Shown: positions 1-64,000 of the stretch, in pieces
Position numbering within the stretch: the stretch's first letter is position 1
Layout: each line of letters begins with the position of its first letter
Assembly: GCA_012729015.1 (NCBI GenBank)
Contig: JAAYDY010000072.1
Span: 8,920-72,919 of the forward strand
DNA: 64,000 nucleotides
Source: Phycisphaerae bacterium
Lineage (GTDB): Bacteria > Planctomycetota > Phycisphaerae > FEN-1346 > JAACEH01
Reading direction: 5' to 3'
Translations under genes and position numbers: made by a program
The notes under the pieces: generated by a model
What the model was told of the DNA's origin: nothing
Seen by the model: the letters and a program-made list of their open reading frames with translations, nothing else
Databases searched by the model: none

Positions 1-3662
<3,662 letters not shown>

Positions 3663-4017
3663 CCGGATAGCGCTCCCTGACGACGTGAGGTGGCTCGGAC
3701 CCAGGCAGCATGCACGTGTTGCTTCGGCTGCGCGGCGGCCGGTCGGCGCGGACTCAGGCAAGTCCGGCCGGGGCGTCGCGTTGCCTGGACTCCGGCTGCG
3801 CCGCCTGCGGCCGTCGGGGTCATCGGCGCGCGCCGCAGGCGTGCAACGGGCTCCAGTTCGAAGCGAGAACTGACACTGAAACAGCGAATTCGCCTCGGTC
3901 ATGTTATCGGACGAAGGCGACGGGCATCTTCTGTCATTTTGCACCGAGAGGGCAGGACGTGTGACCAGGAATTCCGGCACGCGGTCCGGTCCTTCTGGCC
4001 AGCTTACGCACCACGCG

Positions 4018-4875
4018 CTACGCCACGACGTTCGACAGGCAGCCGAGGCCGCTGATCCGGCACTCGACGACGTCGCCTGGGCGGAGGAACTGCTGGGGTT
4101 GCGTGTAGTAGCCCACGCCGCTGGTGGTGCCGAGGGACACGCAGTCGCCGGGTTCGAGCGTCTGGCTCTGGCTGATGAAGCTGATGACCTCGGCCGGGGA
4201 AAAGATCATGTCGTCGCCGGCAATGCAGTGCTGCACGCGTCGGCCGTTGACGTGACACTGGAGCTCCATGGTGCGCCAGTCGGGGGCCTCGTCGAGCGTG
4301 ACCAGGTACGGGCCCATCGGGGCGAACGTGTCGGCGCTCTTGGCGCGGTACCATTGCGGCACGGCGAACTGCCAGTCGCGGGCCGAGACGTCGTTCATGA
4401 TCGTATAGCCGGCGACATACTCCATCGCCTCGTCGGCGGAGACGTTCTTCGTTTCGCGGCCGATCACGGCGCACAGTTCCACCTCCCAGTCCACCTGGCT
4501 CGTGCCGGCGGGGATGCGGATGACCTTGCCGGGGCCGGTCAGGGCCGTGACGGCCTTGGCGAACAGGATGGGGACGGTCGGCACGGGCTTGTCGTTCTCG
4601 GCACAGTGGGCCCTGGAGTTCAGGCCCAGGGCGACGATTTTGCCGGGCCGGTCCACGGGCGCGTAGAGGGGCGTGTCGGGCGGCAGGATGGCGTCGGGCC
4701 GCACGGACGCAAGGTCCATGGCGCGCAGCTCGTCGAGCTTGCCGTCGCGCAGGAGGTCGATGACCCGTCGCGGCCCCTTCGGCCAGAGCTTAAACACGTC
4801 CACGAGGCCTCGCTCGGTGACCACGGCTGCCCGACGGCACATCGAACACGGTCCGTCAATCGTTACCAGTCGCAT
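4018..4875 (-). CDS. Fumarylacetoacetate hydrolase (FAH) family protein
   Basis: ORF 4018..4956, trimmed to MRLVTIDG... at 4875. FAH-type stretches include GKIVALGLNSRAHCAE, DWEVELCAVIGRE, GYTIMNDVSARDWQ and GDVVECRISGLG. Confidence 0.85.
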   Translation of the reverse strand: MRLVTIDGPCSMCRRAAVVTERGLVDVFKLWPKGPRRVIDLLRDGKLDELRAMDLASVRPDAILPPDTPLYAPVDRPGKIVALGLNSRAHCAENDKPVPTVPILFAKAVTALTGPGKVIRIPAGTSQVDWEVELCAVIGRETKNVSADEAMEYVAGYTIMNDVSARDWQFAVPQWYRAKSADTFAPMGPYLVTLDEAPDWRTMELQCHVNGRRVQHCIAGDDMIFSPAEVISFISQSQTLEPGDCVSLGTTSGVGYYTQPQQFLRPGDVVECRISGLGCLSNVVA

Positions 4876-4996
4876 CGTATCTCCCCAGCGTGCGCCGTCC
4901 TCCGCCGCGAGGCACACTTTGGCACCGGCTCCGCCCCTCGACTGTGCTCGGGCCAAGCCGTCGCTCCAAAGTGTGACACCCCAGAACGGGCGGGGT

Positions 4997-5090
4997 GTCG
5001 GGTCTGTTGAGCCGACCTACGCGTTGTTGGCCCGATCTGCACTGTCGGGTCTGTTGACCCGACCTACATGCTGTCGGCCCGACCTGCACG
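4997..5090. repeat. Tandem direct repeat, 2 x 47 nt, in the divergent intergenic region
   Basis: Copy 1 (4997-5043) is gtcgggtctgttgagccgacctacgcgttgttggcccgatctgcact. It is immediately followed by copy 2 (5044-5090), gtcgggtctgttgacccgacctacatgctgtcggcccgacctgcacg. Each copy carries a TTGA(G/C)C -35-like hexamer. Confidence 0.8.
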
Positions 5091-5232
5091 CTTGTCGCAT
5101 TACAATAGCAGGGTGGGCGCAGGAGTCAACGCTTTGGCCGCCACGGCGTGCCGCCGGGGGCGTTTCAGTACCGGGGCGGCGCCGAGGCCATGGCCTGGGC
5201 ATTGCCAGGATGGGGCCCTTAAGGAGGAAGTC

Positions 5233-7131
5233 ATGATTGCTCGTCTGTGCTCGCGGATACTGGTGGCGGCGATGTGTCTGTGCTGGGGGACATGGGTCTC
5301 GGCGGCGACGTACTACGTCGATTTCGCCGGCGGCGACAACGCCGGCGACGGCCTCTCGCCGGAGACTGCCTGGAAGCACGCTCCGGGAGACTCCCGGGCC
5401 ACCGACACACCGGCGGCCGTCAAACTCGCCCCGGGCGACACGGTGGTCTTCCGAGGGGGCGTGGCCTACCACGGGTCCATCAGCGTGACCAGCTCGGGCG
5501 AGGCAGGCAAGCCGATCACCCTGGACGGCAACACGGCGGGCGCCTTCGGCTCCGGGCGGGCCGTTCTGGACGGCGGCCGGGTCATTACGGGCTGGCGTCG
5601 CTGCGAATCGGCGGCCGAGGCCCGGGGCCATGCGCGATGGCGCGACCTTTTCTACGCCGACATCGACGTCGATCTCACGCCGAACGTGAGCCACGGCGAG
5701 TTCGTGGTCCACCGCCAGGCGCCGCGCGACCGGCAAGCGCCCTGGCAGCGGGTGATCCTGATCGACGGCGACCGCCGCCTGCTGCCGATCGCGCAGTTCC
5801 CGAAGCCCAAGGACGCCTTCTACCCGGATCTGCCAGGAGACTTCCTCCAGAGCAGCCGGCGTCTGGACGTGACCGATGCGGCGGCCGTCATCACCGACGA
5901 GACGAACCTGACGGCAGAGGACGCGGCGCACTACGACGGCATGTTCGTCGGCGTTCACGGCGGCAACAACCACGTCTATTTCGGCAAGGTCGTGCGCTAC
6001 GACCCGAAGGCGCACCAGGTGTACGTTCCGCGTTTCACGCCGACGACCTATCCGACCACGCGGTACGCGTTCTACAACTCGCCGCGTCTGATCGAGCAGC
6101 CGGGCGAGTGGGCGGTGGAGTCGATTGCGGGGGGGCGGTCGCGGGTCTACCTGATGCCGGAACGGCTGGAGAACGAGCAGCCGGTCAACATCGGGTTTCC
6201 GGAGTTCCAGACGGGGGTGTCGATTGATTCGGGGGCGTCGCATATCCAGGTGAAGGGGTTCCTGATTCAGCGTTACTCGGGCGGGGCCGGCGGGGTCTCG
6301 GTCAGCCGCAACACCCCCCGGGCCCATCATGTCGGCGTGTCGGACTGCGAAATTCGTTTCGTCAGTGGGCATGCCGGCGTCGGCCTGAACCACTGCGACG
6401 ACATCGTGGTCGAGAAGTGCTTCATCCACCATTGCCCGGCCTGGACGACGGGGGTCTTTCTGAGCCGGGTCAACCGGTACGAAGTGCGGGACTGCTACCT
6501 GGAGAAGAACTCCGGCAGCGGGATCCGGCATTACGAGTGCAAGGAAGGCGTGGTCCGGGGCAATGCGATTCTGGATCATTTCGGGATGCACTCCAGCGGG
6601 ATCAATGTGTACGAGGGTTGCGCCAACGTGCTCCTGGAGGGCAACTACGTGCAGAACACCGTGACGATCAACCGCAACGCCGAGAACATCGTATTTCGTA
6701 ACAACGTGATTGACGGCATGGGTCGGTCGGCGGTCTGCCTGGCGATGTGGGGCTCGGGGCGGACCGGGGGGCGTGACATCAAGAATGTGCAGTTTCTGAA
6801 CAACACGTTCGTGAACACGAATCCCGAGGTGGGCTGGGCGAGCGGCATCCTGGGCCAGCGGGGCAGGGGAGTCAGCTCCCCGCAGGACCTGGTCATTCGC
6901 GGCAACATCCTCGACCGCATCACCGACGACGTTAACGGGGTGTTCGAGAACAACCTCTACCTGCGTGACGTGGAGAAGCGGTTCATGGGAGAGGGCTGCC
7001 AGGTCGTCAAGGATCCGAAACTACTGTTCAAGGATGCGGCCAAGGGCGACTTCCGTCGGGCCGACGGCGGTCCGGCCATGGAGGCAGGAGCCAAGCTGCC
7101 TCCGCCTCCGGCGCGTCCGGCGGGATTCTGA
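5233..7131 (+). CDS. Secreted right-handed parallel beta-helix repeat protein (pectate-lyase-fold)
   Basis: ORF 5068..7131, trimmed to the ATG at 5233, which is preceded by aaggagg (5221-5227). Signal-peptide-like MIARLCSRILVAAMCLCWGTWVSAATYYVD. Repeated beta-helix rungs such as VSDCEIRF, IVVEKCFIHH, YEVRDCYLEKNSGSGI, VVRGNAI, LLEGNYV and VFRNNVI. Confidence 0.75.
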   Translation: MIARLCSRILVAAMCLCWGTWVSAATYYVDFAGGDNAGDGLSPETAWKHAPGDSRATDTPAAVKLAPGDTVVFRGGVAYHGSISVTSSGEAGKPITLDGNTAGAFGSGRAVLDGGRVITGWRRCESAAEARGHARWRDLFYADIDVDLTPNVSHGEFVVHRQAPRDRQAPWQRVILIDGDRRLLPIAQFPKPKDAFYPDLPGDFLQSSRRLDVTDAAAVITDETNLTAEDAAHYDGMFVGVHGGNNHVYFGKVVRYDPKAHQVYVPRFTPTTYPTTRYAFYNSPRLIEQPGEWAVESIAGGRSRVYLMPERLENEQPVNIGFPEFQTGVSIDSGASHIQVKGFLIQRYSGGAGGVSVSRNTPRAHHVGVSDCEIRFVSGHAGVGLNHCDDIVVEKCFIHHCPAWTTGVFLSRVNRYEVRDCYLEKNSGSGIRHYECKEGVVRGNAILDHFGMHSSGINVYEGCANVLLEGNYVQNTVTINRNAENIVFRNNVIDGMGRSAVCLAMWGSGRTGGRDIKNVQFLNNTFVNTNPEVGWASGILGQRGRGVSSPQDLVIRGNILDRITDDVNGVFENNLYLRDVEKRFMGEGCQVVKDPKLLFKDAAKGDFRRADGGPAMEAGAKLPPPPARPAGF

Positions 7132-7395
7132 TGCGGCGATGAGTGTATTATTGATCTAGCCCGATGAGGTCGTGGCGAACGCGCAGCGAATGTGAAGTGG
7201 ACAAAACCCCAGGGGCGGTGGTATGCTTCTGTGGGATTCGGCCGCTTGCGCTTGCGTGGCCTGGCGGGGTCTGCACGGCAGAGCGTAGCCGTAGGTCGGC
7301 AGGCCTGAATGGGACGGCGTTTCACCGGCCCTGCGAAATCCGCATCTCGTGACGTACCCTACAGGAGACTGGAGACAGTGGGAGAGCGAAGACGC

Positions 7396-8766
7396 ATGAG
7401 TGCGCCAACCGCCTCGGGCGGTCGGGGACCGATGTCGTTGGAGTCCTTCATGGAGACCGTGGTGGCCGGTTCTCCGGGCGAGAAGGAGTTCCATCAGGCG
7501 GTGCGGGAGGTGGCCAGGTCGGTGATGCCGGTCATCGCCGCCAACAAGGCCTATGCGGAGGCCCGGGTGCTGGAGCGCCTGGCGGTGCCGGATCGGGTCA
7601 TCGCGTTCCGGGTGACCTGGGTGGACGACCGCGGCGCGATCCAGATCAACCGCGGCTATCGCGTGCAGATGTCCAACGCAATCGGCCCGTACAAGGGCGG
7701 CCTGCGGTTTCACCCATCGGTGAATCTGGGGGTCCTGAAGTTTCTGGCCTTCGAGCAGGTGTTCAAGAACAGCCTGACGACCCTGCCGATGGGCGGCGCC
7801 AAGGGCGGCTCGGACTTCGACCCGCACGGTCGCAGCGACGGCGAGGTGATGCGGTTCTGCCAGGCGTTCATGAACGAGCTGTTTCGCCACATCGGGCCGG
7901 ACGTCGATGTGCCGGCCGGCGACATCGGCGTCGGCGGCCGGGAGATCGGGTACCTGTTCGGGCAGTACCGCAGGCTCACCAACCGGTTTCACGGCGTCCT
8001 GACGGGCAAGGGACTCAACCTGGGCGGCTCGCGGCTCCGCCCCGAAGCCACCGGCTACGGTACGGTCTACTTCGCGCAGGAGATGCTGGCCACGCGAGGC
8101 GACGCGCTGGCGGGCAAGACGGCCACTGTGTCGGGCTCGGGCAACGTGGCCCAGTACACGGTGGAGAAGCTCAACGAGTTCGGGGCCAAGGCCGTCACGT
8201 TGTCGGACTCGGGCGGCACGATCGTGGACCGCGAGGGGATTGTGCCCGAGAAGCTGGCCTGGGTGAAGGAACTCAAGAACGGCCGCCGCGGCCGCATCCA
8301 GGAGTACGCGGACCAGTTCAAAGGGGCCACGTACCTGGCGGGCCGGAGGCCCTGGTCGGTGCCGTGCGATCTGGCGTTTCCGTCGGCGACGCAGAACGAA
8401 CTGGACGGCGAGGACGCGGGGGCGCTGGTCAAGGGAGGCTGCCTGTGCGTCAGCGAGGGCGCGAACATGCCGTCCACGCCGGAGGCAATCGACGTTTTCC
8501 GCGAAGCCAGGATACTGTACGGCCCCGGCAAGGCGGCCAACGCCGGCGGGGTGGCGGTGTCGGGCCTGGAGATGACGCAGAACGCCGGTTGCATGCGTCG
8601 CGGCCGCGACGACGTGGACCGTCAGCTCCAGAGCATCATGAAGAGCATTCACGCCAATTGCGTGCGGTTCGGCCGCGAGGACGACGGCTTCGTCGATTAC
8701 CTCAAAGGGGCCAATATCGCCGGGTTCACGAAAGTTGCCGACGCCATCGTCGAACAAGGCGTGTGA
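7396..8766 (+). CDS. gdhA: NADP-specific glutamate dehydrogenase
   Basis: ORF 7309..8766. SLESFMETV...EFHQAVREV, KGGLRFHPSVNLGVLKFLAFEQVFKNSLTTLPMGGAKGGSDFDP and GYGTVYF are classic GdhA motifs. Start chosen at the ATG at 7396 (GGAGAG 10 nt upstream); 7432 is an alternative. Confidence 0.95.
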   Translation: MSAPTASGGRGPMSLESFMETVVAGSPGEKEFHQAVREVARSVMPVIAANKAYAEARVLERLAVPDRVIAFRVTWVDDRGAIQINRGYRVQMSNAIGPYKGGLRFHPSVNLGVLKFLAFEQVFKNSLTTLPMGGAKGGSDFDPHGRSDGEVMRFCQAFMNELFRHIGPDVDVPAGDIGVGGREIGYLFGQYRRLTNRFHGVLTGKGLNLGGSRLRPEATGYGTVYFAQEMLATRGDALAGKTATVSGSGNVAQYTVEKLNEFGAKAVTLSDSGGTIVDREGIVPEKLAWVKELKNGRRGRIQEYADQFKGATYLAGRRPWSVPCDLAFPSATQNELDGEDAGALVKGGCLCVSEGANMPSTPEAIDVFREARILYGPGKAANAGGVAVSGLEMTQNAGCMRRGRDDVDRQLQSIMKSIHANCVRFGREDDGFVDYLKGANIAGFTKVADAIVEQGV

Positions 8767-8796
8767 GGCGACGCCGCAGGGTGGCTGATCCGACAG

Positions 8797-8834
8797 GACG
8801 GCTCGCGATACGGTCTGCCGTGTCGCGAGCCGTC
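8797..8834 (+). terminator. Putative terminator hairpin between convergent gdhA and the helicase gene
   Basis: Perfect 12-bp inverted repeat, gacggctcgcga (8797-8808) and tcgcgagccgtc (8823-8834), with a 14-nt loop, 30 nt after the gdhA stop. There is no clear U-tract. Confidence 0.4.
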
Positions 8835-9042
8835 GCGTTACGTGAACGGGCGTCGCGCGCAGTCAGCCACATGATGGCGGGTGACATGGCCACGCATGCG
8901 TGGCCGGCAGCCCCGCGTATGGCGAGGATGCGTCGATTGGAATCGGAATGGAGCCAATCGGCGAGTGCTCTCGATCACTCTTCGTTCGTCGCGAGGCCTT
9001 CACCTGTCACGTCGTGCGCCGCCTGGCCAGCACTTCCTTCTC

Positions 9043-12000
9043 CTACTCTTTGTTCGGTACGGGTTTCTCGCTGTAGCCCTTGCCGAGCTTCTGACGGATC
9101 AGCTTCCTGGCAGTGTGAGCGGCGGTGACGTTGTCGGCAAAGACCTTCTTCTGGGTCTGTCCTCGAGCGCCGATGCGGCCGAAGCGGACGGTCACGGTGC
9201 GATCATCGAGGGCGACCTCCCAGAACTTGGCGGAGTTCCCGCCGACGAATTCGAAATAGCGCGCGAAGGGCTGGATGACCAAGGGCACCGGAGCGGCGGG
9301 GCGCTGCGGCGCACCGTCGCCGGGCGGCATTTCGCTGTGGGGCGGCGGCTGCCCCTCGGGCGTCGCCTCGGCGTCGGGCTCGGGCTCGTCGGGGCCGTCG
9401 AACTCGGCCCAGGCATCTTCCGTGTCGTCTTCCTCGGGCTCGACCTGCGGCGGTTCCTCGTCCTGTTCGACGGCTTGCACCAGGTGCTCCAGCACGGCGG
9501 CGCGGTCGCGATACCAGTCGCAGGAGAGGACGTGCGTGATGCGCCAGCCGAAAGCCTGCAGCAGTTGCGGCCGCATCATGTCGCGCTCCAGCAGATCCTC
9601 CTGCTGATAGTGGGTGGCGGTGTCGACCAGGATGCCCAGGCGGTAGTGTGGATCGCCGTGGCGACGCGCGGCGACGTCGCAGCGGAAGTGCGACATGCCG
9701 ACACCGGTGGCCACCGCGTAGCCGCGTTCCCGCAGGGCCGCGGCGACCTGTTCGACGACCGGGCTGGGCGGCGGCTCGTGGACCTCCTGGAGGTCGCGCC
9801 AGACGGCCAGTTCGCGGAGGATGCGCTGGCTTGCGGCCACGTCGCCGACGGAGCACGCGGCGGCATAGCGCAGGTAGCTCTTCAGGCAATTGGCCCCGTC
9901 GTTGTAGTCGTTGGTGATGTCGCTATGGTGGATTGAGCTGACCACGGCCATGTGGTGTTTGGCGCGGCTGAAGGCGACGTTCAGCCGCTTCTCGCCGCCG
10001 CTCTGGTTGATGGGGCCGAAGTTCATGCGCATCTTGCCGTCGGGGGCGTAGCCGTAGCAGACGCTGAGGATCATCACGTCGCGTTCGTCGCCCTGGATGT
10101 TCTCGAGGTTTTTCACCAGCAAGCCGACGAACTGGCCGTCGACCTCGCGCTCGGTCTCTTCTTCGAGCCGCTCGGCGAAGGCGGCGTCCTCGGCGGCCAG
10201 GCGCGACAGGGCGGAGGTGATCTCGTTCTGCTGGGCCTCGCTGAAGGCCACGATGCCGATGCTGTAGCCGCAGCCGCCCAGCAGAAGTCCGCGGACGAGA
10301 TGCGCGATGTAGTCGGCCTCGGCCCGGTTGCGGCGGTTGTCATAGAGGCCGCCGGAGAGGTAATGGAAACTGACGGGCCGGTCGAGGAGCCGGGCGACGT
10401 TGTCCTTCCCGTCGCCCGGGTCGGCGGCCACGATCTCTTCGTGAGTGCTGACGGTCACCTGCTCTTCGGGCACGGTCAGCAGGCGGCCCTGGTAGAAGGC
10501 CCAGTTGGAGAAGCTGATCAGGGACTCCGAGCGGCTCCGGTAATGCCAGCCGAGCATGCGCGACGGCAGGTTTCTGGCCGCGTGGGCGAGGAAGCTGTTG
10601 CTCGAGAGGTCGTACTCGAACGTCTGGCCATTCTCGCTGAGGAGCAGTCCGTCTTCGTCCTCGTCCTGGCCCTTGGCGGAGAAGAAGTCGGTGGGTGGCA
10701 GCTGCATCTCGTCGCCGACGACGATGGCCTGCCGGGCGCGGAACACCGAGGGGACGGCCTCCTCCAGTGTGATCTGGCTGGCCTCGTCGAAGATGACCAC
10801 GTCGAAAGCGTCGGTCTTCAGGGGCAACGTGTCGGAGACGCTCAGCGGGCTCATCAGCCAGATCGGCTTGAGGTCCTCGAGCACCAGGCCGGTGTCGCCG
10901 GTGGCCAGGTCGCGGATGGACTTGTGCCGCATGACCTTGCCGAACTCGTGCTCCAGTTCCCTGCGGCCGCGGCGGAAGGCGGCCTTGAACTCCTTCTGCT
11001 CTTCGGTCAGCGAGGCGGCCGGCAGCGACGCGACATGGACGTGCTCCAGGAACCTCTGCCGGGCCATCTCCAGCACCGAAGCGGCGTTGACCTCCTGCCA
11101 CTTGCGCGACAGCCGGGCCAGGCGGTCGACCTGGGCATCGCGGACGGCGCCTGTGAAGTGGTGCAGCGTGCGGTTGGCGCGGAAGAGCCGGGCGACGGCG
11201 GCGTGGGCCATGGCGGCCTCGAGGCCCGCGGCATCGAGCTCCATCGTCCGGAAGGCGTGGGCGAGGCGTTGCGGCAGCCGAGCGAGGCGGCCCAGGCAAA
11301 AGAGGAAGTCGCCCAGGGCGTCGAGCGACTGCTCGACGGTCCACAGGTCCTTCCGCAGCCCGTCGAGCGGTCGCTCCTCGAAGTCGTCCAGGACGGCGGC
11401 GCAAGCCTCGCGAAGTTCCTGGGCCACCTGCCGCATGCCGAGCAGGGGCTCGACGAGTTGCCGGGGCTGTTCGGAGCGGAGCACGGCCTGATGCAGCGTC
11501 TGGAGGCCTCCGGCGACACCCTGGGCGGCGCGGCGCCCGAGCTGGACCTGCTGCTGAACGGTCTGCAGCGGCCGGTCGACGGCCAGTATCCGGCAGAGTG
11601 CCGCCTCGGCGGCGGCCAGGGCGTCCTCGGCCTGGTACTCGGCCTCCAGCGCCATGAGCACCTGGGACCATCGCGGCCGCATGACGTGGTCGGCGAAGCG
11701 GTAGCGTTTGCCGAGGGCCTTCCTCAGCCGCCACCAGGCCGGGTTGAGGAACGCCAGAAGGCGGCCCTCGAGGGCCTGGGCCTGCTCCAGCGCCGGGCGG
11801 ACCTCCTGCGGCGGCAGCTTCTCGATCCAGTGTGTGGTTGCCTGGCGGGCGTGGGCGAGCGCGGCCTGCGAGACCTCCAGTTGCTTCAGGCCCTCGGCCA
11901 TGCGCTGCGAAAGCGGACTGCCGGGATCCAGCAGGGCCACCAGGCCTGCGGCGGCGAGCGGCTCGACCGCCGCGGCGTACTGGACGAGGGTCTCGACATC

Positions 12001-14598
12001 CTTCAGGCTGCGGGGGCCGGTGGTCCTCAGGGCCCCGGAGGCCAGCTTGGCCGCCAACTCGTCGAGCAGTCGCAGCGACTGCCGCACGGCGGCCTCGACG
12101 CGCTGCGTGGGCCGCTCGTGGTCGACAACTCTCGGACTGAGCAGCCGCAGCGGGTGATGGGCCAGAATGCCGTCGGGCTGGATGTCGGCCACCGCGGCGG
12201 TCACCTGCTCGATGGTCTGGCGATGGGCCAGCCACTCGGCGTAGTCTGGCAGCGACTCCAGCTCAGCGGGGCTGAGCCCGGGCGCGGCCTCGTGGAGTTC
12301 GATGGCCCGCTCGAGCAGTTCGCGGACGGGGAGGTCCGCCTCGCTCGCCGGCGCCAGCATGGCCTGGTTGAACTCCTGCAGGGGCTCCAACTCCTGGATC
12401 AGCATCTTGACGAGGTTGGCCCGCCGCCGCTGCCAGGACTTGGGCTTGGTTCTGGTCTCGGCCAGGAGCCCTTCGTAGGTCGCCTTCAGTTCGAGGATGA
12501 ACTCCTTCTTGTCGCTCTGGGAATCGTGGATGAGGCAGCAGAGATGCTGGAGCCCCTGCTGGCGGAGCCGGGCGAAGACGACGTCGATGGCGGCCCGCTT
12601 CTCGCAGACGAACAGGACGCGTTTGCCCTGCATCACGTAGTCGGCGATCAGGTTGGTGATCGTCTGCGACTTGCCCGTGCCGGGCGGTCCCTGGATGATG
12701 TAGTCGGCGCCGTCGCGGGCCAGGGCGATGGCCGTGGCCTGCGTCGGGTCGCAGGGCAGGATGTGGCAGCGATCCTCCAGCGGCGGGGCCGGCGGCGCCT
12801 CGTGCTCGACCGTCCGCGGCGCGAGCGAGAAGATGGCGTCGAAGGCCGGGCTCTCGAGGCCATCGGCCAACAGCTCGGCATAGTCGCGGACCAGGGTCAT
12901 CTTGCGGTACTTGAAGTTGCCGAGCGTCAGGCGGCACAGATCGAAATCCCAGGTGTACGGATTGCCGTCGCCCTCGGCGCGTAAGGCGTAGAACTGGCGG
13001 CTCTTCTCGGCCACGGGCGCCTCGGGCTCCACCATGAAGTTGCGCGGCGTGGGGTTCTCCTGGATAATCTCGCGCAAGTGCGTGGCGCTGGGCCGGATGC
13101 GGGCCCGGAACAGGGCCAGCCCCAGCGGGTGGAAGTTGGCTGGGTCGTAGCTGTAGTCCACCTGCATGAAGCTGCGCACGCCGGCACCGGCCAGGCGGGC
13201 GTTGCGGCGATAGCGGTCCAGTCGCCGGCGGGCCAGGTCGTGGATCAGGTCGATGCGTGGCCGGTCGATCTTGTTGAGCGTGACGCCCGGGTCGCTGGCG
13301 GTGATCTGGGCGGCCAGGCGGTCGTAGAACGCGTCGAGCGTGGTCTCGGCAAGGTCGATCGTCGCCGGCAGGTCGAGGTCGTAGACCTGCTTGAAGAGGT
13401 GCCGGACAACGGGGTTGATCTCGGCCTCGGACGACAGCGGCTGGACAAGGTAGGTGTCGCGAATGCCCTTCTTCTTGACGAGGCTCACCGGCAGCAGCAC
13501 CAAGGGCGAGTCGTAGGTCTCGGGCGGATCGGCCTTGACGTTGGCCCAGCGCAGGAAGACCAGGGCCAGGCGCAATTGCTCGAAGCCGAACTCGGCGGCG
13601 TCGCGCCGGGCGTCGGCCCGGATGTGGTCGAGCACACTCGGCAGGAAGAGCTGTTCGGAGAAATTGAGATAGCGGTTTAGCGAGACCGGCTCGGCGGCCG
13701 AGATGGCCCGGGCGAACTCGCCCTTCCAGGCCAGGATCTGTTCGGGCCGGATGCTCCGGACGTCGAACGACAGCGGCACCGAGGCGTGCGTCAGGTTGAC
13801 GGTGTGCATTGTCGGCCGAAAATGCAGGAGCCGGTTGCGGCGCGACAGTTCGAACAGGCGTTCCTGGAGCTTGCCGAGGATGACCTGCCTGCGCGGCCCG
13901 GCAGCCGCCTGGGCCTCGGTGCTCGCCAGGTCGAAGGCGAAGTCGACGTTCTGATCGCGGTAGTTGGCCAGGTTGTCGATCAGGGTCGAGAGGTCCTGCG
14001 GCCGGCGGTGGCGACTGAGCTCGGTCATGCGGACGATGGCCTTGGCCAGCACCGGGTGCAGTTGCGGACGGATGCCGAACAGGTTCTGCCGATTGGCGAC
14101 GAAGGCCTCCAGGTCCTCCGGCTGGTTGAAGTCCAGCCCGCAGGCCAGGCTGGCCAGAATCATGCCCAGGCAGAACACGTCCGACAGCGGATCGTGATGG
14201 CCGACCTGCTGCTCCCAGCAGACGTACCCCGGCAGGTAGACCGGCTGGGTGACCTCCTGGTCCCGGGCGCCGATGAGCAGGTTGGCCGACCGCTCCGGGC
14301 CGTCGTCGACGTCGATGGTCCGTTTGCTCTGCGACAGGATCTCGACCCCGCCGACCTCGCGGTCGAGCTGGCGGACGCGGGCCCCGTTGGCGCGCGGCGG
14401 CAGAGACGACGACTCGGGGAACCAGAGCTGCACGCCCTCGACCTGGAGCAACGCCACCCCCACCAGCGGGGCGACCTTGCCCGCCGTATGGAGCTGGGCC
14501 ACCTGACGAGCCAGGGGCAGGAAACTGGCCAGGGTGTCCTCGGTGGAGAACCCGCCCAGTTCGAAACGCGACAGGAGGAATTCGTGGAACGTGGCCAT
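9043..14598 (-). CDS. 1851-aa multidomain protein: kinase-like (catalytically dead) N-domain, DUF4011-like region, Upf1/DNA2-like SF1 helicase, restriction-endonuclease-like domain, C-terminal WGR domain
   Basis: ORF 9043..14940, trimmed to MATFHEF... (ATG at 14598), because the upstream part overlaps the preceding gene. Kinase C-lobe-like YLPGYVCWEQQVGHHDPLSDVFCLGMILASLACG, with no HRD motif or Gly-loop. Helicase motifs are GPPGTGKSQ, VVIFDEASQ, VVGDEMQLPP, WHYRSRSESLI, QGDERDVMILS and RLNVAFSRAK. REase-like segment GYAVATGVGMSHFRCDVAA...LGILVD. WGR-like segment YFEFVGGNSAKFWEVALDDRTVTVRFGRIGARGQTQ. Confidence 0.85.
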   Translation of the reverse strand: MATFHEFLLSRFELGGFSTEDTLASFLPLARQVAQLHTAGKVAPLVGVALLQVEGVQLWFPESSSLPPRANGARVRQLDREVGGVEILSQSKRTIDVDDGPERSANLLIGARDQEVTQPVYLPGYVCWEQQVGHHDPLSDVFCLGMILASLACGLDFNQPEDLEAFVANRQNLFGIRPQLHPVLAKAIVRMTELSRHRRPQDLSTLIDNLANYRDQNVDFAFDLASTEAQAAAGPRRQVILGKLQERLFELSRRNRLLHFRPTMHTVNLTHASVPLSFDVRSIRPEQILAWKGEFARAISAAEPVSLNRYLNFSEQLFLPSVLDHIRADARRDAAEFGFEQLRLALVFLRWANVKADPPETYDSPLVLLPVSLVKKKGIRDTYLVQPLSSEAEINPVVRHLFKQVYDLDLPATIDLAETTLDAFYDRLAAQITASDPGVTLNKIDRPRIDLIHDLARRRLDRYRRNARLAGAGVRSFMQVDYSYDPANFHPLGLALFRARIRPSATHLREIIQENPTPRNFMVEPEAPVAEKSRQFYALRAEGDGNPYTWDFDLCRLTLGNFKYRKMTLVRDYAELLADGLESPAFDAIFSLAPRTVEHEAPPAPPLEDRCHILPCDPTQATAIALARDGADYIIQGPPGTGKSQTITNLIADYVMQGKRVLFVCEKRAAIDVVFARLRQQGLQHLCCLIHDSQSDKKEFILELKATYEGLLAETRTKPKSWQRRRANLVKMLIQELEPLQEFNQAMLAPASEADLPVRELLERAIELHEAAPGLSPAELESLPDYAEWLAHRQTIEQVTAAVADIQPDGILAHHPLRLLSPRVVDHERPTQRVEAAVRQSLRLLDELAAKLASGALRTTGPRSLKDVETLVQYAAAVEPLAAAGLVALLDPGSPLSQRMAEGLKQLEVSQAALAHARQATTHWIEKLPPQEVRPALEQAQALEGRLLAFLNPAWWRLRKALGKRYRFADHVMRPRWSQVLMALEAEYQAEDALAAAEAALCRILAVDRPLQTVQQQVQLGRRAAQGVAGGLQTLHQAVLRSEQPRQLVEPLLGMRQVAQELREACAAVLDDFEERPLDGLRKDLWTVEQSLDALGDFLFCLGRLARLPQRLAHAFRTMELDAAGLEAAMAHAAVARLFRANRTLHHFTGAVRDAQVDRLARLSRKWQEVNAASVLEMARQRFLEHVHVASLPAASLTEEQKEFKAAFRRGRRELEHEFGKVMRHKSIRDLATGDTGLVLEDLKPIWLMSPLSVSDTLPLKTDAFDVVIFDEASQITLEEAVPSVFRARQAIVVGDEMQLPPTDFFSAKGQDEDEDGLLLSENGQTFEYDLSSNSFLAHAARNLPSRMLGWHYRSRSESLISFSNWAFYQGRLLTVPEEQVTVSTHEEIVAADPGDGKDNVARLLDRPVSFHYLSGGLYDNRRNRAEADYIAHLVRGLLLGGCGYSIGIVAFSEAQQNEITSALSRLAAEDAAFAERLEEETEREVDGQFVGLLVKNLENIQGDERDVMILSVCYGYAPDGKMRMNFGPINQSGGEKRLNVAFSRAKHHMAVVSSIHHSDITNDYNDGANCLKSYLRYAAACSVGDVAASQRILRELAVWRDLQEVHEPPPSPVVEQVAAALRERGYAVATGVGMSHFRCDVAARRHGDPHYRLGILVDTATHYQQEDLLERDMMRPQLLQAFGWRITHVLSCDWYRDRAAVLEHLVQAVEQDEEPPQVEPEEDDTEDAWAEFDGPDEPEPDAEATPEGQPPPHSEMPPGDGAPQRPAAPVPLVIQPFARYFEFVGGNSAKFWEVALDDRTVTVRFGRIGARGQTQKKVFADNVTAAHTARKLIRQKLGKGYSEKPVPNKE

Positions 14599-14600
14599 GG

Positions 14601-15806
14601 TCAGTCCGTGGCCTCCGCAGCCCGGGCGACAATTGTCGCCGCATTGGCCTCGATGGCCTCCATCTGCTTCTTGCGCAGCTTCAACTCCTTCACCGCCAAC
14701 TGCCGGAACCGCTCGCCGAGCCCCAGGGCGTCGCTCAGGAGCATGGCCGCCGCCAGCGGCGCTTCCTCCAGATCCCGGTCGGCCACGGCGAAATCGAGCA
14801 TCACATAGCAGAAGTAGTCGCGGAGATTCTCGTTGTCGCAGGCCAGGTCGGAGGCCAGGTCGCCGTCGACGGCTCCCGCGGGCTGGAAGTCGTCGAAGAA
14901 CAGCCGGGCATGGGCCAGGGTCGCCTCGGTGCGCAGCCACGCCGGGCGCAGCAGTGCCGCGATGAGCCGCCGCGTGAGGCCCGAGACCTTCTGCTGTGCG
15001 AGCAGGTCGAGCTCGGACAGCGACAGCGGGCCCTCGATGGTGCGAGCGATCTCGGCGGCAGCGACATGGTCCTGCTCAACCCAGAGCTGCATCGCCTTGA
15101 CGCGGATGAACGTTTCGGGGTGCGTCACGCCCTCGCTCCGGGGGTGGCCCTTGTCGAAGATCTCCTGCGTCTGGCGGAGGTAGCTGTCGGCCGAAACATC
15201 TGTGGTCCCGGTCTCCAGCTTCACCAGCGAGGTAATGCAGGCGTCGAGGTCGCCGGTAACGCGGTGCGCGCCGCGGTCGCAGTAGACTTCGCTGTAGAGT
15301 TGAAAGAGCCGTGCGCTGGCGAAGTGCGACGGCTCGGCCTGGGCGTCGTTGGTCATGGCCGACAGGATCTGCGAGGCGATCAGGTAGTCGCTCCAGCGGT
15401 CGAGCAGGCCGAAGTGCAGCAGTTCGTGGCCCAGGACGCAGCGGAGCTCGGTGCCGGTCAGCGTCGTCGTCACCGGCCCGGTGAAGACGACATGGGCCTC
15501 GCCCGGCATGTACGCCAGCGACGCGTTCAGGCCGACGGCCGTCTGGGCCTGGTAGAACGTGATGGGCACGTTCAACCCGAGGTCCCTGGCCACGTCCTCG
15601 GCCGACGCGTAGAGCATCCCGTTGGCGTCAGGCTCCACGCGATAGGTCGACTTCAGGAGATCGAGCCGTACCTCGTCGTTCTGCTGAGCCCGCAGCCGGC
15701 CCGAAGCGAACCACTTCCAGAGGTCCGCCTCCTCGCTCTGGAGATAATGGATCATCTCGACGTGGTAAGCCAGCGGCTCCAATGGCAAGGGAAAGACCTG
15801 GTCCAC
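14601..15806 (-). CDS. HExxH zinc-metalloprotease-like protein (M48-like), coupled to the helicase gene
   Basis: ORF 14601..15806 (GTG start, uncertain). It contains AHVVFTGPVTTTLTGTELRCVLGHELLHFGLLD, an HELLH motif in an M48-like context. Its stop is separated from the downstream ATG by 2 nt (TGA-CC-ATG). Confidence 0.6.
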   Translation of the reverse strand: MDQVFPLPLEPLAYHVEMIHYLQSEEADLWKWFASGRLRAQQNDEVRLDLLKSTYRVEPDANGMLYASAEDVARDLGLNVPITFYQAQTAVGLNASLAYMPGEAHVVFTGPVTTTLTGTELRCVLGHELLHFGLLDRWSDYLIASQILSAMTNDAQAEPSHFASARLFQLYSEVYCDRGAHRVTGDLDACITSLVKLETGTTDVSADSYLRQTQEIFDKGHPRSEGVTHPETFIRVKAMQLWVEQDHVAAAEIARTIEGPLSLSELDLLAQQKVSGLTRRLIAALLRPAWLRTEATLAHARLFFDDFQPAGAVDGDLASDLACDNENLRDYFCYVMLDFAVADRDLEEAPLAAAMLLSDALGLGERFRQLAVKELKLRKKQMEAIEANAATIVARAAEATD

Positions 15807-15911
15807 CTCTAGGTGCCCCCATCAATGCATCGGCGGCGACTGGTGTGCATGCCCGTGGACATGATAGCAAAACGGCCTCGCGTTTGCACGCACAACTCGC
15901 CTGCGCCGCCA

Positions 15912-16145
15912 TCAGCCGTAGGACTTCGCGACAGGAGTGAGCCTCTCCTCCGCAGGAACGTAGTGCTCAACGCGAGCGGACCTCCATTGCACGTCCACCG
16001 TTGGCGCATTGAGTGTCGCCAACTCGCCATACGCTCCATCGAACACAGCAGCAATGTCCTCCGTGAGCGCCGCAGGCACAATTGCCGAGTCTGCGTCGGT
16101 GCAGTTCAGATGGACCATCCGGCGAAGCATCCCGGAATGCTCTGC
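15912..16145 (-). pseudogene. 3' fragment of an Imm7-like immunity gene (paralogue of the 3' end of 17984..19096)
   Basis: ...MLRRMVHLNCTDADSAIVPAALTEDIAAVFDGAYGELATLNAPTVDVQWRSARVEHYVPAEERLTPVAKSYG aligns residue-for-residue with the C-terminus of the 17984..19198 ORF. The upstream part of ORF 15912..16394 is out-of-frame read-through. Confidence 0.45.
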
Positions 16146-16233
16146 AGGATTCTTGTGGGTATATTCTTCCCTGTCACACACTTGCAGCGTGAGCAAGGAC
16201 TCCGATGGCCAGTGTGTCTTGCGAGTCGGCGCG

Positions 16234-16470
16234 CTATTGCGTCGCGCCGAGCAGGCGCGAGGCGGTTCTTGTGTCGTGGCCGTCGGCATCCACCGGGCCG
16301 AAGCCGCGGCGGTAGTCCCAGTTGGCGAAGGCCATGTCGAGTTCGTCGAACACACTGACAATGTCGCGGTACCAGCGGCTGCGGGCCAGGACATCGCTCA
16401 GGTCACGCCAGAGGTCCGTGAAGTGCCGCGCCGCCGCGGCCTCCGTGTAGAGGGCACCGACGACGAAGAC
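16234..16470 (-). pseudogene. GH5-like (cellulase family) gene 3' fragment, copy A
   Basis: ...RWYRDIVSVFDELDMAFANWDYRRGFGPVDADGHDTRTASRLLGATQ* is about 80% identical at nucleotide level over about 150 nt to the 3' end of 20805..21179. No N-terminal part is present. Confidence 0.5.
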
Positions 16471-16482
16471 GACCGCGGCCGC

Positions 16483-16839
16483 GTGGTCCATTTGCACGGG
16501 CTGAGGCATTCGCTTATTTCGACCCTGGCCCGAGCCGGTGTGCACCCCCGCAACGCCCAGGCTCTGGCCCGTCACAGCACCATCGACCTGACGATGAACG
16601 TCCACACCCACGTCAGCATGCACGACCTGAGGCGCGATGTCGAGAGCCTGCCCGCCTTGGGTGCGGCCTCCAGCGACCCTGCCGCCGCACCCGGTGCTGT
16701 GACGGTGCCACAGGCAACAGAGGCCGCCGGGGGCGTTCCCACCACAGCCGTCCCCGAAGAACTGTCCGGGCTCACGCACAAATGGGGCGAGTTGCCCGAG
16801 CACATCCGAAGCGCCATCGTCTCCCTGGCCCACGGGTAG
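16483..16839 (+). pseudogene. Tyrosine recombinase (phage integrase) C-terminal remnant with the catalytic Tyr replaced by His
   Basis: LHGLRHSLISTLARAGVHPRNAQALARHSTIDLTMNVHTHV matches the box I/box II region (HxxR ... H ... Y). Only about 118 aa are present, and the expected Y codon reads CAC (16603-16605). Confidence 0.7.
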
Positions 16840-17042
16840 GCTTGGTCTGGCCGGGGGCTTCTGCATCACCTCCGTTCCTTGTAGACAGAATTGGCTACTG
16901 GCAGAAGGAAGCGGCTACTAATTGGCTACTCTGCCGTGGTCCTGGGTCTCACCAATACCAGGGCTTGCCGAGCCCGGGCATGGTCTGACCTGTTACGGTT
17001 CACTGTCACACCATGTCGCAGCTCGGCCCACTGCCTTGTGTC

Positions 17043-17810
17043 TCATTGGGCCTCGTGTGCAATTGCCTTCGCGAGGTCCCTGAAAGTCAGCAACCGACCA
17101 AAGGTGACTGACTTCGCGGGTAGCCGTGCGACCACCCAGACGCTTGCGTATGAAACGGCCATGACCGCGAGACTGGCGTAGCCGACAAACATGAGGGGCG
17201 GCCACACTAAGCCGAAGCACAGGAGGACGAAGCCAACCAGGCCTCCCATGCCGAACCCCCAAAGGCATGTGTTGTGCAAGGGAGCGTGAACGCGGACCAA
17301 TGGCAGCTTGTTGGGCGAAAGCTGAGAAATGGGGCCGAGGAAGACGCCTGGGTACTTTCGGGTGTATTCGGCCAGCGGGGTAGAAGGCGTGATTCCTGAC
17401 ACATCCGCCCCCGCCTTGCGCAATTCGGAACACACCGCGAAGAACGCTCCCGCGGGCTTGCAGTCCTTGCCAAGAATCCGCACGGCAGCGATCTCTTTCA
17501 TGGTGGCTCTGCGAGCAATGAAGTCGCACACATCGCGCAGCGTCCGCAGGTCGGCCGGCTCGAGCACAGAGTGCCATTCCTCATCAGTGTAGCCGAGATT
17601 CCATGCCTCATCGTAAGCCCGACCAAGCTGCCGCCACGCAAGCAGGTCGCAGGCAAGCCGCCACTCATCCACGGTGGTCTCAAACGTCAGAACGGCTTCG
17701 CGGTCGGCCTCGGGATCGAACTCGCATTGCTGTCGATGGCTGTCTGTGAGAACGCTCAGGATGTACTCTGGGGTCGCCTGCTTGCTCGTCGTGGATTCGG
17801 TCATCTCCAT
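17043..17810 (-). CDS. Hypothetical membrane protein (C-terminal TM helices)
   Basis: ORF 17043..17915, trimmed to MEMTEST.... The hydrophobic C-terminal half reads LWGFGMGGLVGFVLLCFGLVWPPLMFVGYASLAVMAVSYASVWVV. Lower GC than the flanks. Confidence 0.5.
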   Translation of the reverse strand: MEMTESTTSKQATPEYILSVLTDSHRQQCEFDPEADREAVLTFETTVDEWRLACDLLAWRQLGRAYDEAWNLGYTDEEWHSVLEPADLRTLRDVCDFIARRATMKEIAAVRILGKDCKPAGAFFAVCSELRKAGADVSGITPSTPLAEYTRKYPGVFLGPISQLSPNKLPLVRVHAPLHNTCLWGFGMGGLVGFVLLCFGLVWPPLMFVGYASLAVMAVSYASVWVVARLPAKSVTFGRLLTFRDLAKAIAHEAQ

Positions 17811-17983
17811 TGACGTGTTCTCCAGACTCAGCGATGGCAAGTGTCCGGCCGTGATTATACTTCGTTCCGCCCATCCGCGGAACACTCTGAACACGCGGAA
17901 CGTCAGGTATCCCATTTCTCCGTTATTGCCTGGCGGGCAATTCGCAAGAACTGGAGTGACGACGTGGCTCGCAAGGCCGGCTA

Positions 17984-19096
17984 TCAGCCGTAGGGCTTTG
18001 CGACAGGAGTGAACTTCCCTTCCGCAAGAACGTAGTGCTCAACACGAGCGGGACTCCATCGCACGTCCACCGTTGGCACACTGAGTGCCGCCAACTCGCC
18101 ATACGCCTTATCGAACACGGCGGCAATGTCCTTCATGAGCGCCGCTGGCACAGTTACCGAGTCTGTGTCGGTGCAGTTCAAATAGACCATCCGGGGAAGC
18201 ATCCTGGAATCCGTCAGTACCGCCCAGTGCCCTTCCTCGGGATTCACCTGCGACAGCAGTTGCTCAACCTTCGAGTACGCCTCTTGCAGGTCGCCGTCGT
18301 CCCAGTCATCGCGCGACGTGGCCAGAGCGATCCAGCCGTGGTATTCAATGCTCATATTGTTCTGCCCCTTCTCTTCTACGCCGCAGCCAGGTACCATGGC
18401 CGCCCATTGCTCGGCTCCCAAGTACTTCAGGGACTCAGTGATCACCATCTCCTCGGGCAGTGGTTCTGCGAATGAGAGATAGGCGGCACAGGCTGCTTCC
18501 CCGACTGTCCGAAGATCATCAACAACGCGAGCAACAAACTCCTGCGGCGGCATCGTCTTTCCTGAGGCAACGAGCTTATTAGTCCATGTCTCGTAGGGAA
18601 GGATTCCGAACCACCTCCCTTTCTTCAGAAGCACGTGCTCGATGTGGAATACAGCACCAGTCGAGTCCACCATGACGTCGGAATCATCCCAAGTGCCAGC
18701 GTCGCAAAGATCGGCATCTCCACACCATTCTTCGCGGCAATAGACACTGTGTCCCCCCCGATCGAAGACAATCACAGGCCACATAGGCGACGTATCTTTG
18801 CCAACCGAGAAAGGAGCTTCGACATGGCCACCCCAAGGTGCGCCGGACCAGTCCCACAAATGCCGAAGCTCCAGCCGTTGAACGTCACTGAACGCAGGCT
18901 CTTTCTCAGCCCCCTTGATGGCGTAGAGTACGTTCCACGTCCTGCACCTCACGCTGATGATGCCGCGCTCAATCTCTGAGCAGTCAACGACCTCGACATC
19001 CCGCCGGACGTCTGGGGCGAGGAAGCGAGTAACCACCCGCCCAGGGCGGTAGGTCCTCCGTCGGAGATACAGGCGAATGCTCCGTAGGATCCTCAT
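17984..19096 (-). CDS. Hypothetical protein with C-terminal Imm7-like immunity domain
   Basis: ORF 17984..19198, trimmed to MRILRSIRLY... (AGGAG 7 nt upstream). The C-terminal about 124 aa begin MSIEYHGWIALATSRDDWDD, resembling the start of Imm7-family immunity proteins. This may be an independent internal start. Confidence 0.5.
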   Translation of the reverse strand: MRILRSIRLYLRRRTYRPGRVVTRFLAPDVRRDVEVVDCSEIERGIISVRCRTWNVLYAIKGAEKEPAFSDVQRLELRHLWDWSGAPWGGHVEAPFSVGKDTSPMWPVIVFDRGGHSVYCREEWCGDADLCDAGTWDDSDVMVDSTGAVFHIEHVLLKKGRWFGILPYETWTNKLVASGKTMPPQEFVARVVDDLRTVGEAACAAYLSFAEPLPEEMVITESLKYLGAEQWAAMVPGCGVEEKGQNNMSIEYHGWIALATSRDDWDDGDLQEAYSKVEQLLSQVNPEEGHWAVLTDSRMLPRMVYLNCTDTDSVTVPAALMKDIAAVFDKAYGELAALSVPTVDVRWSPARVEHYVLAEGKFTPVAKPYG

Positions 19097-19194
19097 TGGC
19101 CCACTCCTCTGTGCACCCCTGTCGCAACGCGAGCAAGGCCACCGGCAGCGATGCTGCCTATCTCCAGAAGTTCTGTGTTCATCCCGCAAGCAGC

Positions 19195-19500
19195 TCACGC
19201 GGCCGTGCCGAGCCAGTCGACAACTAGAGCATAGGCTTGCTCCAGGACTGATCCTAGACCGAACAGGTCAGTCTGCATCTCTTCGGTGCGGTTGTCTCTG
19301 CCTCGCTTCCGATACACTGCCGCATGAACCACAACACTGCCATCCCCAGTGGGGGCGTCAACCCATATTTGTCCACGTTCTCCTTGGGGCCCTTGCAGGA
19401 GCACCGTGCGCACGTCTGTATCGTGATATAGGGTCTTCATGGCGAGCCCGTGCTTCATTGCCCACTCTTGAAGAAGGCTGTCCATCGGCTCGTAGCTCAT
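19195..19500 (-). CDS. Hypothetical small protein (101 aa)
   Basis: ORF in the low-GC cassette. Its stop overlaps the longest-ORF GTG of the next gene (GTGA at 19195-19198). No motif recognised. Confidence 0.4.
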   Translation of the reverse strand: MSYEPMDSLLQEWAMKHGLAMKTLYHDTDVRTVLLQGPQGERGQIWVDAPTGDGSVVVHAAVYRKRGRDNRTEEMQTDLFGLGSVLEQAYALVVDWLGTAA

Positions 19501-19566
19501 TGAAGTGGCGCTCCTAGGCCCAAGGTCTCAGTCTTGGCACTTGACACGGCCATCCCTTACTACGTT

Positions 19567-19631
19567 GTGCCGAGCAGCAGCGCGGCGGTTCCTGTGTCGT
19601 GGCTATCGGCATCCACCAGGCCGAAGCCGCC
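19567..19631 (-). repeat. GH5-like gene 3' end, copy B (about 65 nt only)
   Basis: gtgccgagcagcagcgcggcggttcctgtgtcgtggctatcggcatccaccaggccgaagccgcc is near-identical to 20813-20877 and to 16245-16310. Translated it gives GGFGLVDADSHDTGTAALLLG. Confidence 0.7.
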
Positions 19632-19643
19632 ACCCTCCTTCTC

Positions 19644-20189
19644 TCACGGTTGCTGTTTCTCAAGTACGTCGTCAAACCTGTCCGGATTGAACCGCTCGTA
19701 AGGTCCCCACCAGCGTCCGGAGGGCGTCTGGGGAAGCGTGTGGATTCGCTGGAGAGATTCTACGTGGTGTTTCAGACAGAACACAGAGCCTTTAATGGCG
19801 TGCTTCGAGCATCCTTCCTTGCGGCAGGAGTTTGTGCTTGCGACGAACTTCTGTATTGTCAGGAAACGGTCTATGCTGGCCGCGAAGATCAAGACCTCGT
19901 CAGGGTCGACGAATGGCAGTTCCAGCCAATCGGACAACTCTATCGCGGGTACGCCGAATAGGTAAGGCTTGGCTCCCCAGTTCCACGCACTGCTTCGCTG
20001 CCAGCATTGGTTGCACACGGGGCACTTCATCAGCACGTGCTCGCCGTCTGGGTGCTTGCCCAGAACCACGAGTCGGGTGGCGATCTTCTTATACTCGCCG
20101 GCCCGACGAGTGATGGCTTCTCGCTGGAGCTCCAGGGCACCATACTGGTGGCACGGGCAGCCTGCTTGGTCGCGATTCTGGTCGTCCAT
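19644..20189 (-). CDS. Hypothetical Cys-rich (probable zinc-binding) protein, 181 aa
   Basis: ORF with CPCH, CPVCNQC and CRKEGCSKHAIKGSVFCLKHH clusters. Low-GC cassette. Confidence 0.5.
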   Translation of the reverse strand: MDDQNRDQAGCPCHQYGALELQREAITRRAGEYKKIATRLVVLGKHPDGEHVLMKCPVCNQCWQRSSAWNWGAKPYLFGVPAIELSDWLELPFVDPDEVLIFAASIDRFLTIQKFVASTNSCRKEGCSKHAIKGSVFCLKHHVESLQRIHTLPQTPSGRWWGPYERFNPDRFDDVLEKQQP

Positions 20190-20204
20190 GGGCCAGTCCT
20201 CATG

Positions 20205-20792
20205 TTATGGAAGACGCACCCGCAGCTCGCGGTACACATACTCTTGATCTCTGACTTCACATTCGGGCGAATAGAATTGCAGCATCGCCCGGTGAATCCC
20301 AGGAGCCACATGTAGGCCGAGAGGCGAGGATTCAATGTGGCCAACGATCTCATCGCTGGTGAGCCCCACATTCTTGATATCGCTGAAGACCGCTTCCAAC
20401 TGCGGCACGGTGAGACTGCCGGGGAAGTCGACCGTGAGATTCAGCAGGATGCCAAACGGCTTGTGGAATTGCTCGAACTCCTGCATGACTTCGTGGTGCT
20501 CAGCAACGTACCTCTGCAGTTGTTCCGTCTCTTCGGGCGACAGCGGCTCGACGAGCCAGAGCGACAACTGCTCGTTGTCGACCGATGGCTTCCACGCCTT
20601 GCTCAAGAGACGTCGAGCAAGGACCATCCCGTCTCGATTCTTCCTCTTGCGATCCGCCAGGTGAAACCGCGGGCGATAGACATCCATGATGACGCGAAGC
20701 ACCTTGCAGATACCACACGAGTCACTCGACCGAATCCAACTCCCCGGCTCAGGTATCATCGGCGGGTGCCTGCTGCGACCTTGTAGTGTCAT
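20205..20792 (-). CDS. Hypothetical protein, 195 aa (start uncertain)
   Basis: ORF directly downstream of the GH5 remnant. No motif recognised. Confidence 0.4.
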   Translation of the reverse strand: MTLQGRSRHPPMIPEPGSWIRSSDSCGICKVLRVIMDVYRPRFHLADRKRKNRDGMVLARRLLSKAWKPSVDNEQLSLWLVEPLSPEETEQLQRYVAEHHEVMQEFEQFHKPFGILLNLTVDFPGSLTVPQLEAVFSDIKNVGLTSDEIVGHIESSPLGLHVAPGIHRAMLQFYSPECEVRDQEYVYRELRVRLP

Positions 20793-20804
20793 TCCGGTCC
20801 CCTG

Positions 20805-21179
20805 TTACTCTGCGCCGAGCAGCAGCGCGGCAGTTCCTGTGTCGTGGCCATCGGCATCCACCAGGCCGAAGCCGCCGCGGTAGTCCCAGTTGGCGAAGGC
20901 GATGTCCAGTTCGCCGAACACACTGACGATGTCGCGGTACCAGCGGCCGCGGGCAGGCTCAGGGGGCACCAGGCGGCAACCGAACTCGCCGCAATAGAGC
21001 GGCCGCGAAGTCTTCTTGCGCACCGCCAGCGGCTTGGCGAAGACTGCCAGCATCGCCTCGCGATCATAGGGCTCGTTCCATTTGTCCCACGTCTCGCGGC
21101 GCTCCGACTGGCTGAGCCAATGCGAGATGTTCGTGCCGCGTCTGATCACGAAACCCATGGTGTCGCTCCACTCAACCAA
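20805..21179 (-). pseudogene. GH5-like glycoside hydrolase remnant with internal deletion, copy C
   Basis: The 124-aa ORF joins an N-terminal-type strand (GFVIRRGTNISHWLSQ) directly to the nucleophile region (PLYCGEFG) and the C-terminus (FANWDYRGGFGLVDADGHDTGTAALLLGAE). It is far too short for an intact GH5 barrel. Confidence 0.55.
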
Positions 21180-21191
21180 GTCTGACGTCGA

Positions 21192-21947
21192 CTACTGATA
21201 CGCCAGCAAGTCCTTGCCGCCCAACTGGGTATACCGGGACAAGTCCTCCTCGGCTCCACCTTTGTCTCCATCGAGCTCACGTGCTTCCGCCCGAAGCCGA
21301 TAGGCATTTGTCAACCCCGGGAAGCTTTCGATTGCGGTACTGAAATCGGCAATGGCGCCGGCGTAGTCTCTCGCTGCAAGCCTCGCGAGCCCACGGAAGA
21401 GAGGACCGAAAACGGGCCGTTCACCTTCCAAGGAGATCGCCTCCGTCAGGTCGTCGATCGCGCCTGCCAAGTCACCGACACGATGTCTGGCCTTACCCCG
21501 GTTCAGCAGGCCCGATAGTCGTCCCTCTGGTGAGACCTCCATGTCCGTGGTGAAGTCTGAAATCGCGGCAGCATAGTCACCAATGGTCACACGCGCTCGG
21601 CCTCGATGGAAGAACGCGTAGGGGTGCCTGGGATCGATGGCGATGGCCGCCAAGTAGTCCTCGATAGCACCTGACGAGTCGCCGGCCCGAGCCCTGGCAT
21701 CCGCTCGACACGTGTACCCCTTGGGGTTGGTCGGCCACCGGGCGATCATTGTGCTGAAATCCGCAATCGCCCCCTGAAGGTCACGGCTGAACATCTTGGC
21801 CCGGCCGCGCTCCTCCAACGCCCAGGAGTTGTCGGGATTGGCGTCCACCACGGCATCCAGAAGGGGCACGGCTTCGGCCGAATGTCCGCTCCGGATGAGG
21901 CGACTTGCTTCTTTCAGCTTGCTCTGTGATGGATCAGTGTCTGTCAT
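21192..21947 (-). CDS. Tetratricopeptide (TPR) repeat protein
   Basis: 251-aa ORF with repeated 34-aa units, for example GAIADFSTMIARWPTNPKGY, GAIEDYLAAIAIDPRHPYAFFHRG, AAISDFTTDMEV and GAIADFSTAIESFPG. Confidence 0.85.
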   Translation of the reverse strand: MTDTDPSQSKLKEASRLIRSGHSAEAVPLLDAVVDANPDNSWALEERGRAKMFSRDLQGAIADFSTMIARWPTNPKGYTCRADARARAGDSSGAIEDYLAAIAIDPRHPYAFFHRGRARVTIGDYAAAISDFTTDMEVSPEGRLSGLLNRGKARHRVGDLAGAIDDLTEAISLEGERPVFGPLFRGLARLAARDYAGAIADFSTAIESFPGLTNAYRLRAEARELDGDKGGAEEDLSRYTQLGGKDLLAYQ

Positions 21948-22039
21948 GGTTCCGCTGACTGTACCCAGCCCTTACAGGGTGCGAGCCCAGATCCCACCCC
22001 AAGAAGATATCGCAACATACGAGAGGCCGACAAGCAGAA

Positions 22040-22106
22040 AGCAGTTCAGTAGTGGGCGAGGCGCCAGTCTGTTGCAGATTGAACATCCAATATTCAATCT
22101 GCAAGA
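22040..22106 (+). repeat. Repeat R1: about 67-nt element with a perfect 11-bp hairpin
   Basis: Stem ttgcagattga (22072-22082), 11-nt loop, stem tcaatctgcaa (22094-22104), preceded by agcagt..gtgggcgag. It is AT-rich relative to the genome and has a direct-orientation partner at 23393-23459. Confidence 0.8.
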
Positions 22107-22243
22107 AACGGCCAGCCAGTCGGGCCACTCGCCCAGGGCACATGTCTGGCTTCACTTGCCCTTGTGTTGCCTGACGTTGAGCGCCTTCCAGAGAAGCAAG
22201 GGATGGGTCCGGATTCGCTCAACCATCTTGGCCTCGGCAGTCA

Positions 22244-22357
22244 GCAATTCTGGTCTGATCCGGCCATGGTCAAGGAGCTCGTCCAAGAAGTCGAGTTCGT
22301 TAGCTGCCAGCCCGTGGCCTGCGATTCATTCATCAGCCGCTCGCGGGAGACCTTCAT
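22244..22357 (-). pseudogene. Probable truncated AbiEii-type toxin gene remnant
   Basis: The ATG at 22357 overlaps the AbiEi stop (ATGA). The frame reads MKVSRERLMNESQATGW..., which resembles AbiEii/DUF1814 N-termini, but stops after 37 codons. Too short to appear in the ORF track. Confidence 0.35.
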
Positions 22358-23154
22358 ACCACCTCCTCCCAGACCCGTTCAGTCAACTGCTTTGGAACGA
22401 TCAGATTCCAGTCGCCTACCAGTTCTCCGCCCTTGCCGCGGTCCAGGTAGTGGGGCTGCTTGGGCCGCAGCTTCCGCAGGGGTTCAAGATGCCGGCTTTC
22501 CACCATTAGCGATTGTGCATGCCGCTCTAGGTAGTAGCCCACCGCAGCCGCAGTCGTACGGTTGTTCAGCAGCTTGGCGTATTCGACCACCAAGTCTAAG
22601 TCGAAGTATTCGACCGACTCCAGTGACCGCCACACCTCTTCCCAGCCTCCGCCCAAATCTTGGCGGTCGTGCAAATCGACGAGCGTTCGCTCGAGGCTTG
22701 CCACCCGGACGTCCACTCCCGATCGTTCGACGTTCGTCGTGGCGAAGAACGGCTTGTTCCGCTCGCGCAAGGCCTTGGGGAACAGGACGCATTCGAATCG
22801 GTACGCCCGGAAGCTTGCTGGGCGGTGCAGCCGAGCACTCTGGAAGAAGTACCGTTCGAACACGGAGTGGGCCTTGCCATGGACCTCAAGGGCCGTATGG
22901 TAGGCCAGGACTGCATCTTCGGCCAGCTTCGCCGCCACCAGGTAGGGGTCAACGGGGCAGGTTTCCGGATCGCCGCCGGGCGGGACAACCGCATACAATC
23001 CCCGCCGCACCCGAAGAAGCCGTCCTTCCTTGAGATAGTAGGACAACAGTGCCTCACGGGAGCGCTTGTTGCGTGAGTGCTTCTGGTCGAGATACGCCTG
23101 AAGTTCTTCCAAGGTAAGAACGGGCCTGTTGGAAACCAGTTGCTGGAGTGTCAT
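22354..23154 (-). CDS. AbiEi-family type IV toxin-antitoxin antitoxin / transcriptional regulator
   Basis: ORF 22354..23523, trimmed to MTLQQLVSNRPVLTLEELQAYL.... It continues GRLLRVRRGLYAVVPPG...YLVAAKLAEDAVLAYHTALEVHG...VRVASLERTLVDL, the typical AbiEi architecture. Confidence 0.75.
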   Translation of the reverse strand: MTLQQLVSNRPVLTLEELQAYLDQKHSRNKRSREALLSYYLKEGRLLRVRRGLYAVVPPGGDPETCPVDPYLVAAKLAEDAVLAYHTALEVHGKAHSVFERYFFQSARLHRPASFRAYRFECVLFPKALRERNKPFFATTNVERSGVDVRVASLERTLVDLHDRQDLGGGWEEVWRSLESVEYFDLDLVVEYAKLLNNRTTAAAVGYYLERHAQSLMVESRHLEPLRKLRPKQPHYLDRGKGGELVGDWNLIVPKQLTERVWEEVV

Positions 23155-23392
23155 GACGACCCTCACTTGACGATACACGACGAAACCCATAGTCTCATTA
23201 AGTGCTACGTCGAACAAGTTCAAGTGTCGGCCTTCCCCGCCGCACACTTGATGAAACCCGACGAAACACCGCATTATATTACGTGTTTCGTCTGGTTTTG
23301 TCAAGACACAAGGAGTCTCGTAAGCCGTTGCTCCGTCACTCGCACTGGACACCATCATGGCCTCCGCCAGGCAAACGCCCGTCTTGACAGCC

Positions 23393-23459
23393 AGCAGTGC
23401 GGTGGTGGGCGAGATGTCGGCCCCTTGCAGATTGAATATCCGATCTTCAATCTGCAAGA
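23393..23459 (+). repeat. Repeat R2: second copy of the hairpin element
   Basis: Stem ttgcagattga (23425-23435), 11-nt loop, stem tcaatctgcaa (23447-23457). About 80% identical to R1 over about 67 nt, in the same orientation. Confidence 0.8.
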
Positions 23460-23551
23460 CCCACGCACCGGCTAGAGCCCCTCGCGGCACCCAAATGGCC
23501 GCCGCGTGACTAATCCTTGACACTTGCTTGGATTAGTCTACCATTTGTAAC

Positions 23552-24157
23552 ATGGCTGAAGAAACCAAGATGCGCCGGCTCCTGGAGTTTGTGGAGCGGC
23601 ACGGCGTGGTGCATGCCCGCGACCTGAAGTCGCTGGGCGTACCTCGGGAGTATCTCCGTCGGCTGTGCGACCGAGGGGTTCTGGTCAGAACTGGCCGCGG
23701 CCTTTACCTGACACCGAGAGCCGCCGACACCGCTCATCTTGACTTGGCTCAGGTTGCAAAGGCGATTCCCAATGCGGTAATCTGCCTGGTGTCGGCTCTT
23801 CAGTTTCACGAGATAGGCACACAGATACCCCACGATGTCTGGCTGGCACTCGACCGCCGCGCCGCTCGGCCCGCCGTTACCTACCCGCCAGTACGCATTG
23901 TACGTTTCTCCGGCAAAGCCCTGACCGAGGGCGTACAGCAGCACGATATTGTCGGCGTCCGGGTGAATGTCTACGGGCCGGCCAAGACGGTGGCGGACTG
24001 CTTCAAGTACCGCAACAAGGTCGGTCTCGACGTGGCGCTGGAAGCCCTGCGGGACGTTCGGCGCACACGCCGCTGCACAAACGACGAGCTCTGGACCTAC
24101 GCGGAGATCTGCCGCGTGACGAATGTCATGCGGCCCTACATGGAGGTCATCGGATGA
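23552..24157 (+). CDS. AbiEi_4-like antitoxin-domain protein
   Basis: 201-aa ORF. RRLLEFVERHGVVHARDLKSLGVPREYLRRLCDRGVLVRTGRGLYLTP is a wHTH of AbiEi_4 type. Its stop overlaps the next start (ATGA at 24154-24157). Confidence 0.7.
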   Translation: MAEETKMRRLLEFVERHGVVHARDLKSLGVPREYLRRLCDRGVLVRTGRGLYLTPRAADTAHLDLAQVAKAIPNAVICLVSALQFHEIGTQIPHDVWLALDRRAARPAVTYPPVRIVRFSGKALTEGVQQHDIVGVRVNVYGPAKTVADCFKYRNKVGLDVALEALRDVRRTRRCTNDELWTYAEICRVTNVMRPYMEVIG

Positions 24158-24471
24158 GCGGACGGAAGGCTAACGTCTACTTCAAGAATCGTCTGGCGGG
24201 TCAACTCCACGAGACAGACTGCGGCTTTGTGTTTCAGTATGATCCGGTCTACCTTGCCAATGGCAAGCCTATCTCCCTCACGCTACCAGTGCGGGCGGAG
24301 CCGTATGTGAGCGAGAAGTTGCCGTCGTTCTTTGAGGGACTGCTACCTGAGGGCTGGTACGAGGAGATCGTGTCCAAGGTTCTGAAGGTCGACCCTGTAG
24401 ATCGGTTTGGCATGCTGCTGGCCACGTGTCGGGACTGTGTCGGCGCCGCATCTATCGAACCGGCAGAGTAG
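24154..24471 (+). CDS. HipA N-terminal-domain protein (HipS-like), no kinase partner
   Basis: 105 aa. VYFKNRLAGQLHETDCGFVFQYDPVYL...LPSFFEGLLPEGW matches the HipA N-subdomain signature. The gene ends 62 nt from the convergent hsdM stop, leaving no room for a HipA/HipT kinase domain. Confidence 0.7.
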   Translation: MSGRKANVYFKNRLAGQLHETDCGFVFQYDPVYLANGKPISLTLPVRAEPYVSEKLPSFFEGLLPEGWYEEIVSKVLKVDPVDRFGMLLATCRDCVGAASIEPAE

Positions 24472-24532
24472 GGCGTGGCGAGGTCAAATGGAGCGTCTCT
24501 CGGATAGCACTGCCATAGCCGCCTCCGTAGGA

Positions 24533-26074
24533 TCATGCACCAGGTTCCAGGTCATTGGCTATGGCGTTAAACTGCTCCAACGCCGCCTGAAGATCATCGG
24601 CAATCTCGGTGGCCAACACGTCCGGCTCAGGCAGGTTCTCGCCGTCCTCCAAGCTCTCGTCCCGCAGCCAGAACAGGTCCAGGCTCACCTTGTCCCGTTT
24701 CAGCAGGTCCTCGTAGTCGTAGCACCGCCAGCGGCCATCGGGATTCTTCTCCTCATCCCATGTGGCCTTCCGCTTGCCGATGGCTCCCGGCTTGTAGCAC
24801 GCGACGAACTCGTCAAAATCACGCCGCCGAATCGGGTCCTGCTTGAGCGTGAAGTGCATGTTGGTCCGCAGATCGTAGACCCACAGCTTGCTCGTCCATG
24901 CCTGCTCGCGGCCCGGCTTCTTGTCGAAGAAGATGACATTGGCCTTCACACCAGGCGAATACCAGATGCCCGTCGGCAAGCGGATCAGCGTGTGCACGTC
25001 GCACTGCGTCAGCAACTGCCGACGGACCTTCTCACCGGCCCCGCCCTCGAAGAGCACGTTGTCGGGTACCACCACTGCCGCCCGACCGTTGATCGCCAGC
25101 AGCGAGTTGATGTGCTGGACGAAGTTCAGCTGCTTGTTGCTGGTCGGTGCCCAGAAGTCCTCGCGAACAACGACCTGTTTCTCCTTCTCCAACTCCCCGT
25201 CCTCGTTGACGTAGGACACGCTGGACTTCTTGCCGAACGGTGGATTGGTCAGCACCATCGAGTACCGCCGTCCCCACGCCTTGGCCAGGCTGTCGTGCCC
25301 GGCGTGGACCGGGCTGTCATCGCCACCGATCCCGTGCAGGTAGAGGTTCATGGCACAGAGCCTGGCTGTGTTCGGCACCAGTTCCATGCCTTCGACCAGC
25401 TTCTCCTTCACCCGCTTAAGCTGGGACCGGTTCATGTCCTTGCCGTGATGGTCGATCACGTACTGATAGGCGGCCAGCAAGAAGCCGCCGGTGCCGGCCG
25501 CCGGGTCGCAAATGCCGTCGTCGGGCGTGGGCTGCATCACGTCGACGACAGCCTCGATGACCGGCCGGGGGGTGAAATACTGGCCAGCCCCTTTGGGACT
25601 CTCGGCTGCCGACCGCTGTAGCAGTTCCTCGTAGATGGTTCCCTTCACATCAGCCCCGAGGCCCATCCAGTTGTCCCGGTCGATCAGGTCAACGATCAGC
25701 CGCCGGAGTTTCGCCGGGTCGGCAATCTCGTTCTTGGCCTTCAGGAAGATGGTCCCCAGCATGCCGCCCCGCTTGCCGAGTTCCTCCAGCGTCTTCCGGT
25801 AATGAGCCTCCAGGTCCACGCCGTCCCGCTTGACGAGGTTCGGCCAGTCATACGGAGCCGGCACGATGGGCTTCTGATCGTAAGGCGGCTTCGTCACTTC
25901 ATCTGCCATCTTCAGAAAGAGCAGGTACGTGATCTGCTCAATGTACGCCTGGTAGCTCAACCCGTCGTCCCGCAGAACGTGGGCGAAGCTCCATGCCCGG
26001 TTGCCGATTTGCGAAGTGTCCAGACTCACTTTGCCCCCATGGCCTGTGGCCAACCATCCTTCTCGCGACTTCAA
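24533..26074 (-). CDS. hsdM: Type I restriction-modification system, N6-adenine DNA methyltransferase subunit
   Basis: 513-aa ORF with LFLKMADE, GQYFTPRPV, DPAAGTGGFL and the catalytic VLTNPPFG. The longest ORF starts at a TTG (26074); the GTG at 26029 is an alternative. Confidence 0.95.
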   Translation of the reverse strand: MKSREGWLATGHGGKVSLDTSQIGNRAWSFAHVLRDDGLSYQAYIEQITYLLFLKMADEVTKPPYDQKPIVPAPYDWPNLVKRDGVDLEAHYRKTLEELGKRGGMLGTIFLKAKNEIADPAKLRRLIVDLIDRDNWMGLGADVKGTIYEELLQRSAAESPKGAGQYFTPRPVIEAVVDVMQPTPDDGICDPAAGTGGFLLAAYQYVIDHHGKDMNRSQLKRVKEKLVEGMELVPNTARLCAMNLYLHGIGGDDSPVHAGHDSLAKAWGRRYSMVLTNPPFGKKSSVSYVNEDGELEKEKQVVVREDFWAPTSNKQLNFVQHINSLLAINGRAAVVVPDNVLFEGGAGEKVRRQLLTQCDVHTLIRLPTGIWYSPGVKANVIFFDKKPGREQAWTSKLWVYDLRTNMHFTLKQDPIRRRDFDEFVACYKPGAIGKRKATWDEEKNPDGRWRCYDYEDLLKRDKVSLDLFWLRDESLEDGENLPEPDVLATEIADDLQAALEQFNAIANDLEPGA

Positions 26075-26077
26075 CGC

Positions 26078-26605
26078 TTAACTTCTGCTTCCCATCAGCC
26101 GCCTGGCTTCTTCCCGAGCGGCTTGGGTGAACCTCTTCTCCACCTCGTCAACAGTCCGCAGAGCATCAAGGAATGGCCCCACGTATTCCTTGCCGTCGAA
26201 GTTGCCGGCTTTGTACTGGTCTTTGAACGCCCCGAGTATTGTGCTGATGCGGTCTCTCACGTCGTGTACCTGGCCGGCGTACTCCTTCAAGTGTTCGAAG
26301 TGCAGCGACACCAACATCCTGATGGTCTCGTAGTGTCGATTCTCTTCGTCTGACCGATGACGATTGATCGTGATGTCGAGGGCTTGGTTGTAACTGATCT
26401 CGCCCATCATCACTTTGGCGTAATGGGCGTGCTCCGACACCAGGAGCTTACAGAAGCCAGAGAAGGCCATGAACAACTGTTCGAGTTTCTGCCGCCTGAT
26501 GGCCCTGTCGTCCCTGCTGACCGAGAGCCTATGTGCAACCATTGCAGCGACGACCCCGCTGCACACCACCGTAAGGACTGCGAGAAGTACCTGCGGACCG
26601 CTCAT
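26078..26605 (-). CDS. Hypothetical single-pass membrane protein wedged between hsdS and hsdM
   Basis: 175-aa ORF with N-terminal TM segment PQVLLAVLTVVCSGVVAAMVA. Its ATG overlaps the hsdS stop (ATGA at 26602-26605), and its stop lies 3 nt before the longest hsdM ORF. Confidence 0.5.
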   Translation of the reverse strand: MSGPQVLLAVLTVVCSGVVAAMVAHRLSVSRDDRAIRRQKLEQLFMAFSGFCKLLVSEHAHYAKVMMGEISYNQALDITINRHRSDEENRHYETIRMLVSLHFEHLKEYAGQVHDVRDRISTILGAFKDQYKAGNFDGKEYVGPFLDALRTVDEVEKRFTQAAREEARRLMGSRS

Positions 26606-28191
26606 GGCTTCGTCCTCCGGGTCTTCTTGCGGGGGCGTGTGGGCTTGGCCTTTGGCTTGGCGGCGTTCTGGGCCTGGCGTTCGGACCGGATGCGTTCGAG
26701 GAGGGCCGAGGCCGGTTCGTCGTTGGGGTCCTGGGCGACGAGCTTGCCCTCGAAGGCCCGCTTCAGGATGCTCTGACGCAGGCGGACGGCTCGTCGCAGC
26801 TGCTTCTCGACGGCATGTTCTGCAGACTCAATGACCGACATTCGCTCTTCCACCATGCTGACAATCTCACGGAGTTCAGTTAGCGAGGGAAGCGGAAGCA
26901 CCTGATTCAGAATGTGGCCAGTTGATACCCGCTGATGACCGGCACTCGACTTGGCTAACGCCTCAATGCGTCGCCTGATCATGGAGGATGCAAAGCAGAC
27001 CACAAGGTAGTCGGCCAGATCGTTCATGAGCGGTTTTCCGCAGAAGATACGATCCGGGAATGCGACTCGTCTTCGATTCAGGCCCCTTACAGTCGAGCAG
27101 ACGGCGACATACTCAATGCTGCCGCTCAGCCGGGTAAAAAGAACATCCCCGTTGCACAGAATGCATTGCTCCCCATCTGCCTTCGCGTCAGGGACATACC
27201 GCACGTCGTCCAAGTCTAAACGACCGGGCCGGACGGAGCTTGACCTCAGTATGGGAAGTGTGGTCGACTCATCCTGCGGCACAACGGTGGAGCCACTGCG
27301 GAGTTCCGACAGCAGGTGGTTACACGTTGCCCAGCACCATCCGGGAGGCAGGTCGGGGAGGCCGGTTGTGTCGGGGGCGGCGGGGGGCTGGTACTTGGCC
27401 TCGACCTTCTTGCGTTCGGCGGGCAGCTTGTCGGCGATCTTGGCTTCGTCCCAGCCGGCCTTCTGCTTGCGGGCCTTCCAGGCGTCGAGCTGGTCGGCGA
27501 TCCACCGTTTGCGGCGTTCGACAAGGATTCGCTCCAGCAGGACCTCGGCCGGCTCAACGTCCGGATGCTCGGCCCGCCACGCAGCAGTCAGCCGCCCCTC
27601 GACGGCCGCCTTGAGCACGCTGGACCGATACCGCTTCAGATTCTTCCGCACCCGTCCCAACGCCGCCACGCCTGCATCCAGGTCTGTCAACAACTCCTCA
27701 ATCTTCTCCACAATCCGCCGCTGCTCGTCCCCGGGAGGAATCAGAAGCTCTGACGCCTCGAACTTCCCCTTCGTGATGTGAGCCAGCCCAGCAGCGCCAT
27801 GTGCTGCCGCAATGTACTCGGCTAGATTCTGATTGATCGCGTACCTGAGAAACCGCTTGTCGATCTCTGCGTCGTTGAACTCAATGCGGAAGATGTGCTG
27901 GTTCAGCAAGGCTGGCCCACGGTTCCAGATGTGTGCCCCGAAAGACGTACCTGGAGTGCCGGACCAGGCAAACAGGAGATCGCCATCACGCACGTGATAC
28001 TTGTTCGCAATCCTGTCTGGACAATGGTTAAACTCGGCTTGGGTGTCGTTGAGATTCTGAATGCGGATGATGGGAAGGCCCTCGCCTTTCCAGTGCGACG
28101 GCTTGAAGGCAAAACCATTGACGAGTGTCATCAATTCGCCAACACGTGCCTTCGTCCAACCCTGCGGAAGCTGTCCATCGTTACTGCTCAA
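26602..28191 (-). CDS. hsdS: Type I R-M specificity subunit (two target-recognition domains, long central coiled coil)
   Basis: 529-aa ORF, TTG start. LPQGWTKARVGEL and LPPGWCWATCNHL open the two TRDs. Conserved helices are QRRIVEKIEELLTDLDAGVAAL and REIVSMVEERMSVIESAE. TRD2 DNA is visibly lower in GC. Confidence 0.9.
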   Translation of the reverse strand: MSSNDGQLPQGWTKARVGELMTLVNGFAFKPSHWKGEGLPIIRIQNLNDTQAEFNHCPDRIANKYHVRDGDLLFAWSGTPGTSFGAHIWNRGPALLNQHIFRIEFNDAEIDKRFLRYAINQNLAEYIAAAHGAAGLAHITKGKFEASELLIPPGDEQRRIVEKIEELLTDLDAGVAALGRVRKNLKRYRSSVLKAAVEGRLTAAWRAEHPDVEPAEVLLERILVERRKRWIADQLDAWKARKQKAGWDEAKIADKLPAERKKVEAKYQPPAAPDTTGLPDLPPGWCWATCNHLLSELRSGSTVVPQDESTTLPILRSSSVRPGRLDLDDVRYVPDAKADGEQCILCNGDVLFTRLSGSIEYVAVCSTVRGLNRRRVAFPDRIFCGKPLMNDLADYLVVCFASSMIRRRIEALAKSSAGHQRVSTGHILNQVLPLPSLTELREIVSMVEERMSVIESAEHAVEKQLRRAVRLRQSILKRAFEGKLVAQDPNDEPASALLERIRSERQAQNAAKPKAKPTRPRKKTRRTKP

Positions 28192-29397
28192 TCACACGTC
28201 TCCTGCCAGGTCCAGCAAGTCCTCGTAGCGTGTCGCTACTGCCGCCTTGAACGACAGAACCTTCTTCACGTCCCTGTCGTCCCTGAGCTTCTTCAGGATT
28301 CCCAATTCACGCGAACCAGACCCCTCAATGATCCGCCGGATGATCGGGGCCGCCCGGTCGCTGTAGAACACCTCCCGAACATGCCCGTATCTGGTGAGAC
28401 CGCCTGGCGTTCCGACGTAGCAGAGCACGAGCCACTTCAGGATCTCCGTGGCCACCTCGTCGGATTGACACTGCGTTAAGCCGCCGACGTCTTCGAGTTC
28501 CTCCAGCGGCGGTGGATGACGTTCATAGTTGCTCCAGCCATGGCCGACTTCGCGGAGACGCCCGAGCAGCCCCGAGAAGAAGTCGTTACGCGTGGCCTGC
28601 TTCAGGTATGCCATTGCCCCTGCGGCGTGGGCCACTTTCATAACGGCCAAAGTGGGCACGGCACGACCGACACGGCCCTGCAGATCAGCCGCTGCGGCAA
28701 TCCTCACCGGAGTACGAGTAGCTCCGGCCAGGTGTTTGATCATCTCGAGTGCGTTGACCCGAACTACGTCGGGTTTCTCTGTATCTAGGGCAGATGACAC
28801 CAGAAAGAGCATGATCTCGCGTTGGCGAGGTTCCGGAGCATTTGCATAGTCGTCGAGGAACTGCTGCTCGGGAAACTGAGGGCGGTCTTGTTCAATCGCG
28901 TCCTTCACATCGGTCACGCGAAGCAGCTGAACCGGATCGCGGCTCAGGACAGCCTCGATGCACGTCTTGAAGATGTAGACGCAGTCCTCAAGGCCGGCTT
29001 CGTACTCATCGTCCTCGTGTTCCAGGTCCCGCCGGATGTCGTAGCACCGTTTGAGCTTCCTCCACTCGGCTCGCGTCAGGAGTCCCATCCGATAGGCCAA
29101 GTCCATGATCTTGTCGTTGGAGTAGTTCTCGATGTCCTCCGGCTTGCTGACGGGCGGCAGCTTGTGTATCTCCGCGGCCTGCTTGGCGATGTCCAAACCG
29201 GCGATGACGATCTTCTCGCGAAGATCATGTATTGCTGCATTCAGCAGACGCTGGCATGCACTGCTGGGGTCCACAGGCATGAGTCGGGTGACTCGCTCGA
29301 TGAGAGAACGATCCGCCCATGCCGGCCTGATCTGGGCAAGGAGGGCCTGTGCTGGGGCAAGTTCCGCTTCTCTCTCAATGGGAAGATCGTCTGCCAT
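28192..29397 (-). CDS. Hypothetical 401-aa protein inside the hsd operon; N-terminal helical region with an Rx4H (HEPN-like) motif
   Basis: ORF whose TGA directly abuts the hsdS TTG. RRDLEH (residues 122-127, nt 29017-29034) lies in an all-helical context, ...WRKLKRCYDIRRDLEHEDDEYEAGLEDCVYIFKTCIEAVL. No other motif recognised. Confidence 0.55.
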   Translation of the reverse strand: MADDLPIEREAELAPAQALLAQIRPAWADRSLIERVTRLMPVDPSSACQRLLNAAIHDLREKIVIAGLDIAKQAAEIHKLPPVSKPEDIENYSNDKIMDLAYRMGLLTRAEWRKLKRCYDIRRDLEHEDDEYEAGLEDCVYIFKTCIEAVLSRDPVQLLRVTDVKDAIEQDRPQFPEQQFLDDYANAPEPRQREIMLFLVSSALDTEKPDVVRVNALEMIKHLAGATRTPVRIAAAADLQGRVGRAVPTLAVMKVAHAAGAMAYLKQATRNDFFSGLLGRLREVGHGWSNYERHPPPLEELEDVGGLTQCQSDEVATEILKWLVLCYVGTPGGLTRYGHVREVFYSDRAAPIIRRIIEGSGSRELGILKKLRDDRDVKKVLSFKAAVATRYEDLLDLAGDV

Positions 29398-29438
29398 AGA
29401 CAGCCCTCATCTTGCACACCACTGGGATTCGCCCGTGA

Positions 29439-30200
29439 CTACTGGAAGTACTGGGAGGCTTCGCCGCGATGCTGCTGTGCTCTCCCCTGGCTGTAGGGTA
29501 CCGGCAGGCTTCCTGCTACGGCTTGTGCCAAGTAGGCATCGATCTCGGTTCGCAGACCAACAATCCGTGCTACGTGATTCGCATCATTTGGATTCCACCA
29601 CTTCCACCAGTTATTGGCCATGACGTTGGCGGCGTTCTGGAATGGAGCATCAACGGAGGGATCGGTGCAAACGCCATACGGTGCGGCCTTGGTTTCGGCC
29701 TCGTAGGCAAGAACAATGGCTTCTCCTATGGCGATACCAGCAGAGTAGCGGGGATTATACTGCATGGCCAGCGTGCCTTGGAGCAGGTCTGCACCCAAGA
29801 GCAGCTTGCCCCGAGCCACACCACAGCGGTAGAAGCAGCGATGGACCGTGTTGGCCTTCATGAAATGGCAGGCCAACCTCCTGAAGACACGTTGCACATA
29901 GTCCCTGACGCTCCTACTCTCATCAGACACTGCATAGAACCCGTCGATTACGGGGTAAACGGACACATACGTGGACCTCTCTTCCAGTGCCGCAGCGTGG
30001 AGCCGGCCAACATGGTTGGCGGCTCGAGCAAGCGACGCTTTCATGTGATTCCTTGCTCCCATCAGGTCGATCCATGCGACGGTTCGGGTCTTGGCGGCTC
30101 GGCCCAGATTAGATGCATCAAAGTAGACATCCTTCTCGCTGGACCACGGACTAACGCCAGGCGATCCGACCGCTCCGCTAATCGCTCCCGCTCTGGTCAT
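29439..30200 (-). CDS. Hypothetical 253-aa protein with class III nucleotide-cyclase-like motifs, coupled to hsdR
   Basis: Its ATG overlaps the hsdR stop (ATGA at 30197-30200). VAWIDLMGARNHM, YPVIDGFYAVS, FYRCGVARGKLLLG and IAIGEAIVLAYEAE occur in the order and spacing of the cyclase beta1 metal-Asp, beta2 metal-Asp, RIGIHxG and GxxVNxAARxE elements. Confidence 0.45.
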   Translation of the reverse strand: MTRAGAISGAVGSPGVSPWSSEKDVYFDASNLGRAAKTRTVAWIDLMGARNHMKASLARAANHVGRLHAAALEERSTYVSVYPVIDGFYAVSDESRSVRDYVQRVFRRLACHFMKANTVHRCFYRCGVARGKLLLGADLLQGTLAMQYNPRYSAGIAIGEAIVLAYEAETKAAPYGVCTDPSVDAPFQNAANVMANNWWKWWNPNDANHVARIVGLRTEIDAYLAQAVAGSLPVPYSQGRAQQHRGEASQYFQ

Positions 30201-33016
30201 GCCACAAGCCTTTCGTTTAGCTCCGCCAAGATCGTATCGAGACGATCACCGAACAGCTGATAGGCCCGGCCGAGGTCGCCATGCTGGGCGAACCATCCGA
30301 GGGAGAAGTCCTCACGCTCGACGCGGACGCTGGTGGCGATAGCCTGGGCGATCTGGTCCAGCCACTGCCGCTGCTCTGGCGTGAAGGTCACGCCCATCTT
30401 GCCTTGCTCGTCAAGCCACCTCTGATAGCGTTCCATGACCACCGTGGCGAATGGCGTGAGCGGTTCGTCGGGGTGGATGGCGTGGAGGATCAGCGTGACG
30501 ATGTCGGCCAGCTGGCGGCCGCCGGAACCGCGGACCTTGGACTTGTCCAGGGCCTCGTAGGCGTGCCACAGAAGCTCGGGCGTGGCCTCCAGCGGGGGCC
30601 GCTGGATCAGTTGGGCGATGGACTTGATGTCGTCGAAGTCGACCTTGTTGCCGTAGCGGCGGGAGTAGATCAGTTCCAGGGCCATGATTTCGGCCTTGTT
30701 CTCCTCGATCCACTGGCGGAACGTCTCGATCTTGCCGCGGGCCTTCTCCTGGGCGGCGGCGTCGAAACCGGCGATGGTCACCTCGTCGAGGCTGATGCGG
30801 TCGATGGTCTGTTCATTGGCCGCCTTGATCTCCAGCAAGCGGTTGCGGAGTTCCGGGTTGTGAAGCGGCATGACGGCGGTGCGGGCCAGAGACTCGGCCG
30901 CATGGTCAATCTGTTCCTGCGTGGGCTGGGTGTCATCGGCCAGGCCGTTGGCGGATCGGGCTTCCTCAAGCTGGCGGTCGGGATCAACGGCGGCCACCAG
31001 TGCCCCGGCCAGGTCGGAGAGCGTCTTGCCGCCGGCCAGGTCCGCCAGTTCGCGTTTCTGGGGATCGGTGATCTCCTGGTCGAGCCGAGCCAGGCGAGCG
31101 GCCAGCGTGCTGAGGGCATCGGGATCGGTGCCGCCCATGGCCACATAGTTCAGGAGCTTCTTCAGCGAGACGCTGGGCTGGCGGTTGAGCGGGGCCGAGT
31201 CGGTCTTGTCGTGTTCGCACACGCCCACGCAGTCGACGATCACGAAGCGACTCTTGGCCTTGGCGTCGGGCGTGACGGCCTTGAGGTCGTCGGGGCGGAT
31301 GACGCGGACGCCGCGACCCTTCATCTGCTCGAAGAAGTTGGCCGACTTGACGTTCCGCATGAACATGACAATCTCCAGAGGCTTCACGTCGGTACCCGTG
31401 GCCACCATGTCGACCGTGACGGCAATCCGGGGGTTGAAGCTGAGGCGGAAGGCAGTCAGCACGTCGTCGGGCGTCATGGCGGAGACCTTCTTCCAGGTGT
31501 GGCCGCCACCCTCGGTCGGCACCCGCATGAAGCCCGTGCGGTAAGTGATCTTCTGGCAGAAGTCGTTCCCGCGGCCGAACTCCTCGCGGATGATGTTGAC
31601 GATGTCCTCGGCGTGCGAGTCGTCCTTGGCGAAGATGAGCGTCTTCGGGACCTCGGTGCGGCCGGGGAAGATGTCGGTGAAGAGCTTGTCGCGGAAAGTG
31701 CGGATGACCGTGCGAATCTGGTCCACCGCCACCACGTCGCGGTCGAGCTGGTTGGCCGTGTAGGTCAGGTCGTCGTCGAGTTGCTCGTAGCGGACGCGGC
31801 GGGTCAGGCGGTCGCGTTTGTCGACCAACTGGCCGGCGTCGATGGTCTCCCCGGACTCAGTGATCTTGGTGCTGATGCGGTACACGTCGTAGTTGACGTT
31901 CACGCCGTCGGCCACGGCCTCGGGGTGGGTGTACTCCATGACCAGGTTGCGGTTGAAGAAGCCGATGGTCTGCTTGCTGGGCGTAGCCGTGAGGCCGATG
32001 ATGTAGGCGTCGAAGTAGTCGAGCACTTGACGCCAGAGGTTGTAGATGCTCCTGTGACATTCGTCGACAACCACGAAGTCGAACGTCTCGATAGGCACGT
32101 TCGGATTATAGGCGATGGGCGGTGGTGGAGCGGACAGCGGGATGCCGGAGTCGAACATCGATCCCTCTTCGACGGCCGGGTCGAGTTCTGCCTCGCCCCG
32201 GAGGATCGAATAGAGTCGCTGCACCGTTGTGATGACCACACGGTTGACCGTACCGATGCTGTTCGTGCTGAGTCGCTGGATGTTGTAGATTTCGGCGAAG
32301 GTGCGGCCGTCGTCCGGTGTGCGGAACTGGCGGAACTCGGTCTCGGTCTGGCGGCCCAGGTTCGTGCGGTCGACCAGGAAGAGGACCCGCCGGGCATCGG
32401 CGTGCTTGATGAAGCGGTAGACGAAGTTGGCAGCGGTGAACGTCTTGCCGCTGCCGGTCGACATCTGGATCAGGGCCTTGGGGCGGTCCAGGGCCATGGA
32501 CTGCTCCAATTGGGCAATCGCTCGGATTTGGGCTTTCCACAGGCCCTCGGTCACCAGTGGCGGCATCTGCCGCAGGCGACCCCTGAGTTGCTGGCCGTCG
32601 TTGGCCCAGTCGAGCAGCGTCTCTGGCCGGTGGAAGTGAAACAGGTCCCGGCTGCGGGGATCGGGATCGCGATTGTCAGTGAACCGGGTTTCCTCGCCCG
32701 TGGACTCGTAGGCGAACGGAAGCGGCCGGGCGTAGGCAGGCAGGTCGTCAGGCAGCCCCTCGGAGTAGCGGGCCGACTGTGGCTCGACGCCGGTCAGCGT
32801 GTGTCCCACAGCCTTGGCCTCGACCACGCCGACAGCCTTGGCATCGACGTAGAGCAGGTAATCCGTGAAACCGAAGCCGGACTTCAGGGGGAACTCACGG
32901 ACCGCGATGCCCCGTCCAGCGGCCAGGTTCAGCCCGGACATCGACTGGACGATCCACCCCGCCGCGGCCAGCTTGGCGTCGATGTTTTCACGAGCTTGGG
33001 CTTCTGGACTCGGCAC
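30197..33016 (-). CDS. hsdR: Type I restriction enzyme R subunit (nuclease + SF2 helicase + EcoEI-type C-terminal domain)
   Basis: 939-aa ORF with a GTG start and GAGGTGG upstream. Motifs: ARENIDAKLAAAGW, nuclease DYLLYVDAKAVGVVEAKA, helicase MSTGSGKTFTA, VVVDECHRS, GLTATP and QMKGRGVR. Confidence 0.95.
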   Translation of the reverse strand: MPSPEAQARENIDAKLAAAGWIVQSMSGLNLAAGRGIAVREFPLKSGFGFTDYLLYVDAKAVGVVEAKAVGHTLTGVEPQSARYSEGLPDDLPAYARPLPFAYESTGEETRFTDNRDPDPRSRDLFHFHRPETLLDWANDGQQLRGRLRQMPPLVTEGLWKAQIRAIAQLEQSMALDRPKALIQMSTGSGKTFTAANFVYRFIKHADARRVLFLVDRTNLGRQTETEFRQFRTPDDGRTFAEIYNIQRLSTNSIGTVNRVVITTVQRLYSILRGEAELDPAVEEGSMFDSGIPLSAPPPPIAYNPNVPIETFDFVVVDECHRSIYNLWRQVLDYFDAYIIGLTATPSKQTIGFFNRNLVMEYTHPEAVADGVNVNYDVYRISTKITESGETIDAGQLVDKRDRLTRRVRYEQLDDDLTYTANQLDRDVVAVDQIRTVIRTFRDKLFTDIFPGRTEVPKTLIFAKDDSHAEDIVNIIREEFGRGNDFCQKITYRTGFMRVPTEGGGHTWKKVSAMTPDDVLTAFRLSFNPRIAVTVDMVATGTDVKPLEIVMFMRNVKSANFFEQMKGRGVRVIRPDDLKAVTPDAKAKSRFVIVDCVGVCEHDKTDSAPLNRQPSVSLKKLLNYVAMGGTDPDALSTLAARLARLDQEITDPQKRELADLAGGKTLSDLAGALVAAVDPDRQLEEARSANGLADDTQPTQEQIDHAAESLARTAVMPLHNPELRNRLLEIKAANEQTIDRISLDEVTIAGFDAAAQEKARGKIETFRQWIEENKAEIMALELIYSRRYGNKVDFDDIKSIAQLIQRPPLEATPELLWHAYEALDKSKVRGSGGRQLADIVTLILHAIHPDEPLTPFATVVMERYQRWLDEQGKMGVTFTPEQRQWLDQIAQAIATSVRVEREDFSLGWFAQHGDLGRAYQLFGDRLDTILAELNERLVA

Positions 33017-33222
33017 CCGCCACCTCGGTCTACTGCTTTCGGCCTGCTCGCCCCCTACGGTTTCTACTCATAACCACTTATGGGGTAACATTGTGAGCTC
33101 CAGTTTTAACAGGCTCGGCCTGGTAATGCAACTATCAGCCGGAGTTGCTCGAATGAAGAGGGCACGGCCGAGCGCTTGGGAACCGAGCAAGCCGCCAGAG
33201 GATCAGAGCATAACATCTGGTT

Positions 33223-36156
33223 TTAGCAGCCGGGCTGCCTGTCACGCCGGTCCATCGAATGCGGCGAATCGCCCGCCGCAGGCTCCGATTTCGTCAGAAC
33301 TGCAAGCTGGAAACGAAGTCCGGCGGCGGCCGACTCCGGCAAGGGCACTCGGGCGGCCAGTTTCTCGGCCGCACAAACGTCGTTCGCATACTCGTCGTAC
33401 TCTTCGCCCATCAGGATGCTGAACCATCGACGGCGGTCGACGACCACGCGATACATCTTCTCATCCTGGGTCTGGCTGACGTAGGGCAGGAAGACCTGGA
33501 TCGACCTGCCGCAGACTTCCGCCTTGGCCCCGATCCGGTCGATTCGGCCGGTCCGCTGCTCCAACGTGCTGGGATTCCAGCAGAGGTCGTGGTGGATGAC
33601 GTGTCGGCAGTTGAGGTGCAGGTCGACGCCTTCGGCCATGACACTGCTGGCGACGAGAATCTCCGGATAGAACGGGGTGTTGAAGGTAAGCATCAGCCTC
33701 TGGCGGGTGATTTGTCGGGTGCTGCCATTGACCAGGCGGACATTCGGCAGCAGTGCTTCCGTGCCCGCCTGCTGGAGTTCATCGTCGGAGTAGTAGGAGG
33801 CCAGCCTTTCACCGATGTGCGATCCGGTCTGCACTGACAGGAGGGCCTCGACGTACCGGTCGATCAGCTCCGGCTCGCCCAGACGGTGGGCCAGGAACTC
33901 GAAAAAGTTGCGGAGTTGCTGACGAAGAGAAAGACCGGACGCGTCTTCCGTCTCAAGGGCCTGACGGACGGAGTCCTCATCCTGCCGCGTGCGTTCCAGC
34001 GGGAAGAACCGGGCCAGGAAGGAGGGCGTCCGCAGATTCCTTCGGACAATCTCCACAAGGTCATCGCAGCGACCGGCCAGTGGCGGAAACTCGGAGAGGA
34101 TGGCTCTGATTTCATGGTCGCAGGCCCGACGCACGGGAGAGTCCGTGTCGAAGAAGCGGTCCCCCAGACGCTCCAACTCGATCTCTGCCTCTGTGGTGGG
34201 ACATCCCAGCTTGGCTGCGGCCTGTTCGGCTGTCTTTCGGCGAATGGCCTCGGAGATGCGTTCACGAAGGGCTCGACCGGTAGCCACGTAGTGGCAGAAG
34301 ACAACCACCTTCTCGCCCCGAGCCCACGTCTCAACAGCCCGTTGCACTGTAGCCGCAATCTTGGGGTGCCCGGCCATGGCGAGCGGATCGTTTCGAGGCA
34401 GGAACTTCTCGAGCTGAGCCAGGTACCACATAGCCGTCTTGTCGATGGCTGATTTCACCGGCGGGTCGTCGTCACCGTCGAGAATCGAGTTCACATCGGC
34501 TTCGGCACCTGCCGGGTCCTTAGCCACGCGTTGCCGAGTCAGCAGAAAGGCCTCATAACTGGAGGCAAGACCTTCGGCGAAGACCGGCCGCGACTTGGGC
34601 GTGCAGGCCGTCGCCCGGGCAGCCAGCAGGAACGGCAACAGGCTCTGCCCCTGAATGGAGATGCCTTCACTGCTACCGGGGTTGCCATCGCCAACGAGAA
34701 GAATCCGCCGGCCGGGTAGTTCATCTCTTCGCGGCACCCCTTGGAACGGATTTGGAAGAGCCTTGGGCCTTACGTGCCTGATGACCCACGGGGCGAGGAC
34801 CTCCTCGGCCCGTTTCATAGAGGGCTGCACGCGGCTGAAGCACGACAGAACTTCCTGCAACTTAGGCGACACATCACGGCCATTCATCGCGGCAGGCCAC
34901 CAGTCGTCCTCGGGAGAGTGCGGCACACCGTCGATCTTCAGATCTGACTCGTCCAACCGGCTCCAGACCTTGTCCAGTGTCAGCGATGACTGCTGGGCTG
35001 CGTCAAGCCGGCGGCGAAGCTCGCTAACCTGCTCCAGGAAGGTCTTGCGGGACTGCGAGTCCGCCATCCGGGTTCCGGAGAACCGCTCGATCACCGAGCA
35101 GAGTTCGTGATGCCCCAGTTGGAACGGCGTGGCCGTCAGAAAGAGCATCCGCTCGAACACGCCATGCAGAGCTCCCCGCTCGACGATGGCGGCGTCATCC
35201 TGGGCTTCGGACACCTGAAACAGGCCGGCCAGCCGCGTGCCCGGATTCTTCAGGTGATGGGCCTCGTCGAGAATCAACAGCGGCAGGCGGAATCTCATCC
35301 GCTGGATGGCCAGATCCCAGAGCTTGCGGATTTCATCCCGGATGGCATGACGGGCCTGCTTCAGATGCCATTCGTAGTGCTTCGTCTGTCGCTGAGGAAC
35401 GTCCCGATTGAGAACCGCGTAGAGTTCATCGGTGTCCCGAGCCCTCAGCTTCTCGAGCACGGCCAGCAGAGCCGCCGGCACAGGGTCATCGTCGTTATCG
35501 GGGTTTCCGTCTCCCTCCGGATCGACGTCCCAGGCATGGAGCACCGTCAGCCAGTCGGACGGCAGTTTTCTCAGCAACTCCTCCCACATCTCGGGGTCTC
35601 TGTCCGCCCGACCCAGCCTGAGCAGACGGCCGGCCGTGCGGCCCAGCACCCGTCGCAGTTGTTTCGTTTGGTGCCGACCGTGAAGAGCCCGGTGAATGAA
35701 GGCCAGCTTCATCCAGCCATCATCCAGTGCCCGGTTCATTGCTCCGTGCGTAAGGAAGATGAGACTGCTCCGCCGATCCTTCGGATCGTCAAGCAACTTC
35801 AGGAACGTGGTGGCCTTGTCGGCTTTGCCATAACGCAGTCTGGCCTGAGCCTCCTGGGGCAGACACCGTTTGCGAAACAGCTCGAAGTCGTGCGGCCACT
35901 TCTCCTTCAGCGACGGAGGAACCATAGCGACCACCGGCCGACCGCCAGCGTCATTGAGGGCAACGGAGGCCGCAACCGCCAGGGCTACAAATGTCTTGCC
36001 CATCCCGACTTCATCCGCCAGAACCAGTCCCGGCTGTTTCGCCAACCGGCGCAGAATCTCACCGGCGGTCGCGGTCTGCCGGCTCGCGTCTTCGGAGGAG
36101 ATGCGGCCTTCGATGTACAGGTTGAGGCCTGAGAACAAGGGGTGTTGCCATGTCAT
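33223..36156 (-). CDS. SNF2-family helicase (977 aa)
   Basis: Motifs LADEVGMGKTFVALAVA, LLILDEAHHLKN, LFLTATPFQ, ILVASSVMAEGVDLH, HHDLCWNPSTLEQRTGRIDRIG. Its ATG overlaps the stop of the PLD gene (ATGA at 36153-36156). Confidence 0.9.
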   Translation of the reverse strand: MTWQHPLFSGLNLYIEGRISSEDASRQTATAGEILRRLAKQPGLVLADEVGMGKTFVALAVAASVALNDAGGRPVVAMVPPSLKEKWPHDFELFRKRCLPQEAQARLRYGKADKATTFLKLLDDPKDRRSSLIFLTHGAMNRALDDGWMKLAFIHRALHGRHQTKQLRRVLGRTAGRLLRLGRADRDPEMWEELLRKLPSDWLTVLHAWDVDPEGDGNPDNDDDPVPAALLAVLEKLRARDTDELYAVLNRDVPQRQTKHYEWHLKQARHAIRDEIRKLWDLAIQRMRFRLPLLILDEAHHLKNPGTRLAGLFQVSEAQDDAAIVERGALHGVFERMLFLTATPFQLGHHELCSVIERFSGTRMADSQSRKTFLEQVSELRRRLDAAQQSSLTLDKVWSRLDESDLKIDGVPHSPEDDWWPAAMNGRDVSPKLQEVLSCFSRVQPSMKRAEEVLAPWVIRHVRPKALPNPFQGVPRRDELPGRRILLVGDGNPGSSEGISIQGQSLLPFLLAARATACTPKSRPVFAEGLASSYEAFLLTRQRVAKDPAGAEADVNSILDGDDDPPVKSAIDKTAMWYLAQLEKFLPRNDPLAMAGHPKIAATVQRAVETWARGEKVVVFCHYVATGRALRERISEAIRRKTAEQAAAKLGCPTTEAEIELERLGDRFFDTDSPVRRACDHEIRAILSEFPPLAGRCDDLVEIVRRNLRTPSFLARFFPLERTRQDEDSVRQALETEDASGLSLRQQLRNFFEFLAHRLGEPELIDRYVEALLSVQTGSHIGERLASYYSDDELQQAGTEALLPNVRLVNGSTRQITRQRLMLTFNTPFYPEILVASSVMAEGVDLHLNCRHVIHHDLCWNPSTLEQRTGRIDRIGAKAEVCGRSIQVFLPYVSQTQDEKMYRVVVDRRRWFSILMGEEYDEYANDVCAAEKLAARVPLPESAAAGLRFQLAVLTKSEPAAGDSPHSMDRRDRQPGC

Positions 36157-38216
36157 ATGCCTGCCTCCTCGAAGGCTGACTCGACATACTGGCCGAGGTT
36201 GGCCTCCGCCCCTCGAACAGCCCTCTGAATGTCAACACACAGTTCACCAATGGTCTGTCTGATCGCTTCGCGGACCTTTGCTGGCGGGAGGCAGCCGGCA
36301 CAGGATTTGGGCTGCACCCGCGAAAGCTCCAGGGCAAGTTCCGTCAGCAGGAAACTCTTCTCTTCGTCATTCACCCCTTCCTTGAGGATCGCTTTGGCCA
36401 GAGCCTTGACGCCGACAGGCCCGTGAAGCCGCCAGGCAAGGCTCTCCGCCGTGCCGACCGGCTGCTCCAGCCGCTCCCGCATTCGCGACAGGGCGAGCGA
36501 CACACGACGCGTCCTCTGCAGGAGGAAGCCCGAGGTGTCGACGCGTCTGTGAGGGTCAACGTCAGGCCCTGGAACTGGCCCGGAGATCTGCCGAGACCGC
36601 GACAGTTCGCGGAGCAGCACGTGCAGTGGTCGGGCCGAGGACAGGATTCGCACCAGATCGTCGAGCGACAGGTTACGCAGTTCGTCCGGAGGCGGCAGCA
36701 CTCGAGCGTCTTCAACGTTGACCGGCCACCAGGCAGGCCCGGCCGCCCCCATCCAGCGGACGTTGAAGCCCGAGGGGGCTGCATTGCCCATTGGCCAAGG
36801 GATGCGTACCTCCGCCGGGGTCCCACCGGCCAGCCACCGTGCTTCGTCGTAGAGCGGCGGAGTGCCCTCTTCCTGTTGAACTGACCAGCCGGCAGGCGGC
36901 TGCCCATTGAAGGTCAGCACCACCTCATGGCTCTGGTCATCGCAACTCCGGAAGGTAGCCGGCCCAAACTCTGCCGGCAGAACGATCTCGCTGGAAGGTT
37001 CATCCTCGTTGGCGGCCGAGTCAGGCTCCAGCCACCGGCAGGCATCGGTCTCGATTTCCTCTCCGTCCAGGCTACCCGCCGCAAACTGTTCCAGAGCCTT
37101 CTTGTCCGCAGCATTGGAGAGAAGATAGAGCAGATTGGCTTCGATGTTGGTCCGAGGACCAAGACCCAGCCCGGCCGTGGTGAAGTTGCTCGACCCGATG
37201 AGGTGCCCCCACCAGCAATCGCTTTCCAGCCAGAGACTCTTGGCATGCAACGGACGGCCCTCAAGTTCAAGGCGGCTTATGCAAACCTCGACGTCCGAAC
37301 GGTGGAGGGGTCCGGTTTCGATCAGGGACCTGGGGGCATGGACAAGAAGCTTCTCCTCGCCGGGAATCTCCTCCACAATGACGTTAAACTCGGCTGTGGC
37401 CTCACCCTTCTGATTCAGGAGGTCCCAGAGAGCTCCGGCCGGTTTGTTGGGCTGGTCATTCTCGGGGGGATCAAAGAACGGGCTGGTAACCACGGCCCAC
37501 TTCGGTGGACCGCCGCTCGGCCAGTTCTTCCGGATCGACGCAAAGGCATCAGGTCTGCCGGGGCCCGTGACGACCAGACAGACACGAGGGCCTTTCCTCG
37601 GCGTGCTCTCTCTACCCCACGACTTCCTGACTGCGAGTTGACGAACCCGCTTGAGGAAGCCTTGCCATCGGCCGAGGGCCCGACACTGGTCAGCGGGCCA
37701 GGACACCAAGGCAGAGGCCTCGCCAAGGAAATCGAGCACCTCTCTCAGGCAGTCCAACGGGCTTGCGGAAGCTTCGTGGTAATCCAGGACCCCGAAGATC
37801 TCCTGGTTCCGCTGATAGCCGTCCGGCGTCAGGTTCGCCGAGGCTACGACCAATCGCACTAGGTTGCTCCAGGCCAGCAGCGAGACCTTGGCGTGCAGTA
37901 TGCCCTTCTGAATGCGGGCTGGCAGCAAGTCCCAACGCAGACTCCGTGTGCCCCGGCAGTTGTGCTGGTCCACGAGCACCGCCGCACAGGCCAACTGCGA
38001 GAGCTTCTCCTCCCGCTCTACCAGGTAGAGCTTCCCGTCCTCGTTGGCACCGGTCTCCATCTGTACCAGGCGACCGAGGCACTGCTCCTCGAAGAACACC
38101 GGATCGAAGGTGAACGTAGTCGCCACGCAACCGATCGGGCTGCCCGCGTCGAGCGGTGGGGTCCAAGCGTCGAGCAGCCGACCGTATCCGGGCTGGGTAT
38201 CGCGTCGCTTTCTCAT
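36153..38216 (-). CDS. Phospholipase D-superfamily (HxK) nuclease-like protein, two HKD-type motifs (687 aa)
   Basis: GILHAKVSLLAWSNLVRLVVASANLT and PLHAKSLWLESDCWWGHLIGSSNFTTAG are two HxK...(S)xN motifs. Its ATG overlaps the upstream stop (ATGA at 38213-38216). Confidence 0.85.
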   Translation of the reverse strand: MRKRRDTQPGYGRLLDAWTPPLDAGSPIGCVATTFTFDPVFFEEQCLGRLVQMETGANEDGKLYLVEREEKLSQLACAAVLVDQHNCRGTRSLRWDLLPARIQKGILHAKVSLLAWSNLVRLVVASANLTPDGYQRNQEIFGVLDYHEASASPLDCLREVLDFLGEASALVSWPADQCRALGRWQGFLKRVRQLAVRKSWGRESTPRKGPRVCLVVTGPGRPDAFASIRKNWPSGGPPKWAVVTSPFFDPPENDQPNKPAGALWDLLNQKGEATAEFNVIVEEIPGEEKLLVHAPRSLIETGPLHRSDVEVCISRLELEGRPLHAKSLWLESDCWWGHLIGSSNFTTAGLGLGPRTNIEANLLYLLSNAADKKALEQFAAGSLDGEEIETDACRWLEPDSAANEDEPSSEIVLPAEFGPATFRSCDDQSHEVVLTFNGQPPAGWSVQQEEGTPPLYDEARWLAGGTPAEVRIPWPMGNAAPSGFNVRWMGAAGPAWWPVNVEDARVLPPPDELRNLSLDDLVRILSSARPLHVLLRELSRSRQISGPVPGPDVDPHRRVDTSGFLLQRTRRVSLALSRMRERLEQPVGTAESLAWRLHGPVGVKALAKAILKEGVNDEEKSFLLTELALELSRVQPKSCAGCLPPAKVREAIRQTIGELCVDIQRAVRGAEANLGQYVESAFEEAGI

Positions 38217-39550
38217 GCCCGTGCCCTCCCCAGGTCGGATAAGAAACTCATCAGGGGTTGCGTTCGGTAGCCGTGCACATAGGACTTGTCGTGCCGGCCG
38301 CCCTCTTCGACACGGTACGCCGGCTGGAGTACCAGACCTCCGTCATCGTAGCGGTCAATCCAAGGCTTCTTCCCATTGGGTGGTTTGCCCTGTTGAATCC
38401 TCAGATGATGGTCGATCAGCCGCTCGACCCAGGTCTTCCCATCACATTGCTCGCCGGCGAAGTCGAAGTGGTCCGCAAACTCAGCGGCCAAGGCGTCGTC
38501 GGCCTGAGTCAGCTTCTCATGTGCCGCTGCAAACGCGGCCGGCAACTCGCGACAGGAAGAGCGGACACCCTCCAGCTTGGCCAGTTCGGCCGGGGAGACC
38601 TTGCCGTGGACTGTAGTCAGTCTCCGCCGACAGTCTTCGAACGCATCCTGAATCAGGCGGGCGAAGTGCTCGTACGCCTGAATCGCCTCAAGCAGTCGTC
38701 GCAATTCTGGTGGGGCCGTCTTTCTCATGGCCTCATGAACGTGGCGTTCAATCGCCCCAAGCGACCCTGAACCGTCTGCAAAGGGCTGCGTGAGCTTCTG
38801 GCCGGCATCGGAGACCAGAAAGTCGAGCACCTGCCGGCGGAAGCCGTTGCCCGGGCTGCGGATGATCTCATAGAGCGTGCGAGCTTCCCTGCGGCCCACC
38901 TCATATTGGCCCAGGTGATTCGAGAAGAACTCGCGGTATCTCCAGTTGGCCCTGCGGGCCACGCAGCCGGTTTCCAGTCCGTCATCAACGGCTTCGCGAA
39001 GACGCTGGAGAACCAGATGGCCGTCTCCTCCTCCCGTGCCGACGAAGCCAGCCAGGTTCTGCTCGTCCGCCCAGGTCTCAAGAAGCTGATACCCAGGACC
39101 GCCGAGTTGGTCCGCCACCTGGATCTCGAGTTCCCGGGCCAGGATCCGGTAGACTCCGTGGAAACCGTAGACCGATGGCGTCTTCAGATAACGCTTTGCA
39201 GAGAGGGGCACATTGTCTCGTATCGCCGAGGTCGCTTTGTCCCGCCCCGGCAGGCCACGCAGCTCATCGCCTCCCGAGGCAGTCCTCACCATGAACTCAA
39301 CCATGTACCATTCGAAGACCTGCCACGGCTCGCTCACTCCATCGCTGGCTACGATGTCGTCGGGGAAACTTGACGTGACGTGGAGCGACACGGCCAGAGC
39401 TGTCAGGAATCGCGGGTGCTGTTGCCGTTCCCGCACGCCTGGCACGAGTTGAACGGCCAGACGGTCGGCTGTGGCATAAAGCCCGAGCGGATCGAGTGAT
39501 CCCTCACCGAGGATCTCGTCGTCCCGCAACGAGAGAAGTGGCGTCAACAT
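38213..39550 (-). CDS. Hypothetical 445-aa protein, first gene of the PLD/SNF2 operon
   Basis: Long ORF with protein-like composition (MLTPLLSLRDDEILGEGSLDPLGLYATADRLAVQLVPGVRERQQHPRFLTALAV...). No catalytic motif recognised by eye. Confidence 0.6.
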   Translation of the reverse strand: MLTPLLSLRDDEILGEGSLDPLGLYATADRLAVQLVPGVRERQQHPRFLTALAVSLHVTSSFPDDIVASDGVSEPWQVFEWYMVEFMVRTASGGDELRGLPGRDKATSAIRDNVPLSAKRYLKTPSVYGFHGVYRILARELEIQVADQLGGPGYQLLETWADEQNLAGFVGTGGGDGHLVLQRLREAVDDGLETGCVARRANWRYREFFSNHLGQYEVGRREARTLYEIIRSPGNGFRRQVLDFLVSDAGQKLTQPFADGSGSLGAIERHVHEAMRKTAPPELRRLLEAIQAYEHFARLIQDAFEDCRRRLTTVHGKVSPAELAKLEGVRSSCRELPAAFAAAHEKLTQADDALAAEFADHFDFAGEQCDGKTWVERLIDHHLRIQQGKPPNGKKPWIDRYDDGGLVLQPAYRVEEGGRHDKSYVHGYRTQPLMSFLSDLGRARA

Positions 39551-40046
39551 GGTTGCCCCCGTCGGTCCGGATGTGCGGAAACAGAACCAGAAACTGGTAC
39601 GCCGACGTCAGAGTGCCTGCATTGTGCCGTACAAGCCCAGATAAGACAAGATGTTACCCGTGCCCTAGTGCCTCCGCTGCCGACGCGGGGAGGCCATGCG
39701 CGTGCTGTGGCTGCGGTTGTCGGGTAGACGATCGGGATGACCGAACGATGGTCGTTGCACTGCGGACATGCCACTTCACTGTTGCGTTTCGCCATGGCGA
39801 TCCCCTTGGGGCCATAGGCCCCGATACCCAAGCCCGGCCGACCGGCCCGGCCCTCCCAAGCAGCGGAATACCGGTCCGCCTTCACTATGGTTATACGCCA
39901 GGGGGATAGCAGGATTGGTCAGGCCCAGCATCGTGTGGATGATAGCCGGACGGCCACACCACCACAGGGGTAATCCGAGGCACAGCACTGGCCAAAGGGC
40001 GACAGGCGTCAGGTCTGTGGCGGGTGCCGCTGCGGGCAAAACAGCA

Positions 40047-40080
40047 TTGACAGCGTGTGGAAGACACACTATCATAGTGT
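40047..40080 (+). promoter_or_regulatory. Putative sigma70 promoter with overlapping palindromic operator (candidate NrtR box) upstream of nrtR
   Basis: TTGACA (40047-40052), 17-nt spacer, TATCAT (40070-40075). The perfect palindrome ACACTAT-C-ATAGTGT (40066-40080) covers the -10, 26 nt before the nrtR ATG. Confidence 0.4.
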
Positions 40081-40105
40081 AGGACTCACACGAACGAGGT
40101 GGCGA

Positions 40106-40795
40106 ATGCCATTTACCTACGACTATCCTCGACCAGCGCTCGCCGTGGACTGCGTGGTCTTCGGACTGGACGAAGAGGACTTGAAGGTCCTGTTGATCCG
40201 CCGGGGGCAGGAGCCGTATGCGGGCCGCTGGGCGTTGCCCGGCGGTTTCGTTCGCGAGAACGAGTCTCCCGCAGCCGCTGCCCGTCGCGAACTGCACGAG
40301 GAAGCCGGTCTGCGTGACGTGTACCTGGAGCAGTTGTACACGTTCGGCGCGCCGGGCCGCGATCCACGCGGCCACGTGATCAGTGTGGCCCACTATGCCC
40401 TGGTCAGGCTCAGCGATCATCGTGTTGCAGCGGCGACGGATGCATCGGATGCCGCCTGGTTCGGCACCGACGACTTGCCCCGGCTGGCGTTCGACCATGG
40501 AGCCATTTTCGAAATGGCCCACGCCAGGCTCAGGGCCAAGGTCCGGTACCAGCCGATCGGGTTCGAGTTGCTGCCCGAGAGGTTCCCGCTGCGGATGCTC
40601 CAGCACCTGTACGAGGTGGTTCTCGACCGTCCACTCGACAAACGGAACTTCCGCAAGAAGGTCCTGGAAATGGGCATCCTCGAGGAACTGGATGAAGTCG
40701 AGACGGACGTTTCACACCGGGCCGCGCGGTTGTACCGTTTCAGCAAGGCACGGTATCAAACGCTGACGAAGAAGGGGTTGAACTTTGAACTCTGA
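40106..40795 (+). CDS. nrtR: Nudix-related transcriptional regulator of NAD metabolism (Nudix domain + C-terminal winged helix)
   Basis: ORF 40055..40795, trimmed to the ATG at 40106 (GAGGTGG upstream). Nudix box [24 protein letters not shown]. The C-terminal part reads [32 protein letters not shown], typical of NrtR. Confidence 0.8.
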
Positions 40796-41891
40796 CCGGA
40801 GCCGCCACGCCAACGCACACGCCGCCGACAGCCGGGAGGACCGGTTGGCGGGATGTCTGCTGGGAACCGCGGTCGGTGACGCCATCGGCCTGCCCCGCGA
40901 GGGCATGTCGCCACACCGCGCCATCAGGCTGTTCGGCGAGGCCCCGCTGGGACACAGGTTCCTGGCTGGTCGCGGCATGGCGAGCGACGACACGGAGCAC
41001 GCCTGCATGGTGGCGGCGTCACTGCTGGCCAGCCACGGCCAGCCAAGGCGATTCGCGCGGTCTCTGGCGTGGCGGCTGCGCTTCTGGCTTGCCGCGTTGC
41101 CCGCCGGCGTCGGGTTGGCAACGGCAAGAGCGATCTGCAAGTTGTGGTTGGGGTTCCCGCCAAGCCACAGTGGCGTGCGGTCCGCAGGCAACGGTCCGGC
41201 GATGCGGTCACCGTTGATCGGCGTCTGGGCCGGCGGTGACATGCCCAGACTCAGGGAGTTGGTTGAAGCCTCGACTCGACTGACGCACACGGACGTCCGT
41301 GCCGTGGAAGGAGCCGTGGCGGTTGCCCTGTGCTGCCACTACGGTACCACGCGAACAGCTGCGGAGGTTGACGCTACGGAGGTCTTCGAGTTGCTGCAAC
41401 GCGAGGTGACAGACGCGGAGTTGCTTCAGGCGCTCTCAGCGACGCGGTCAGCGGTTGACCGAGCGATCGGGCCGGAGGAGTTCGTCCGCGACATGGGTTT
41501 CCAGAAAGGCGTCAGCGGCTACATCGTCCACACGCTGTCGGCGGCCCTGTTCTGCTGGCTGCGTCACCCTGGCGACTTCCGGGCGGGCATTGAGGAAGTC
41601 GTCCAGATGGGCGGCGATGCCGACACCACCGGTGCCATTACCGGCGCACTGTGCGGGGCCACCGTGGGGCGTAGGGGCATACCGGCGGAGTGGGTGAAGG
41701 GCCTGTGGGAATGGCCACGAACGGTGGCGTACATGGACCGCCTCGCCGAGGCCCTGTCCGAATCGTCGCCGGGCGGGCAAGGCACCAACAGGGTGCCTCG
41801 CTGGTTCTGGCCGGGTGTCCTGCCCAGGAATCTGCTTTTCCTGCTGGTCGTATTGCTGCACGGATTGCGAAGGCTGTTTCCTCCATACTGA
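40785..41891 (+). CDS. ADP-ribosylglycohydrolase family protein with hydrophobic C-terminal tail
   Basis: [31 protein letters not shown] and [17 protein letters not shown] are ARH/DraG motifs. The longest ORF starts at a TTG (40785); the TTG at 40845 after GGGAGGA is an alternative. The tail reads [12 protein letters not shown]. Confidence 0.85.
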
Positions 41892-41914
41892 CGCCATGGT
41901 TGAGGAGGTACGCC

Positions 41915-42508
41915 GTGCCTGACTGGTTGCCGACCGTTGTCGAGTGGACCGCTGCCGCTCTTGGATTCGCCTGCGTGGTGCTGACCGTACGGCAGAACAT
42001 GTGGTGTTGGCCGACGGGGCTGCTCCAGGTGCTGCTCTACATCTACGTGTTCCTGAGCGCCCGGCTGTACTCCGACATGATCCTGCATGTGATCTACGTT
42101 GTGCTGCAGGTGTATGGCTGGTGGGCCTGGCTGCATGGGGGGAAGGACAAGGGGCGGCTGCAGACCTCGTGGTTGTCGGGAAGGGTCAGGGCGGCGTGGG
42201 CGCTGGTGATCTTCGCTGGCACGTTCACCTGGGGCTTTCTCATGGCTCGCTTCACCGACGCGGCGCTGCCCTACTGGGATGCGGCGACCACCGTGCTCAG
42301 CATTGTCGCCCAGTACTTACTGGCACACAAGAAGATCGAGAGTTGGGTCCTCTGGATCGTGGTTGACATACTTTGTGTGGGCATCTACTTCGTCAAGGAC
42401 CTGCACACGACCATGGTTCTCTATGCCGTATTCCTCGTTCTGGCGGTCATGGGGCTCAAGAAATGGACGCAGAGCACTCAAAAGCAATTGGCAGCGGCAC
42501 CGGCCTGA
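41915..42508 (+). CDS. pnuC: Nicotinamide riboside transporter
   Basis: GTG start 6 nt after GAGGAGG (41902-41908). VEWTAAALGFACVVLTVRQNMWCWPTGLLQVLLYIYVF...YSDMILHVIYVVLQVYGWWAW and WVLWIVVDILCVGIY are PnuC hallmarks. Confidence 0.85.
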   Translation: MPDWLPTVVEWTAAALGFACVVLTVRQNMWCWPTGLLQVLLYIYVFLSARLYSDMILHVIYVVLQVYGWWAWLHGGKDKGRLQTSWLSGRVRAAWALVIFAGTFTWGFLMARFTDAALPYWDAATTVLSIVAQYLLAHKKIESWVLWIVVDILCVGIYFVKDLHTTMVLYAVFLVLAVMGLKKWTQSTQKQLAAAPA

Positions 42509-43506
42509 TCCTGGGCAAATTCATGCCGCCGCACCTCGGCCACCAGTACCTGGTCGACTTCGGGCGGCATTACGTCCGCGAACTGACCGTGCTGGTCTGC
42601 TCGCTGCCCTCTGAGCCGATCAGCGGTGAGCTGCGCTATCGCTGGATGTGCGAGATGTTCCCACAAGCAACCGTTCGCCTGGTCCACGTCACCGACGACC
42701 TACCGCAGGAACCGAAGGACCACCCCCAGTTCTGGCAGATCTGGCACGACGTGGTACGTCGGTACCTGCCTTCAGGGCCGGACTTCGTCTTCGCCTGCGA
42801 GGACTACGGGTATCGCTTGGCCGAGATTCTCGGAGCCAGGTACATCCCCGTTGACCGGGGCCGCGACCTGGTGCCGGTCTCGGCAACCGCGATTCGTAAC
42901 GACCCCATGGCCCACTGGCGGTACATTCCTCCGGTCGTGCGCCCGTACTATGTCAGGAGGGTCTGCCTGTTCGGCCCGGAGTCCACAGGCAAGACGACAC
43001 TCGCAGCCGACCTGGCAAAGCACTACGACACGGTCTGGGTCGGTGAACACGCCCGCCCACTGCTTGATCACAAGGCCGGCGTGTGCGACGTCGCCGATAT
43101 TCCGCTGATTGCCCGAGGCCAGATCGCCGCCGAGGAAGCCCTGGCCCGCCAAGCCAACCGGATCCTGATCTGCGACACGGACCCTCTGCTCACAACCGTC
43201 TGGAGCGATGTCCTGTTCAATGGGTGCCCGGACTGGCTGCATTCTGCCGCGGAGCAAAGGCATTACGACCTTTACCTGCTACTGGACGTGGACGTGCCTT
43301 GGGTCCAGGACGGCCAGCGCTATCTGTCACACGCTCGCCGGGATTTCTTTGTCCGCTGCAGAGACGTGCTGACGCAGCTCAATAGACCCTTTGTGGGGAT
43401 CAAGGGCAACTGGGACGAACGTCTCGCTGCCGCAACGCGAGCGATTGATGACTTGCTGTCGCCAAGAAGAGCCGGTTCAGTTCAACCCAACGCCGCTCCT
43501 TCGTAG
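42463..43506 (+). CDS. nadR: NadR-type bifunctional NMN adenylyltransferase / ribosylnicotinamide kinase
   Basis: ORF 42373..43506, trimmed to MDAEHS.... GLILGKFMPPHLGHQYLV is the (H/T)xGH nucleotidyltransferase motif and FGPESTGKTTLA the kinase P-loop. Overlaps the pnuC end by 46 nt. Confidence 0.9.
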   Translation: MDAEHSKAIGSGTGLILGKFMPPHLGHQYLVDFGRHYVRELTVLVCSLPSEPISGELRYRWMCEMFPQATVRLVHVTDDLPQEPKDHPQFWQIWHDVVRRYLPSGPDFVFACEDYGYRLAEILGARYIPVDRGRDLVPVSATAIRNDPMAHWRYIPPVVRPYYVRRVCLFGPESTGKTTLAADLAKHYDTVWVGEHARPLLDHKAGVCDVADIPLIARGQIAAEEALARQANRILICDTDPLLTTVWSDVLFNGCPDWLHSAAEQRHYDLYLLLDVDVPWVQDGQRYLSHARRDFFVRCRDVLTQLNRPFVGIKGNWDERLAAATRAIDDLLSPRRAGSVQPNAAPS

Positions 43507-43697
43507 CCCTGTTCGGTCGCACGAATGACCGGGGCGGCCGACTTCAGCCTGCCCGCCGGCCACTCCTGCCAATTTCTTGCCGACCCTGGTTGAAAGAAAC
43601 TCTTCGGATCCTTGACATCGCCCATGCCGTCACCATTCCTCCGGCCACCCGGCGTAGCGCCGTGGTGTCACTGATGCGGCCTAAGTTGGCCATCGGC

Positions 43698-44789
43698 TCA
43701 GCCTATAGTCTCTACCGGCCGACCTTGCGGATCGCGGATGACCGTCTGCTCTATGTGAAACGTCACATCGGCCGTGCCTGGCAGAGCGAAATCCCCCCGG
43801 CGCGGTTGAAGGGCCGCCACCAGGGCCTTGGTCGAGTCGGCGTCCAGTGTCAGGACCAGACGCTGAAGTGGTTGGCCAGGTGTGGCGCCATCTGTATTCT
43901 CGGCTCGCCATCCCGGCTTCCCGGGTTCAAACACGAGTTGAGAGCCATCCTCTAACTGGAGAATGAGTTCGCGACCGAACGGCAGGCGGCCTTGCACGAT
44001 CCTCGCCACTTCCGCGACCCCGCCGGCACCCAGGTAGACATCGGCCCGCCTTCCGCCGAACAAACGGCTGCTCACCTTGAACCGCGTGTACCCGTCAAAC
44101 AGGAAGCCCGTGCTGGAGCCTTCCCGGGCAGTTCCCTCGGCAATGCGTTTGGCAGCCTCCGGATTCGAAAGCACCGACAGTCGGCGCAGGTCGATGATGC
44201 CAAGGGCGTTCACGGCGTTGAGTTCCACCAGAACCGCCTCGTTCTTCCAGGCTTTCATCGCTGCCAGTTCGTCCCCAGTGATTCCCACGATCTGGATGAA
44301 GTCCACGTGTCCATTGGGGGTATCGATGCTTCCCAGCGCGGGGTCCAGCCTGGCAGTCATGGCTTGGATTTCCGTGGGGTCGCCCGCGCAGATCGGACCG
44401 TTCAGGTCCATAGTGTGGCCGTCGCCGAAGACGTTGCCCGTACTGGCAATGTAGTGGCCCACGTTCTCCAAGAAGTTGATGGCCCAGTTGGGCGGACCTT
44501 GCTCGCCCTCGGCACGCTTCACGCGCAGCGTCAGCTCCAGGCCGAAGCCACTGACCTCGCGGTTGGGCGATTCCTTGTCATACAGTTCGGTCAGCCCCGC
44601 CGATACGAGCAGCCAATGTGGCTCCGGCTGATCCACATGCCGCACGTAGATGTCGTCCAGTGCCTGCTCTCCACCCAGCATCCGCGGGATCGGACTGTGC
44701 ATGACCAGGGCGTTGGGGTCCGGATGGGTCTTGTCGAGGGCCGCTTCGAGGGCGGCGTATCCGACCGGGCTGTCATTGTCATCGCTCAT
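43698..44789 (-). CDS. Suppressor-of-fused (SUFU)-like domain protein
   Basis: 363-aa ORF. PEPHWLLVSAGLTELYDKESPNREVSGFGLELTLRV matches the bacterial SUFU domain signature. Confidence 0.8.
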   Translation of the reverse strand: MSDDNDSPVGYAALEAALDKTHPDPNALVMHSPIPRMLGGEQALDDIYVRHVDQPEPHWLLVSAGLTELYDKESPNREVSGFGLELTLRVKRAEGEQGPPNWAINFLENVGHYIASTGNVFGDGHTMDLNGPICAGDPTEIQAMTARLDPALGSIDTPNGHVDFIQIVGITGDELAAMKAWKNEAVLVELNAVNALGIIDLRRLSVLSNPEAAKRIAEGTAREGSSTGFLFDGYTRFKVSSRLFGGRRADVYLGAGGVAEVARIVQGRLPFGRELILQLEDGSQLVFEPGKPGWRAENTDGATPGQPLQRLVLTLDADSTKALVAALQPRRGDFALPGTADVTFHIEQTVIRDPQGRPVETIG

Positions 44790-44807
44790 CAGGGGTCCTT
44801 TCGCAGC

Positions 44808-44996
44808 CTACTTCCAGAATTCCCACCAGCGTTTGCGGGGCGACGCCACGTGGTCCACCTCGGATGTTGATTCGGAACCGGCGACAACCTGAACGCCACC
44901 GCAGAGAGGGCAGAACGACGTGAACATCGCCGGCACGGCTCCATCCGGGAGGTTCGGGAAGATCACCCGGACGAGGTCGGATGGGGCGTCGAACAA
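44808..44996 (-). CDS. Possible small protein (62 aa) upstream of the SUFU-like gene
   Basis: This ORF ends 18 nt before the SUFU-like ATG and contains FCPLCGG. A competing overlapping frame (44779..45066) makes the call weak. Confidence 0.25.
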   Translation of the reverse strand: MFDAPSDLVRVIFPNLPDGAVPAMFTSFCPLCGGVQVVAGSESTSEVDHVASPRKRWWEFWK

Positions 44997-45251
44997 CGGC
45001 GTAGGGCTGATTGGCCGCCTTCAGTTCCGCCGACATCGCTTTGAACCTGGCTCGAAGCTGCTTCACTCGGGATTCCTCTTACGGGGTGCCTGCCCATTGT
45101 GCGCGTCCGGAGTGTGCCCGTCAACAAGCTGCCAAGGACTGTTGGAGACGGCGGTTGCCATGGCGACTGGTACGGGCTATCATCACTGGCTATCATCAGC
45201 AGCCTGTCGGGTTGTGTTATTGCGTATTGCTGCAGAACGAAGAGGTTTCAG

Positions 45252-46538
45252 ATGATCTGTAAGGAAGTGGACTACGCGGCGGCCATTCAGCAGTGGCAGT
45301 CGCTTCTGGACAGCGGCTCACTGCCGAAGTCCCAGCAACAGGCCGCCCGGAGGCACCTGGCTGGCCTCCAGGCCGAGAAGGACATGGCGTACCACCTGGA
45401 GGTCTTCTTCGCCAGCCGGGAGTCCTTTGCCGTGTTCAACAACCTCAAGGTTGAGCACAACGGCCTCTCGGCCCAGATCGACCACCTGGTGCTGACCCGC
45501 TGGACGGCCTACTTCATCGAGTCCAAGAGCGTCTCGCAGGTCATCACCGTGAACGAGCACGGCGAATGGGGCCGCATCCACAACCGCCGGTTCACGCCTA
45601 TTGAGTCGCCACTGGAGCAGTCCCGTCGGCACAAGGAGACGCTCTACAACTTCATGACCGCACACCGCGAAGAGTTCATGGGCAAGCTCCTGGGCTTCGT
45701 CATGGTCAAGCATTTCGAGAGGCTGCTCACCCCTGTTCACTATGTCGCGATCTCAACACACGGCCAGATACAGGGCGACGGCCGACGGAAGTTCCCCGAA
45801 GTCAAGAAGGCCGACCAGATACCACACGAGGTCATCGCCCATCACCAGGCACTGAACACGGGCCTGCTGAACCTCTACGCAAAGCAAGAGGAAATGGACG
45901 CCTTCAACAAGACCGAGTTCGCCGCCGTGATCCAGTTCCTGGCCCGGCACGACGTGGCCCCGGCGCCGCTCGACCAGTTCCGGCAGTTCGTGGGGGAACT
46001 GCCCCGGATGGGCGACGAGCCGGTGAAGGGCGAGCGGGATGCCTCGGAGGTGGAGTTGGCTCCCTCGGACGACAGTCCGGTTGAGCGGCAGTATGCCTGC
46101 CGCAAGTGCCAGTCGAAGAAACTGGCCGTGGCCCACGGACCGTACGGCTATTACCTGAAGTGCGGAGACTGCGGCGGCAACACGCCGATCGTCGAGCTGT
46201 GCGAGAAGTGCTCAGAGAAGATGAAGGTCTCGAAGGCCGGTGCCGCCTACACGCTGAAATGCCCGAAGTGCGGTCAGAGCAGCCCCCTGATTGTCGGCAG
46301 TTCCACGGACGCACTCGCCTCCGAACCCGTATCCACCACGATGCGATCCCAGGCGGCCCCTTCGGAGGCAGTTGCGACAGCCCCTGCGCCTGCTGCTCCG
46401 GCTTCTCCGCCGTGCCCTCTGTGCGGCAGCCAAATGGCCCTTCGCACCGCCCGTCGAGGCAAGAACACCGGCGGGCAGTTCTGGGGCTGCACCACGTACC
46501 CCAAGTGCAAAGGCATCGTCGCCGAGTCAGACTCGTAA
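45252..46538 (+). CDS. NERD (nuclease-related) domain protein with C-terminal zinc ribbons including a topoisomerase-type C4 finger
   Basis: ORF 45099..46538, trimmed to MICKEV... (AGAGG upstream). NERD core is AQIDHLVLTRWTAYFIESKS. Zinc ribbons are CRKCQSKK...CGDCGG, CEKCSEK...CPKCG and CPLCGSQMALRTARRGKNTGGQFWGCTTYPKCKG. Confidence 0.8.
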   Translation: MICKEVDYAAAIQQWQSLLDSGSLPKSQQQAARRHLAGLQAEKDMAYHLEVFFASRESFAVFNNLKVEHNGLSAQIDHLVLTRWTAYFIESKSVSQVITVNEHGEWGRIHNRRFTPIESPLEQSRRHKETLYNFMTAHREEFMGKLLGFVMVKHFERLLTPVHYVAISTHGQIQGDGRRKFPEVKKADQIPHEVIAHHQALNTGLLNLYAKQEEMDAFNKTEFAAVIQFLARHDVAPAPLDQFRQFVGELPRMGDEPVKGERDASEVELAPSDDSPVERQYACRKCQSKKLAVAHGPYGYYLKCGDCGGNTPIVELCEKCSEKMKVSKAGAAYTLKCPKCGQSSPLIVGSSTDALASEPVSTTMRSQAAPSEAVATAPAPAAPASPPCPLCGSQMALRTARRGKNTGGQFWGCTTYPKCKGIVAESDS

Positions 46539-46803
46539 GCGTCGCAAGGCTTGTAGCACCGAAGCACGTCTGACCTGATCTGATAGGGGCATGGCGTAAA
46601 CTATCACGTGAGTCGACGGGGGCGTAGAAGGCCTTAGGGCACGCGTGGCTTCCTGACGATGCCGACAGATCATTGCCTGATCACCGACAGGAGTACTCGC
46701 ATGGCAGGGGCGAGCTGCAGAGTTGTTGCCGTCGCCGTCAGGCGCCGGTCTCAATGTCTCGTGGAACCGTAAGCCCGCCGCCAGAGACAGTGGAGAACGC
46801 AGG

Positions 46804-47163
46804 ATGGCCTCATGTGATCGCGAGGAACTCGCCAGGCTGGCGCAGCTTATCGAGCAATGGGTCGATCTTGACGTGGAATGTGACGCGAAGGCACGCCTCC
46901 GACGAAAGATCGATGTCCTGGGCCGGGCGTGCGAACAACTGCGCATTGCGTTGCGCCATGTCGATAACGCACTCGAATACGACGAGTTCATCCGCGGCCA
47001 ACTTGAGGTGACAGATGATGCCCTGCATTATCGTGTGGCCACGGCACCACCGACTCGGGCGATCGAGTTCACCCGACCAAGTCAATATCAGAGCAAGCTT
47101 CTTCTCTTCCTCCTGATCTACCACCGTCCCGGCGACCGAGTCATCGATATGGGATGTTCGTGA
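46804..47163 (+). CDS. Hypothetical protein (119 aa)
   Basis: ORF 46723..47163, trimmed to MASCDREELARL.... Protein-like helical composition, convergent with pnkp. No motif recognised. Confidence 0.35.
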   Translation: MASCDREELARLAQLIEQWVDLDVECDAKARLRRKIDVLGRACEQLRIALRHVDNALEYDEFIRGQLEVTDDALHYRVATAPPTRAIEFTRPSQYQSKLLLFLLIYHRPGDRVIDMGCS

Positions 47164-47516
47164 ACCAGTTAGCACGAATCTGTCAGCCCGATGCCGATGT
47201 TCTCTCGACGTTTGAAGGAGTGCTGCAGGAGGCACACGGCCTGCTGCGTAGGTACTGGGCCGTGCTTGTGGACTCGTCAGTGTCTGTGGCCGACCGCCAG
47301 CGAAGCAGCATGGCCTTGATTGCTGAACTCGACAAGAGGCCTGGCATAGAACGGTTCAGGCCCGTTTCCGCAAGGTTGATCGGGGCATGTTTGAGATTGT
47401 CTCGCGGTAGCAGCAGCACTCAACGCAGCGCCCCGGCCATTGACGTCGGGAGGCTTCACTTTCGGCGGACGGCCAACGGGAATTGTGACAATGCAGGGCG
47501 CAGCCGGATAGTGCAG

Positions 47517-50144
47517 TTACAGCCGCGGGTCGACCGGCTCGCTTTCCATCGCCAGAACGCCGAAGACGCACTCGTGAACGCGGCGCAGGGGCTCGTGGCG
47601 GACGAAGCGCTCCAAGGCCTCGATGCCCAGGGCGAACTCTCGCAGGGCCAGCGAACGCTTGGTGTGCAGTCCGCGCGACCGCAGCCGCTCCAGATTCTCC
47701 GGTGTGGTGTATTCCGGCCCATAGATGATCCGCAGGTACTCGCGTCCGCGGCACTTCACTGCCGGCTGGGCCAGGCCCCGCTTGCCCCGAGTGATGAAGG
47801 CCATCGGCTTCACGACCATCCCCTCGCCGCCCCGGCCGGTCAGCTCCAGCCACCAGTCGGCGCCGGCGGCCTGACTGGTCTCGTTGGTCACGTTAACGAC
47901 TTTGTAGGGGGTAGCCAGAAACAGCCGCGTGTCGTGGCGGCAGACCTCGGCCAGCGTGTCCATGTGCCAAACGTGATCGCGGTCGACATGCACCGCGCCC
48001 TCGGTGGCCATCAGGTGGAACGGCGCCAGTTTCAGGTCATCGAGCGACCGGACCGGCCAGCAGTATTGCCGATAGGCGGCCACGTACTTCTCAATGGCCC
48101 GCTCGCGCTCACTGTAGCGGCTGAGCAGCCGCTCCACTTCCTCCAAGTCCGCTATGCCCGGTCCGGCCCGCTCCGCGGTTGCCTGGAGTGCCGCCACAGC
48201 CTCCGGCAATGCCGCCCGGCCTGCCGCGCCCACGGCGGCATACTGCGTTCGCACCAGTTCCTGGGCCTTGGCGGACCACGGCATCAACTCGCAATCGAGG
48301 CAGGCCCACGTGGTCTCGAACTTCGCCCAGAAGTCCGCCGCGTCCATCGCGCCGCGCACGCGGTCCAGGAGGGCGGCCTCCAACTCGGGATCGTCGAAAA
48401 ACCGCCGCCCGGTGCGCGTGTAAACAATACCTGCCTCGCCGTCGGTGACGCCGAAGCGCTTCTGTGCTGCCTCGGCATCACGGCAGACAATGACCACGGC
48501 CCGCGAACCCATGTGCTTCTCTTCGCAGATGACCTGCGGCGTGCCGACCGAGCGATAGTAGGCGAAGGCTTCGGCCGGATGCTCCAGAAAGCCGTCCGCG
48601 TGGCTCGTCTCGCTGGGCGACATCGTCGGCGGCAGGTACACGAGCCACTTCGGATTCGCGGCGAAGCGGCTCATCACCTCCAGCGCCGCTGTGGCATTCT
48701 CCTCGCGCACGGTGACCGCGCCGCGCAGCCGCGTGGCGATGATCCGCTTACCGAGCACGTCCTCGGCGTCCAGAAGGTCGTCCTGCGTCTGTTGGGCCGA
48801 CAGGGCCGGTGCCTCGTGCCCCTCGGGCAGGAACGGCCTCACGGCCTCGCAGTACGTCTGCCCCGCCGGCACCGAGACGAACTCCTTCTCCGGGTAGCGC
48901 AGGGCCGTCAGGCTCCCGCCGAAGACGCAGCCGGTGTCGATGTTGACCGTGCGGTTGAGCCATTCGGGTTCCGGCACCGGCGTGTGGCCGTAGACGACGA
49001 TGGCCGGCCCGCGATACTCCGCCGCCCAGTTGTAGCGGACCGGCAGGCCGAACTCGTCTGTCTCGCCGGTCGTCTCGCCATAGAGAGCGAACCCGCGGAC
49101 CTTGCCGGAGGCGCGACCCTGCATCTCCTGCCGCATGCCGGCGTGGGCCACGACCAGCTTCCCGTCGTCGAGCACGTAGTGGCTGACCAGGCTGTCGAGG
49201 AACTCGCGGGCCTGTTCGACGAACCGCTCTCGTGTTTCGTCCGGCAGGGCCTCGACCTGGGCCAGCGATTCGGCCAGGCCGTGCGTGATCTGCACGTCCT
49301 TGCCGCCGAGCTTGCGCATCAGTTTCATATCGTGGTTGCCCGGCACGCAGAGGGCGGCGCCGGCAGCGACCATGTTCCGCACGAGCCGCAACGTCTCGAC
49401 GACGCGCGGCCCGCGGTCCACGAGGTCGCCGAGGAATGCGGCCTTGCGGCCGCCCGGATGACGGTAGAGCCGCCGACCCCACACGGCATCGTCTTGTGGC
49501 GAGTCAGGGGAGGCCGGCAGTTCCGCGGCCTCGTAACCGAGCTGAGCCAGCAGCGCTTCGAGCTCATCGCAGCAGCCGTGCACATCGCCGATGATGTCGA
49601 ACGGCCCGTGCTCGTCGCGTTTGTCGTTCCAGAGCGGCGTCCGGGTCAGTGTGGCCGCCTCCACCTCGTCGGGCGACTTGAGGATGAACACGTGCCGGAA
49701 GCCCTCGGGCCCCAAACCGCGAAGCGAACGCCGCAGCTGCGACCGCTGACCGCGGATAACGTGCGGCCCGAAGTTGCGGTCCGACCGCTCACGGTTCCGC
49801 TCTTGGCAGACCTTCTCCGGCAGATCGAAAACGATGGCCACCGGCAGTACGTGGAACTCTCGCGCCAAGGCCACCAGGGGCTTCCGCGCTTCCGGCTGCA
49901 CGTTCGTCGCGTCGACAACCGTCAGGCGCCCCAGGGCCAGCCGCTCCCGGGCAATGCTGTGCAGCAGGCGAAACGCCTCGTTCGTCACCGCCTGATCGTT
50001 CTCGTCGTCCGAGACCATCGCCCGGCAAGCATCGCTGGAGAGTACCTCCGTGGGCAGGAAGTGCTTCCGCGCGAACGTGCTCTTGCCCGACCCTGACGGG
50101 CCGATGAGGACAACCAACGAGAGCTTTGGAAGTTCCATCTGCAT
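47517..50144 (-). CDS. pnkp: Bacterial polynucleotide kinase-phosphatase-ligase (RNA repair)
   Basis: ORF 47517..50204, trimmed to MQMELPKLSLVVLIGPSGSGKSTFARKHF (kinase P-loop). Phosphoesterase motifs are GDVHGC, GDLVDRGP and GNHD. The ligase lysine motif is ICEEKHMGSRAVV. Confidence 0.9.
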   Translation of the reverse strand: MQMELPKLSLVVLIGPSGSGKSTFARKHFLPTEVLSSDACRAMVSDDENDQAVTNEAFRLLHSIARERLALGRLTVVDATNVQPEARKPLVALAREFHVLPVAIVFDLPEKVCQERNRERSDRNFGPHVIRGQRSQLRRSLRGLGPEGFRHVFILKSPDEVEAATLTRTPLWNDKRDEHGPFDIIGDVHGCCDELEALLAQLGYEAAELPASPDSPQDDAVWGRRLYRHPGGRKAAFLGDLVDRGPRVVETLRLVRNMVAAGAALCVPGNHDMKLMRKLGGKDVQITHGLAESLAQVEALPDETRERFVEQAREFLDSLVSHYVLDDGKLVVAHAGMRQEMQGRASGKVRGFALYGETTGETDEFGLPVRYNWAAEYRGPAIVVYGHTPVPEPEWLNRTVNIDTGCVFGGSLTALRYPEKEFVSVPAGQTYCEAVRPFLPEGHEAPALSAQQTQDDLLDAEDVLGKRIIATRLRGAVTVREENATAALEVMSRFAANPKWLVYLPPTMSPSETSHADGFLEHPAEAFAYYRSVGTPQVICEEKHMGSRAVVIVCRDAEAAQKRFGVTDGEAGIVYTRTGRRFFDDPELEAALLDRVRGAMDAADFWAKFETTWACLDCELMPWSAKAQELVRTQYAAVGAAGRAALPEAVAALQATAERAGPGIADLEEVERLLSRYSERERAIEKYVAAYRQYCWPVRSLDDLKLAPFHLMATEGAVHVDRDHVWHMDTLAEVCRHDTRLFLATPYKVVNVTNETSQAAGADWWLELTGRGGEGMVVKPMAFITRGKRGLAQPAVKCRGREYLRIIYGPEYTTPENLERLRSRGLHTKRSLALREFALGIEALERFVRHEPLRRVHECVFGVLAMESEPVDPRL

Positions 50145-50152
50145 TTCGTTTC

Positions 50153-50740
50153 TCACGTAGCCGTGCGGCTGGTCTTCTTGGGTGCAATGTCCCTGTGGCA
50201 GCACTCCAACAGATACTCGGCGTTGCCTCCGTCATCATGCCAGGCATCCGTCTTGTCGATGTTCCGATAGCCTCGTTTACTTTCATCTCGCACAAGCACG
50301 TTGCCGATGCCGGGCGTTGTTGCCTCAACGAAGGGCGCTGTCTGGAGCAGAATTCGTTCTATCGTCCACGAGTAGATCAGCGGCGGCATGCCCGGCAAAG
50401 CGTGCAGGCGTTCAAAATAGAAGAAGGGATCAATACCAAGGCCAATCCTTCCCGTCACCCAGTCCCCGGCGGCCAGTCCTTCCAGCGGCGATGATTCTCG
50501 ATAGGCCAGCAGGCCAAAGTCGAGCACCCACACGTCCTTCTGGCACAGAACAATGCGTGCCACCACATCATAGTAGCAGTCCGTTACCCAGGTGCAACGC
50601 GGCTGCGACTGCTCGGTGAGTTCCAGCGTTTTTGCCCAGAATTCGAGAGCCACCTCGCACTCGTCGCCCTTGGCGAAGTCGCCGTAGTTGCCGTCCTGAA
50701 CGATCCATGACGCAAGGTTGAGCTTCCAAGGGTCACTCAT
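50153..50740 (-). CDS. Hypothetical 195-aa protein immediately upstream of pnkp
   Basis: This ORF overlaps the preceding gene by 8 nt and ends 8 nt before the pnkp start. No motif recognised. Confidence 0.5.
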   Translation of the reverse strand: MSDPWKLNLASWIVQDGNYGDFAKGDECEVALEFWAKTLELTEQSQPRCTWVTDCYYDVVARIVLCQKDVWVLDFGLLAYRESSPLEGLAAGDWVTGRIGLGIDPFFYFERLHALPGMPPLIYSWTIERILLQTAPFVEATTPGIGNVLVRDESKRGYRNIDKTDAWHDDGGNAEYLLECCHRDIAPKKTSRTAT

Positions 50741-51506
50741 ACGTGTGCCTCCTGATTCGCAGCAACAGGTCGTTCATCGCTCCCCGAGCCGACGGCTGCT
50801 CCGGCAGGTGGCTTTCCTGACCGGCGCGTTCCAACTCCGCCGTCAGCCGCTCGTACTCTCGCTCGTAAAACTCCAAGTCCGCGGCGGCCAGGCAGCCACG
50901 CTCGCCGCCCTCGACCTTGCGGGCAACCAGGTCGGCGATCTGCGGCAGGCGGAACGTCTCGTTCAGCCGCAGCAGGTTCGCCTCGACCTCGCCGCTCTGC
51001 ATCAGGTGGATGCCGGTCAGCAGCACGCGGTAGACGTAGAGAAGCGGCTTGACGCGGGGCGGCGCGTCCTTCCGGAACAGGTTCCACTGCGTCCGGGCGA
51101 AGCCGAGGTAATGGTGCACGTGGTGCCGCGTGATGCAACCGCGGCCGAGGGCCTTGAGTTCCTCGTGCTCCGGCGTCGTGTGGACCACCAGTGGCGAATA
51201 GAGTTGCTCCAGCACGTAGCCGTTCTTCTTCAGCATCAGCCGCATGAACTTCCGCACGTCGTGTGTCACGAAGTCCAGCTCGATGTCGCCCGGTGCCGCC
51301 GGCTTGTGCGACACCTCGACCGTCTCCTGCGGGGGATCGAGGCCCAGAAACGCCTCTGCCGGCAGCACGTGCGCCCCGCGCAGATCATAATCCGAATCCG
51401 CCGACGGAAACCCATACAGGTGCGCCCCGCTGACCGTGACGAAGAGCAGCGGGTGCGACTGCTCGCTGGCAACAGCAGATAGACGGGCGTTGGGAATATC
51501 GGTCAT
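50733..51506 (-). CDS. Pol-beta-superfamily nucleotidyltransferase of the RNA-repair-associated (RlaP / Nuc-transf) type, copy 1
   Basis: ORF 50733..51584, trimmed to MTDIPNARL... (its ATG overlaps the upstream stop). VSGAHLYGFPSADSDYDLRGAHV is a G[SA]xxxG...DxD-type NTase motif. Paralogous to 51987..52910. Confidence 0.65.
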   Translation of the reverse strand: MTDIPNARLSAVASEQSHPLLFVTVSGAHLYGFPSADSDYDLRGAHVLPAEAFLGLDPPQETVEVSHKPAAPGDIELDFVTHDVRKFMRLMLKKNGYVLEQLYSPLVVHTTPEHEELKALGRGCITRHHVHHYLGFARTQWNLFRKDAPPRVKPLLYVYRVLLTGIHLMQSGEVEANLLRLNETFRLPQIADLVARKVEGGERGCLAAADLEFYEREYERLTAELERAGQESHLPEQPSARGAMNDLLLRIRRHTYE

Positions 51507-51976
51507 CTTGGCTCTTCCTCTCGCCCAATGGCAAAACCGCAGCATCGACAGGTCTTGCGATACTCGGGACACAAGACACCGCACTGGGGGCAGCGTCGCT
51601 CGGTGACACCCTCATACGCCTTCTCCCAGCGTTCGCGGTCAACGCGTTCCTGCTCTTCTTTTCTGGCCCTTGTCGCCCTGGCCGCCTCCGCCATTTCCTC
51701 TGGCGTGGCCGTAGCCACCAAGTGGCTCCAGACCGTTCTAAGGATGACACTTGATGTCCCGTCTGCGTCAGAAGCACCGCATGCCTCCCGCAACGGACTT
51801 GTCTCGTCCCATAGGCCCAACTCGCTTCTGATGGCCATTCCTAATGAGAAGTGAAGCCCGATGAGATCTTCTTCCGCCATCCCGCGAACCAGCGCAATGT
51901 TCGAAGCATCCTGCGCCCATTTCCACGAGAGCACCTCGCGAACAGCTTCTTCGATGGTCCTCGGCTTTCCCCGCAT
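51503..51976 (-). CDS. Hypothetical protein with C-terminal zinc ribbon (157 aa)
   Basis: ORF ending ...RRCPQCGVLCPEYRKTCRCCGFAIG. Coupled (ATGA) to the downstream nucleotidyltransferase gene. Confidence 0.5.
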   Translation of the reverse strand: MRGKPRTIEEAVREVLSWKWAQDASNIALVRGMAEEDLIGLHFSLGMAIRSELGLWDETSPLREACGASDADGTSSVILRTVWSHLVATATPEEMAEAARATRARKEEQERVDRERWEKAYEGVTERRCPQCGVLCPEYRKTCRCCGFAIGREEEPR

Positions 51977-51986
51977 AGGAACCCCC

Positions 51987-52910
51987 TCAACGTGCCATAC
52001 TCCGCCGCGCCCTCACCAGGAACGCATTGGCCGCCTCGTAGTCCGGGCGGTCGGGCAAGGCGGTCGTGCGGAACGCCTCGTCGAATTCCTTGTGCAGCGA
52101 CAGCCGCCACTCGTTGACCTCCGACCATGGCGTGCGGCCGTCACGGATGGCGATCAGGCGGTCCTTGTGCTCGGTCACCTCGACCGGCACCGCGCCGGTC
52201 CGCAGCACGCCGATCCCCGACAGGAGCAGCCGCACCAGGTGCATGGCGTGCTTCCACTTGATGCGGCCCTGGTTCCGCAGGTCGCGCTCCAGCTTCTTGA
52301 ACTGGCTCATCACGTAGGCGTTGTACGTCTGGTAGACAAGCTTCGACAAAAACGCCCCGCGCATGTCCAGCAGTTCCTGCCCGAGCGGCGTCACATGCTC
52401 CACCAGCGGCGTATGCAGCACCTCCAGAATGTTTGGATTGGCCTTGAGCGCCAGCACCAAGAACTTCTGGAGCTCCCAGTAGCACTCGTCGGCGTCCTGG
52501 TCTTCAATCTGCTCCGGCACGCCATACAGCGACCAGTGCAGCTCCGCCGGCGGCAGGTAGACCCCGCGGCGGTCCACGTCCGATTCGTCCGTCGCCAGCC
52601 CGTATGCTCGCGAGCCGATCACGCAGCGATAGATCACGTATTGCCGCAAGTCGCACTCGGCCAGCCGGTCGCGTGACCGACCCGGGTCAAGGTACTGTTT
52701 CAGCACCTCGAACTCCCCGCGCCGCAGCGACACCTCTTCGCCGCCCGGAAACCGCACGCGATAGCTGTGCTCCGGATCGGCCGGCGCGCGGACGATCACC
52801 CCCATGGCCCCGGCCGCGCGCGGCCCCTTCCTCGATGCGCTCTCGCCCCGCGTCACCACGGCCGTGCCGACGGGCAGGATCGCCGGGAGATTGTCTCGTT
52901 CGCTGGTCAT
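51987..52910 (-). CDS. Pol-beta-superfamily nucleotidyltransferase (RlaP / Nuc-transf type), copy 2, with about 90-aa N-terminal extension
   Basis: VIGSRAYGLATDESDVDRRGVYL plus a downstream helical region that aligns with copy 1 (KANPNILEVLHTPLV versus KKNGYVLEQLYSPLV). Confidence 0.65.
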   Translation of the reverse strand: MTSERDNLPAILPVGTAVVTRGESASRKGPRAAGAMGVIVRAPADPEHSYRVRFPGGEEVSLRRGEFEVLKQYLDPGRSRDRLAECDLRQYVIYRCVIGSRAYGLATDESDVDRRGVYLPPAELHWSLYGVPEQIEDQDADECYWELQKFLVLALKANPNILEVLHTPLVEHVTPLGQELLDMRGAFLSKLVYQTYNAYVMSQFKKLERDLRNQGRIKWKHAMHLVRLLLSGIGVLRTGAVPVEVTEHKDRLIAIRDGRTPWSEVNEWRLSLHKEFDEAFRTTALPDRPDYEAANAFLVRARRSMAR

Positions 52911-53671
52911 GTGTTCAGAGGGACCTCATCCCAATCACGCTCGTAACCGCAAACCCAGTTCAAACCCCAGAGTCTTTCCTGGGCGATACTGGTCGCCCGA
53001 CGATATTCCTGCGGCGACAAGCCCGCATAGGGCTTGCCGAATGCCGGGAAGTCATTGTCGATTGCGATGAACCAGCCGTTTGCCTCACCGGTTCTGGCCG
53101 CCGACACGACGTATTCTGTGTACTTCTCCGGCGGAGTTGGCTTGGTGTACTTGTTTCGGTCGGCCTGTATTTGCGTCGTTCGTGACCTCCAGAGCCAGAA
53201 CTCCGAAATCTCGCGAGCCTCGTCGACCTCATCCTCCGACCTGTAGGCGGCAGTCTTGAGGAAGTTCGCCGTCGGCTCTCCTGTCTGCGGAATGACGTTC
53301 ATAATATCGAGCGGCCGGAATTCTTTGTCGTAGGGCGGCATCATGCCCAGTAGCCCCAGCGACCACGCGATGACACCGGCCGACTCAACACGCCAAGAGC
53401 CATTCACCCGCTCACGCTCAGTCCACGACCCCACTGGCCGGCCCATAGGGGGGCGTTCTTGGGCAGAGAACCGCGGCATGATTGGCTCGCGCTCCAGCCA
53501 GGCCATCAAGTCCGCTGCCTTCGTGCGTGCCTCAGCTTTCTCGGCCTCGGTTCCAGCGCTGGCCATTTCCCCTTCGAAGTAGGCTCGGGCGCCGATGCAC
53601 ATCAGGCAAAGCAGCCTTCCAGCAGCATCTCCCGGCGACGGTGGCTCGGGCTTCCAGTCTTGCTCGTTCAT
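52907..53671 (-). CDS. Hypothetical protein, DUF4272-like
   Basis: ORF 52907..53827, trimmed to MNEQDWK... (its ATG overlaps the hen1 stop). SWRVESAGVIAWSLGLLGMMPPYD resembles DUF4272. Its stop overlaps the next ATG. Confidence 0.45.
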   Translation of the reverse strand: MNEQDWKPEPPSPGDAAGRLLCLMCIGARAYFEGEMASAGTEAEKAEARTKAADLMAWLEREPIMPRFSAQERPPMGRPVGSWTERERVNGSWRVESAGVIAWSLGLLGMMPPYDKEFRPLDIMNVIPQTGEPTANFLKTAAYRSEDEVDEAREISEFWLWRSRTTQIQADRNKYTKPTPPEKYTEYVVSAARTGEANGWFIAIDNDFPAFGKPYAGLSPQEYRRATSIAQERLWGLNWVCGYERDWDEVPLNT

Positions 53672-55149
53672 GTGCCATCTCCACATCGCTGAACAGCCGT
53701 GAACACCGCCATCTGCGTCGGCGGGCCGAGGGCTGGGTCCTCGGGGCCGACGGGCAGGAAGCGGACAGTATAGCCGAAACGCTCGGTCACGGCTTCGGCC
53801 CAGGTGCGGAACTCCGCCCGCGTCCACTCGAAGCGATGGTCCTTGTGCCTCAGCGGAGGCGAGACGATAACGGTGTCGGCCGCTGCACGTTCACCCTTAG
53901 TCTCCGCGGGCTTCGCGTCGCCCGCCAGATTCGCCCACAAGACGTTGTACTCTCGGTTCGGCGTCGTGAGGACAATCGTCCCCGGCCGGGCGCACTCGAA
54001 GAGCACGCGCTCGAAGGCCGCCAGGCGCGGCGGATCGAGATGCTCGATCACCTCGACCACGGCTGCGGCGTCGAAGCCTTCCAGCCGCCGGTCGCGGTAC
54101 ATGAGCGATCCGTGCAGCAGCCGCAGGCGGTCCTTCTGATGCGGCGGCAGGCGGTCGAGGCGCAGCCGATCGGCGGCGATCTCCAGCGAGCGGATCGAAA
54201 CGTCGAGGCCGATGATCTCGTCAAACTGTTTGTCCTTCATCAACTCGCGCACGAGGTTGCCCTCGCCGCAACCGAGGTCGAGCACGCGCCGGGCCCCGCT
54301 CGCCCGCAGCGCCGCCAGCACCGTGCCCAGACGTTCTTCGTTGAGGCTGATGCGAGCCTCGGCCGAGTCCTCCTCGCCGGTGGACGCCTCGTCGTCCAGC
54401 GCTGCGACTTCAGGCTCGTCCTCCTGGGCCAGTTGGGCCAGGGCTTGCCGGGCCAGGCTCGGCGCGTGCTTCAGGTAGCGGAAGGTGATGGCCTCCCGCT
54501 CCGGATGCGAGGCCAGCCAGCCTTCGCCCTTGGCCAGCAGGTTCTCCATCTCCGCCTGGCCGACGTAGTAATGCTTGCGATGGTCGAAGACGGGCACGAG
54601 CACGTAGAGGTGCGTGAGCAACTCCTTGAGTGTGGTTGTCTTCGACAGCTCCACCGTGAAGTACGGGCTGTCGCCCCAGTCAGCGAACGTCTCGTCCAGC
54701 GGGTGCGGCGCGACGGTAAGGGCGTAGCCGAGCGGCTCGAAGACGCGCCGCAGGAACGCCTCGCCTCCGCGGCACGGCAGCACGGCGATGCGGGCCACCA
54801 GCGGCAGCGGCGTGTCGACCAATTCGGGCCGCTCTTTGCTCCGACCCTGGAGGGCCGAGCCGAATACCTGGGCGATGGCCACGCTGAGGAACGAGGACGC
54901 GACGAACGGCCGATCGTTCACGTACTGGTCGAGCAGCCGCTCGGAGAACCGCGATGGCCCGCGCACGATGCCGACCGGGTCGACGTCCAGGAGCAGCGCC
55001 GCCGTACAGTTCTGAGTCGTCGCCTCGGGATAGAACACGTGCGCCCGCCCGAAACTCAGATCGAACGTCTGGCACCGCGCCGGGTTCTTGTGCAACAAAT
55101 AGCCCACGTCGATGGCGGGATGATGCGTTGTTGAGATGGTCAAAAGCAT
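53668..55149 (-). CDS. hen1: Bacterial Hen1 3'-terminal RNA ribose 2'-O-methyltransferase
   Basis: 493 aa. MLLTISTTHHPAIDVGYLLHKNPARCQTF is the characteristic bacterial Hen1 N-terminus, and RVLDLGCGEGNL is the SAM-binding motif. Confidence 0.9.
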   Translation of the reverse strand: MLLTISTTHHPAIDVGYLLHKNPARCQTFDLSFGRAHVFYPEATTQNCTAALLLDVDPVGIVRGPSRFSERLLDQYVNDRPFVASSFLSVAIAQVFGSALQGRSKERPELVDTPLPLVARIAVLPCRGGEAFLRRVFEPLGYALTVAPHPLDETFADWGDSPYFTVELSKTTTLKELLTHLYVLVPVFDHRKHYYVGQAEMENLLAKGEGWLASHPEREAITFRYLKHAPSLARQALAQLAQEDEPEVAALDDEASTGEEDSAEARISLNEERLGTVLAALRASGARRVLDLGCGEGNLVRELMKDKQFDEIIGLDVSIRSLEIAADRLRLDRLPPHQKDRLRLLHGSLMYRDRRLEGFDAAAVVEVIEHLDPPRLAAFERVLFECARPGTIVLTTPNREYNVLWANLAGDAKPAETKGERAAADTVIVSPPLRHKDHRFEWTRAEFRTWAEAVTERFGYTVRFLPVGPEDPALGPPTQMAVFTAVQRCGDGT

Positions 55150-55153
55150 GGAA

Positions 55154-55444
55154 TTACCCTTCGCTCACACTGATCACGGCATCGTCCTGCAGCTTCGCCT
55201 TCTGGAGCGCCTTCTTTATGATGCTCTTGGCCTCGGCGAGATGACGATTGCGGCTCAAGTAGACGTAGACAACATCGCTCGGCGGATGATCGATATCGCT
55301 CAACTTCCCCAACCCGCCGTTGACAATTGGTCCCCAGATATCCTCCGCAAACCAGAATACACGGAAGTAGTAGTCATTCGAACGACCGGGAGGAAATCTG
55401 ATCTCGATTGCCTCGGCCACAACGTGCCTCCTGACCGCAGCCAA
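55154..55444 (-). CDS. Hypothetical small protein (96 aa) between rtcB and hen1
   Basis: ORF with lower GC and protein-like composition. It has 12-nt and 4-nt gaps to its neighbours. Confidence 0.45.
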   Translation of the reverse strand: MAAVRRHVVAEAIEIRFPPGRSNDYYFRVFWFAEDIWGPIVNGGLGKLSDIDHPPSDVVYVYLSRNRHLAEAKSIIKKALQKAKLQDDAVISVSEG

Positions 55445-55456
55445 CCTCGGGAACCA

Positions 55457-56869
55457 CTAGTCCTCCGGCCGTTCGCCTGCGGGGGCCATCTTCACGAGCC
55501 GCGGATCGAAGCGGGCCACCGGCTCGACCAGGTCGCGCTGAGCGGCCATCACCTCGTCGATGTCCTTGTACGCCATGGGCACCTCGTCGAGGCCGGCCGA
55601 GAGCAGGTCCACGTTGTGGTCGGCCAGGAACTTCTTCGCCTGGTGCCAGGTGAACGTCTCCTTGGCCTTCGTGCGGCTCATCTTCCGTCCGGCGCCGTGG
55701 CTGGCCGAGTTCAGCGACGTCGGCTCGCCGCGACCGCGGACCACGTAGCCGGCTGTGCCCATCGAGCCGGGAATGATGCCGAGCGTGCCCGCGGCGGCCG
55801 GCGTGGCGCCCTTGCGATGTACGATGACCTGGCGCCCGCCGTGCGTCTCGCGCCAGGCGAAGTTGTGGTGGTTCTCGATGTCCAGCAGCACGTCGACGCC
55901 CAAGTGCCGGGCGATGTGCCGATGGATCAACTGGTGGTTGGCGGCGGCATAGCGGCCCATCAACTCCATGGCCGCCCAGTACTCCTGGCCCTCGGCGCTA
56001 TCGAGGTTGAGCCAGGCCAAGTGGCTGAGTTCGCGCGGCAACTCGCCGTGGCGGCCCTGGGCCAGCTTGCTGTAGTGCTCGGCGACGCCGGCTCCCGTGC
56101 CGCGGCTTCCGCTGTGCGAAAGCAGAGCCAGGTAGACGCCGGCCCTCAGGCCCAGATCGTCGCGCTCAAGCGTCAGCGTGCCATACTCCACGAAGTGGTT
56201 GCCGCTGCCGCTCGTGCCGAGCTGGCTCCAGGCCTTGTCCTTCAAGGCGATGGTGACCGGCGAGATCGTCCAGTCGTCGTCCATGACCTCATGCTGGCGG
56301 CGCTTGCGGAACGTCGCCCCGACGCCGAAGCGCGTCTCGTCCTCCAGGGCACGGACCAGCCGCCCTCGCTGACCGTCGATTGCGTCGACCGGCAGGTCGA
56401 GCACCGTCAGTTTCATGCGGCAGGCGATGTCGACGCCGACGGCGAACGGGATGACGGCATTGTCCGTGGCCAGCACACCGCCGATGGGCAAGCCGTAGCC
56501 CTGGTGGGCGTCGGGCATGAGCGCACCGGCAACCGACACCGGCAGCGAGCAGGCGTTGCGAAGCTGCCCGACCGCAGACGGCTCCAGGTCGCGGCCCCAC
56601 TGCCGCCACGGGGCCGGCTCGGTGCGCGGCTGGTAGGTAGCCTGCAATTCTGCCGAGGCGATCAGTGCCGTGGCCATCGCGCCGAAATGCTCATCCGCCT
56701 GGTGCGCAGCCGGGTCGGCGGCCACGGCGCGCACGGCCGCACGGATGGCTTCTTTATCCAGTCCCGACGCCGCAGCCGCCGCGATGCACGCGACCGAGGC
56801 CTTCATCGCCTCGCCCTTGGGCACGCCCAGGTTCCTCAACTCTCGCGGCTTCATTCCAACTCTCCTCAC
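55457..56869 (-). CDS. rtcB: RNA-splicing ligase RtcB (3'-phosphate/5'-hydroxyl RNA ligase)
   Basis: MPDAHQGYGLPIGGVLA, GSGNHF, HSGSRGTG, ENHHNFAW, IIPGSMGT and SASHGAGR. Its start overlaps the rtcA stop (ATGA); 56854 is an alternative start. Confidence 0.95.
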   Translation of the reverse strand: MRRVGMKPRELRNLGVPKGEAMKASVACIAAAAASGLDKEAIRAAVRAVAADPAAHQADEHFGAMATALIASAELQATYQPRTEPAPWRQWGRDLEPSAVGQLRNACSLPVSVAGALMPDAHQGYGLPIGGVLATDNAVIPFAVGVDIACRMKLTVLDLPVDAIDGQRGRLVRALEDETRFGVGATFRKRRQHEVMDDDWTISPVTIALKDKAWSQLGTSGSGNHFVEYGTLTLERDDLGLRAGVYLALLSHSGSRGTGAGVAEHYSKLAQGRHGELPRELSHLAWLNLDSAEGQEYWAAMELMGRYAAANHQLIHRHIARHLGVDVLLDIENHHNFAWRETHGGRQVIVHRKGATPAAAGTLGIIPGSMGTAGYVVRGRGEPTSLNSASHGAGRKMSRTKAKETFTWHQAKKFLADHNVDLLSAGLDEVPMAYKDIDEVMAAQRDLVEPVARFDPRLVKMAPAGERPED

Positions 56870-57891
56870 ATCTTCTTCGCCTCAACCTCCCACACACCCC
56901 TTGCCTCGTCAACGCAGGCTGTAATGATCTCGGATGGGAGGAACGCCTTGATCACCTCGATGTTCGTCGTCGTATGCCTGCTCGGCGCCACCGTGCGGAA
57001 CCGTCCGCCGGCGGTGGCCATCAGCACCAGCAGTTGATCGGCCAGATGCTCGCCAACGGGCACCCCCGCGGCCAGGTAGCGCCGCACTTCTTTGGCAACC
57101 TTCTCGGCCACGGCCTCGGCTCGCACGCCGTGCTGGCCGAAGCCGGTGAAGACCTCCGTCACGTTCTCGCTCTCGACCTCGATGAGCACGACGTTGCCTG
57201 GCCCGACCGGGTCCTTGACGAAGACGATGTCCGGCGGATCGACCACGAGGCCGAGCCTCTTGCCGACCACCTTCAGCTCGCGCAGGGCGATGTCCATCGG
57301 CAGTTGTGACACGATGGCCGTGGCCCGTTTACGGTGGATCTCGCCGCGTTCGACCAGTTCTAGCGGCGCGAGCTGGGCGACCGGGTCGATGGTCACGCGG
57401 AACCGCCCGCCGCCCGCCGGGTAGAAGCCGTAGCGATCCAGTTCAACGCGGACCTTCGGCCCCATGCGGCCCACCAGCGGCAGGAACGCCCGCTGGAGGA
57501 AATCGAACGGCGGCGCCCACGGATTGTGTGTGCCGCCCTCCAGGAGCAGCGTCGACCGCTCCTTGGCCACGAGCAGTGCCGGCAGCACGGTCTGAAGCAC
57601 CAGCGTGGCGCTGCCGGCCGTGCCGACGGCGAACTCGTAGTGCCCGCCGGAGACCATGCACGGCGTGAACGTCAGTTCCTGCGAGCCGATCGCATCGCCA
57701 ACAACCTCAGCCCCGCAGATGCCCTTAGCGGCCCGCACGGCCGTCAGGTGCTGGCGCAGAAGGCCCGGTCGGTCGCGTCCGGCGCGAATCTTCTCGATGC
57801 GGAATGGCTGCCCGGTGAGCATGGACAGAGCCAGGCTTGTCCGCAGGACCTGTCCGCCGCCTTCACCCATGCTGCCGTCGATGGTAATCAT
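56866..57891 (-). CDS. rtcA: RNA 3'-terminal phosphate cyclase
   Basis: ORF 56866..57960, trimmed to MITIDGSMGEGGGQVLRTSLALSMLTGQPFRIEKIRAGRDRPGLLRQHL, the canonical RtcA N-terminus. Confidence 0.9.
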   Translation of the reverse strand: MITIDGSMGEGGGQVLRTSLALSMLTGQPFRIEKIRAGRDRPGLLRQHLTAVRAAKGICGAEVVGDAIGSQELTFTPCMVSGGHYEFAVGTAGSATLVLQTVLPALLVAKERSTLLLEGGTHNPWAPPFDFLQRAFLPLVGRMGPKVRVELDRYGFYPAGGGRFRVTIDPVAQLAPLELVERGEIHRKRATAIVSQLPMDIALRELKVVGKRLGLVVDPPDIVFVKDPVGPGNVVLIEVESENVTEVFTGFGQHGVRAEAVAEKVAKEVRRYLAAGVPVGEHLADQLLVLMATAGGRFRTVAPSRHTTTNIEVIKAFLPSEIITACVDEARGVWEVEAKKM

Positions 57892-57969
57892 TGCTGCACC
57901 TGAGACACGTTGTTCATAACACTCTGAGGGGGCCGGGCCCGATTGCCCGGCCCCCATCATAGCAACTAT

Positions 57970-59070
57970 TCACAGTAAGTTAACCACGCGGTCGGCCAGA
58001 CCCTTCTCGCCGAGGACCACGTTGAGCTTCGAGTTGCCGGCCACCTTCTCCAGCACCTCCAACTCCCTGAGCCGCATCAGCACCGGGCTGTCGGCCAGCA
58101 GCCGCGCCGTGTTGGCCTGCGACCGCATGGCGGCGGTCTCCTCCCGGCGGGCGATCAGGTTGGCCTCGGCCGCCTTCTTGGCTTCGGTCACCTTGTTCAT
58201 CAGCTCCTTCATCTCGCCCGGCAGGATGATGTCCCGCACGCCCAGCGACACAATCCGCAGGCCGAACTGGGCCGCTCGCTCCTTCACGGTCGCCTCCAAC
58301 TCGCGAGCCACCGCGTCCTTGTCGGCGAGCAGCGTGTCGAGTTCCTTCGCCCCGACAATCGCCCGCAAGGCCAACTGGGCCTCGCGGTAGAGGGCCTGCT
58401 TCACATCCTCGGTCGCGGCGACGGTGAGCGGCGCGTCGGCCACCCGGAAGGTCACCACCGCGTTCAGCCGCAGGGTGACCTTGTCGGCGGTCATGATGTC
58501 CTGGCCAGCTACGTCGAGCACGCGCTCGCGCATGTCGACCTGGAAGACGCGGACCTTTCGCGAACTCTTCCAGAAGGCGTGCCGGCCCGCCGGCAGCGTC
58601 TCGGTGAAAACGCCGTCCTCGTAGAGGACACCGACGTGGTCCTCCTCGACCGTGACGATTTCCAGTGCCTCCGCCGAAGTCTCCTTGGCCACGATGGCCG
58701 CGAGTTCCTTGTGCCGGAAACGCACGGTCCGGGCGTCGACGATCTCGGTGTGAATCTTCCGCTGGCCGGTCCAGATGGCATACAGGCCCGCGCGCAACAC
58801 GGTGGCGAACCGGCCGTCGATCCAGACGAGGGCCCGCTGGTGGTCCTCGATGTCCAGCACTGTGGCCAGACCCTCAAGGGCGCCCGAGCGGACGATCATG
58901 TCGAGCTTCTCGTGGCAGAGCCACGGCGCCCGCTGCGAGACCACGTCCACGCGGACCTTGCCCGGCAGCGACACGAACCAGTGGCGGGCCGTGCCCAGGA
59001 GCCCCCGGAACTCGCCGTCCCGGAAGTACAGTCCCTTCTCGTAGCTGTGGATCTTCACGGTCTTCAACAT
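57970..59070 (-). CDS. SPFH/band-7 (slipin/stomatin-like) protein, first CDS of the rtc operon
   Basis: 366-aa ORF with AAGGGAGA as RBS. The band-7 core is DIMTADKVTLRLNAVVTFRVADA...ALRAIVGAKELDTLLADKDAV...GLRIVSLGVRDIILP. Confidence 0.85.
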   Translation of the reverse strand: MLKTVKIHSYEKGLYFRDGEFRGLLGTARHWFVSLPGKVRVDVVSQRAPWLCHEKLDMIVRSGALEGLATVLDIEDHQRALVWIDGRFATVLRAGLYAIWTGQRKIHTEIVDARTVRFRHKELAAIVAKETSAEALEIVTVEEDHVGVLYEDGVFTETLPAGRHAFWKSSRKVRVFQVDMRERVLDVAGQDIMTADKVTLRLNAVVTFRVADAPLTVAATEDVKQALYREAQLALRAIVGAKELDTLLADKDAVARELEATVKERAAQFGLRIVSLGVRDIILPGEMKELMNKVTEAKKAAEANLIARREETAAMRSQANTARLLADSPVLMRLRELEVLEKVAGNSKLNVVLGEKGLADRVVNLL

Positions 59071-59492
59071 GCTCGTCTCCCTTCTGCTTTCTTGCTGCTC
59101 TCACTTGCGATCTTCATTGACGTTCTTCATCATCTCCGCCGGCGATAGGGTCGTCCGGAGGCGGGCTGGTCGTCCGAGCCACGCAGCCTGCTTGCGGAGC
59201 GTGCTTGAGGGGCCTCGCGGGTCCGTCCTTCCGGCGGGTTCGTGCCCGCGGCCATTGCCACCGAGACTGCTGGTCGCACTGCCGCCGCACGTTGCCTGCC
59301 GGTCGGCACGAACTTCTGTGGCGCCGGTATCCGCACGCTACAGGGCATCGGACCGCGCTGCTGTCGGATGGGCGACGTGATCGGCAGCGATCCTCGTCTT
59401 CCCCCCTCCGACAGCCGGTCGGCCGCCTGCCCGCCTCCTTCGGACCAGTCTCGGGTGTCGCATCGCTGCGACGGAGCAGGTTCACAGCCTGC

Positions 59493-59564
59493 GGTTCGGT
59501 GCGGGATTCGAACCCGCAACAGCCAGATTCTGCGCCTGGTGCTCTACCATTGAGCTACCCGATC
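59493..59564 (-). tRNA. tRNA-like gene with a non-canonical anticodon loop and imperfect acceptor stem (pseudo-tRNA or regulatory tRNA mimic)
   Basis: The reverse strand folds as GAUCGGG-UA-GCUC-AAUGGUA-GAGC-A-CCAGG-CGCAGAA-UCUGG-CUGUU-GCGGG-UUCGAAU-CCCGC-ACCGAAC-C. D and T arms are perfect. Position 33 is G instead of U, the anticodon would be CAG (Leu) on a short-variable-arm body, and there are two acceptor mismatches (A2-A71, G7-A66). No CCA is encoded. Confidence 0.6.
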
Positions 59565-59740
59565 GTCTGACACCACCTTCGTCAGAACCCGTGCGCGGAA
59601 CGCGTAGGGCTGATCGCGTGGTCGCTGCCACAAGGCACACCACGAACGAAGCCCGACGTGCCGCCGGCCCGGCGGAATCAGTCTTCACTTGTCATGGAAA
59701 TCCGCCCAGGACATCGGGCGGCCTTCACGCCTGATTCTAC

Positions 59741-59757
59741 AAGCAGATGCCGTGCCA
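59741..59757 (-). promoter_or_regulatory. Sigma54 (-24/-12) promoter for the rtc/RNA-repair operon
   Basis: The reverse strand reads TGGCACGGCATCTGCTT against the consensus TGGCACG-N4-TTGCW, with a single mismatch at the first T of TTGC. It lies in the rtcR-rtc divergent region, as expected for an RtcR-dependent promoter. Confidence 0.65.
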
Positions 59758-59880
59758 CAAGTCCGAGGCAGGCAAAGAAAAACCCTAACCCGTTGCCATT
59801 CCGCAGGTTCCAACTCGCATGGCCAAGGTGGCTGTTTTGAGGCTTGCTATCTCAAATGATAAGTGGTTATCCTAGCGGCT

Positions 59881-61488
59881 ATGAATCCCAAGAAGACGGT
59901 CATCTTCGGTCTGCTGGGCACGGTGCTTGACGGGGCTGGCAAGCGCGAGGACCGCTGGCAGAAGTGGCGGCCCACGGTCTCACTCTTTCAGCACGAGGAG
60001 TTGCTCGTACACCGCTTCGAGTTCCTGCACGACGAGATCCGTGACGGCTTGGCAGGCCGCGTGGCCGCGGACATTGCCACTGTCTCCCCCGAAACGAAGA
60101 TCTGCCAGCACAAGGTGCAGTTCCGCGACCCCTGGGACTTCGAAGAGGTCTACGGCACCCTCCACGACTTCATGCACGCCTATCGCTTCGATCCGGATCG
60201 GGAGGATTACCTGATCCACATCACCACCGGCACCCATGTGGCCCAGATCTGCATGTTCCTGCTGGCCGAGTCGCGGGCCTTCCCTGGCAAGCTCATCCAG
60301 ACTGCCCCGCCACACCGCAGTCGGAGGCCGAATACCGGCAGCTATACAATCATCGACCTCGACCTGTCGAAGTACGACCGCCTCGCCTCGCGCTTCCGCC
60401 AGAAAATGCGCGACGACGTGTCCTACCTCAAGTCCGGCATCGAGACCCGCAACGCCGAGTTCAACCGCCTGATCGAGCGGATCGAGCGCGTCGCCCTGCA
60501 CTCCACGGCGCCGCTGCTGCTGACCGGACCCACCGGCGCCGGCAAATCGCTCCTGGCCCGCCGCATCTACGAACTCAAGCACCAGAGGCGTCAGGTGGCC
60601 GGACCGTTCGTCGAGGTCAACTGCGCCACGCTGCGCGGCGACGCGGCCATGAGCGCCCTGTTCGGTCACGTCAAGGGCGCCTTCACCGGCGCCGTCAGTG
60701 ACCGGCCGGGGTTGCTCCGCGCTGCCGATGGCGGGATGCTCTTTCTCGATGAGGTCGGCGAACTCGGCACTGACGAGCAGACGATGCTCCTGCGGGCCGT
60801 GGAAGAGAAGAAGTTCCTACCCCTCGGCAGCGACCGCGAGGTGGCCAGCTCGTTTCAACTGGTCTGCGGCACCAATCGCAATCTCCAGGCCGACGTCGCC
60901 CAGGGGCGGTTCAGGGAGGATCTGTTGGCCCGGATCAACCTCTGGACGTTCCGCCTGCCGGGCCTGCGGGACCGCACGGAGGACATTCCGCCAAACCTCC
61001 AGTATGAGCTTGACCAGTTCGCCCGCTCGACGGGCGCCCACGTGACCTTCAACAAGGAGGCCGCGAGCCGCTTCCTGGCCTTCGCCGCCTCGAGCGAGGC
61101 CGCCTGGACCGCCAACTTCCGCGACCTGAATGGGGCGGTGGTCCGCATGGCCACGCTGGCCCCCGGCGGACGGATCACGGTCGGGGAGGTCGAGGAGGAG
61201 ATCGCCCGGCTGAAGGCCGCTTGGCGGCGCGAGGCGATGACCGGCTCCGATGAAGACGTCCTGCGCAGGATGCTGTCCGACGAGCAGTTCGACGAGTTGG
61301 ACCGTTTCGACCTCGTCCAACTGGCCGAGGTCATCCGCACTTGCCGTCACTCGCGATCCCTGTCCGACGCCGGCCGCGCCCTCTTCGCCGCCAGCCGCCG
61401 CCGGAAGAGCAGCGCCAACGACGCCGACCGCCTCCGCAAGTATCTGGCCCGGTTCGGCATCGACTGGCACGACCTGTTCAGGGAATGA
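59881..61488 (+). CDS. rtcR: Sigma54-dependent transcriptional activator RtcR (CARF-like N-domain + AAA+ + HTH)
   Basis: ORF 59863..61488, trimmed to MNPKKTVIFGLLGTVLDGAG...WRPTVSL (RtcR-type N-terminus). AAA+ motifs are LLLTGPTGAGKSLLARRIY, GMLFLDEVGEL, the GAFTGA loop (HVKGAFTGA) and FREDLLARINLWTFRLPGLRDR. Confidence 0.9.
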   Translation: MNPKKTVIFGLLGTVLDGAGKREDRWQKWRPTVSLFQHEELLVHRFEFLHDEIRDGLAGRVAADIATVSPETKICQHKVQFRDPWDFEEVYGTLHDFMHAYRFDPDREDYLIHITTGTHVAQICMFLLAESRAFPGKLIQTAPPHRSRRPNTGSYTIIDLDLSKYDRLASRFRQKMRDDVSYLKSGIETRNAEFNRLIERIERVALHSTAPLLLTGPTGAGKSLLARRIYELKHQRRQVAGPFVEVNCATLRGDAAMSALFGHVKGAFTGAVSDRPGLLRAADGGMLFLDEVGELGTDEQTMLLRAVEEKKFLPLGSDREVASSFQLVCGTNRNLQADVAQGRFREDLLARINLWTFRLPGLRDRTEDIPPNLQYELDQFARSTGAHVTFNKEAASRFLAFAASSEAAWTANFRDLNGAVVRMATLAPGGRITVGEVEEEIARLKAAWRREAMTGSDEDVLRRMLSDEQFDELDRFDLVQLAEVIRTCRHSRSLSDAGRALFAASRRRKSSANDADRLRKYLARFGIDWHDLFRE

Positions 61489-61686
61489 CGCCCACGAACC
61501 AGGAGGCCCGATGGCCTGTTACGGCCGCATCGCTCCGGGCCCTCTACGCTCGGGGGTGCTCTTCGGCCACAATGCTTGCCGATCGCTATCTGGCCCCTTA
61601 TACTTCCGCATTCGCACTGGGATGGAGCCCGGCAGGCAGTCTGTCGGTTGGCCTCGTTTCTGTGCGACATACCGACGGAGTGCCTG

Positions 61687-62745
61687 ATGAGCAGGACGAA
61701 CGAGGATCGCGAGAAGACTGATGACCGGTCAGCCGTAAAACGGGCCAACCTGGTCGATTTCTGGCTGCGGGACAGCGATCTCTGGTTGCTTCTGACCGGC
61801 ACGGTCGCCGCCCCGGCAGCGACTGCCGGAGAGAATCGAATCTCGCCCACCTGGATCGCCTGGGCCAAGCGGACGGTGATGGATGTCAGTTTCGTGCCCG
61901 CCCGTTCTCGGAGCAAGCCCGAGGCGGGGCTCAGCCGCGATGACGCGCTGACGCTGTACCTGTGCCGGCTAATGAGAATTCGCGACTCGATGGACCCCGA
62001 TGGCGACCCGGTGCGTCACAGCGCCGTAGAACTGGAGAACCTACTGCTCGGCGCGGCCCATGCCGCCCACCTGGGGATCGACCTGTGCCGGCTGGACAGC
62101 CCCGACCGCGGCGGCAGCGAAAGCGTTCTGGGCCATGCCCTGCACGTGGGCGTGATTCAGGCGTACCCGGCCGGCACTGAACAGACTGCCAAGCCCGGCA
62201 ACCGGCCGGCAATCACCTACGGACTGACGATGCTGGGTAAGAACGCCGTCGATGAGGCCAATGCCCCACCGCCGTTTCGGTGGTCGCCGGAAGACGTGGC
62301 GGAGTCGGATTGGCCGGATGACGACTCGGATGAGTCCTACGATGCTCTGTGGCAGAGGACGCCACTGAAGCTCTCCGCGAGGAGAAAAAGCCTGATGGCC
62401 CGCCTCGGCATCGAGCCGGACCGCCACGACGCGAAAGTCATCCACTGGTTCGGCAAACGCCTCTATCTCGGCGGCGAGCATACCCAGATCGCACAGCTGT
62501 TCTGGCTGCTTGCCGGACGTATCGGGCACACCTGCCCCTGGAGCGAGGTGTGTGTCGCGGTCTTCGGCAGGAGCGTCCACGAAGAAGCCCGCAGGCGTGA
62601 GGTGAAGAAGATCCGGCAGCACGTGCGTCAGGTCGTCAGCAAACTGCGCAACCAGCTGAAGGAAAAGAAGATCGACGACCACGTTTCCATCACCTGCGAG
62701 AATCCCAAGGAGCTCCCGTCCTACACGATGCACCTGCGGTCCTGA
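61687..62745 (+). CDS. Hypothetical protein with possible C-terminal winged-helix (OmpR-like) DNA-binding region
   Basis: ORF 61576..62745, trimmed to MSRTNED.... The C-terminus (GKRLYLGGEHTQIAQLFWLLAGRIGHTCPWSEVCVAVFG...VRQVVSKLRNQLKE) resembles a trans_reg_C-type wHTH. Confidence 0.4.
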   Translation: MSRTNEDREKTDDRSAVKRANLVDFWLRDSDLWLLLTGTVAAPAATAGENRISPTWIAWAKRTVMDVSFVPARSRSKPEAGLSRDDALTLYLCRLMRIRDSMDPDGDPVRHSAVELENLLLGAAHAAHLGIDLCRLDSPDRGGSESVLGHALHVGVIQAYPAGTEQTAKPGNRPAITYGLTMLGKNAVDEANAPPPFRWSPEDVAESDWPDDDSDESYDALWQRTPLKLSARRKSLMARLGIEPDRHDAKVIHWFGKRLYLGGEHTQIAQLFWLLAGRIGHTCPWSEVCVAVFGRSVHEEARRREVKKIRQHVRQVVSKLRNQLKEKKIDDHVSITCENPKELPSYTMHLRS

Positions 62746-63352
62746 GGCCGCCCCGGGCCGCGCCGCCTCGGCCCCGCGGATGATTTCTGCGATTTCCCGC
62801 CAGAAACTCGAATAGCGCGCAGGAATAGTCACAGAATCTCCCTCCTTCATAAATAGAGGGACGTCGCGGCGGCGGCGTGCCGTTCGGGCTCGGTCCGCGC
62901 GGTGGCCGGCGCTGCGCACTCCATCCATGCGTGGCTTCTCGCGATCCACCTGCAACGCCAAAAACGCCCCGCCGGGGAGGTGGTCCACGTGGCGAGTGGA
63001 CACTTTTCGCCGCCACGGGGTAAGTAACGAATAGGGGCACTGTTCTCTGCGGCGGCCAGCCAGGCGATCTGAGGTGGTGCGCCTTGAGCTGCGAGACCGG
63101 CGGAAACGCATCGTCCTGCGGTGTTGCGCCGCGGTCCGAGCCACGGTCCGCAGACGCGGCGTTTTGAGGATATGCCTCGTGGCGTGGAAGAAGAATCCGG
63201 GAATTCACCTGACAGATTCGGTCCAGCTGCAGAAGTAGAGGACGGGAAGAACAAGCGGTCTGCCGACACGGGGCGCCCCGTGGCTCCGGGCGGTCCGGTG
63301 CTGTTGACAAAGAGGAGAGCCATCGAGGCCATCCACCAACGAAAGGAGACTT

Positions 63353-64000
63353 ATGGTCGCATTAGCCCAGATGCTTGACGTGGCAGTATTAGCCCGGTCG
63401 TACCTGACCGAGGGCCTCTGTGTTCTGCCGGCGGAGCCGGAGCGCAAGTTCGTCTCGCAGTCGGTCGGGGCATGGAAGCCCTGTCAGAACCGGTTGCCAA
63501 CCGAGCAGGAACTGGACGCCTGGCTGACCAACCGGCCGGGCGGGCTCTGCCTGGTCTGCGGCGCGGTCTCCGGCAACCTGGAGGCCATCGACTTCGACCT
63601 GGCCGGCGAAGCCTTCGAGCCGTGGCGGCGCAAGCTCCGTGAGGCCGCTCCGGAACTCCTCGAACGCCTGGTGATCGAGCGAAGCCCGTCGGGCGGCTGG
63701 CATGTCTTCTACAGGTGCCACGGGCCGGTGTGCGGCAGCATCAAGCTGGCCCAACGAAAGCACCTGGTGCCCAACGGTGACCCCGTGGTCATCACCGGCA
63801 AGCGCTACGAGCCCCGCCAGGACGCTGCCGGCCAGTGGCACGTGATGCTGACGCTGATCGAGACCAAGGGTGAGGCGGGATTGGTTCTCTGCGATCCGAC
63901 GCCGGCATACGAACTGACGCAGGGTCAACTCACCGACCTGCCCGTGATCACCGAGGCCGAACGGGAGATGCTCCTGGAGGCCGCCTGGTCGCTCAACGAG
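63353..64000 (+). CDS. Bifunctional DNA primase/polymerase (Prim-Pol N-terminal domain) protein; 3' end runs off the window
   Basis: Not in the ORF track because it has no stop. ATG at 63353 after AAGGAGA. My translation reads MVALAQMLDVAVLARSYLTEGLCVLPAEPERKFVSQSVGAWKPCQNRLPTEQELDAWL...GLCLVCGAVSGNLEAIDFD...SPSGGWHVFYRC, typical of plasmid/phage Prim-Pol proteins. Confidence 0.7.
   Translation, partial: MVALAQMLDVAVLARSYLTEGLCVLPAEPERKFVSQSVGAWKPCQNRLPTEQELDAWLTNRPGGLCLVCGAVSGNLEAIDFDLAGEAFEPWRRKLREAAPELLERLVIERSPSGGWHVFYRCHGPVCGSIKLAQRKHLVPNGDPVVITGKRYEPRQDAAGQWHVMLTLIETKGEAGLVLCDPTPAYELTQGQLTDLPVITEAEREMLLEAAWSLNE

Follow-up and report, generated by a model that had tools for sequence, protein, structure and literature searches.

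A clade of pseudokinase–helicase giants encoded beside a dedicated M48-type metalloprotease

A giant helicase protein and a small metalloprotease, encoded side by side on a contig of a Phycisphaerae bacterium, represent a gene pair that recurs across bacterial phyla. The large protein joins an N-terminal pseudokinase domain to a DUF4011 region, an Upf1-like motor, a Vsr-like domain and a WGR domain, and we regard it as part of a third, undescribed clade of a DUF4011/SF1B-helicase/Vsr-like superfamily, of which Hhe and ProA are the characterised, single-gene anti-phage members. Judged from sequence, there is not quite an even chance that the pair is an accessory conflict module of the Hhe/ProA kind, in which the helicase protein would sense nucleic acid and the protease would serve as effector or regulator.

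The gene pair and its protease

In the window—the whole 64,000-nucleotide stretch of DNA that was analysed—the two genes, their junction and the protease active site are placed as follows.

14601..15806, minus strand: gene A, M48-type protease, 401 aa, GTG start (translation)
15414-15428, minus strand: HELLH, gene A residues 127-131, catalytic, together with E173 and D177
14599..14603, minus strand: A/B junction, TGAcc and then ATG
9043-14598, minus strand: gene B, pseudokinase–helicase protein, 1851 aa, ATG at 14598, ORF end at 9043

A first-pass annotation of this DNA had put 2 nt between the stop codon of a gene for a 401-aa HELLH protein and the ATG of one for an 1851-aa protein; the sequence bears out both the sizes and the spacing. 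A GGAGG stands 13 nt upstream of that ATG, within the protease gene. We rejected a longer, 1965-aa reading of gene B from a GTG at 14940: in the alignment the homologues start at the same Met, with M1 invariant, and the 1851-aa start is therefore taken as real. Nor are the two genes chance ORFs of high-GC DNA, since hundreds of full-length homologues exist at 35-71% identity.

The pairing itself is conserved, as a check set beforehand established. Of 80 genomes, drawn from about eight phyla, 76 encode the protease directly upstream of the helicase and on its strand, with paired hosts among Planctomycetota, Verrucomicrobiota, Bacteroidota, Pseudomonadota, Actinomycetota, Myxococcota, Armatimonadota and Obscuribacterales. 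Three or four genomes hold an intact helicase without the protease, and no third conserved gene was found beside the pair across relatives. The spacing differs among relatives, from a gap of 2 nt in Anaeromyxobacter to overlaps of 4 nt in Roseimaritima and Ralstonia and of 13 nt in Pseudomonas. Pairwise identities of protease and helicase are correlated (r = 0.85, a value reached by none of 999 Mantel permutations), and across phyla the median helicase identity is 40% over about 1800 aa. Matches occur in at least 587 representative species, while the pseudokinase domain alone makes up about 150-360 sequence clusters at 50% identity. The hosts include Ralstonia solanacearum, Burkholderia cepacia, Pseudomonas tolaasii, P. 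syringae, P. putida, Lysobacter and Caulobacter. The pair is accessory, being found on 13-14 of about 136 Ralstonia megaplasmids and only patchily across Pseudomonas species. Members of the clade bear generic annotations only, and our literature search found no paper describing the protease–helicase pair.

Gene A passes the Pfam gathering score for M48 (26.3 bits against a cut-off of 20.3, E = 7e-6) and has both HExxH and a downstream Glu zinc ligand; of 63 orthologues, 61-62 retain H127, E128, H131, E173 and D177. Its AF2 model (pLDDT 92) comprises an N-terminal helical region, a catalytic domain at about residues 54-200 and an all-helical C-terminal domain at 201-401, and the top Foldseek matches—BepA, the HtpX domain and selecase—are all weak. 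HExxH, the downstream Glu and the succession of a catalytic and then a helical domain are common to gene A and BepA/HtpX-type M48 proteases. BepA is the best structural match, but gene A is predicted to be soluble, without signal peptide or membrane segment, and its sequence similarity to M48 is very weak. No hydrophobic segment was found in it (maximum Kyte-Doolittle 1.05), a PDB sequence search returned no match, and no PADLOC model matched (best E = 0.056). Gene A belongs to a dedicated M48 subfamily whose members always adjoin this helicase.

Architecture of the helicase protein

Gene B can be divided along its length into eight regions, all on the minus strand.

13954..14598, minus strand: pseudokinase, gene B residues 1-215 (Foldseek, residue conservation)
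12799..13881, minus strand: DUF4011 region, residues 240-600 (Pfam core 247-397 plus a conserved extension)
12499..12750, minus strand: first part of helicase RecA1, residues 617-700 (Pfam AAA_11; Walker A GPPGTGKS at 637-644)
10834..12498, minus strand: helical insert of about 555 aa between motifs Ia and II, residues 701-1255 (composition, helicase motifs)
9859..10833, minus strand: region of helicase motifs II-VI, residues 1256-1580 (Pfam AAA_11 and AAA_12)
9472..9753, minus strand: Vsr/MTES_1575-type PD-(D/E)xK-like domain, residues 1616-1709 (Pfam MTES_1575, 73.6 bits)
9262..9471, minus strand: acidic, low-complexity linker, residues 1710-1779 (composition, gap fraction)
9064..9261, minus strand: WGR, residues 1780-1845 (Pfam PF05406, 60.2 bits against a cut-off of 22)

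This order had been proposed in outline by the first-pass annotation. The kinase-like domain lacking catalytic motifs does have a kinase fold by AF2 and Foldseek, with HRD and DFG replaced; the DUF4011, SF1 Upf1-type helicase, Vsr/REase-like and WGR assignments are all upheld by Pfam; and the long insert and acidic linker are present by composition.

Residues 1-610 were modelled with AF2 (overall pLDDT 73, with mostly 82-94 for 1-80 and 111-210), and in a Foldseek comparison with the PDB the best 50 matches are all protein kinases: 46 have a probability of 1.00 over about 197-244 aligned columns, and the remaining four, full-length AMPK chains, have 0.85-0.93. The fold is C-lobe-like and starts at a helix at 19-38, the N-lobe, Gly-loop and VAIK lysine all being missing; APL (43-45) occupies the HRD position and WFP (59-61) that of DFG. 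Gene B thus lacks the catalytic set of a kinase (Gly-loop, VAIK Lys, HRD Asp, catalytic-loop Asn and DFG Asp), and a kinase fold without catalytic residues identifies its N-terminus as a pseudokinase. Conservation falls on the scaffold residues E129, D140, G145 and R199 and on an HHD motif at 134-136. Pfam Pkinase has no match to gene B at E <= 0.1, and weak sequence matches of the N-terminus are to PpkA and to the PADLOC PD-T4-6 kinase model. The domain is restricted to the N-terminus of this helicase clade. Behind it, the DUF4011 region is mixed alpha/beta in its AF2 secondary structure and is locally similar to its counterparts in Hhe and ProA.

The motor is an Upf1-like SF1B helicase with motifs I, II, III, V and VI intact, the last four reading VIFDEASQ (DEAS), GDEMQLPP, QGDERD and NVAFSRAK; AAA_11 matches from residue 617 and AAA_12 at 1343-1555. 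K643 and R1545 are each retained in 62 of 63 orthologues, and D1271, E1272 and Q1299 in all 63. The closest solved structures, from PDB matches, are SMUBP-2 (IGHMBP2), Upf1 and Sen1, and the large protein matches no known housekeeping helicase family, in keeping with the first-pass view of it. The insert is rich in Leu, Ala, Arg and Glu and is less conserved than the motor.

C-terminal to the nuclease-like domain, the linker has 17 P, 13 E and 8 D among its 70 residues and is missing from the form of the protein without WGR. The WGR domain, which matches PDB 2ra8, is optional within the clade (36 of 63 orthologues), and the clade's helicase proteins fall into two length classes, of about 1850 aa and about 1720-1750 aa. 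In PARP1-3, WGR is a DNA-break-binding module. RNA-specific domains (SmpB-like, CSD, HEPN) were sought in gene B with Pfam and none was found.

The expectation of a REase-like domain stands as regards the Pfam match, but not for the active site, as the Glu of the IECDG motif of Hhe and ProA is missing. The alignment sets GILVDTATHY in gene B against GIECDGAAYH in Hhe and ProA, and at the position of that Glu, L1657 in gene B, 52 of 63 orthologues have Leu and none has an acidic residue. D1641 is kept in 49 of the 63 (lost in 14), D1659 in 60, and the E1671 position is acidic in 57; the nuclease-like regions of gene B and Hhe are 30% identical. Authentic Vsr works without this Glu. In Hhe, E1731A abolishes defence (bioRxiv 10.1101/2022.06.16.496414), where E1731 of the E. 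coli protein is equated with Klebsiella Hhe E1727 from a 4-residue offset in numbering. With the Glu of IECDG missing, nuclease activity cannot be assumed for gene B.

Known relatives and genomic setting

By sequence comparison, the core of gene B is homologous to Hhe, ProA and PDC-S37, and not specifically to Mokosh. Of the PADLOC models, PDC-S37 matches most strongly, at 5e-210, with gene B residues 550-1728 aligned to model positions 218-1356 of 1550 (73% of the model, 64% of gene B), so that the WGR domain, the pseudokinase and the greater part of the DUF4011 region lie outside the match. PDC-S37 is a single-gene, untested PADLOC candidate, whereas gene B is paired with a protease; PADLOC could well give gene B this candidate's name.

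Among curated families, NCBIfam ProA (NF058533) scores best for the helicase–nuclease core, at 700.7 bits and hence below its 1500-bit cut-off, with gene B 607-1732 matching model positions 641-1725; a true ProA of the DUF3320 type, Ralstonia QKM30027.1, reaches 1522.1 bits. The C-terminal part of the model (~1725-1903, DUF3320) is unmatched, and gene B has its linker and WGR there. DUF4011 is common to both proteins, but ProA ends in DUF3320 rather than WGR, has no pseudokinase, keeps the IECDG Glu and, in the examples examined, has no M48 neighbour.

Anti-phage activity has been shown by experiment for Hhe, which has a Vsr domain (bioRxiv 10.1101/2022.06.16.496414). Gene B scores 448.4 bits with its NCBIfam model (NF042953; cut-off 2000, Klebsiella Hhe 2732) and 5e-88 with its PADLOC model. 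The Hhe order of DUF4011, SF1 helicase and Vsr-like domain is found in gene B (Pfam DUF4011, AAA_11/AAA_12, MTES_1575), and the two are also alike in their Upf1-like helicase with a long insert and in their size of about 1800-1900 aa. In Hhe, however, DUF4011 begins at about residue 24, leaving no pseudokinase; it also lacks WGR, keeps the IECDG Glu, has no protease neighbour at the loci examined, and is common on conjugative Klebsiella plasmids. The protease partner, the pseudokinase and WGR had been called unusual, and the first two are indeed absent from the Hhe and ProA examples examined, but since Hhe and ProA already have a helicase fused to a Vsr-like nuclease, such a fusion is no novelty.

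Mokosh, in which an MkoA helicase acts with an MkoB PLD nuclease or the two are fused as MkoC, was the reference chosen by the first-pass annotation, and it shares with gene B only the COG1112/Upf1-like SF1 class. The MkoA and MkoC models match at E = 2.5e-34 and 1.5e-22, over residues 1262-1582 only, in the C-terminal half of the helicase, and Pfam finds no PLD domain in gene A or gene B. Membership was rejected on these grounds, and because PDC-S37, ProA and Hhe match the core far better, Mokosh is not the right reference.

In the window, gdhA (7309..8766, plus strand) converges on the pair, as had been recognised, and a defence island (AbiEi, type I R-M, an SNF2+PLD pair and a NERD protein) lies 6.5 kb away. 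The view that the pair stands at the edge of such an island is thus fair for the window, but it does not hold generally: across about 40 other genomes no enrichment beside known defence genes was seen. In that survey, which used crude ORF calls over about 8 kb on each side without a matched control, 252 neighbouring ORFs (140 nearest and 112 further) gave only a handful of PADLOC matches at 1e-10, several of them to generic kinase, helicase or dGTPase models, and the Pfam families of the neighbours are those of ordinary metabolism and regulation. As a defence context is not general, we infer defence from homology and not from context. In the window the GC of the pair is that of the gdhA side, not of the island, and over a range of 0.32-0.75 the GC of the pair follows its flanks (difference +0.013, sd 0.028). 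The clade was found neither in 50,697 phage records nor on ordinary plasmids, and IMG/VR yielded only a distant relative. In Ralstonia the pair adjoins a UvrA paralogue and in Variovorax dnaE, with no repair gene conserved as a neighbour.

Possible functions of the pair

If the pair is a self-contained, co-inherited conflict module, translational coupling would supply the two proteins in fixed proportion, they would form a complex, and the dead kinase domain would probably be where the protease's helical C-terminal domain docks or is regulated. The Upf1-like motor and DUF4011, with WGR where present, may load on nucleic acid that is foreign or aberrant and track along it, DNA ends or nicks being the likeliest target. 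Because the nuclease-like domain has lost the Glu kept by Hhe and ProA, we propose that the response to recognition passes, in part or in whole, through the M48 protease, which is intact and could be either an effector that cleaves phage or host proteins or a switch that licenses the helicase protein. Complex formation, DNA as substrate, the role of the protease and a function in defence are all matters that we infer. A bolder version, which we hold as a minority possibility, is a helicase-guided protease: a motor with two dead domains, the pseudokinase and the Glu-less Vsr-like domain, would sense DNA and direct or activate M48. The business end would then be the protease and not the nuclease, and the pair would represent either a new protease-effector immunity or the first bacterial motor-coupled protease clearing proteins from DNA.

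Genome maintenance is a serious rival, albeit a doubtful one. Eukaryotic SPRTN/Wss1 proteases act together with motors, and by analogy a helicase with WGR would bring a metalloprotease to DNA–protein crosslinks or stalled complexes, with the nuclease-like domain as a structure-specific DNA-binding or nicking module. Such a role would suit a chromosomal, compositionally ameliorated pair that stays clear of defence islands in about 40 genomes, is missing from phages and ordinary plasmids, has a helicase protein conserved well for such a length (median identity 40% over about 1800 aa), and combines an intact protease with a degraded nuclease motif; the break-binding of WGR in PARP1-3 and the UvrA paralogue and dnaE neighbours point the same way. 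Nevertheless, a repair pathway would not usually be so patchy and accessory, even within one species complex. The pair's nearest characterised relatives act against phages, close to half of the clade manages without WGR, and the two adjacencies are lineage-specific anecdotes. It also counts against this role that, to our knowledge, M48 proteases are not known as DNA-dependent proteases.

It is unlikely that gene B is an Hhe-like DNA cutter whose variant Vsr-like site (D1641, D1659, E1671) is still active, with the protease as an auxiliary factor for maturation, quality control or anti-toxicity that, for instance, removes or degrades an autoinhibitory pseudokinase. The strong MTES_1575 match and the retention of D1659 and of an acidic residue at 1671 favour an active site, and the few genomes with helicase and no protease suggest that the helicase protein may function alone, as do Hhe and ProA loci examined without a partner gene. 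Yet no orthologue has an acidic residue at the IECDG Glu position, 14 have lost D1641, and E1731A inactivates Hhe; moreover, near-invariant protease residues and near-universal coupling across phyla would be unexpected for a mere maturation factor. More improbable still is RNA-directed surveillance, in which the motor would act on RNA and monitor aberrant or foreign transcripts. The nearest solved helicases, SMUBP-2, Sen1 and Upf1, are RNA/DNA helicases, the motor is matched by the model of MkoA, whose proposed targets are RNA, and a parallel exists in the Upf1-like CnuH helicases of CoCoNuT, which have helical inserts, a Vsr-like fusion in one type and predicted RNA targets (PMC10542128). Similarity of the motor does not fix its substrate, however, and Vsr-type and WGR domains are known chiefly for binding DNA, with no RNA-specific domain alongside them.

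Hhe, ProA and PDC-S37 indicate that giants of the DUF4011 helicase/Vsr-like kind can act in anti-phage defence. The present clade is a natural variant of them, in which the nuclease motif is degraded, a pseudokinase peculiar to the clade is added and an intact metalloprotease is strictly coupled, and as such offers a handle on the sensing and killing parts of such giants, in hosts of which some are tractable and important organisms. Since the pair is not island-associated, it would have escaped discovery pipelines based on islands. A defensive role would mean that defence systems have to be sought more widely; without one, the pair would mark a limit beyond which homology to defence proteins is a false guide.

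A protease gene joined to a giant helicase gene

The first-pass annotation placed the stop of a 401-residue HELLH protease gene 2 nt from the ATG of an 1851-residue protein, convergent with gdhA, and the window sequence bears this out: the protease TGA is followed, after 2 bases, by the helicase ATG, and gdhA meets the 3' end of the helicase gene.

The gene pair and its flank (window coordinates)
7309..8766, plus strand: gdhA
9043-14598, minus strand: helicase ORF, 1851 aa, ATG at 14598
14601..15806, minus strand: protease ORF, 401 aa, HELLH at residues 127-131

A helicase start at an upstream GTG (14940) was rejected, as the same Met opens homologues from many phyla and the protease gene covers that stretch. 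Both genes are real: full-length homologues number in the hundreds, at 35-71% identity. A promoter and terminator scan gave no signal above background.

Pfam assigns the protease to M48 (26.3 bits versus a cut-off of 20.3), and H127, E128, H131, E173 and D177 are kept in 61-62 of 63 orthologues. A confident AF2 model (pLDDT 92) depicts a small catalytic domain of alpha/beta type, C-terminal to which lies a helical domain of 200 residues; the closest structures, all weak matches, are BepA, an HtpX domain and selecase. Because it has no hydrophobic segment, the protease is predicted to be soluble and cytoplasmic. PADLOC returned nothing for it, NCBIfam nothing specific, and its profile matched no PDB sequence.

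The pairing extends well beyond the window. Scanning one genome per species with the family alignment returned at least 587 matches, of which the best 80 loci were analysed; these span Planctomycetota, Verrucomicrobiota, Bacteroidota, Pseudomonadota, Actinomycetota, Myxococcota, Armatimonadota and Obscuribacterales. Left out of this range is a locus labelled 'Oceanobacillus sp. HTM 045' (L075, WNWL01000003.1), where a GC of 0.72 in pair and flanks is implausible for that genus; contamination or a mislabelled assembly is the probable cause. In 76 of the 80 loci, the helicase gene is directly preceded by the protease gene on the same strand. The other four comprise a fragment (L081) and three loci in which the helicase is intact and the protease missing (L032, L056 and L057), while in L027, counted among the 76, an intact helicase accompanies a protease remnant. 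Pairwise identities of the two proteins correlate across 63 loci (r = 0.85, with 0/999 Mantel permutations as high), so the two genes descend together as one unit. The main refuting case foreseen in the first-pass annotation, a pairing not kept in other genomes, thus does not apply. Their junction is a 2-nt gap in the window and Anaeromyxobacter, and an overlap of 4 nt in Roseimaritima and Ralstonia or 13 nt in Pseudomonas.

Clustering of the flanking ORFs of the 80 loci revealed no conserved third gene; a 68-aa ORF upstream in sister contigs (L004-L008) was dismissed on the same grounds. A long ORF in L083 suggestive of a protease-helicase fusion was put down to a frame artefact in a long-read assembly of high GC. 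In Pseudomonas sp. OHS18 (L069, 6686-13435) each gene is broken into two ORFs, reflecting either joint pseudogenisation or assembly frameshift errors.

Domain architecture of the helicase protein

Pfam matches, motifs and composition agree with the domain string initially proposed: DUF4011, an Upf1-like SF1 helicase with a long insert, a Vsr/REase-like domain, an acidic linker and WGR.

Pfam domains of the helicase protein (gene on the minus strand)
Residues 247-397: DUF4011
Residue 617 onward: AAA_11
Residues 1343-1555: AAA_12
Residues 1616-1709: MTES_1575, a Vsr-like restriction-endonuclease fold, 73.6 bits
Residues 1780-1845: WGR, 60.2 bits

The SF1 motifs are complete (GPPGTGKS, VIFDEASQ, GDEMQLPP, QGDERD and NVAFSRAK), and the key residues K643, S644, D1271, E1272, Q1299 and R1545 are conserved in 62-63 of the 63 orthologues. 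SMUBP-2, Sen1 and Upf1 are the closest solved helicases. Motifs Ia and II are separated by 555 inserted residues, which are rich in Leu, Ala, Arg and Glu and less conserved than the motor. A 70-residue Pro/Glu/Asp linker immediately precedes the WGR tail, which is present in 36 of the 63 clade members.

The N-terminus was originally described as a kinase-like domain lacking catalytic motifs, and structural comparison upholds this. In the AF2 model made for residues 1-610, pLDDT is mostly 82-94 for residues 1-80 and 111-210 and falls to about 57-76 in the stretch 81-110. The best 50 PDB matches to the model are all protein kinases (for example, PknB, Aurora A, STK16 and Myt1), 46 of them with a probability of 1.00 and alignments of about 197-244 columns. 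At the sequence level the kinase signal is faint (PpkA, E = 0.18; PD-T4-6 kinase model, E = 1e-4). As the domain opens at the C-lobe equivalent, it has no Gly-loop and no VAIK lysine; APL (43-45) occupies the HRD position and WFP (59-61) the DFG position. Retained C-lobe scaffold residues comprise E129 (the APE Glu), D140 and G145 of the DxWxxG motif, and R199. All 63 orthologues keep G145 and R199, and 61 keep D140; E129 does not vary in family alignments of 12 and 28 sequences, and an HHD motif (134-136) is near-invariant. By fold and residues, the N-terminus is a pseudokinase. In a full HMMER scan covering 1.84 billion representative proteins (E <= 1e-3), this domain turned up in only 361 clusters, N-terminal in every case; full-length matches are all 1640-1942 aa, and shorter ones are probably fragments. 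Confined as it is to the N-terminus of such helicases, the domain serves as a marker of the clade.

The nuclease-like domain is a more qualified case. Its Vsr-like fold, as first annotated, stands, but activity cannot be assumed from its sequence. Hhe and ProA, both single-gene anti-phage proteins, share the motif GIECDGAAYH...RDRDRLR, whereas the window protein has GILVDTATHY...LERDMMR. In 52 of the 63 orthologues a Leu takes the place of the Glu, and in none is this position acidic. Among neighbouring positions, the first Asp, D1641, is conserved in 49/63, D1659 in 60/63 and H1663 in only 27/63, with residue 1671 acidic in 57/63. In E. coli Hhe, an E1731A substitution destroys defence (bioRxiv 10.1101/2022.06.16.496414). 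E1731 is most likely the motif Glu, equivalent to E1727 of the Klebsiella protein, by our own correspondence. Because authentic Vsr likewise is not known to carry an acidic residue at this position, inactivity of the clade's domain is not proven. Clade-wide, loss of the motif Glu coincides with gain of an intact protease.

Relatives and genomic neighbourhood

The core architecture of the helicase protein is already known from Hhe, ProA and the PADLOC candidate PDC-S37.

Profile matches of the helicase protein (gene on the minus strand)
PADLOC PDC-S37: residues 550-1728, E = 5e-210
PADLOC Hhe: E = 5e-88
PADLOC MkoA / MkoC: C-terminal helicase half only, E = 2.5e-34 / 1.5e-22
NCBIfam ProA: 700 bits, cut-off 1500
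NCBIfam Hhe: 448 bits, cut-off 2000

Equivalence to Hhe or ProA was rejected, since the curated cut-offs are failed and the architecture differs. Comparison proteins pass them (a Ralstonia DUF3320 protein scores 1522 bits for ProA and a Klebsiella plasmid protein 2732 bits for Hhe), and the Ralstonia orthologue of the clade, at 707 and 473 bits, respectively, scores close to the window protein. DUF4011 begins at about residue 24 in Hhe, against 247-397 here, and its conserved core aligns at residues 160-203 in ProA versus 329-373 in the window protein; this N-terminal placement leaves no room for a 215-residue pseudokinase in either. ProA carries DUF3320 where 36 of the 63 clade members carry the WGR tail, and the Hhe and ProA loci examined both lack an M48 neighbour. 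The clade thus forms a third branch within the DUF4011-helicase-Vsr superfamily, set apart by its pseudokinase, its protease partner and, in 36/63, the WGR tail. Mokosh, the reference system initially suggested, proved a poor one: the protein has no PLD domain, the helicase matches are weak and partial beside those to PDC-S37 and Hhe, and the relationship is a distant one through the motor only.

The pair had also been placed at the edge of a defence island. In the window this is so, with an island of lower GC (0.58-0.63, versus 0.67-0.69 for the pair and gdhA flank) starting a few kb away, but the arrangement is not general.

The window's lower-GC defence island (22354-46538)
22354-23523: AbiEi
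24533-26074: hsdM, type I R-M
26602-28191: hsdS, type I R-M
30197-33016: hsdR, type I R-M
33223-36156: SNF2 helicase
36153-38216: PLD-like protein beside the SNF2 helicase
40785-41891: ADP-ribosylglycohydrolase
42373-43506: AAA_28 protein
43698-44789: SUFU-like protein
45099-46538: NERD nuclease with topoisomerase zinc ribbon

The SNF2 and PLD-like proteins resemble PDC-M27/Zac components. Two minus-strand ORFs between hsdS and hsdR, 28192-29397 (401 aa) and 29439-30200 (253 aa), have no Pfam or PADLOC match and may be embedded defence cargo of the type I R-M operon. Large ORFs at 38213-39550 (minus, 445 aa) and 47154-50096 (plus, 980 aa) are without a Pfam match; the former, which overlaps the PLD-like gene's stop by 4 nt, is a possible third member of the SNF2+PLD system. 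The stretch from the protease gene to the island contains a 404-aa ORF with a weak match to the immunity protein Imm7 (17984-19198, minus) and, near it, a TPR protein (21192-21947, minus); 15.8-22 kb otherwise holds no recognisable families.

Of the ORFs flanking the pair in some 40 other genomes (140 nearest, 112 more distant), only a handful gave PADLOC matches at 1e-10, several of these to generic kinase, helicase or dGTPase models, and the Pfam families are those of ordinary regulators, transporters and enzymes. Among the few defence-like neighbours is a reverse transcriptase of Candidatus Laterigemmans baculatus (L010, 2294-3304), about 4.5 kb upstream of the pair, which matches PADLOC RT_VI and other defence-associated RT models. 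GC of the pair tracks that of the flanking DNA across a range of 0.32 to 0.75 (difference +0.013, sd 0.028). The clade was found in no phage record and on no plasmid except Ralstonia megaplasmids, where the UvrA paralogue adjacent to the pair occurs in about 136 and the pair itself in only 13-14 of these; in R. solanacearum CP047137 (L089) the pair is directly upstream of this 1945-aa paralogue (18886-24723). IMG/VR holds one distant 1279-aa PDC-S37-like helicase without the N-terminal domains (L090, UViG 2870897478_000005), its stop overlapped by 4 nt by a 449-aa gene, the two genes spanning 5665-10850. The pair is accessory, and in Pseudomonas it occurs in some species only. P. aeruginosa carries a core 'large DUF4011 gene' that, with a small hypothetical gene, marks the right flank of defence hotspot cDHS1 (PMC10250203), a position recalling that of the window pair beside its island; a link to the clade was not established, and no P. 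aeruginosa protein is among the 120 best matches to a Pseudomonas clade member.

Possible function of the pair

We infer the function of the pair from homology only. Our favoured reading, held at somewhat under even odds, is of a self-contained accessory module, a relative of the anti-phage helicase-nuclease proteins, in which target sensing would fall to the motor and nucleic-acid-binding domains, the dedicated protease would act as effector or switch, and the pseudokinase would likely offer a docking or regulatory surface. A role in genome maintenance, for example as a motor-coupled protease acting on DNA-bound proteins, seems rather unlikely to us, yet stays a serious rival because the context of the pair is chromosomal, ameliorated and non-island. 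An Hhe-like nuclease working in the conventional way, to which the protease would be an accessory factor, is improbable. An RNA-directed role is the most doubtful of these proposals.

A literature search turned up no paper on ProA, on PDC-S37 or on an M48/WGR/DUF4011 pairing, making the protease-helicase pairing apparently undescribed; database names of clade members are all generic (AAA domain, WGR domain, DUF4011, DNA helicase). Natural 'protease-less' variants, as in L027, L032, L056 and L057, could reveal whether the helicase protein functions alone. The pair is found widely, is strictly conserved and lends itself to experiment, and it brings together an unusual combination: two 'dead' enzyme domains and a protease that, with its catalytic residues intact, is predicted to be live.

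What the first reader, a model, noticed from the sequence alone, without database searches (positions are those of the whole stretch)
24533..33016. Type I R-M operon with three extra genes wedged between hsdR, hsdS and hsdM
The gene order is hsdR, a 253-aa gene, a 401-aa gene, hsdS, a 175-aa TM gene, then hsdM. The junctions are very tight. hsdR and the 253-aa gene overlap at ATGA (30197-30200). The 401-aa TGA abuts the hsdS TTG (28191/28192). hsdS and the TM gene overlap at ATGA (26602-26605). The TM gene and hsdM are separated by 3 nt. The classic precedent is the E. coli prr locus. There the anticodon nuclease PrrC is encoded inside a type Ic hsd operon and is held latent by the R-M complex until phage anti-restriction triggers it. 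Three embedded, translationally coupled genes of unknown function suggest a more elaborate R-M-guarded backup (abortive-infection) module.
Basis: partly seen in the sequence, partly recalled or inferred. Interest (0 to 1): 0.8.

Follow-up and report, generated by a model that had tools for sequence, protein, structure and literature searches.

The report
Restriction operon carrying three unrelated passenger genes
This is an intact type I restriction-modification operon with three unrelated, separately acquired genes of unknown function lodged between its own genes; this kind of nesting is already described, and the three are candidate anti-phage genes rather than one three-part system.

Summary
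Six co-oriented minus-strand genes, hsdR-A-B-hsdS-C-hsdM, occupy 24533-33016 with the stated junctions. The interpretation of one three-gene, R-M-guarded module is not supported.

A, B and C never co-occur anywhere else. Among 49 complete operons of the same hsdR lineage, 24 are plain hsdR-hsdS-hsdM and 25 carry variable cargo. The hsdS-to-hsdM slot is the main hotspot. In sister operons it holds known or candidate defence genes (PDC-S15, PDC-M30/M41, a GmrSD/NsnA-like gene with a RiboL-PSP HEPN gene).

- Gene A (253 aa) belongs to an unannotated family of 457 clusters. It sits in the same coupled position after hsdR in five other genomes whose hsdR genes are polyphyletic. It is absent from 80 metagenomic orthologous operons and also occurs alone on viral contigs.
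- Gene B (401 aa) belongs to a large, highly conserved, unannotated family. More than 90% of its members stand alone, but it recurs in or beside at least three other type I lineages. It has an invariant Rx4H motif placed as in HEPN RNases, followed by an alpha-solenoid.
- Gene C is an orphan with one N-terminal membrane helix.

Gene embedding in type I operons is already described (Payne et al. 2024). This is a new instance of a known kind, of moderate interest.

The parts
30197..33016 (-). hsdR, type I restriction subunit (939 aa) of the EcoEI/EcoAI-related lineage. First gene of the operon.
   Evidence: Pfam ResIII 9e-34, EcoEI_R_C 1e-32, SWI2_SNF2 and HSDR_N. PADLOC REase_I 1e-48. NCBIfam PRK11448 2e-110, below its cut-off. 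Orthologues at 52-59% identity in 85 other loci. GC3 0.87.
29439..30200 (-). Gene A (253 aa), a member of an unannotated family. Its start overlaps the hsdR stop (ATGA). Invariant D45, D86-G87 and G131.
   Evidence: No Pfam, PADLOC or NCBIfam hit. 457 representative clusters. Invariant columns. Same slot after orthologous hsdR in L099, L100, L104, L105 and L108. GC3 0.64.
29398..29438 (-). 41-nt spacer between A and B with a GAGGG Shine-Dalgarno-like sequence. In sister operons the A stop instead overlaps or abuts the hsdS start in three of four (a 21-nt gap in L105), so this marks the upstream edge of the B insertion.
   Evidence: Sequence read. Sister-operon junctions.
28192..29397 (-). Gene B (401 aa), a member of a large, highly conserved, unannotated family. 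It has an N-terminal all-alpha domain with an Rx4H motif and a C-terminal alpha-solenoid.
   Evidence: More than 1271 homologues. At least 136 species representatives, including archaea. 76 invariant columns in 28 sequences. AF2 pLDDT 88.9, all-alpha. Only weak ARM/HEAT matches in fold searches. phrog_27609 2e-12.
29017..29034 (-). Codons for R122-R-D-L-E-H127 of gene B, an invariant Rx4H (HEPN-like) motif at the end of helix 109-127 and followed by a loop.
   Evidence: Invariant in alignment A1. Helix and loop positions from the model. HEPN criteria taken from PMC3710099.
29212..29226 (-). Codons for D58-L-R-E-K62 of gene B. D58 and K62 are invariant, giving an acidic-x3-basic motif in the preceding long helix, comparable to the HEPN Ex3[KR] motif.
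   Evidence: with criteria.
26602..28191 (-). hsdS, specificity subunit (529 aa, two target-recognition domains). Its TTG start abuts the B stop.
   Evidence: Pfam Methylase_S 5e-17. PADLOC Specificity_I 3e-108, near full length. Junction read.
26078..26605 (-). Gene C (175 aa), an orphan with one N-terminal membrane helix (about residues 5-25, roughly 26531-26593) and a polar tail. It occupies the variable hsdS-to-hsdM cargo slot.
   Evidence: One non-self relative among 5.8 billion proteins. That relative is truncated and not in an hsd context. Hydropathy. No family hit.
24533..26074 (-). hsdM, methyltransferase subunit (513 aa from the TTG start). Last gene of the operon.
   Evidence: Pfam N6_Mtase 3e-63 and HsdM_N. 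PADLOC MTase_I 4e-181. 57-66% identity to the hsdM of sister operons. GC3 0.83.

Best explanation
The locus is an intact type I R-M operon of an EcoEI/EcoAI-related lineage whose ancestral order is hsdR-hsdS-hsdM. Its two internal junctions act as insertion slots for horizontally moving single genes or small cassettes.

Three unrelated passengers are present in this window. Gene A sits in the R-to-S slot. Gene B has been added behind A in the same slot. Gene C sits in the S-to-M slot. They are read through with the hsd genes from the hsdR-proximal promoter, and they most likely act as independent accessory anti-phage genes rather than as one machine.

Inferred, not shown:
- B is a HEPN-type RNase effector fused to a solenoid sensor or regulatory domain. 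It would work on its own, since most of its relatives stand alone.
- A is a metal-dependent enzyme acting on nucleic acid, with two invariant Asp residues and one relative fused to a cold-shock domain. It may or may not be functionally tied to HsdR.
- C is a small membrane-anchored protein about which nothing further can be said.
For: Anatomy and intact hsd genes.

Base architecture and slots:
- Of 49 complete operons of this hsdR lineage, 24 are plain R-S-M, 17 have cargo only in the S-to-M slot, and 8 have cargo in both slots. The R-to-S slot is filled in 11 of 66 loci.
- Cargo in sister operons is defence-type: an FRG-domain protein (PDC-S15), DUF5131 plus a partner (PDC-M30/M41), a GHKL ATPase, GmrSD_N (NsnA/PD-T4-2_A), HEPN_RiboL-PSP and DUF3800.

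Independence of A, B and C:
- They do not co-occur elsewhere.
- B stands alone and in about 76 of 82 loci, yet it is embedded in or abuts other type I lineages in L008, L030, L051, L068 and L087.
- A has no conserved partner outside hsd.
- Both families occur on viral contigs.
- GC3 is 0.87 and 0.83 for hsdR and hsdM, against 0.64-0.73 for A, B, hsdS and C.

Context: the operon lies in a defence island, between a Zac/PDC-M27-like operon and AbiEi genes.

Published framework: embedding of defence genes in type I R-M, 96.7% co-oriented and more than half of unknown function (bioRxiv 10.1101/2024.01.29.577857).

HEPN-like features of B. Cold-shock fusion in the A family.
Against: No experiment or expression data exist. 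Co-transcription is inferred only from spacing and from the absence of consensus signals.

A defence role for A, B and C rests on context alone.

The HEPN assignment for B failed every profile and structure test available: no Pfam HEPN model hit even at E up to 10, no HEPN structure among Foldseek hits, and no hhalign signal against four HEPN-family proteins.

B's unusually strong conservation across phyla is atypical for a defence gene.

Gene A's repeated appearance at exactly the same coupled position next to polyphyletic hsdR genes could mean a functional tie to HsdR, which a pure 'independent passenger' view does not explain.
Confidence: 0.72

Rival explanations
1. One reading: A, B and C together form one multi-component abortive-infection module. 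It is kept latent by the HsdMSR complex and released when a phage anti-restriction protein disables restriction, like an elaborated prr system.
For: Tight, co-oriented packing inside the operon. The same arrangement in four other assemblies of what appears to be the same organism. The PrrC precedent.
Against: The three genes never occur together elsewhere and have unrelated distributions. The slots they fill hold different cargo in sister operons. More than 90% of B relatives have no hsd neighbour, whereas PrrC is almost exclusively embedded. No component resembles PrrC's ABC ATPase-anticodon nuclease.
Confidence: 0.04
2. Gene A alone is an accessory functionally coupled to the R-M system, acting as a guard or regulator of the EcoEI-type HsdR. 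B and C are independent cargo.
For: In 5 of 13 reference-genome A loci, plus the window, A lies immediately after an orthologous hsdR. The start and stop overlap or are separated by no more than 5 nt, and hsdS follows directly: overlapping or abutting in three of the four loci where it is resolved, after a 21-nt gap in L105. These hsdR genes are polyphyletic among 83 orthologues, so the linkage arose or was kept several times. All linked hsdR genes belong to one family.
Against: None of 80 metagenomic orthologous operons has A, so HsdR does not need it. 8 of 13 reference-genome loci and 10 viral contigs carry A with no hsd and no conserved neighbour. Recombinational exchange of an A-plus-hsdS cassette between conserved hsdR and hsdM arms would give the same pattern without any functional tie. 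The NJ tree has no support values.
Confidence: 0.17
3. The inserts are not defence genes. They are selfish or neutral hitch-hikers, or regulators, that accumulate in a recombination-tolerant 'genomic sink'.
For: There are no recognisable defence domains. C is an orphan. B is unusually conserved and mostly sits among housekeeping genes. The sink hypothesis is discussed in the literature.
Against: Cargo in the same slots of sister operons is overwhelmingly defence-type. A's neighbours elsewhere are conflict-system genes such as AIPR, SMEK_N, Hypoth_Ymh, DUF4145 and an AlwI restriction enzyme. B recurs inside several unrelated type I operons. None of the three resembles a transposase or integrase.
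Confidence: 0.15

Closest known systems
Defence genes embedded in type I R-M, BREX and DISARM operons ('guilt-by-embedding'; Payne, Hughes, Fineran and Jackson 2024, bioRxiv 10.1101/2024.01.29.577857)
   Same: Extra genes are nested between hsd genes in the same orientation. They include known systems, PADLOC PDC candidates and many unknowns. Sister operons here carry PDC-S15, PDC-M30/M41 and NsnA-like cargo in the same slots.
   Different: A, B and C match none of the PADLOC v2.0.0 models, including the 145 PDCs. Here a single hsdR lineage could be shown to have two defined slots with measured occupancy.
E. coli prr locus (PrrC anticodon nuclease inside the EcoprrI hsd operon)
   Same: An accessory gene is nested inside a type I operon. 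B, like PrrC's nuclease domain, carries an Rx4-6H-type motif.
   Different: PrrC is an ABC ATPase fused to a HEPN nuclease and is almost always hsd-embedded. None of A, B or C has an ABC ATPase or matches PrrC models, and B is mostly stand-alone. Latency under HsdMSR is untested here.
Stand-alone HEPN abortive-infection proteins that are sometimes embedded in R-M operons (Abi2/AbiD/AbiF, ApeA, DUF3644/HEC-08; Anantharaman et al. 2013, PMC3710099)
   Same: B is a single gene with an all-alpha N-terminal domain. It has an invariant Rx4H at the end of a long helix followed by a loop, an upstream invariant acidic-x3-basic motif, and occasional embedding in R-M operons.
   Different: There is no detectable profile or structural similarity to any HEPN family. 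The residue after R is Arg rather than the usual N, D or H. The C-terminal ARM/HEAT-like solenoid is not a described partner domain.
EcoAI/EcoEI (type IB) restriction-modification systems
   Same: HsdR carries the EcoEI_R_C domain and partially matches NCBIfam PRK11448 and restrict_EcoAI.
   Different: Scores are well below the equivalog cut-offs (370 against 729 bits, and 173 against 550). The gene order is R-S-M with internal cargo slots.

Membership tests
Type I restriction-modification system | HsdR with an SF2 translocase/nuclease core, HsdM with an N6-adenine methyltransferase domain, and HsdS with two target-recognition domains, all in one locus | tested here: met
   Pfam and PADLOC hits for all three subunits, each full length. 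Orthologues align end to end.
Type IB (EcoAI/EcoEI) family | Equivalog-level match of HsdR to the EcoAI/EcoEI models | tested here: not met
   NCBIfam PRK11448 scores 370.5 bits against a cut-off of 729. restrict_EcoAI scores 172.8 against 550. The EcoEI_R_C domain itself is present at 114 bits against a cut-off of 24. The system is therefore related to type IB but not shown to be a member.
prr-type system (PrrC) | Embedded protein with an N-terminal ABC ATPase and a C-terminal HEPN anticodon-nuclease domain | tested here: not met
   No PADLOC, Pfam or NCBIfam hit for A, B or C. None has a P-loop ATPase domain.
prr-type system (PrrC) | Near-exclusive genetic linkage to a type I hsd operon | tested here: not met
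   About 6 of 82 B loci are in or beside type I operons. 5 of 13 reference-genome A loci are linked, and none of 10 viral loci. C's only relative is unlinked.
prr-type system (PrrC) | Kept latent by HsdMSR and activated by a phage anti-restriction factor | not testable with these tools
   This needs biochemistry or phage genetics.
HEPN superfamily (for gene B) | Conserved Rx4-6H motif | tested here: met
   R122-x4-H127 is invariant in 28 diverse sequences. The same motif was used as the search pattern that recovered 136 loci.
HEPN superfamily (for gene B) | [quoted passage not shown] | tested here: inconclusive
   In the AF2 model the motif ends helix 109-127 and is followed by loop 128-135 and helix 136-151. 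D58-x3-K62 is invariant in helix 44-66 (criteria).
HEPN superfamily (for gene B) | Profile or structural similarity to an established HEPN family | tested here: not met
   No Pfam HEPN model hit at E up to 10. No HEPN structures in Foldseek PDB or BFVD hits. hhalign probability below 1% against RiboL-PSP, AbiV, DUF4145 and Ymh single sequences, which is a weak test.
Class III nucleotidyl cyclase / GGDEF palm (for gene A; my own lead from the motif pattern) | Profile similarity to cyclase catalytic domains | tested here: not met
   hhalign of the 51-sequence A family against four authentic cyclase domains gives probability 0.9%, with only a 24-column segment aligned. No Pfam or PDB sequence hit. 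The AF2 model is unusable at pLDDT 32.
Named or candidate defence systems in PADLOC-DB v2.0.0 | HMM match of A, B or C | tested here: not met
   Zero families for each of the three at E up to 0.01.
Embedded defence candidate in the sense of Payne et al. 2024 | Nested between genes of a known multi-gene defence system, co-oriented, and not a mobilome or housekeeping gene | tested here: met
   Independent embedded instances exist for A (five other operons) and for B (L008 and L087 embedded; L030, L051 and L068 abutting), but none for C.

The most novel reading that the evidence does not exclude
Gene A is a new kind of R-M-coupled guard specific to EcoEI-type HsdR. It has been captured repeatedly at the same translationally coupled position after hsdR in unrelated hsdR lineages because it senses or depends on HsdR, a PrrC-like logic with an unrelated two-aspartate enzyme. 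Gene B would then found a new, very widespread HEPN-solenoid family of single-gene defences.
Probability: 0.15. Interest if true: 0.65.

Novelty: new member of a known kind. Interest (0 to 1): 0.35.

Why it matters
It gives a clean, quantified example of a single type I R-M lineage acting as a carrier with two defined cargo slots, occupied in about half of its members.

It also nominates two unannotated protein families as anti-phage candidates. B has more than 1271 clusters, spans bacteria and archaea, and has no Pfam model or structural neighbour. A has 457 representative clusters.

If B is an active HEPN RNase, it would be one of the more widespread single-gene defences still missing from the catalogues. 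If A is truly tied to HsdR, it would be a second, mechanistically different example of the prr principle.

As it stands, the finding extends a published pattern rather than revealing a new one.

Tried and rejected
1. The trio as one module: rejected because the genes do not co-occur elsewhere.
2. Gene A as an integral subunit of this R-M lineage: this looked likely, but none of 80 orthologous operons has it and the A-linked hsdR genes are polyphyletic.
3. Gene A as a class III cyclase/GGDEF-like palm, possibly Pycsar-like. This was my own reading of the motifs and is not supported. The AF2 model failed at pLDDT 32. There were no Pfam or PDB hits with a 51-sequence profile. hhalign gave probability 0.9% against authentic cyclase domains.
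4. Gene B fold identification: Foldseek against PDB and BFVD gave only weak ARM/HEAT solenoid matches with TM 0.2-0.3. The PDB sequence profile gave nothing. hhalign against four HEPN-family proteins gave nothing.
5. Repeats or attachment-like sites flanking the inserts: only chance-level short repeats.
6. Internal promoters or terminators: none on the coding strand.
7. Annotated relatives: B appears only as a 'hypothetical protein' on four Streptomyces plasmids, with none in GenBank phages. A has none on plasmids.
8. The C-terminal extension of A-family member P0143: no PDB match.
9. A bulk Pfam scan of B's neighbours failed on the size limit and was not repeated. tblastn with two hsd probe sets was used instead.

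Full report
**Observation.**
- hsdR 30197-33016 (939 aa)
- gene A 29439-30200 (253 aa)
- gene B 28192-29397 (401 aa)
- hsdS 26602-28191 (529 aa, TTG start)
- gene C 26078-26605 (175 aa)
- hsdM 24533-26074 (513 aa, TTG start)

Base-level reading confirms the ATGA overlap of hsdR and A, the B stop abutting the hsdS TTG, the ATGA overlap of hsdS and C, and the 3-nt C-to-hsdM spacer. The one looser junction is a 41-nt A-to-B gap with a GAGGG ribosome-binding-like sequence.

Pfam and PADLOC identify HsdR (ResIII, EcoEI_R_C), HsdM (N6_Mtase, HsdM_N) and HsdS (Methylase_S, with full-length PADLOC specificity models). All three appear intact. A, B and C give no hit in Pfam, PADLOC or NCBIfam, even at permissive thresholds. 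The only PHROG match is an unnamed family matching B's N-terminus. C has a single N-terminal hydrophobic helix. A simple scan finds no promoter-like or terminator-like site on the coding strand within the operon.

**Are the three genes a unit?** No. Their distributions are unrelated.
- B has more than 1271 cluster-level homologues at 44-70% identity in many bacterial phyla and in ANME-1 archaea. All are annotated as hypothetical.
- A first appeared to have only three relatives. An exhaustive profile search then found 457 representative clusters of 230-270 aa.
- C has one relative among 5.8 billion proteins. That relative is truncated and lies next to a prepilin-like gene, not hsd.

In 82 B loci there is no A or C. 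In 16 A loci there is no B or C. In 80 orthologous hsd operons a six-frame HMM search finds no A and no C, while recovering the positive controls. The only other places with the same A-B arrangement are four assemblies carrying 100%-identical A, evidently the same organism.

**What the operon is.** I aligned six orthologous HsdR proteins and used the alignment to pull 80 further orthologous loci (53-59% identity) from metagenomes. Calling genes and labelling them with HMM and BLAST probes gave the following:
- The ancestral layout is hsdR-hsdS-hsdM.
- Of 49 complete operons, 24 are plain, 17 carry extra genes only between hsdS and hsdM, and 8 carry extras in both junctions.
- The hsdR-to-hsdS junction is occupied in 11 of 66 loci, and in six of those the occupant is gene A.

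The cargo in the three sister operons that also have A is recognisably defence-type:
- L100 carries an FRG-domain protein (PADLOC PDC-S15).
- L108 carries DUF5131 plus a partner (PDC-M30/M41).
- L104 carries a GHKL ATPase, a GmrSD_N protein (NsnA/PD-T4-2_A), a RiboL-PSP HEPN protein and DUF3800.

In the window, C sits in that variable S-to-M slot. B has been inserted between A and hsdS; in three of the four sister operons where hsdS is resolved, A's stop overlaps or abuts the hsdS start, and L105 has a 21-nt gap.

Codon-position composition agrees with a mosaic origin. GC3 is 0.87 for hsdR and 0.83 for hsdM, against 0.64, 0.71, 0.72 and 0.73 for A, B, hsdS and C. There is a sharp drop at the hsdR/A boundary. 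No flanking repeats mark the inserts.

The operon lies in a low-GC defence island. On one side is a Zac/PDC-M27-like operon with a PLD-type nuclease and an SNF2 helicase. On the other are two AbiEi genes with a HipS-like fragment.

**Gene A.** Five of the 13 reference-genome loci with an A relative (Phycisphaerae and Verrucomicrobiota) have A immediately after an orthologous hsdR, with a 4-nt overlap or a gap of no more than 5 nt, followed by hsdS. At first this looked like a conserved subunit. However, the A-linked hsdR genes are scattered in a neighbour-joining tree of 83 orthologues. For example, L100's nearest relatives are the A-less L112 and L114 at 67-69% identity, against about 56% identity to other A-linked genes. 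None of the 80 metagenomic orthologues has A.

Outside hsd, A has no conserved neighbour. It lies beside a UvrD-like helicase and AIPR genes, DUF4145, an SMEK_N protein, Hypoth_Ymh or a radical-SAM gene. It also occurs on ten viral contigs of several unrelated types.

The family has invariant D45, D86-G87 and G131. One member is fused to a genuine cold-shock domain (E = 1.6e-5 to CspC), which hints at a nucleic-acid substrate.

My reading of the motifs as a cyclase/GGDEF-like palm was not supported. The AF2 model was unusable, there were no Pfam or PDB hits, and hhalign probability was 0.9% against authentic cyclase domains.

The correct start of A is the ATG overlapping the hsdR stop. The shorter 201-aa call made in other assemblies removes the invariant motif.

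**Gene B.** In 28 diverse members, 76 of 401 positions are invariant. These include IRRDLEHEDDEY (R122-x4-H127) and DPSSACQR..NA..HDL..K (with D58-x3-K62).

The AF2 model is confident (pLDDT 88.9) and all-alpha. The Rx4H motif ends a 19-residue helix and is followed by a loop and another long helix. Residues from about 178 onward form an ARM/HEAT-like solenoid with a small conserved beta-hairpin.

[quoted passage not shown] B fits these criteria at the level of motif and topology. But no profile or structure search links it to any HEPN family, and I could not analyse the N-terminal domain separately. HEPN is therefore my working assignment, not a demonstrated one.

As for context, B is a stand-alone gene in most genomes. 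With probes for a second type I family, it proves to be embedded in L008 (hsdM-hsdS-DUF4209/PDC-S39-?-B-?-hsdR) and in L087. It abuts hsdR in L030, L051 and L068. These involve at least three hsd lineages besides the window's. It also occurs on Streptomyces plasmids and two viral contigs. A 443-aa cargo protein in L147's S-to-M slot is a marginal distant relative that lacks the motif.

**Comparison with what is known.** Nesting of defence genes inside type I R-M, BREX and DISARM operons has been described systematically. Payne et al. 2024 report 17,432 embedded genes, 96.7% of them co-oriented, and more than half without a clear function. PrrC is the case that is almost exclusively embedded, and many widespread systems are embedded only rarely. 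The window is a new instance of that pattern.

B behaves like the 'mostly solo, occasionally embedded' class. A shows a stronger, position-specific link to one hsdR family. C is uninformative. None of the three is a member of the prr/PrrC family, having no ABC ATPase and no model match. None is in PADLOC v2.0.0.

**Mechanism, with status.**
- Shown: an intact R-S-M operon with three co-oriented, tightly packed inserts. The slots are recurrent cargo sites in this lineage. A, B and C are evolutionarily independent.
- Inferred: the inserts are co-transcribed with hsd. Each acts as an independent accessory anti-phage gene. B is a HEPN-type RNase effector with a solenoid sensor or regulatory domain that works without HsdMSR. 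A is a metal-dependent enzyme acting on nucleic acid.
- Open: whether A is functionally coupled to HsdR (I give this about 0.17), or whether its fixed position reflects exchange of an A-plus-hsdS cassette between conserved hsdR and hsdM arms.

**Verdict.** The value lies in two sizeable unannotated families nominated as defence candidates, and in a well-defined two-slot carrier operon, rather than in a new principle.

Noticed in passing
window 33223-39550 (-): A three-gene operon lies directly upstream of hsdR. It encodes a 445-aa protein with no hit, a 687-aa protein with ZacB/PDC-M27B/DrmC-like (PLD-type) matches, and a 977-aa SNF2 helicase matching PDC-M27C, ZacC and DrmD. This is a Zac/PDC-M27-like candidate defence system.
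   Followed up: partly
window 22354-24471: An AbiEi-like gene (23552-24157, +) overlaps a 105-aa protein that has only the HipA N-terminal 'Couple_hipA' domain (24154-24471, +). That protein is HipS-like, no kinase gene follows, and it converges on the end of hsdM. A second AbiEi gene lies at 22354-23523 (-). No AbiEii toxin partner was looked for.
   Followed up: no
window ~17000-48000: A block with lower G+C (0.58-0.64 against 0.66-0.70 in the flanks) contains all of the above, consistent with a genomic or defence island. The only tRNA in the window is tRNA-Leu(CAG) at 59493-59564 (-), which is not at the island edge.
   Followed up: no
window 40055-40795 (+): A 246-aa protein gives a weak PADLOC PDC-S07 match (5e-9).
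   Followed up: no
L008 3759-16333 (Planctomycetota bacterium BJ20): A type I operon of a different family carries four embedded genes between hsdS and hsdR: a DUF4209 protein (PDC-S39), an ORF of up to 294 aa, a gene B homologue (69% identity) and a 457-aa unknown. A YgjP-like metallopeptidase gene follows hsdR. L030 has the same B-hsdR-YgjP end.
   Followed up: partly
L147, about 7630-9030 (S-to-M slot of an orthologous operon): A 443-aa cargo protein is a marginal distant relative of the B family (E about 3e-4, aligned over HMM positions 84-309). It lacks the RRDLEH motif at the aligned position.
   Followed up: partly
P0239 (A-family member, 330 aa): It has an N-terminal cold-shock domain fused to the A domain (E = 1.6e-5 to CspC, with many Csp/YB-1 hits). 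P0143 (514 aa) has an unmatched C-terminal extension of about 250 aa that contains an 'FLVRGRVDL' segment reminiscent of the A-domain motif.
   Followed up: partly
L204-L207 (four ENA assemblies with identical gene A): Automated gene calls start gene A at M53 (201 aa), leaving a 152-nt 'gap' after hsdR. This start removes the family-invariant D45 motif and is almost certainly wrong.
   Followed up: yes
L194-L198 and L200 (IMG/VR contigs, G+C about 0.39): Five of the six contigs (L194-L198) form one low-GC viral lineage that carries an A-family gene at the same position with the same neighbours. L200 shares only one small adjacent ORF with them.
   Followed up: no

Follow-up and report, generated by a model that had tools for sequence, protein, structure and literature searches.

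The window, a 64,000-nucleotide stretch of bacterial DNA, carries a type I restriction-modification (R-M) operon in which a gene for a 253-aa protein is nested between hsdR and hsdS. What does this gene encode, and does its product link a nucleotide second messenger to restriction, as a first-pass annotation had proposed? Database searches say little about the protein itself, which has no match in Pfam, NCBIfam, PADLOC or PHROG, and the public names of proteins in its family are 'hypothetical protein' only. We have addressed its coding region, its predicted structure, the conservation of its putative catalytic residues, and the genomic contexts of its relatives.

Organization of the operon and start of the gene

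The operon consists of six tightly packed genes in the order hsdR, the 253-aa gene, a 401-aa open reading frame (ORF), hsdS, a 175-aa ORF, and hsdM (Table 1). It is part of a low-GC defence/TA island (GC 0.58–0.64, compared to 0.68 for the backbone) that also contains AbiEi, HipA-N, NERD and a PDC-M27-like SNF2/PLD pair. Neither of the other two embedded ORFs is readily assigned, with no match for the 401-aa ORF in Pfam, NCBIfam or PDB, and no significant family or PDB match for the 175-aa ORF. The 401-aa ORF was considered as a conserved partner of the 253-aa protein and was rejected, as it is missing from all of the other family loci examined.

Table 1. Features of the R-M operon and of the 253-aa gene nested within it, in window positions.
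Feature	Position	Strand	Remarks
hsdM, 513 aa	24533..26074	(-)	Pfam N6_Mtase 2.6e-63, HsdM_N 2.6e-10
Third embedded ORF, 175 aa	26078..26605	(-)	Hydrophobic N-terminal helix; 4-nt overlap with hsdS stop codon
hsdS, 529 aa	26602..28191	(-)	Pfam Methylase_S 5e-17
Second embedded ORF, 401 aa	28192..29397	(-)	41 nt downstream of the 253-aa gene; phrog_27609 2e-12, weak PDC-M45A match
Gene for the 253-aa protein with predicted cyclase-homology fold	29439..30200	(-)	Listed ORF; stop codon 29439-29441
Residues 190-253, Trp-rich segment (WWKWW) and two-helix C-terminal extension	29442..29633	(-)	Family-specific, absent from cyclase domains
IAIGEAIVLAYEAE, residues 156-169	29694..29735	(-)	Strand and helix resembling GxxVNxAxRxE, without the Asn and Arg; hhalign register
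FYRCGVARGKLLLG, residues 123-136	29793..29834	(-)	Long beta4 strand resembling RxGIHxGxxxxG; strand 124-135 in model; hhalign register
VIDGFYAVS, residues 84-92	29925..29951	(-)	beta2-beta3 hairpin (80-84 / 87-92); hhalign register
VAWIDLMGARN, residues 41-51	30048..30080	(-)	End of beta1 and phosphate-loop-like DxxG; strand 37-46 in model
ATGA overlap	30197..30200	(-)	ATG of the 253-aa gene (30200-30198), TGA of hsdR (30199-30197); read from sequence
hsdR, 939 aa, type I restriction subunit	30197..33016	(-)	Pfam ResIII 9e-34, EcoEI_R_C 9.5e-33, HSDR_N 1.2e-5; immediately upstream of the 253-aa gene
AAAGG, Shine-Dalgarno-like	30209..30213	(-)	Within the hsdR 3' end, 8 nt before the ATG; consensus resemblance only

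Read from the sequence, the 4-nt stop/start overlap agrees with the earlier proposal that the gene is translationally coupled to hsdR. The position of the start codon matters, as public gene callers place it at M53 to give a 201-aa product, and a protein beginning at M53 would lose both the beta1 strand and D45. Homologues align from about residue 25 through to the C-terminal end, and there is no further ATG, GTG or TTG start codon between M1 and M47, such that only the start overlapping hsdR retains the conserved beta1 strand. The truncated public calls thus delete half of the putative active site, and would mislead any expression experiment.

Predicted fold and putative catalytic residues

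An AlphaFold2 model built from a four-sequence alignment had a pLDDT of only 32 and was discarded, whereas that built from an alignment of 130 homologues has a pLDDT of 91.0 and a pTM of 0.86. Searching the PDB with this model using Foldseek gave 44 matches with E <= 1e-3, nearly all of which are catalytic domains of class III adenylyl or guanylyl cyclases. The top 25 are all structures of the cyclase-homology domain (CHD), the best being Rv1264 (E 2.9e-6); further matches include CyaC, sGC and Ma1120, and the Pycsar cUMP synthase PycC (7r65) is ranked 31st (E 6.7e-4). The TM-scores normalised to the query are 0.55–0.68, for alignments that span only about 160 columns. A viral structure library yielded guanylate cyclase and GGDEF proteins together with weak reverse-transcriptase matches. 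Identities as a Thg1-like protein, a reverse-transcriptase palm or Cas10 were also considered, but none is represented in the best 50 PDB matches, reverse transcriptases appearing weakly and in the viral library only. The cyclase-homology fold suggested at first pass is therefore borne out by prediction, as the combination of AlphaFold and Foldseek indicates no different fold and class III cyclases match best; in predicted structure, the resemblance to cyclases is much more than expected by chance.

The predicted palm core has the same beta-alpha-beta-beta-alpha-beta arrangement as the CHD (PF00211) of Rv1264, CyaC, Ma1120 and sGC, and its motifs are colinear with those of the CHD: xxDxxG at the end of beta1, xDG in the hairpin, RxGxxxGxxxxG, and GxxxxxAxxxE...AxPxGI. 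In the segment aligned with the beta-hairpin dimerisation arm of the cyclases (residues 136–153) the model has short helices.

Comparison of sequences gives a different picture. No match to PF00211 at E <= 1 was found for the 253-aa protein or for any of the 130 aligned family members, nor did any of these match PF00990 (GGDEF). None of the PADLOC models, including that for PycC, matches the protein at E <= 1, and two of the 130 members have a weak match (3.4e-4) to the generic PADLOC 'Cyclase' model. Searches of PDB sequences with profiles of 4 and 130 sequences found nothing. Alignment with hhalign to a 6-sequence cyclase profile, and later to a 125-sequence CHD profile, returned the expected register without significance (E 0.038 for the family profile against the larger set), and the cyclase-profile score was equalled by 4 of 100 column shuffles and by 6 of 100 block shuffles. 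As the profile-profile similarity is not significant on its own, homology to the cyclases rests on the predicted structure, and we do not claim it at the level of sequence.

All four motifs that had been picked out as cyclase-like are present and had been assigned to the right structural elements, and they constitute the most conserved blocks of the family. The putative first metal-binding residue, D45 (30066–30068), is located at the end of beta1, is conserved in 129 of 130 sequences, and in the global hhalign register falls on the Asp of FSDIVGFT; the same block includes W43 (124/130) and G48 (129/130). The putative second, D86 (29943–29945), is present in all 130 sequences and is partnered by hhalign with the Asp of the cyclase GD, flanked by G87 (129/130) and P83 (123/130). 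The prediction that these two residues would be conserved, as in the CHD, thus holds. In the beta4 block, position 125 is either Arg or Lys and position 131 is Gly in every one of the 130 sequences, with G136 in 115, and the helix block is similarly constrained at G159 (128/130), A165 (123/130) and E169 (126/130).

Other residues expected of an active cyclase are replaced. The transition-state Asn aligns with position 163, which is commonly Val, Ile or Ala in the family (34, 32 and 24 sequences respectively) and Val in the window protein, and the transition-state Arg aligns with position 167, which is not conserved (Glu in 29, Gln in 21, Leu in 13, and Glu in the window protein); this register comes from a weak alignment and could be shifted by one residue (position 164 is Gln in 72 of 130 sequences and Leu in the window protein). 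The base-specifying Lys of the cyclases, which precedes the hairpin Asp by four residues and acts with an Asp/Glu/Cys partner, corresponds to Y82 (Tyr in 98, Phe in 12 and His in 7 family members), and we note that the register outside of the motifs is approximate. The protein further differs from the CHD in having an additional C-terminal extension, which is Trp-rich and helical and comprises about 65 residues, with predicted helices at 207–228 and 238–251 and conservation of W201 (125/130), Y236 (116), H244 (113) and Y251 (117). The overall pattern of residues is like that seen in the C1 half-site of heterodimeric cyclases, but a C2-like partner is not encoded; in mammalian cyclases, the C1 half-domain has no activity without C2.

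One explanation for these replacements is that the protein is a catalytically inert, cyclase-fold binder of nucleotide or metal that serves restriction helicases as a regulatory or scaffolding accessory, for example by modulating the loading of HsdR, the alleviation of restriction or the stability of the complex. The missing Asn/Arg and Lys are consistent with this, the predicted C-terminal helices could form an interaction module, and the position directly after hsdR or SNF2, with overlapping stop and start codons, recurs at other loci. We nonetheless consider this unlikely, as both acidic residues, the DxxG loop and R125 are conserved almost absolutely among 130 sequences sharing only about 25–35% identity, which argues for retained chemistry, and about 90% of family members lack a helicase neighbour, so that the protein must function without HsdR. 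We infer an enzyme that uses NTPs and two metal ions, and whose chemistry would be of the nucleotidyl-transfer or cyclase type.

Family members and their genomic contexts

The family was accessible only to exhaustive searching. A word-indexed homology search recovered 3 relatives, or 8 with a profile query, whereas an exhaustive HMMER search returned 457 representatives (E <= 1e-3, clustered at 50% identity), such that the family includes at least 457 clusters. Its loci are found in Thermotogae, Acidobacteriota, Bacillota, Bacteroidota, Pseudomonadota and one haloarchaeon. Genomic context was examined at 80 dereplicated loci gathered through a 19-sequence sub-alignment, a set that represents the sub-population with the motif APPFG[IV][YF][VI]H and not the clade of the window protein. 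Clustering by both BLAST and phmmer revealed no recurrent neighbour of family members at these loci, the 110 immediate neighbours matching 104 different Pfam families. Fusions to other domains are rare, but include a C-terminal TRAM domain (P0080, 2.8e-13) and an N-terminal cold-shock domain (CSD; P0117, 4.4e-7).

These contexts bear directly on whether the protein could be part of a Pycsar-type system. Such systems consist of PycC and a cNMP-activated effector, either PycTIR or PycTM, and to our knowledge PycC never occurs without an accompanying effector gene. PycC is also said, after Tal et al. 2021, to be a bona fide member of PF00211. A cGMP offshoot of Pycsar, Pucsar, has been described (bioRxiv 10.64898/2026.08.12.744502). 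The 253-aa protein shares with PycC that it is a small, stand-alone protein with a predicted cyclase fold in an anti-phage context, and it could be envisaged as a minimal cyclase that responds to infection by synthesising a cyclic mononucleotide as a signal, its effector being encoded elsewhere or corresponding to the 401-aa or 175-aa ORF. The structural match to class III cyclases including PycC, the conserved pair of putative metal-binding Asp residues, and the presence of two uncharacterised ORFs in the operon, one with a TM-like N-terminus, all favour this explanation. However, neither ORF has a cNMP-binding domain or co-occurs with the family elsewhere, and no cNMP-binding, TIR, patatin or TM effector was seen among the 110 immediate neighbours at the 80 loci, or in the window operon. 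Together with the failure to match PF00211 or any of the PADLOC models, and the C1-like replacement of the Asn/Arg pair and the specificity Lys, this makes a Pycsar-like system improbable. Because both the Asn/Arg pair and a cognate effector are missing, we conclude that the protein is probably not a Pycsar-type generator of cNMP signals. The first-pass proposal of cCMP/cUMP signalling tied to restriction also fares poorly in its second part, as only about 5–10% of the family is linked to R-M genes.

Other minimal palm-domain enzymes that condense nucleotides are used in defence, including GGDEF diguanylate cyclases, which are among the weaker structural matches, and mCpol of the Panoptes system, a minimal Cas10-type palm polymerase that acts with a 2TM effector (PMC12657218, PMC12657230). 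The family differs from both in lacking GGDD or GG[DE]EF, its hairpin consensus being Y-P-V-M-D-G-x-Y, and from mCpol in that Cas10 is missing from the best 50 PDB matches and no membrane effector is found among the 110 immediate neighbours.

Where R-M linkage does occur, several arrangements are seen. Two loci have the order hsdR-X-hsdS, where X is the family member (L031 and L033), a third has hsdR, a 132-aa ORF and X (L045), a fourth has SNF2-X-MmeI-like methylase, in which stop and start codons overlap (L027), and a fifth has methylase-AIPR-X (L005); family members are embedded in the window and at these five loci, and solo at the rest of the 80. The R-M-linked members share only 24–35% identity with each other, and placement directly after a restriction helicase gene, either hsdR or SNF2, recurs in three or more lineages that are deeply separated. 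Elsewhere, family members are found in the order X-Sel1-AbiU2 (L015), adjoining P2 replication gene A (L013), within an AbiE/FRG island (L041), and near a GajB-like gene. Many others lie among ordinary genes, such as those for glycosyltransferases, an ABC transporter, priA and DUF58/VWA, and one is located between pheS and pheT. With R-M linkage restricted to about 5–10% of the family, we interpret the family as a module that stands on its own and is embedded on occasion, rather than as an R-M component.

The ordinary neighbours and the lack of a conserved partner raise the alternative that the gene is cargo unrelated to defence, such as a signalling cyclase with a housekeeping role or a gene of a mobile element, which has hitch-hiked into a permissive intergenic site in the operon. 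This seems quite unlikely given the 4-nt stop/start overlap in a tightly packed six-gene operon, the same placement in distant lineages, and the AbiU2, AIPR, AbiE, FRG and GajB-like neighbours and, in one case, a P2 prophage hotspot at other loci. Moreover, hsdR, SNF2 or a type I/IIG methylase is within the operon at about 6 of the 80 dereplicated loci, compared to an expectation of well under 1% for a random gene, which is our own order-of-magnitude estimate. A defence role for the family is nevertheless tentative, as about 90% of its members have no adjoining R-M genes and many are among ordinary genes.

A possible role in defence

PrrC, which is associated with EcoprrI, is a defence gene embedded in a type I R-M system. 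The embedded systems that we know of are nucleases (GmrSD-like), anticodon nucleases or ABC ATPases, with no cyclase-fold proteins among them. The logic of 'guilt by embedding' has been applied to defence genes inside type I R-M, BREX, DISARM or Hma operons (Payne et al., bioRxiv 10.1101/2024.01.29.577857), and TgvAB in V. cholerae VPI-2 are embedded defence genes (PMC11411939). The gene in the window conforms to this pattern, in that an unrelated gene is nested between hsdR and hsdS, and the family to which it belongs also occurs solo, with a minority of copies embedded. The family lies outside the 145 PDC or HEC families, since it has no PADLOC v2 match, and the text of the Payne et al. preprint mentions no cyclase or palm enzyme. 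We found no database model or earlier literature description of a cyclase-fold gene in R-M operons, consistent with the first-pass remark that such an arrangement is undescribed.

By the same logic, we infer that the protein is a self-contained accessory anti-phage module, and we regard it as a candidate for a new stand-alone defence gene and not a part of a known signalling system. In our best explanation, it represents a very divergent branch, as yet without annotation, of the superfamily of cyclase-homology proteins (class III cyclase / GGDEF palm), present as a single-gene cassette in an R-M operon and acting as a metal-dependent, NTP-using defence accessory; we judge the chances that this is correct to be evenly balanced. 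Most likely, the enzyme itself would be the effector, and would act either by consuming NTPs or by transferring a nucleotide onto a cellular or phage target. The rare TRAM and cold-shock-domain fusions point to RNA or single-stranded nucleic acid as the possible target molecule. The embedded copy would be made together with HsdR, which might also restrain it in the way that EcoprrI restrains PrrC.

A more specific version of this explanation, offered tentatively and considered less likely than not, is that the family is a new single-gene immune system built on a cyclase-homology palm, using no second-messenger effector. Embedded members would be guard enzymes that are co-translated with HsdR or SNF2 and restrained by it, and that on infection or anti-restriction attack would employ their two-metal site to nucleotidylate or extend RNA or tRNA, or to burn NTPs, following a logic like that of PrrC-EcoprrI with a completely different enzyme. 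A stand-alone toxic enzyme normally needs a regulator, and that none was seen for enzymes of this family counts against our best explanation.

If active in defence, this would be the first cyclase-fold enzyme to protect without a dedicated cNMP-reading effector, and the first nested in restriction operons. It would extend both the Pycsar/CBASS/mCpol theme and that of embedded defence genes, and would provide a function for at least 457 clusters of 'hypothetical proteins' that are invisible to Pfam, NCBIfam and PADLOC. Action as a direct effector, if correct, would mean that cyclase-fold chemistry has been repurposed for this role. With 253 aa and two obvious residues for knock-out, the protein is also a tractable test case for asking how type I R-M enzymes and accessory genes work together.

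Searches of nucleotide databases for mobile copies were largely negative. Using tblastn, the window protein had no match in GenBank phages or PLSDB plasmids, and a central family member had a single match, to a split 'hypothetical protein' on Rhizobium johnstonii pRL7. The window protein is itself a divergent member of the family, lacking the commonly occurring Y40, F122, Y130, P132, Q164, E181 and R184, and it may be in decay or have shifted in function.

The 253-aa ORF within the restriction operon

The ATG of the 253-aa ORF (30200–30198) overlaps the TGA (30199–30197) of the upstream 939-aa gene, and the sequence has an AAAGG element 8 nt 5' of this ATG. The upstream gene encodes a type I HsdR (Pfam ResIII 9e-34, EcoEI_R_C 9.5e-33, HSDR_N 1.2e-5), and the translational coupling to hsdR proposed in the first-pass annotation is evident in this ATGA overlap. 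Four further genes on the same strand follow at spacings of 41 nt or less, or with overlaps, and we conclude from this packing that the ORF is the second of six genes in a type I R-M operon, three of which are embedded ORFs. As for the other two embedded ORFs, the 401-aa one matches phrog_27609 (2e-12) and, weakly, PDC-M45A, and nothing else, with no match in Pfam, NCBIfam or PDB; the 175-aa one has a hydrophobic N-terminal helix and no match in the same three databases.

Features of the operon and its surroundings in the window, with two extended family members from other loci
Feature	Coordinates	Strand	Remarks
253-aa ORF	29439–30200	minus	CDS from the ORF listing
401-aa ORF	28192–29397	minus	first gene 3' of the 253-aa ORF
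hsdS		minus	second gene 3'; Methylase_S 5e-17
175-aa ORF	26078–26605	minus	third gene 3'
hsdM		minus	fourth gene 3'; N6_Mtase 2.6e-63
SNF2 helicase, 977 aa	within 33223–39550	minus	PADLOC PDC-M27C 7e-40, DrmD 3.5e-27
PLD-like protein, 687 aa	within 33223–39550	minus	ZacB 2e-11, PDC-M27B 8e-6
AbiEi_4-containing ORF, 389 aa	22354–23523	minus	
Imm7-like	17984–19198		
TPR	21192–21947		
SUFU-like	43698–44789		
NERD plus Zn-ribbon	45099–46538		
Extended-clade member, L021	9716–11026		
Extended-clade member, L022	4494–5843		

Public assemblies start this protein at M53, giving 201 aa (window 30045–30200; loci L037–L040), so that 152 nt behind hsdR look 'intergenic' and the conserved beta1 strand with D45 is lost. 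Because alignments with homologues begin at about residue 25, the most conserved block, VAWIDLMG, lies 5' of M53, and no other ATG, GTG or TTG occurs from M1 to M47, the start overlapping hsdR is the functional one.

Predicted fold, family and residue register

A word-indexed homology search returned only three relatives, with 32–35% identity, and an exhaustive HMMER search returned 457 family representatives (50%-identity clusters) at E <= 1e-3, 172 of them at E <= 1e-30; nearly all members are 225–280 aa. The 253-aa protein itself has no match at E <= 1 in Pfam, NCBIfam or PADLOC, no Pfam or PADLOC model is matched consistently by family members, and the only public name is 'hypothetical protein'. 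In a 130-sequence alignment W43, D45, M47, G48, S56, H68, P83, D86, G87, G131, G159, A165, E169, A172, P174, G176, W201 and Y251 are invariant or nearly so, and position 125 is R or K in all aligned sequences. The family is large and wholly unannotated, with a clear catalytic signature. The window protein is a divergent member, without Y40, F122, Y130, P132, Q164, E181 and R184, which are present in most relatives.

AlphaFold2 gave a pLDDT of 32 from a 4-sequence alignment, and a pLDDT of 91.0 with a pTM of 0.86 from the 130-sequence alignment. The latter model contains beta1 (37–46), alpha1 (49–73), beta2 (80–84), beta3 (87–92), alpha2 (95–115), a long beta4 (124–135), short helices (136–153), a strand (157–159), a helix (160–169), a strand (177–179) and two C-terminal helices (207–228 and 238–251); the Trp-rich helical C-terminus is specific to the family. 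Foldseek against the PDB gave 44 matches at E <= 1e-3, and every one of ranks 1–25 is a class III adenylyl or guanylyl cyclase catalytic domain, led by Rv1264 (2.9e-6) and CyaC (1.7e-5) and including 3mr7, Rv1900c, soluble guanylate cyclase, Ma1120, Cya2 and photoactivated cyclases, with target-normalized TM-scores of 0.55–0.68 across about 160 columns. A GGDEF protein appears at rank 26 and the Pycsar cUMP synthase 7r65 at rank 31 (E 6.7e-4); a viral structure library gave weaker matches to guanylate cyclase and GGDEF proteins. The cyclase-homology fold anticipated in the first-pass annotation is therefore upheld by the predicted structure, and the protein very probably belongs to the cyclase/GGDEF palm superfamily.

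For comparison at the sequence level, genuine cyclase sequences from PDB alignments were enlarged to a profile of 125 domains. Aligning the family with this profile (hhalign) places D86 on the Asp of the GD motif, R125, G127, G131 and G136 on RxGIHxGxxxxG, G159, A165 and E169 on GxxVNxAxRxE, and APPFGI on AxPGxI. A global alignment additionally pairs D45 and G48 with FxDIxGFT. The family-to-profile comparison scores only 19.7 (E 0.038), a value that 4/100 column shuffles and 6/100 block shuffles also reached. By sequence alone the similarity therefore falls short of significance, and the case for cyclase homology rests on the predicted structure and motif colinearity. The register is exactly the one proposed in the first-pass annotation. 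Both putative metal-binding Asp residues are conserved (D45 in 129/130 sequences, D86 in 130/130), and this dyad and the DxxG loop occupy the positions that serve two-metal NTP chemistry.

In this register family members have V, I or A at position 163, where cyclases have the Asn, and no conserved residue at 167, the Arg position; Y82 takes the place of the base-specifying Lys. The family in this respect resembles the mammalian cyclase C1 half-domain, in which both Asp residues are kept and Asn and Arg are replaced, a pattern visible in rows 4 and 6 of the assembled cyclase alignment. To be active, C1 needs its C2 partner, which contributes Asn, Arg, Lys and Asp, and none of the collected loci has a C2-like paralogue close to the family gene.

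In rare fusions a TRAM domain follows the family domain (member P0080, residues 253–309, 2.8e-13) or a cold-shock domain precedes it (member P0117, residues 1–64, 4.4e-7); each is an OB fold of a kind that binds single-stranded nucleic acid. A clade from acidobacterial MAGs and soil metagenomes (L021, L022, L112, L114, L119, L121 and L035) has a C-terminal extension of about 100–130 aa, in which a low-complexity linker precedes a conserved helical repeat, 'L(N/S)L(S/T)EEQ...IKPI...RE...FLTEAQR..LIERE', whose sequence is reminiscent of LTxxQ/Spy-CpxP-type motifs. The sole plasmid copy found, on Rhizobium johnstonii 3841 pRL7 (NC_008382.1 82120–82895; L131 6974–7749), adjoins repABC and recombinase/transposase genes; it is broken into two adjoining 'hypothetical protein' CDSs, one of 187 aa and one of 71 aa, and a frameshift has probably made it a pseudogene.

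Genomic contexts and possible function

Loci carrying family members (32 genome, 80 metagenome and 5 viral, plus several exact-match contigs) were dereplicated to 80 at 85% identity. BLAST and phmmer clustering of genes at +/-3 found no gene family in more than four of these 80 loci, and the family, a solitary gene, has no conserved neighbor. The 110 immediate neighbors match 104 different Pfam families, most commonly ResIII (6), Helicase_C (5) and DEAD (4); typical effectors, such as cNMP-binding, TIR or patatin proteins, were not found among them with Pfam, and the 401-aa ORF is absent beside family members at all other loci.

Restriction-type contexts recur, with the family gene (X) nested behind restriction translocase genes: hsdR-X with a stop/start overlap in the window, hsdR-X-hsdS with gaps of a few nt (L031 and L033), hsdS-hsdR-132 aa-X (L045), SNF2 (DrmD-like)-X-MmeI-type methylase with stop/start overlaps (L027), and SNF2-methylase-AIPR-X (L005). 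These members are mutually 24–35% identical, and a neighbor-joining tree puts them in three or more separate branches. The placement either arose repeatedly or is ancient and was often lost. Elsewhere the neighbors include a GajB-like UvrD helicase and AIPR (L001), DUF4145 (L003), Sel1 and HEPN AbiU2 (L015), a P2-type replication gene A in an Aeromonas prophage (L013), and AbiEi/AbiEii and FRG (L041); at many loci they are ordinary. FRG-domain proteins (PF08867) lie a few genes from family members in two unrelated loci (L041 6352–7404; L045 1118–1990), and one of them belongs to a type I R-M operon with an additional SLFN/AlbA_2 gene. An odd, tRNA-related housekeeping context is seen in an Aquisalinus MAG (L044 1602–2417), where member P0147 (271 aa) lies between pheS and pheT with stop/start overlaps on both sides.

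The first-pass annotation had envisaged Pycsar-like cCMP/cUMP signaling tied to restriction. Fold and metal-binding dyad are common to class III cyclases and the family, but the family departs from them at the sequence level and in its catalytic residues. Pycsar, Pucsar and, more distantly, mCpol/Panoptes are defence enzymes of this fold, and to our knowledge all are paired with effectors. Because family members have no partner gene beside them and the canonical residues that position ribose and alpha-phosphate are missing, a signal-plus-effector mechanism is unlikely. The family lacks the Pycsar architecture and is not rated a Pycsar member. Its recurrent genetic association with restriction helicases is unusual, and its sequence-level link to cyclases is weak.

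In the model that we favor, the enzyme itself acts as the effector, consuming NTP or transferring nucleotides onto a target. The protein would bind metal and NTP and catalyze nucleotidyl transfer or cyclization, and it is somewhat more likely than not to be an active metal-dependent, NTP-using enzyme. It may act as an accessory defence module, and on balance we lean towards a defence-related role; the combined explanation, an active palm enzyme serving as a self-contained defence accessory, is the best we have, at about even chances. The two independent OB-fold fusions hint that RNA or ssDNA may be substrate or trigger. Coupling to hsdR would give stoichiometric co-production with HsdR and, more speculatively, the restriction complex might mask the protein, for which PrrC, an anticodon nuclease embedded almost exclusively in type I systems, is a precedent (Payne et al., bioRxiv 10.1101/2024.01.29.577857). 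That defence genes can sit inside type I R-M, BREX, DISARM and Hma operons is established: the same study predicted 145 such candidates, now in PADLOC, and in Vibrio cholerae VPI-2 the type I-embedded system TgvAB has been confirmed by experiment (PMC11411939). As no PADLOC match was found, the family is not one of these 145 candidates, and the preprint text has no mention of a cyclase or palm enzyme.

The surrounding island

The R-M operon lies within about 30 kb (16000–47000) with a GC content of 0.58–0.64, compared with 0.68 in the flanks (1–16 kb and ~48–50 kb), and this region probably represents a defence/immunity island gained by horizontal transfer. A single tRNA gene occurs in the window (Leu-CAG, 59493–59564), away from the island edge. 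The island contains two AbiEi-like genes, a HipA N-terminal fragment, NERD, SUFU-like, Imm7-like and TPR genes, and an SNF2/PLD pair. The last, in which the PLD-like gene overlaps the helicase gene, is directly 5' of hsdR together with a 445-aa ORF that has no Pfam match; the pair matches the PADLOC candidate PDC-M27, and the three genes look like a second, candidate-only PDC-M27-like defence system abutting the R-M operon.

Two copies of a 98-nt element (22035–22132 and 23388–23485; 72% identical) flank the 389-aa AbiEi_4 ORF, each with a 34-nt near-perfect palindrome (TTGCAGATTGAAyATCCrATmTTCAATCTGCAAG); they could be REP/MITE-like repeats, operators or the ends of an inserted cassette. The plus strand (23552–24471) carries an AbiEi_4 antitoxin-like gene (201 aa) and, after it, a 105-aa ORF consisting of the HipA N-terminal 'Couple_hipA' domain only. 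This ORF ends about 60 nt from the hsdM 3' end and looks like either a decayed TA module or a hipA kinase gene truncated when the R-M operon inserted.
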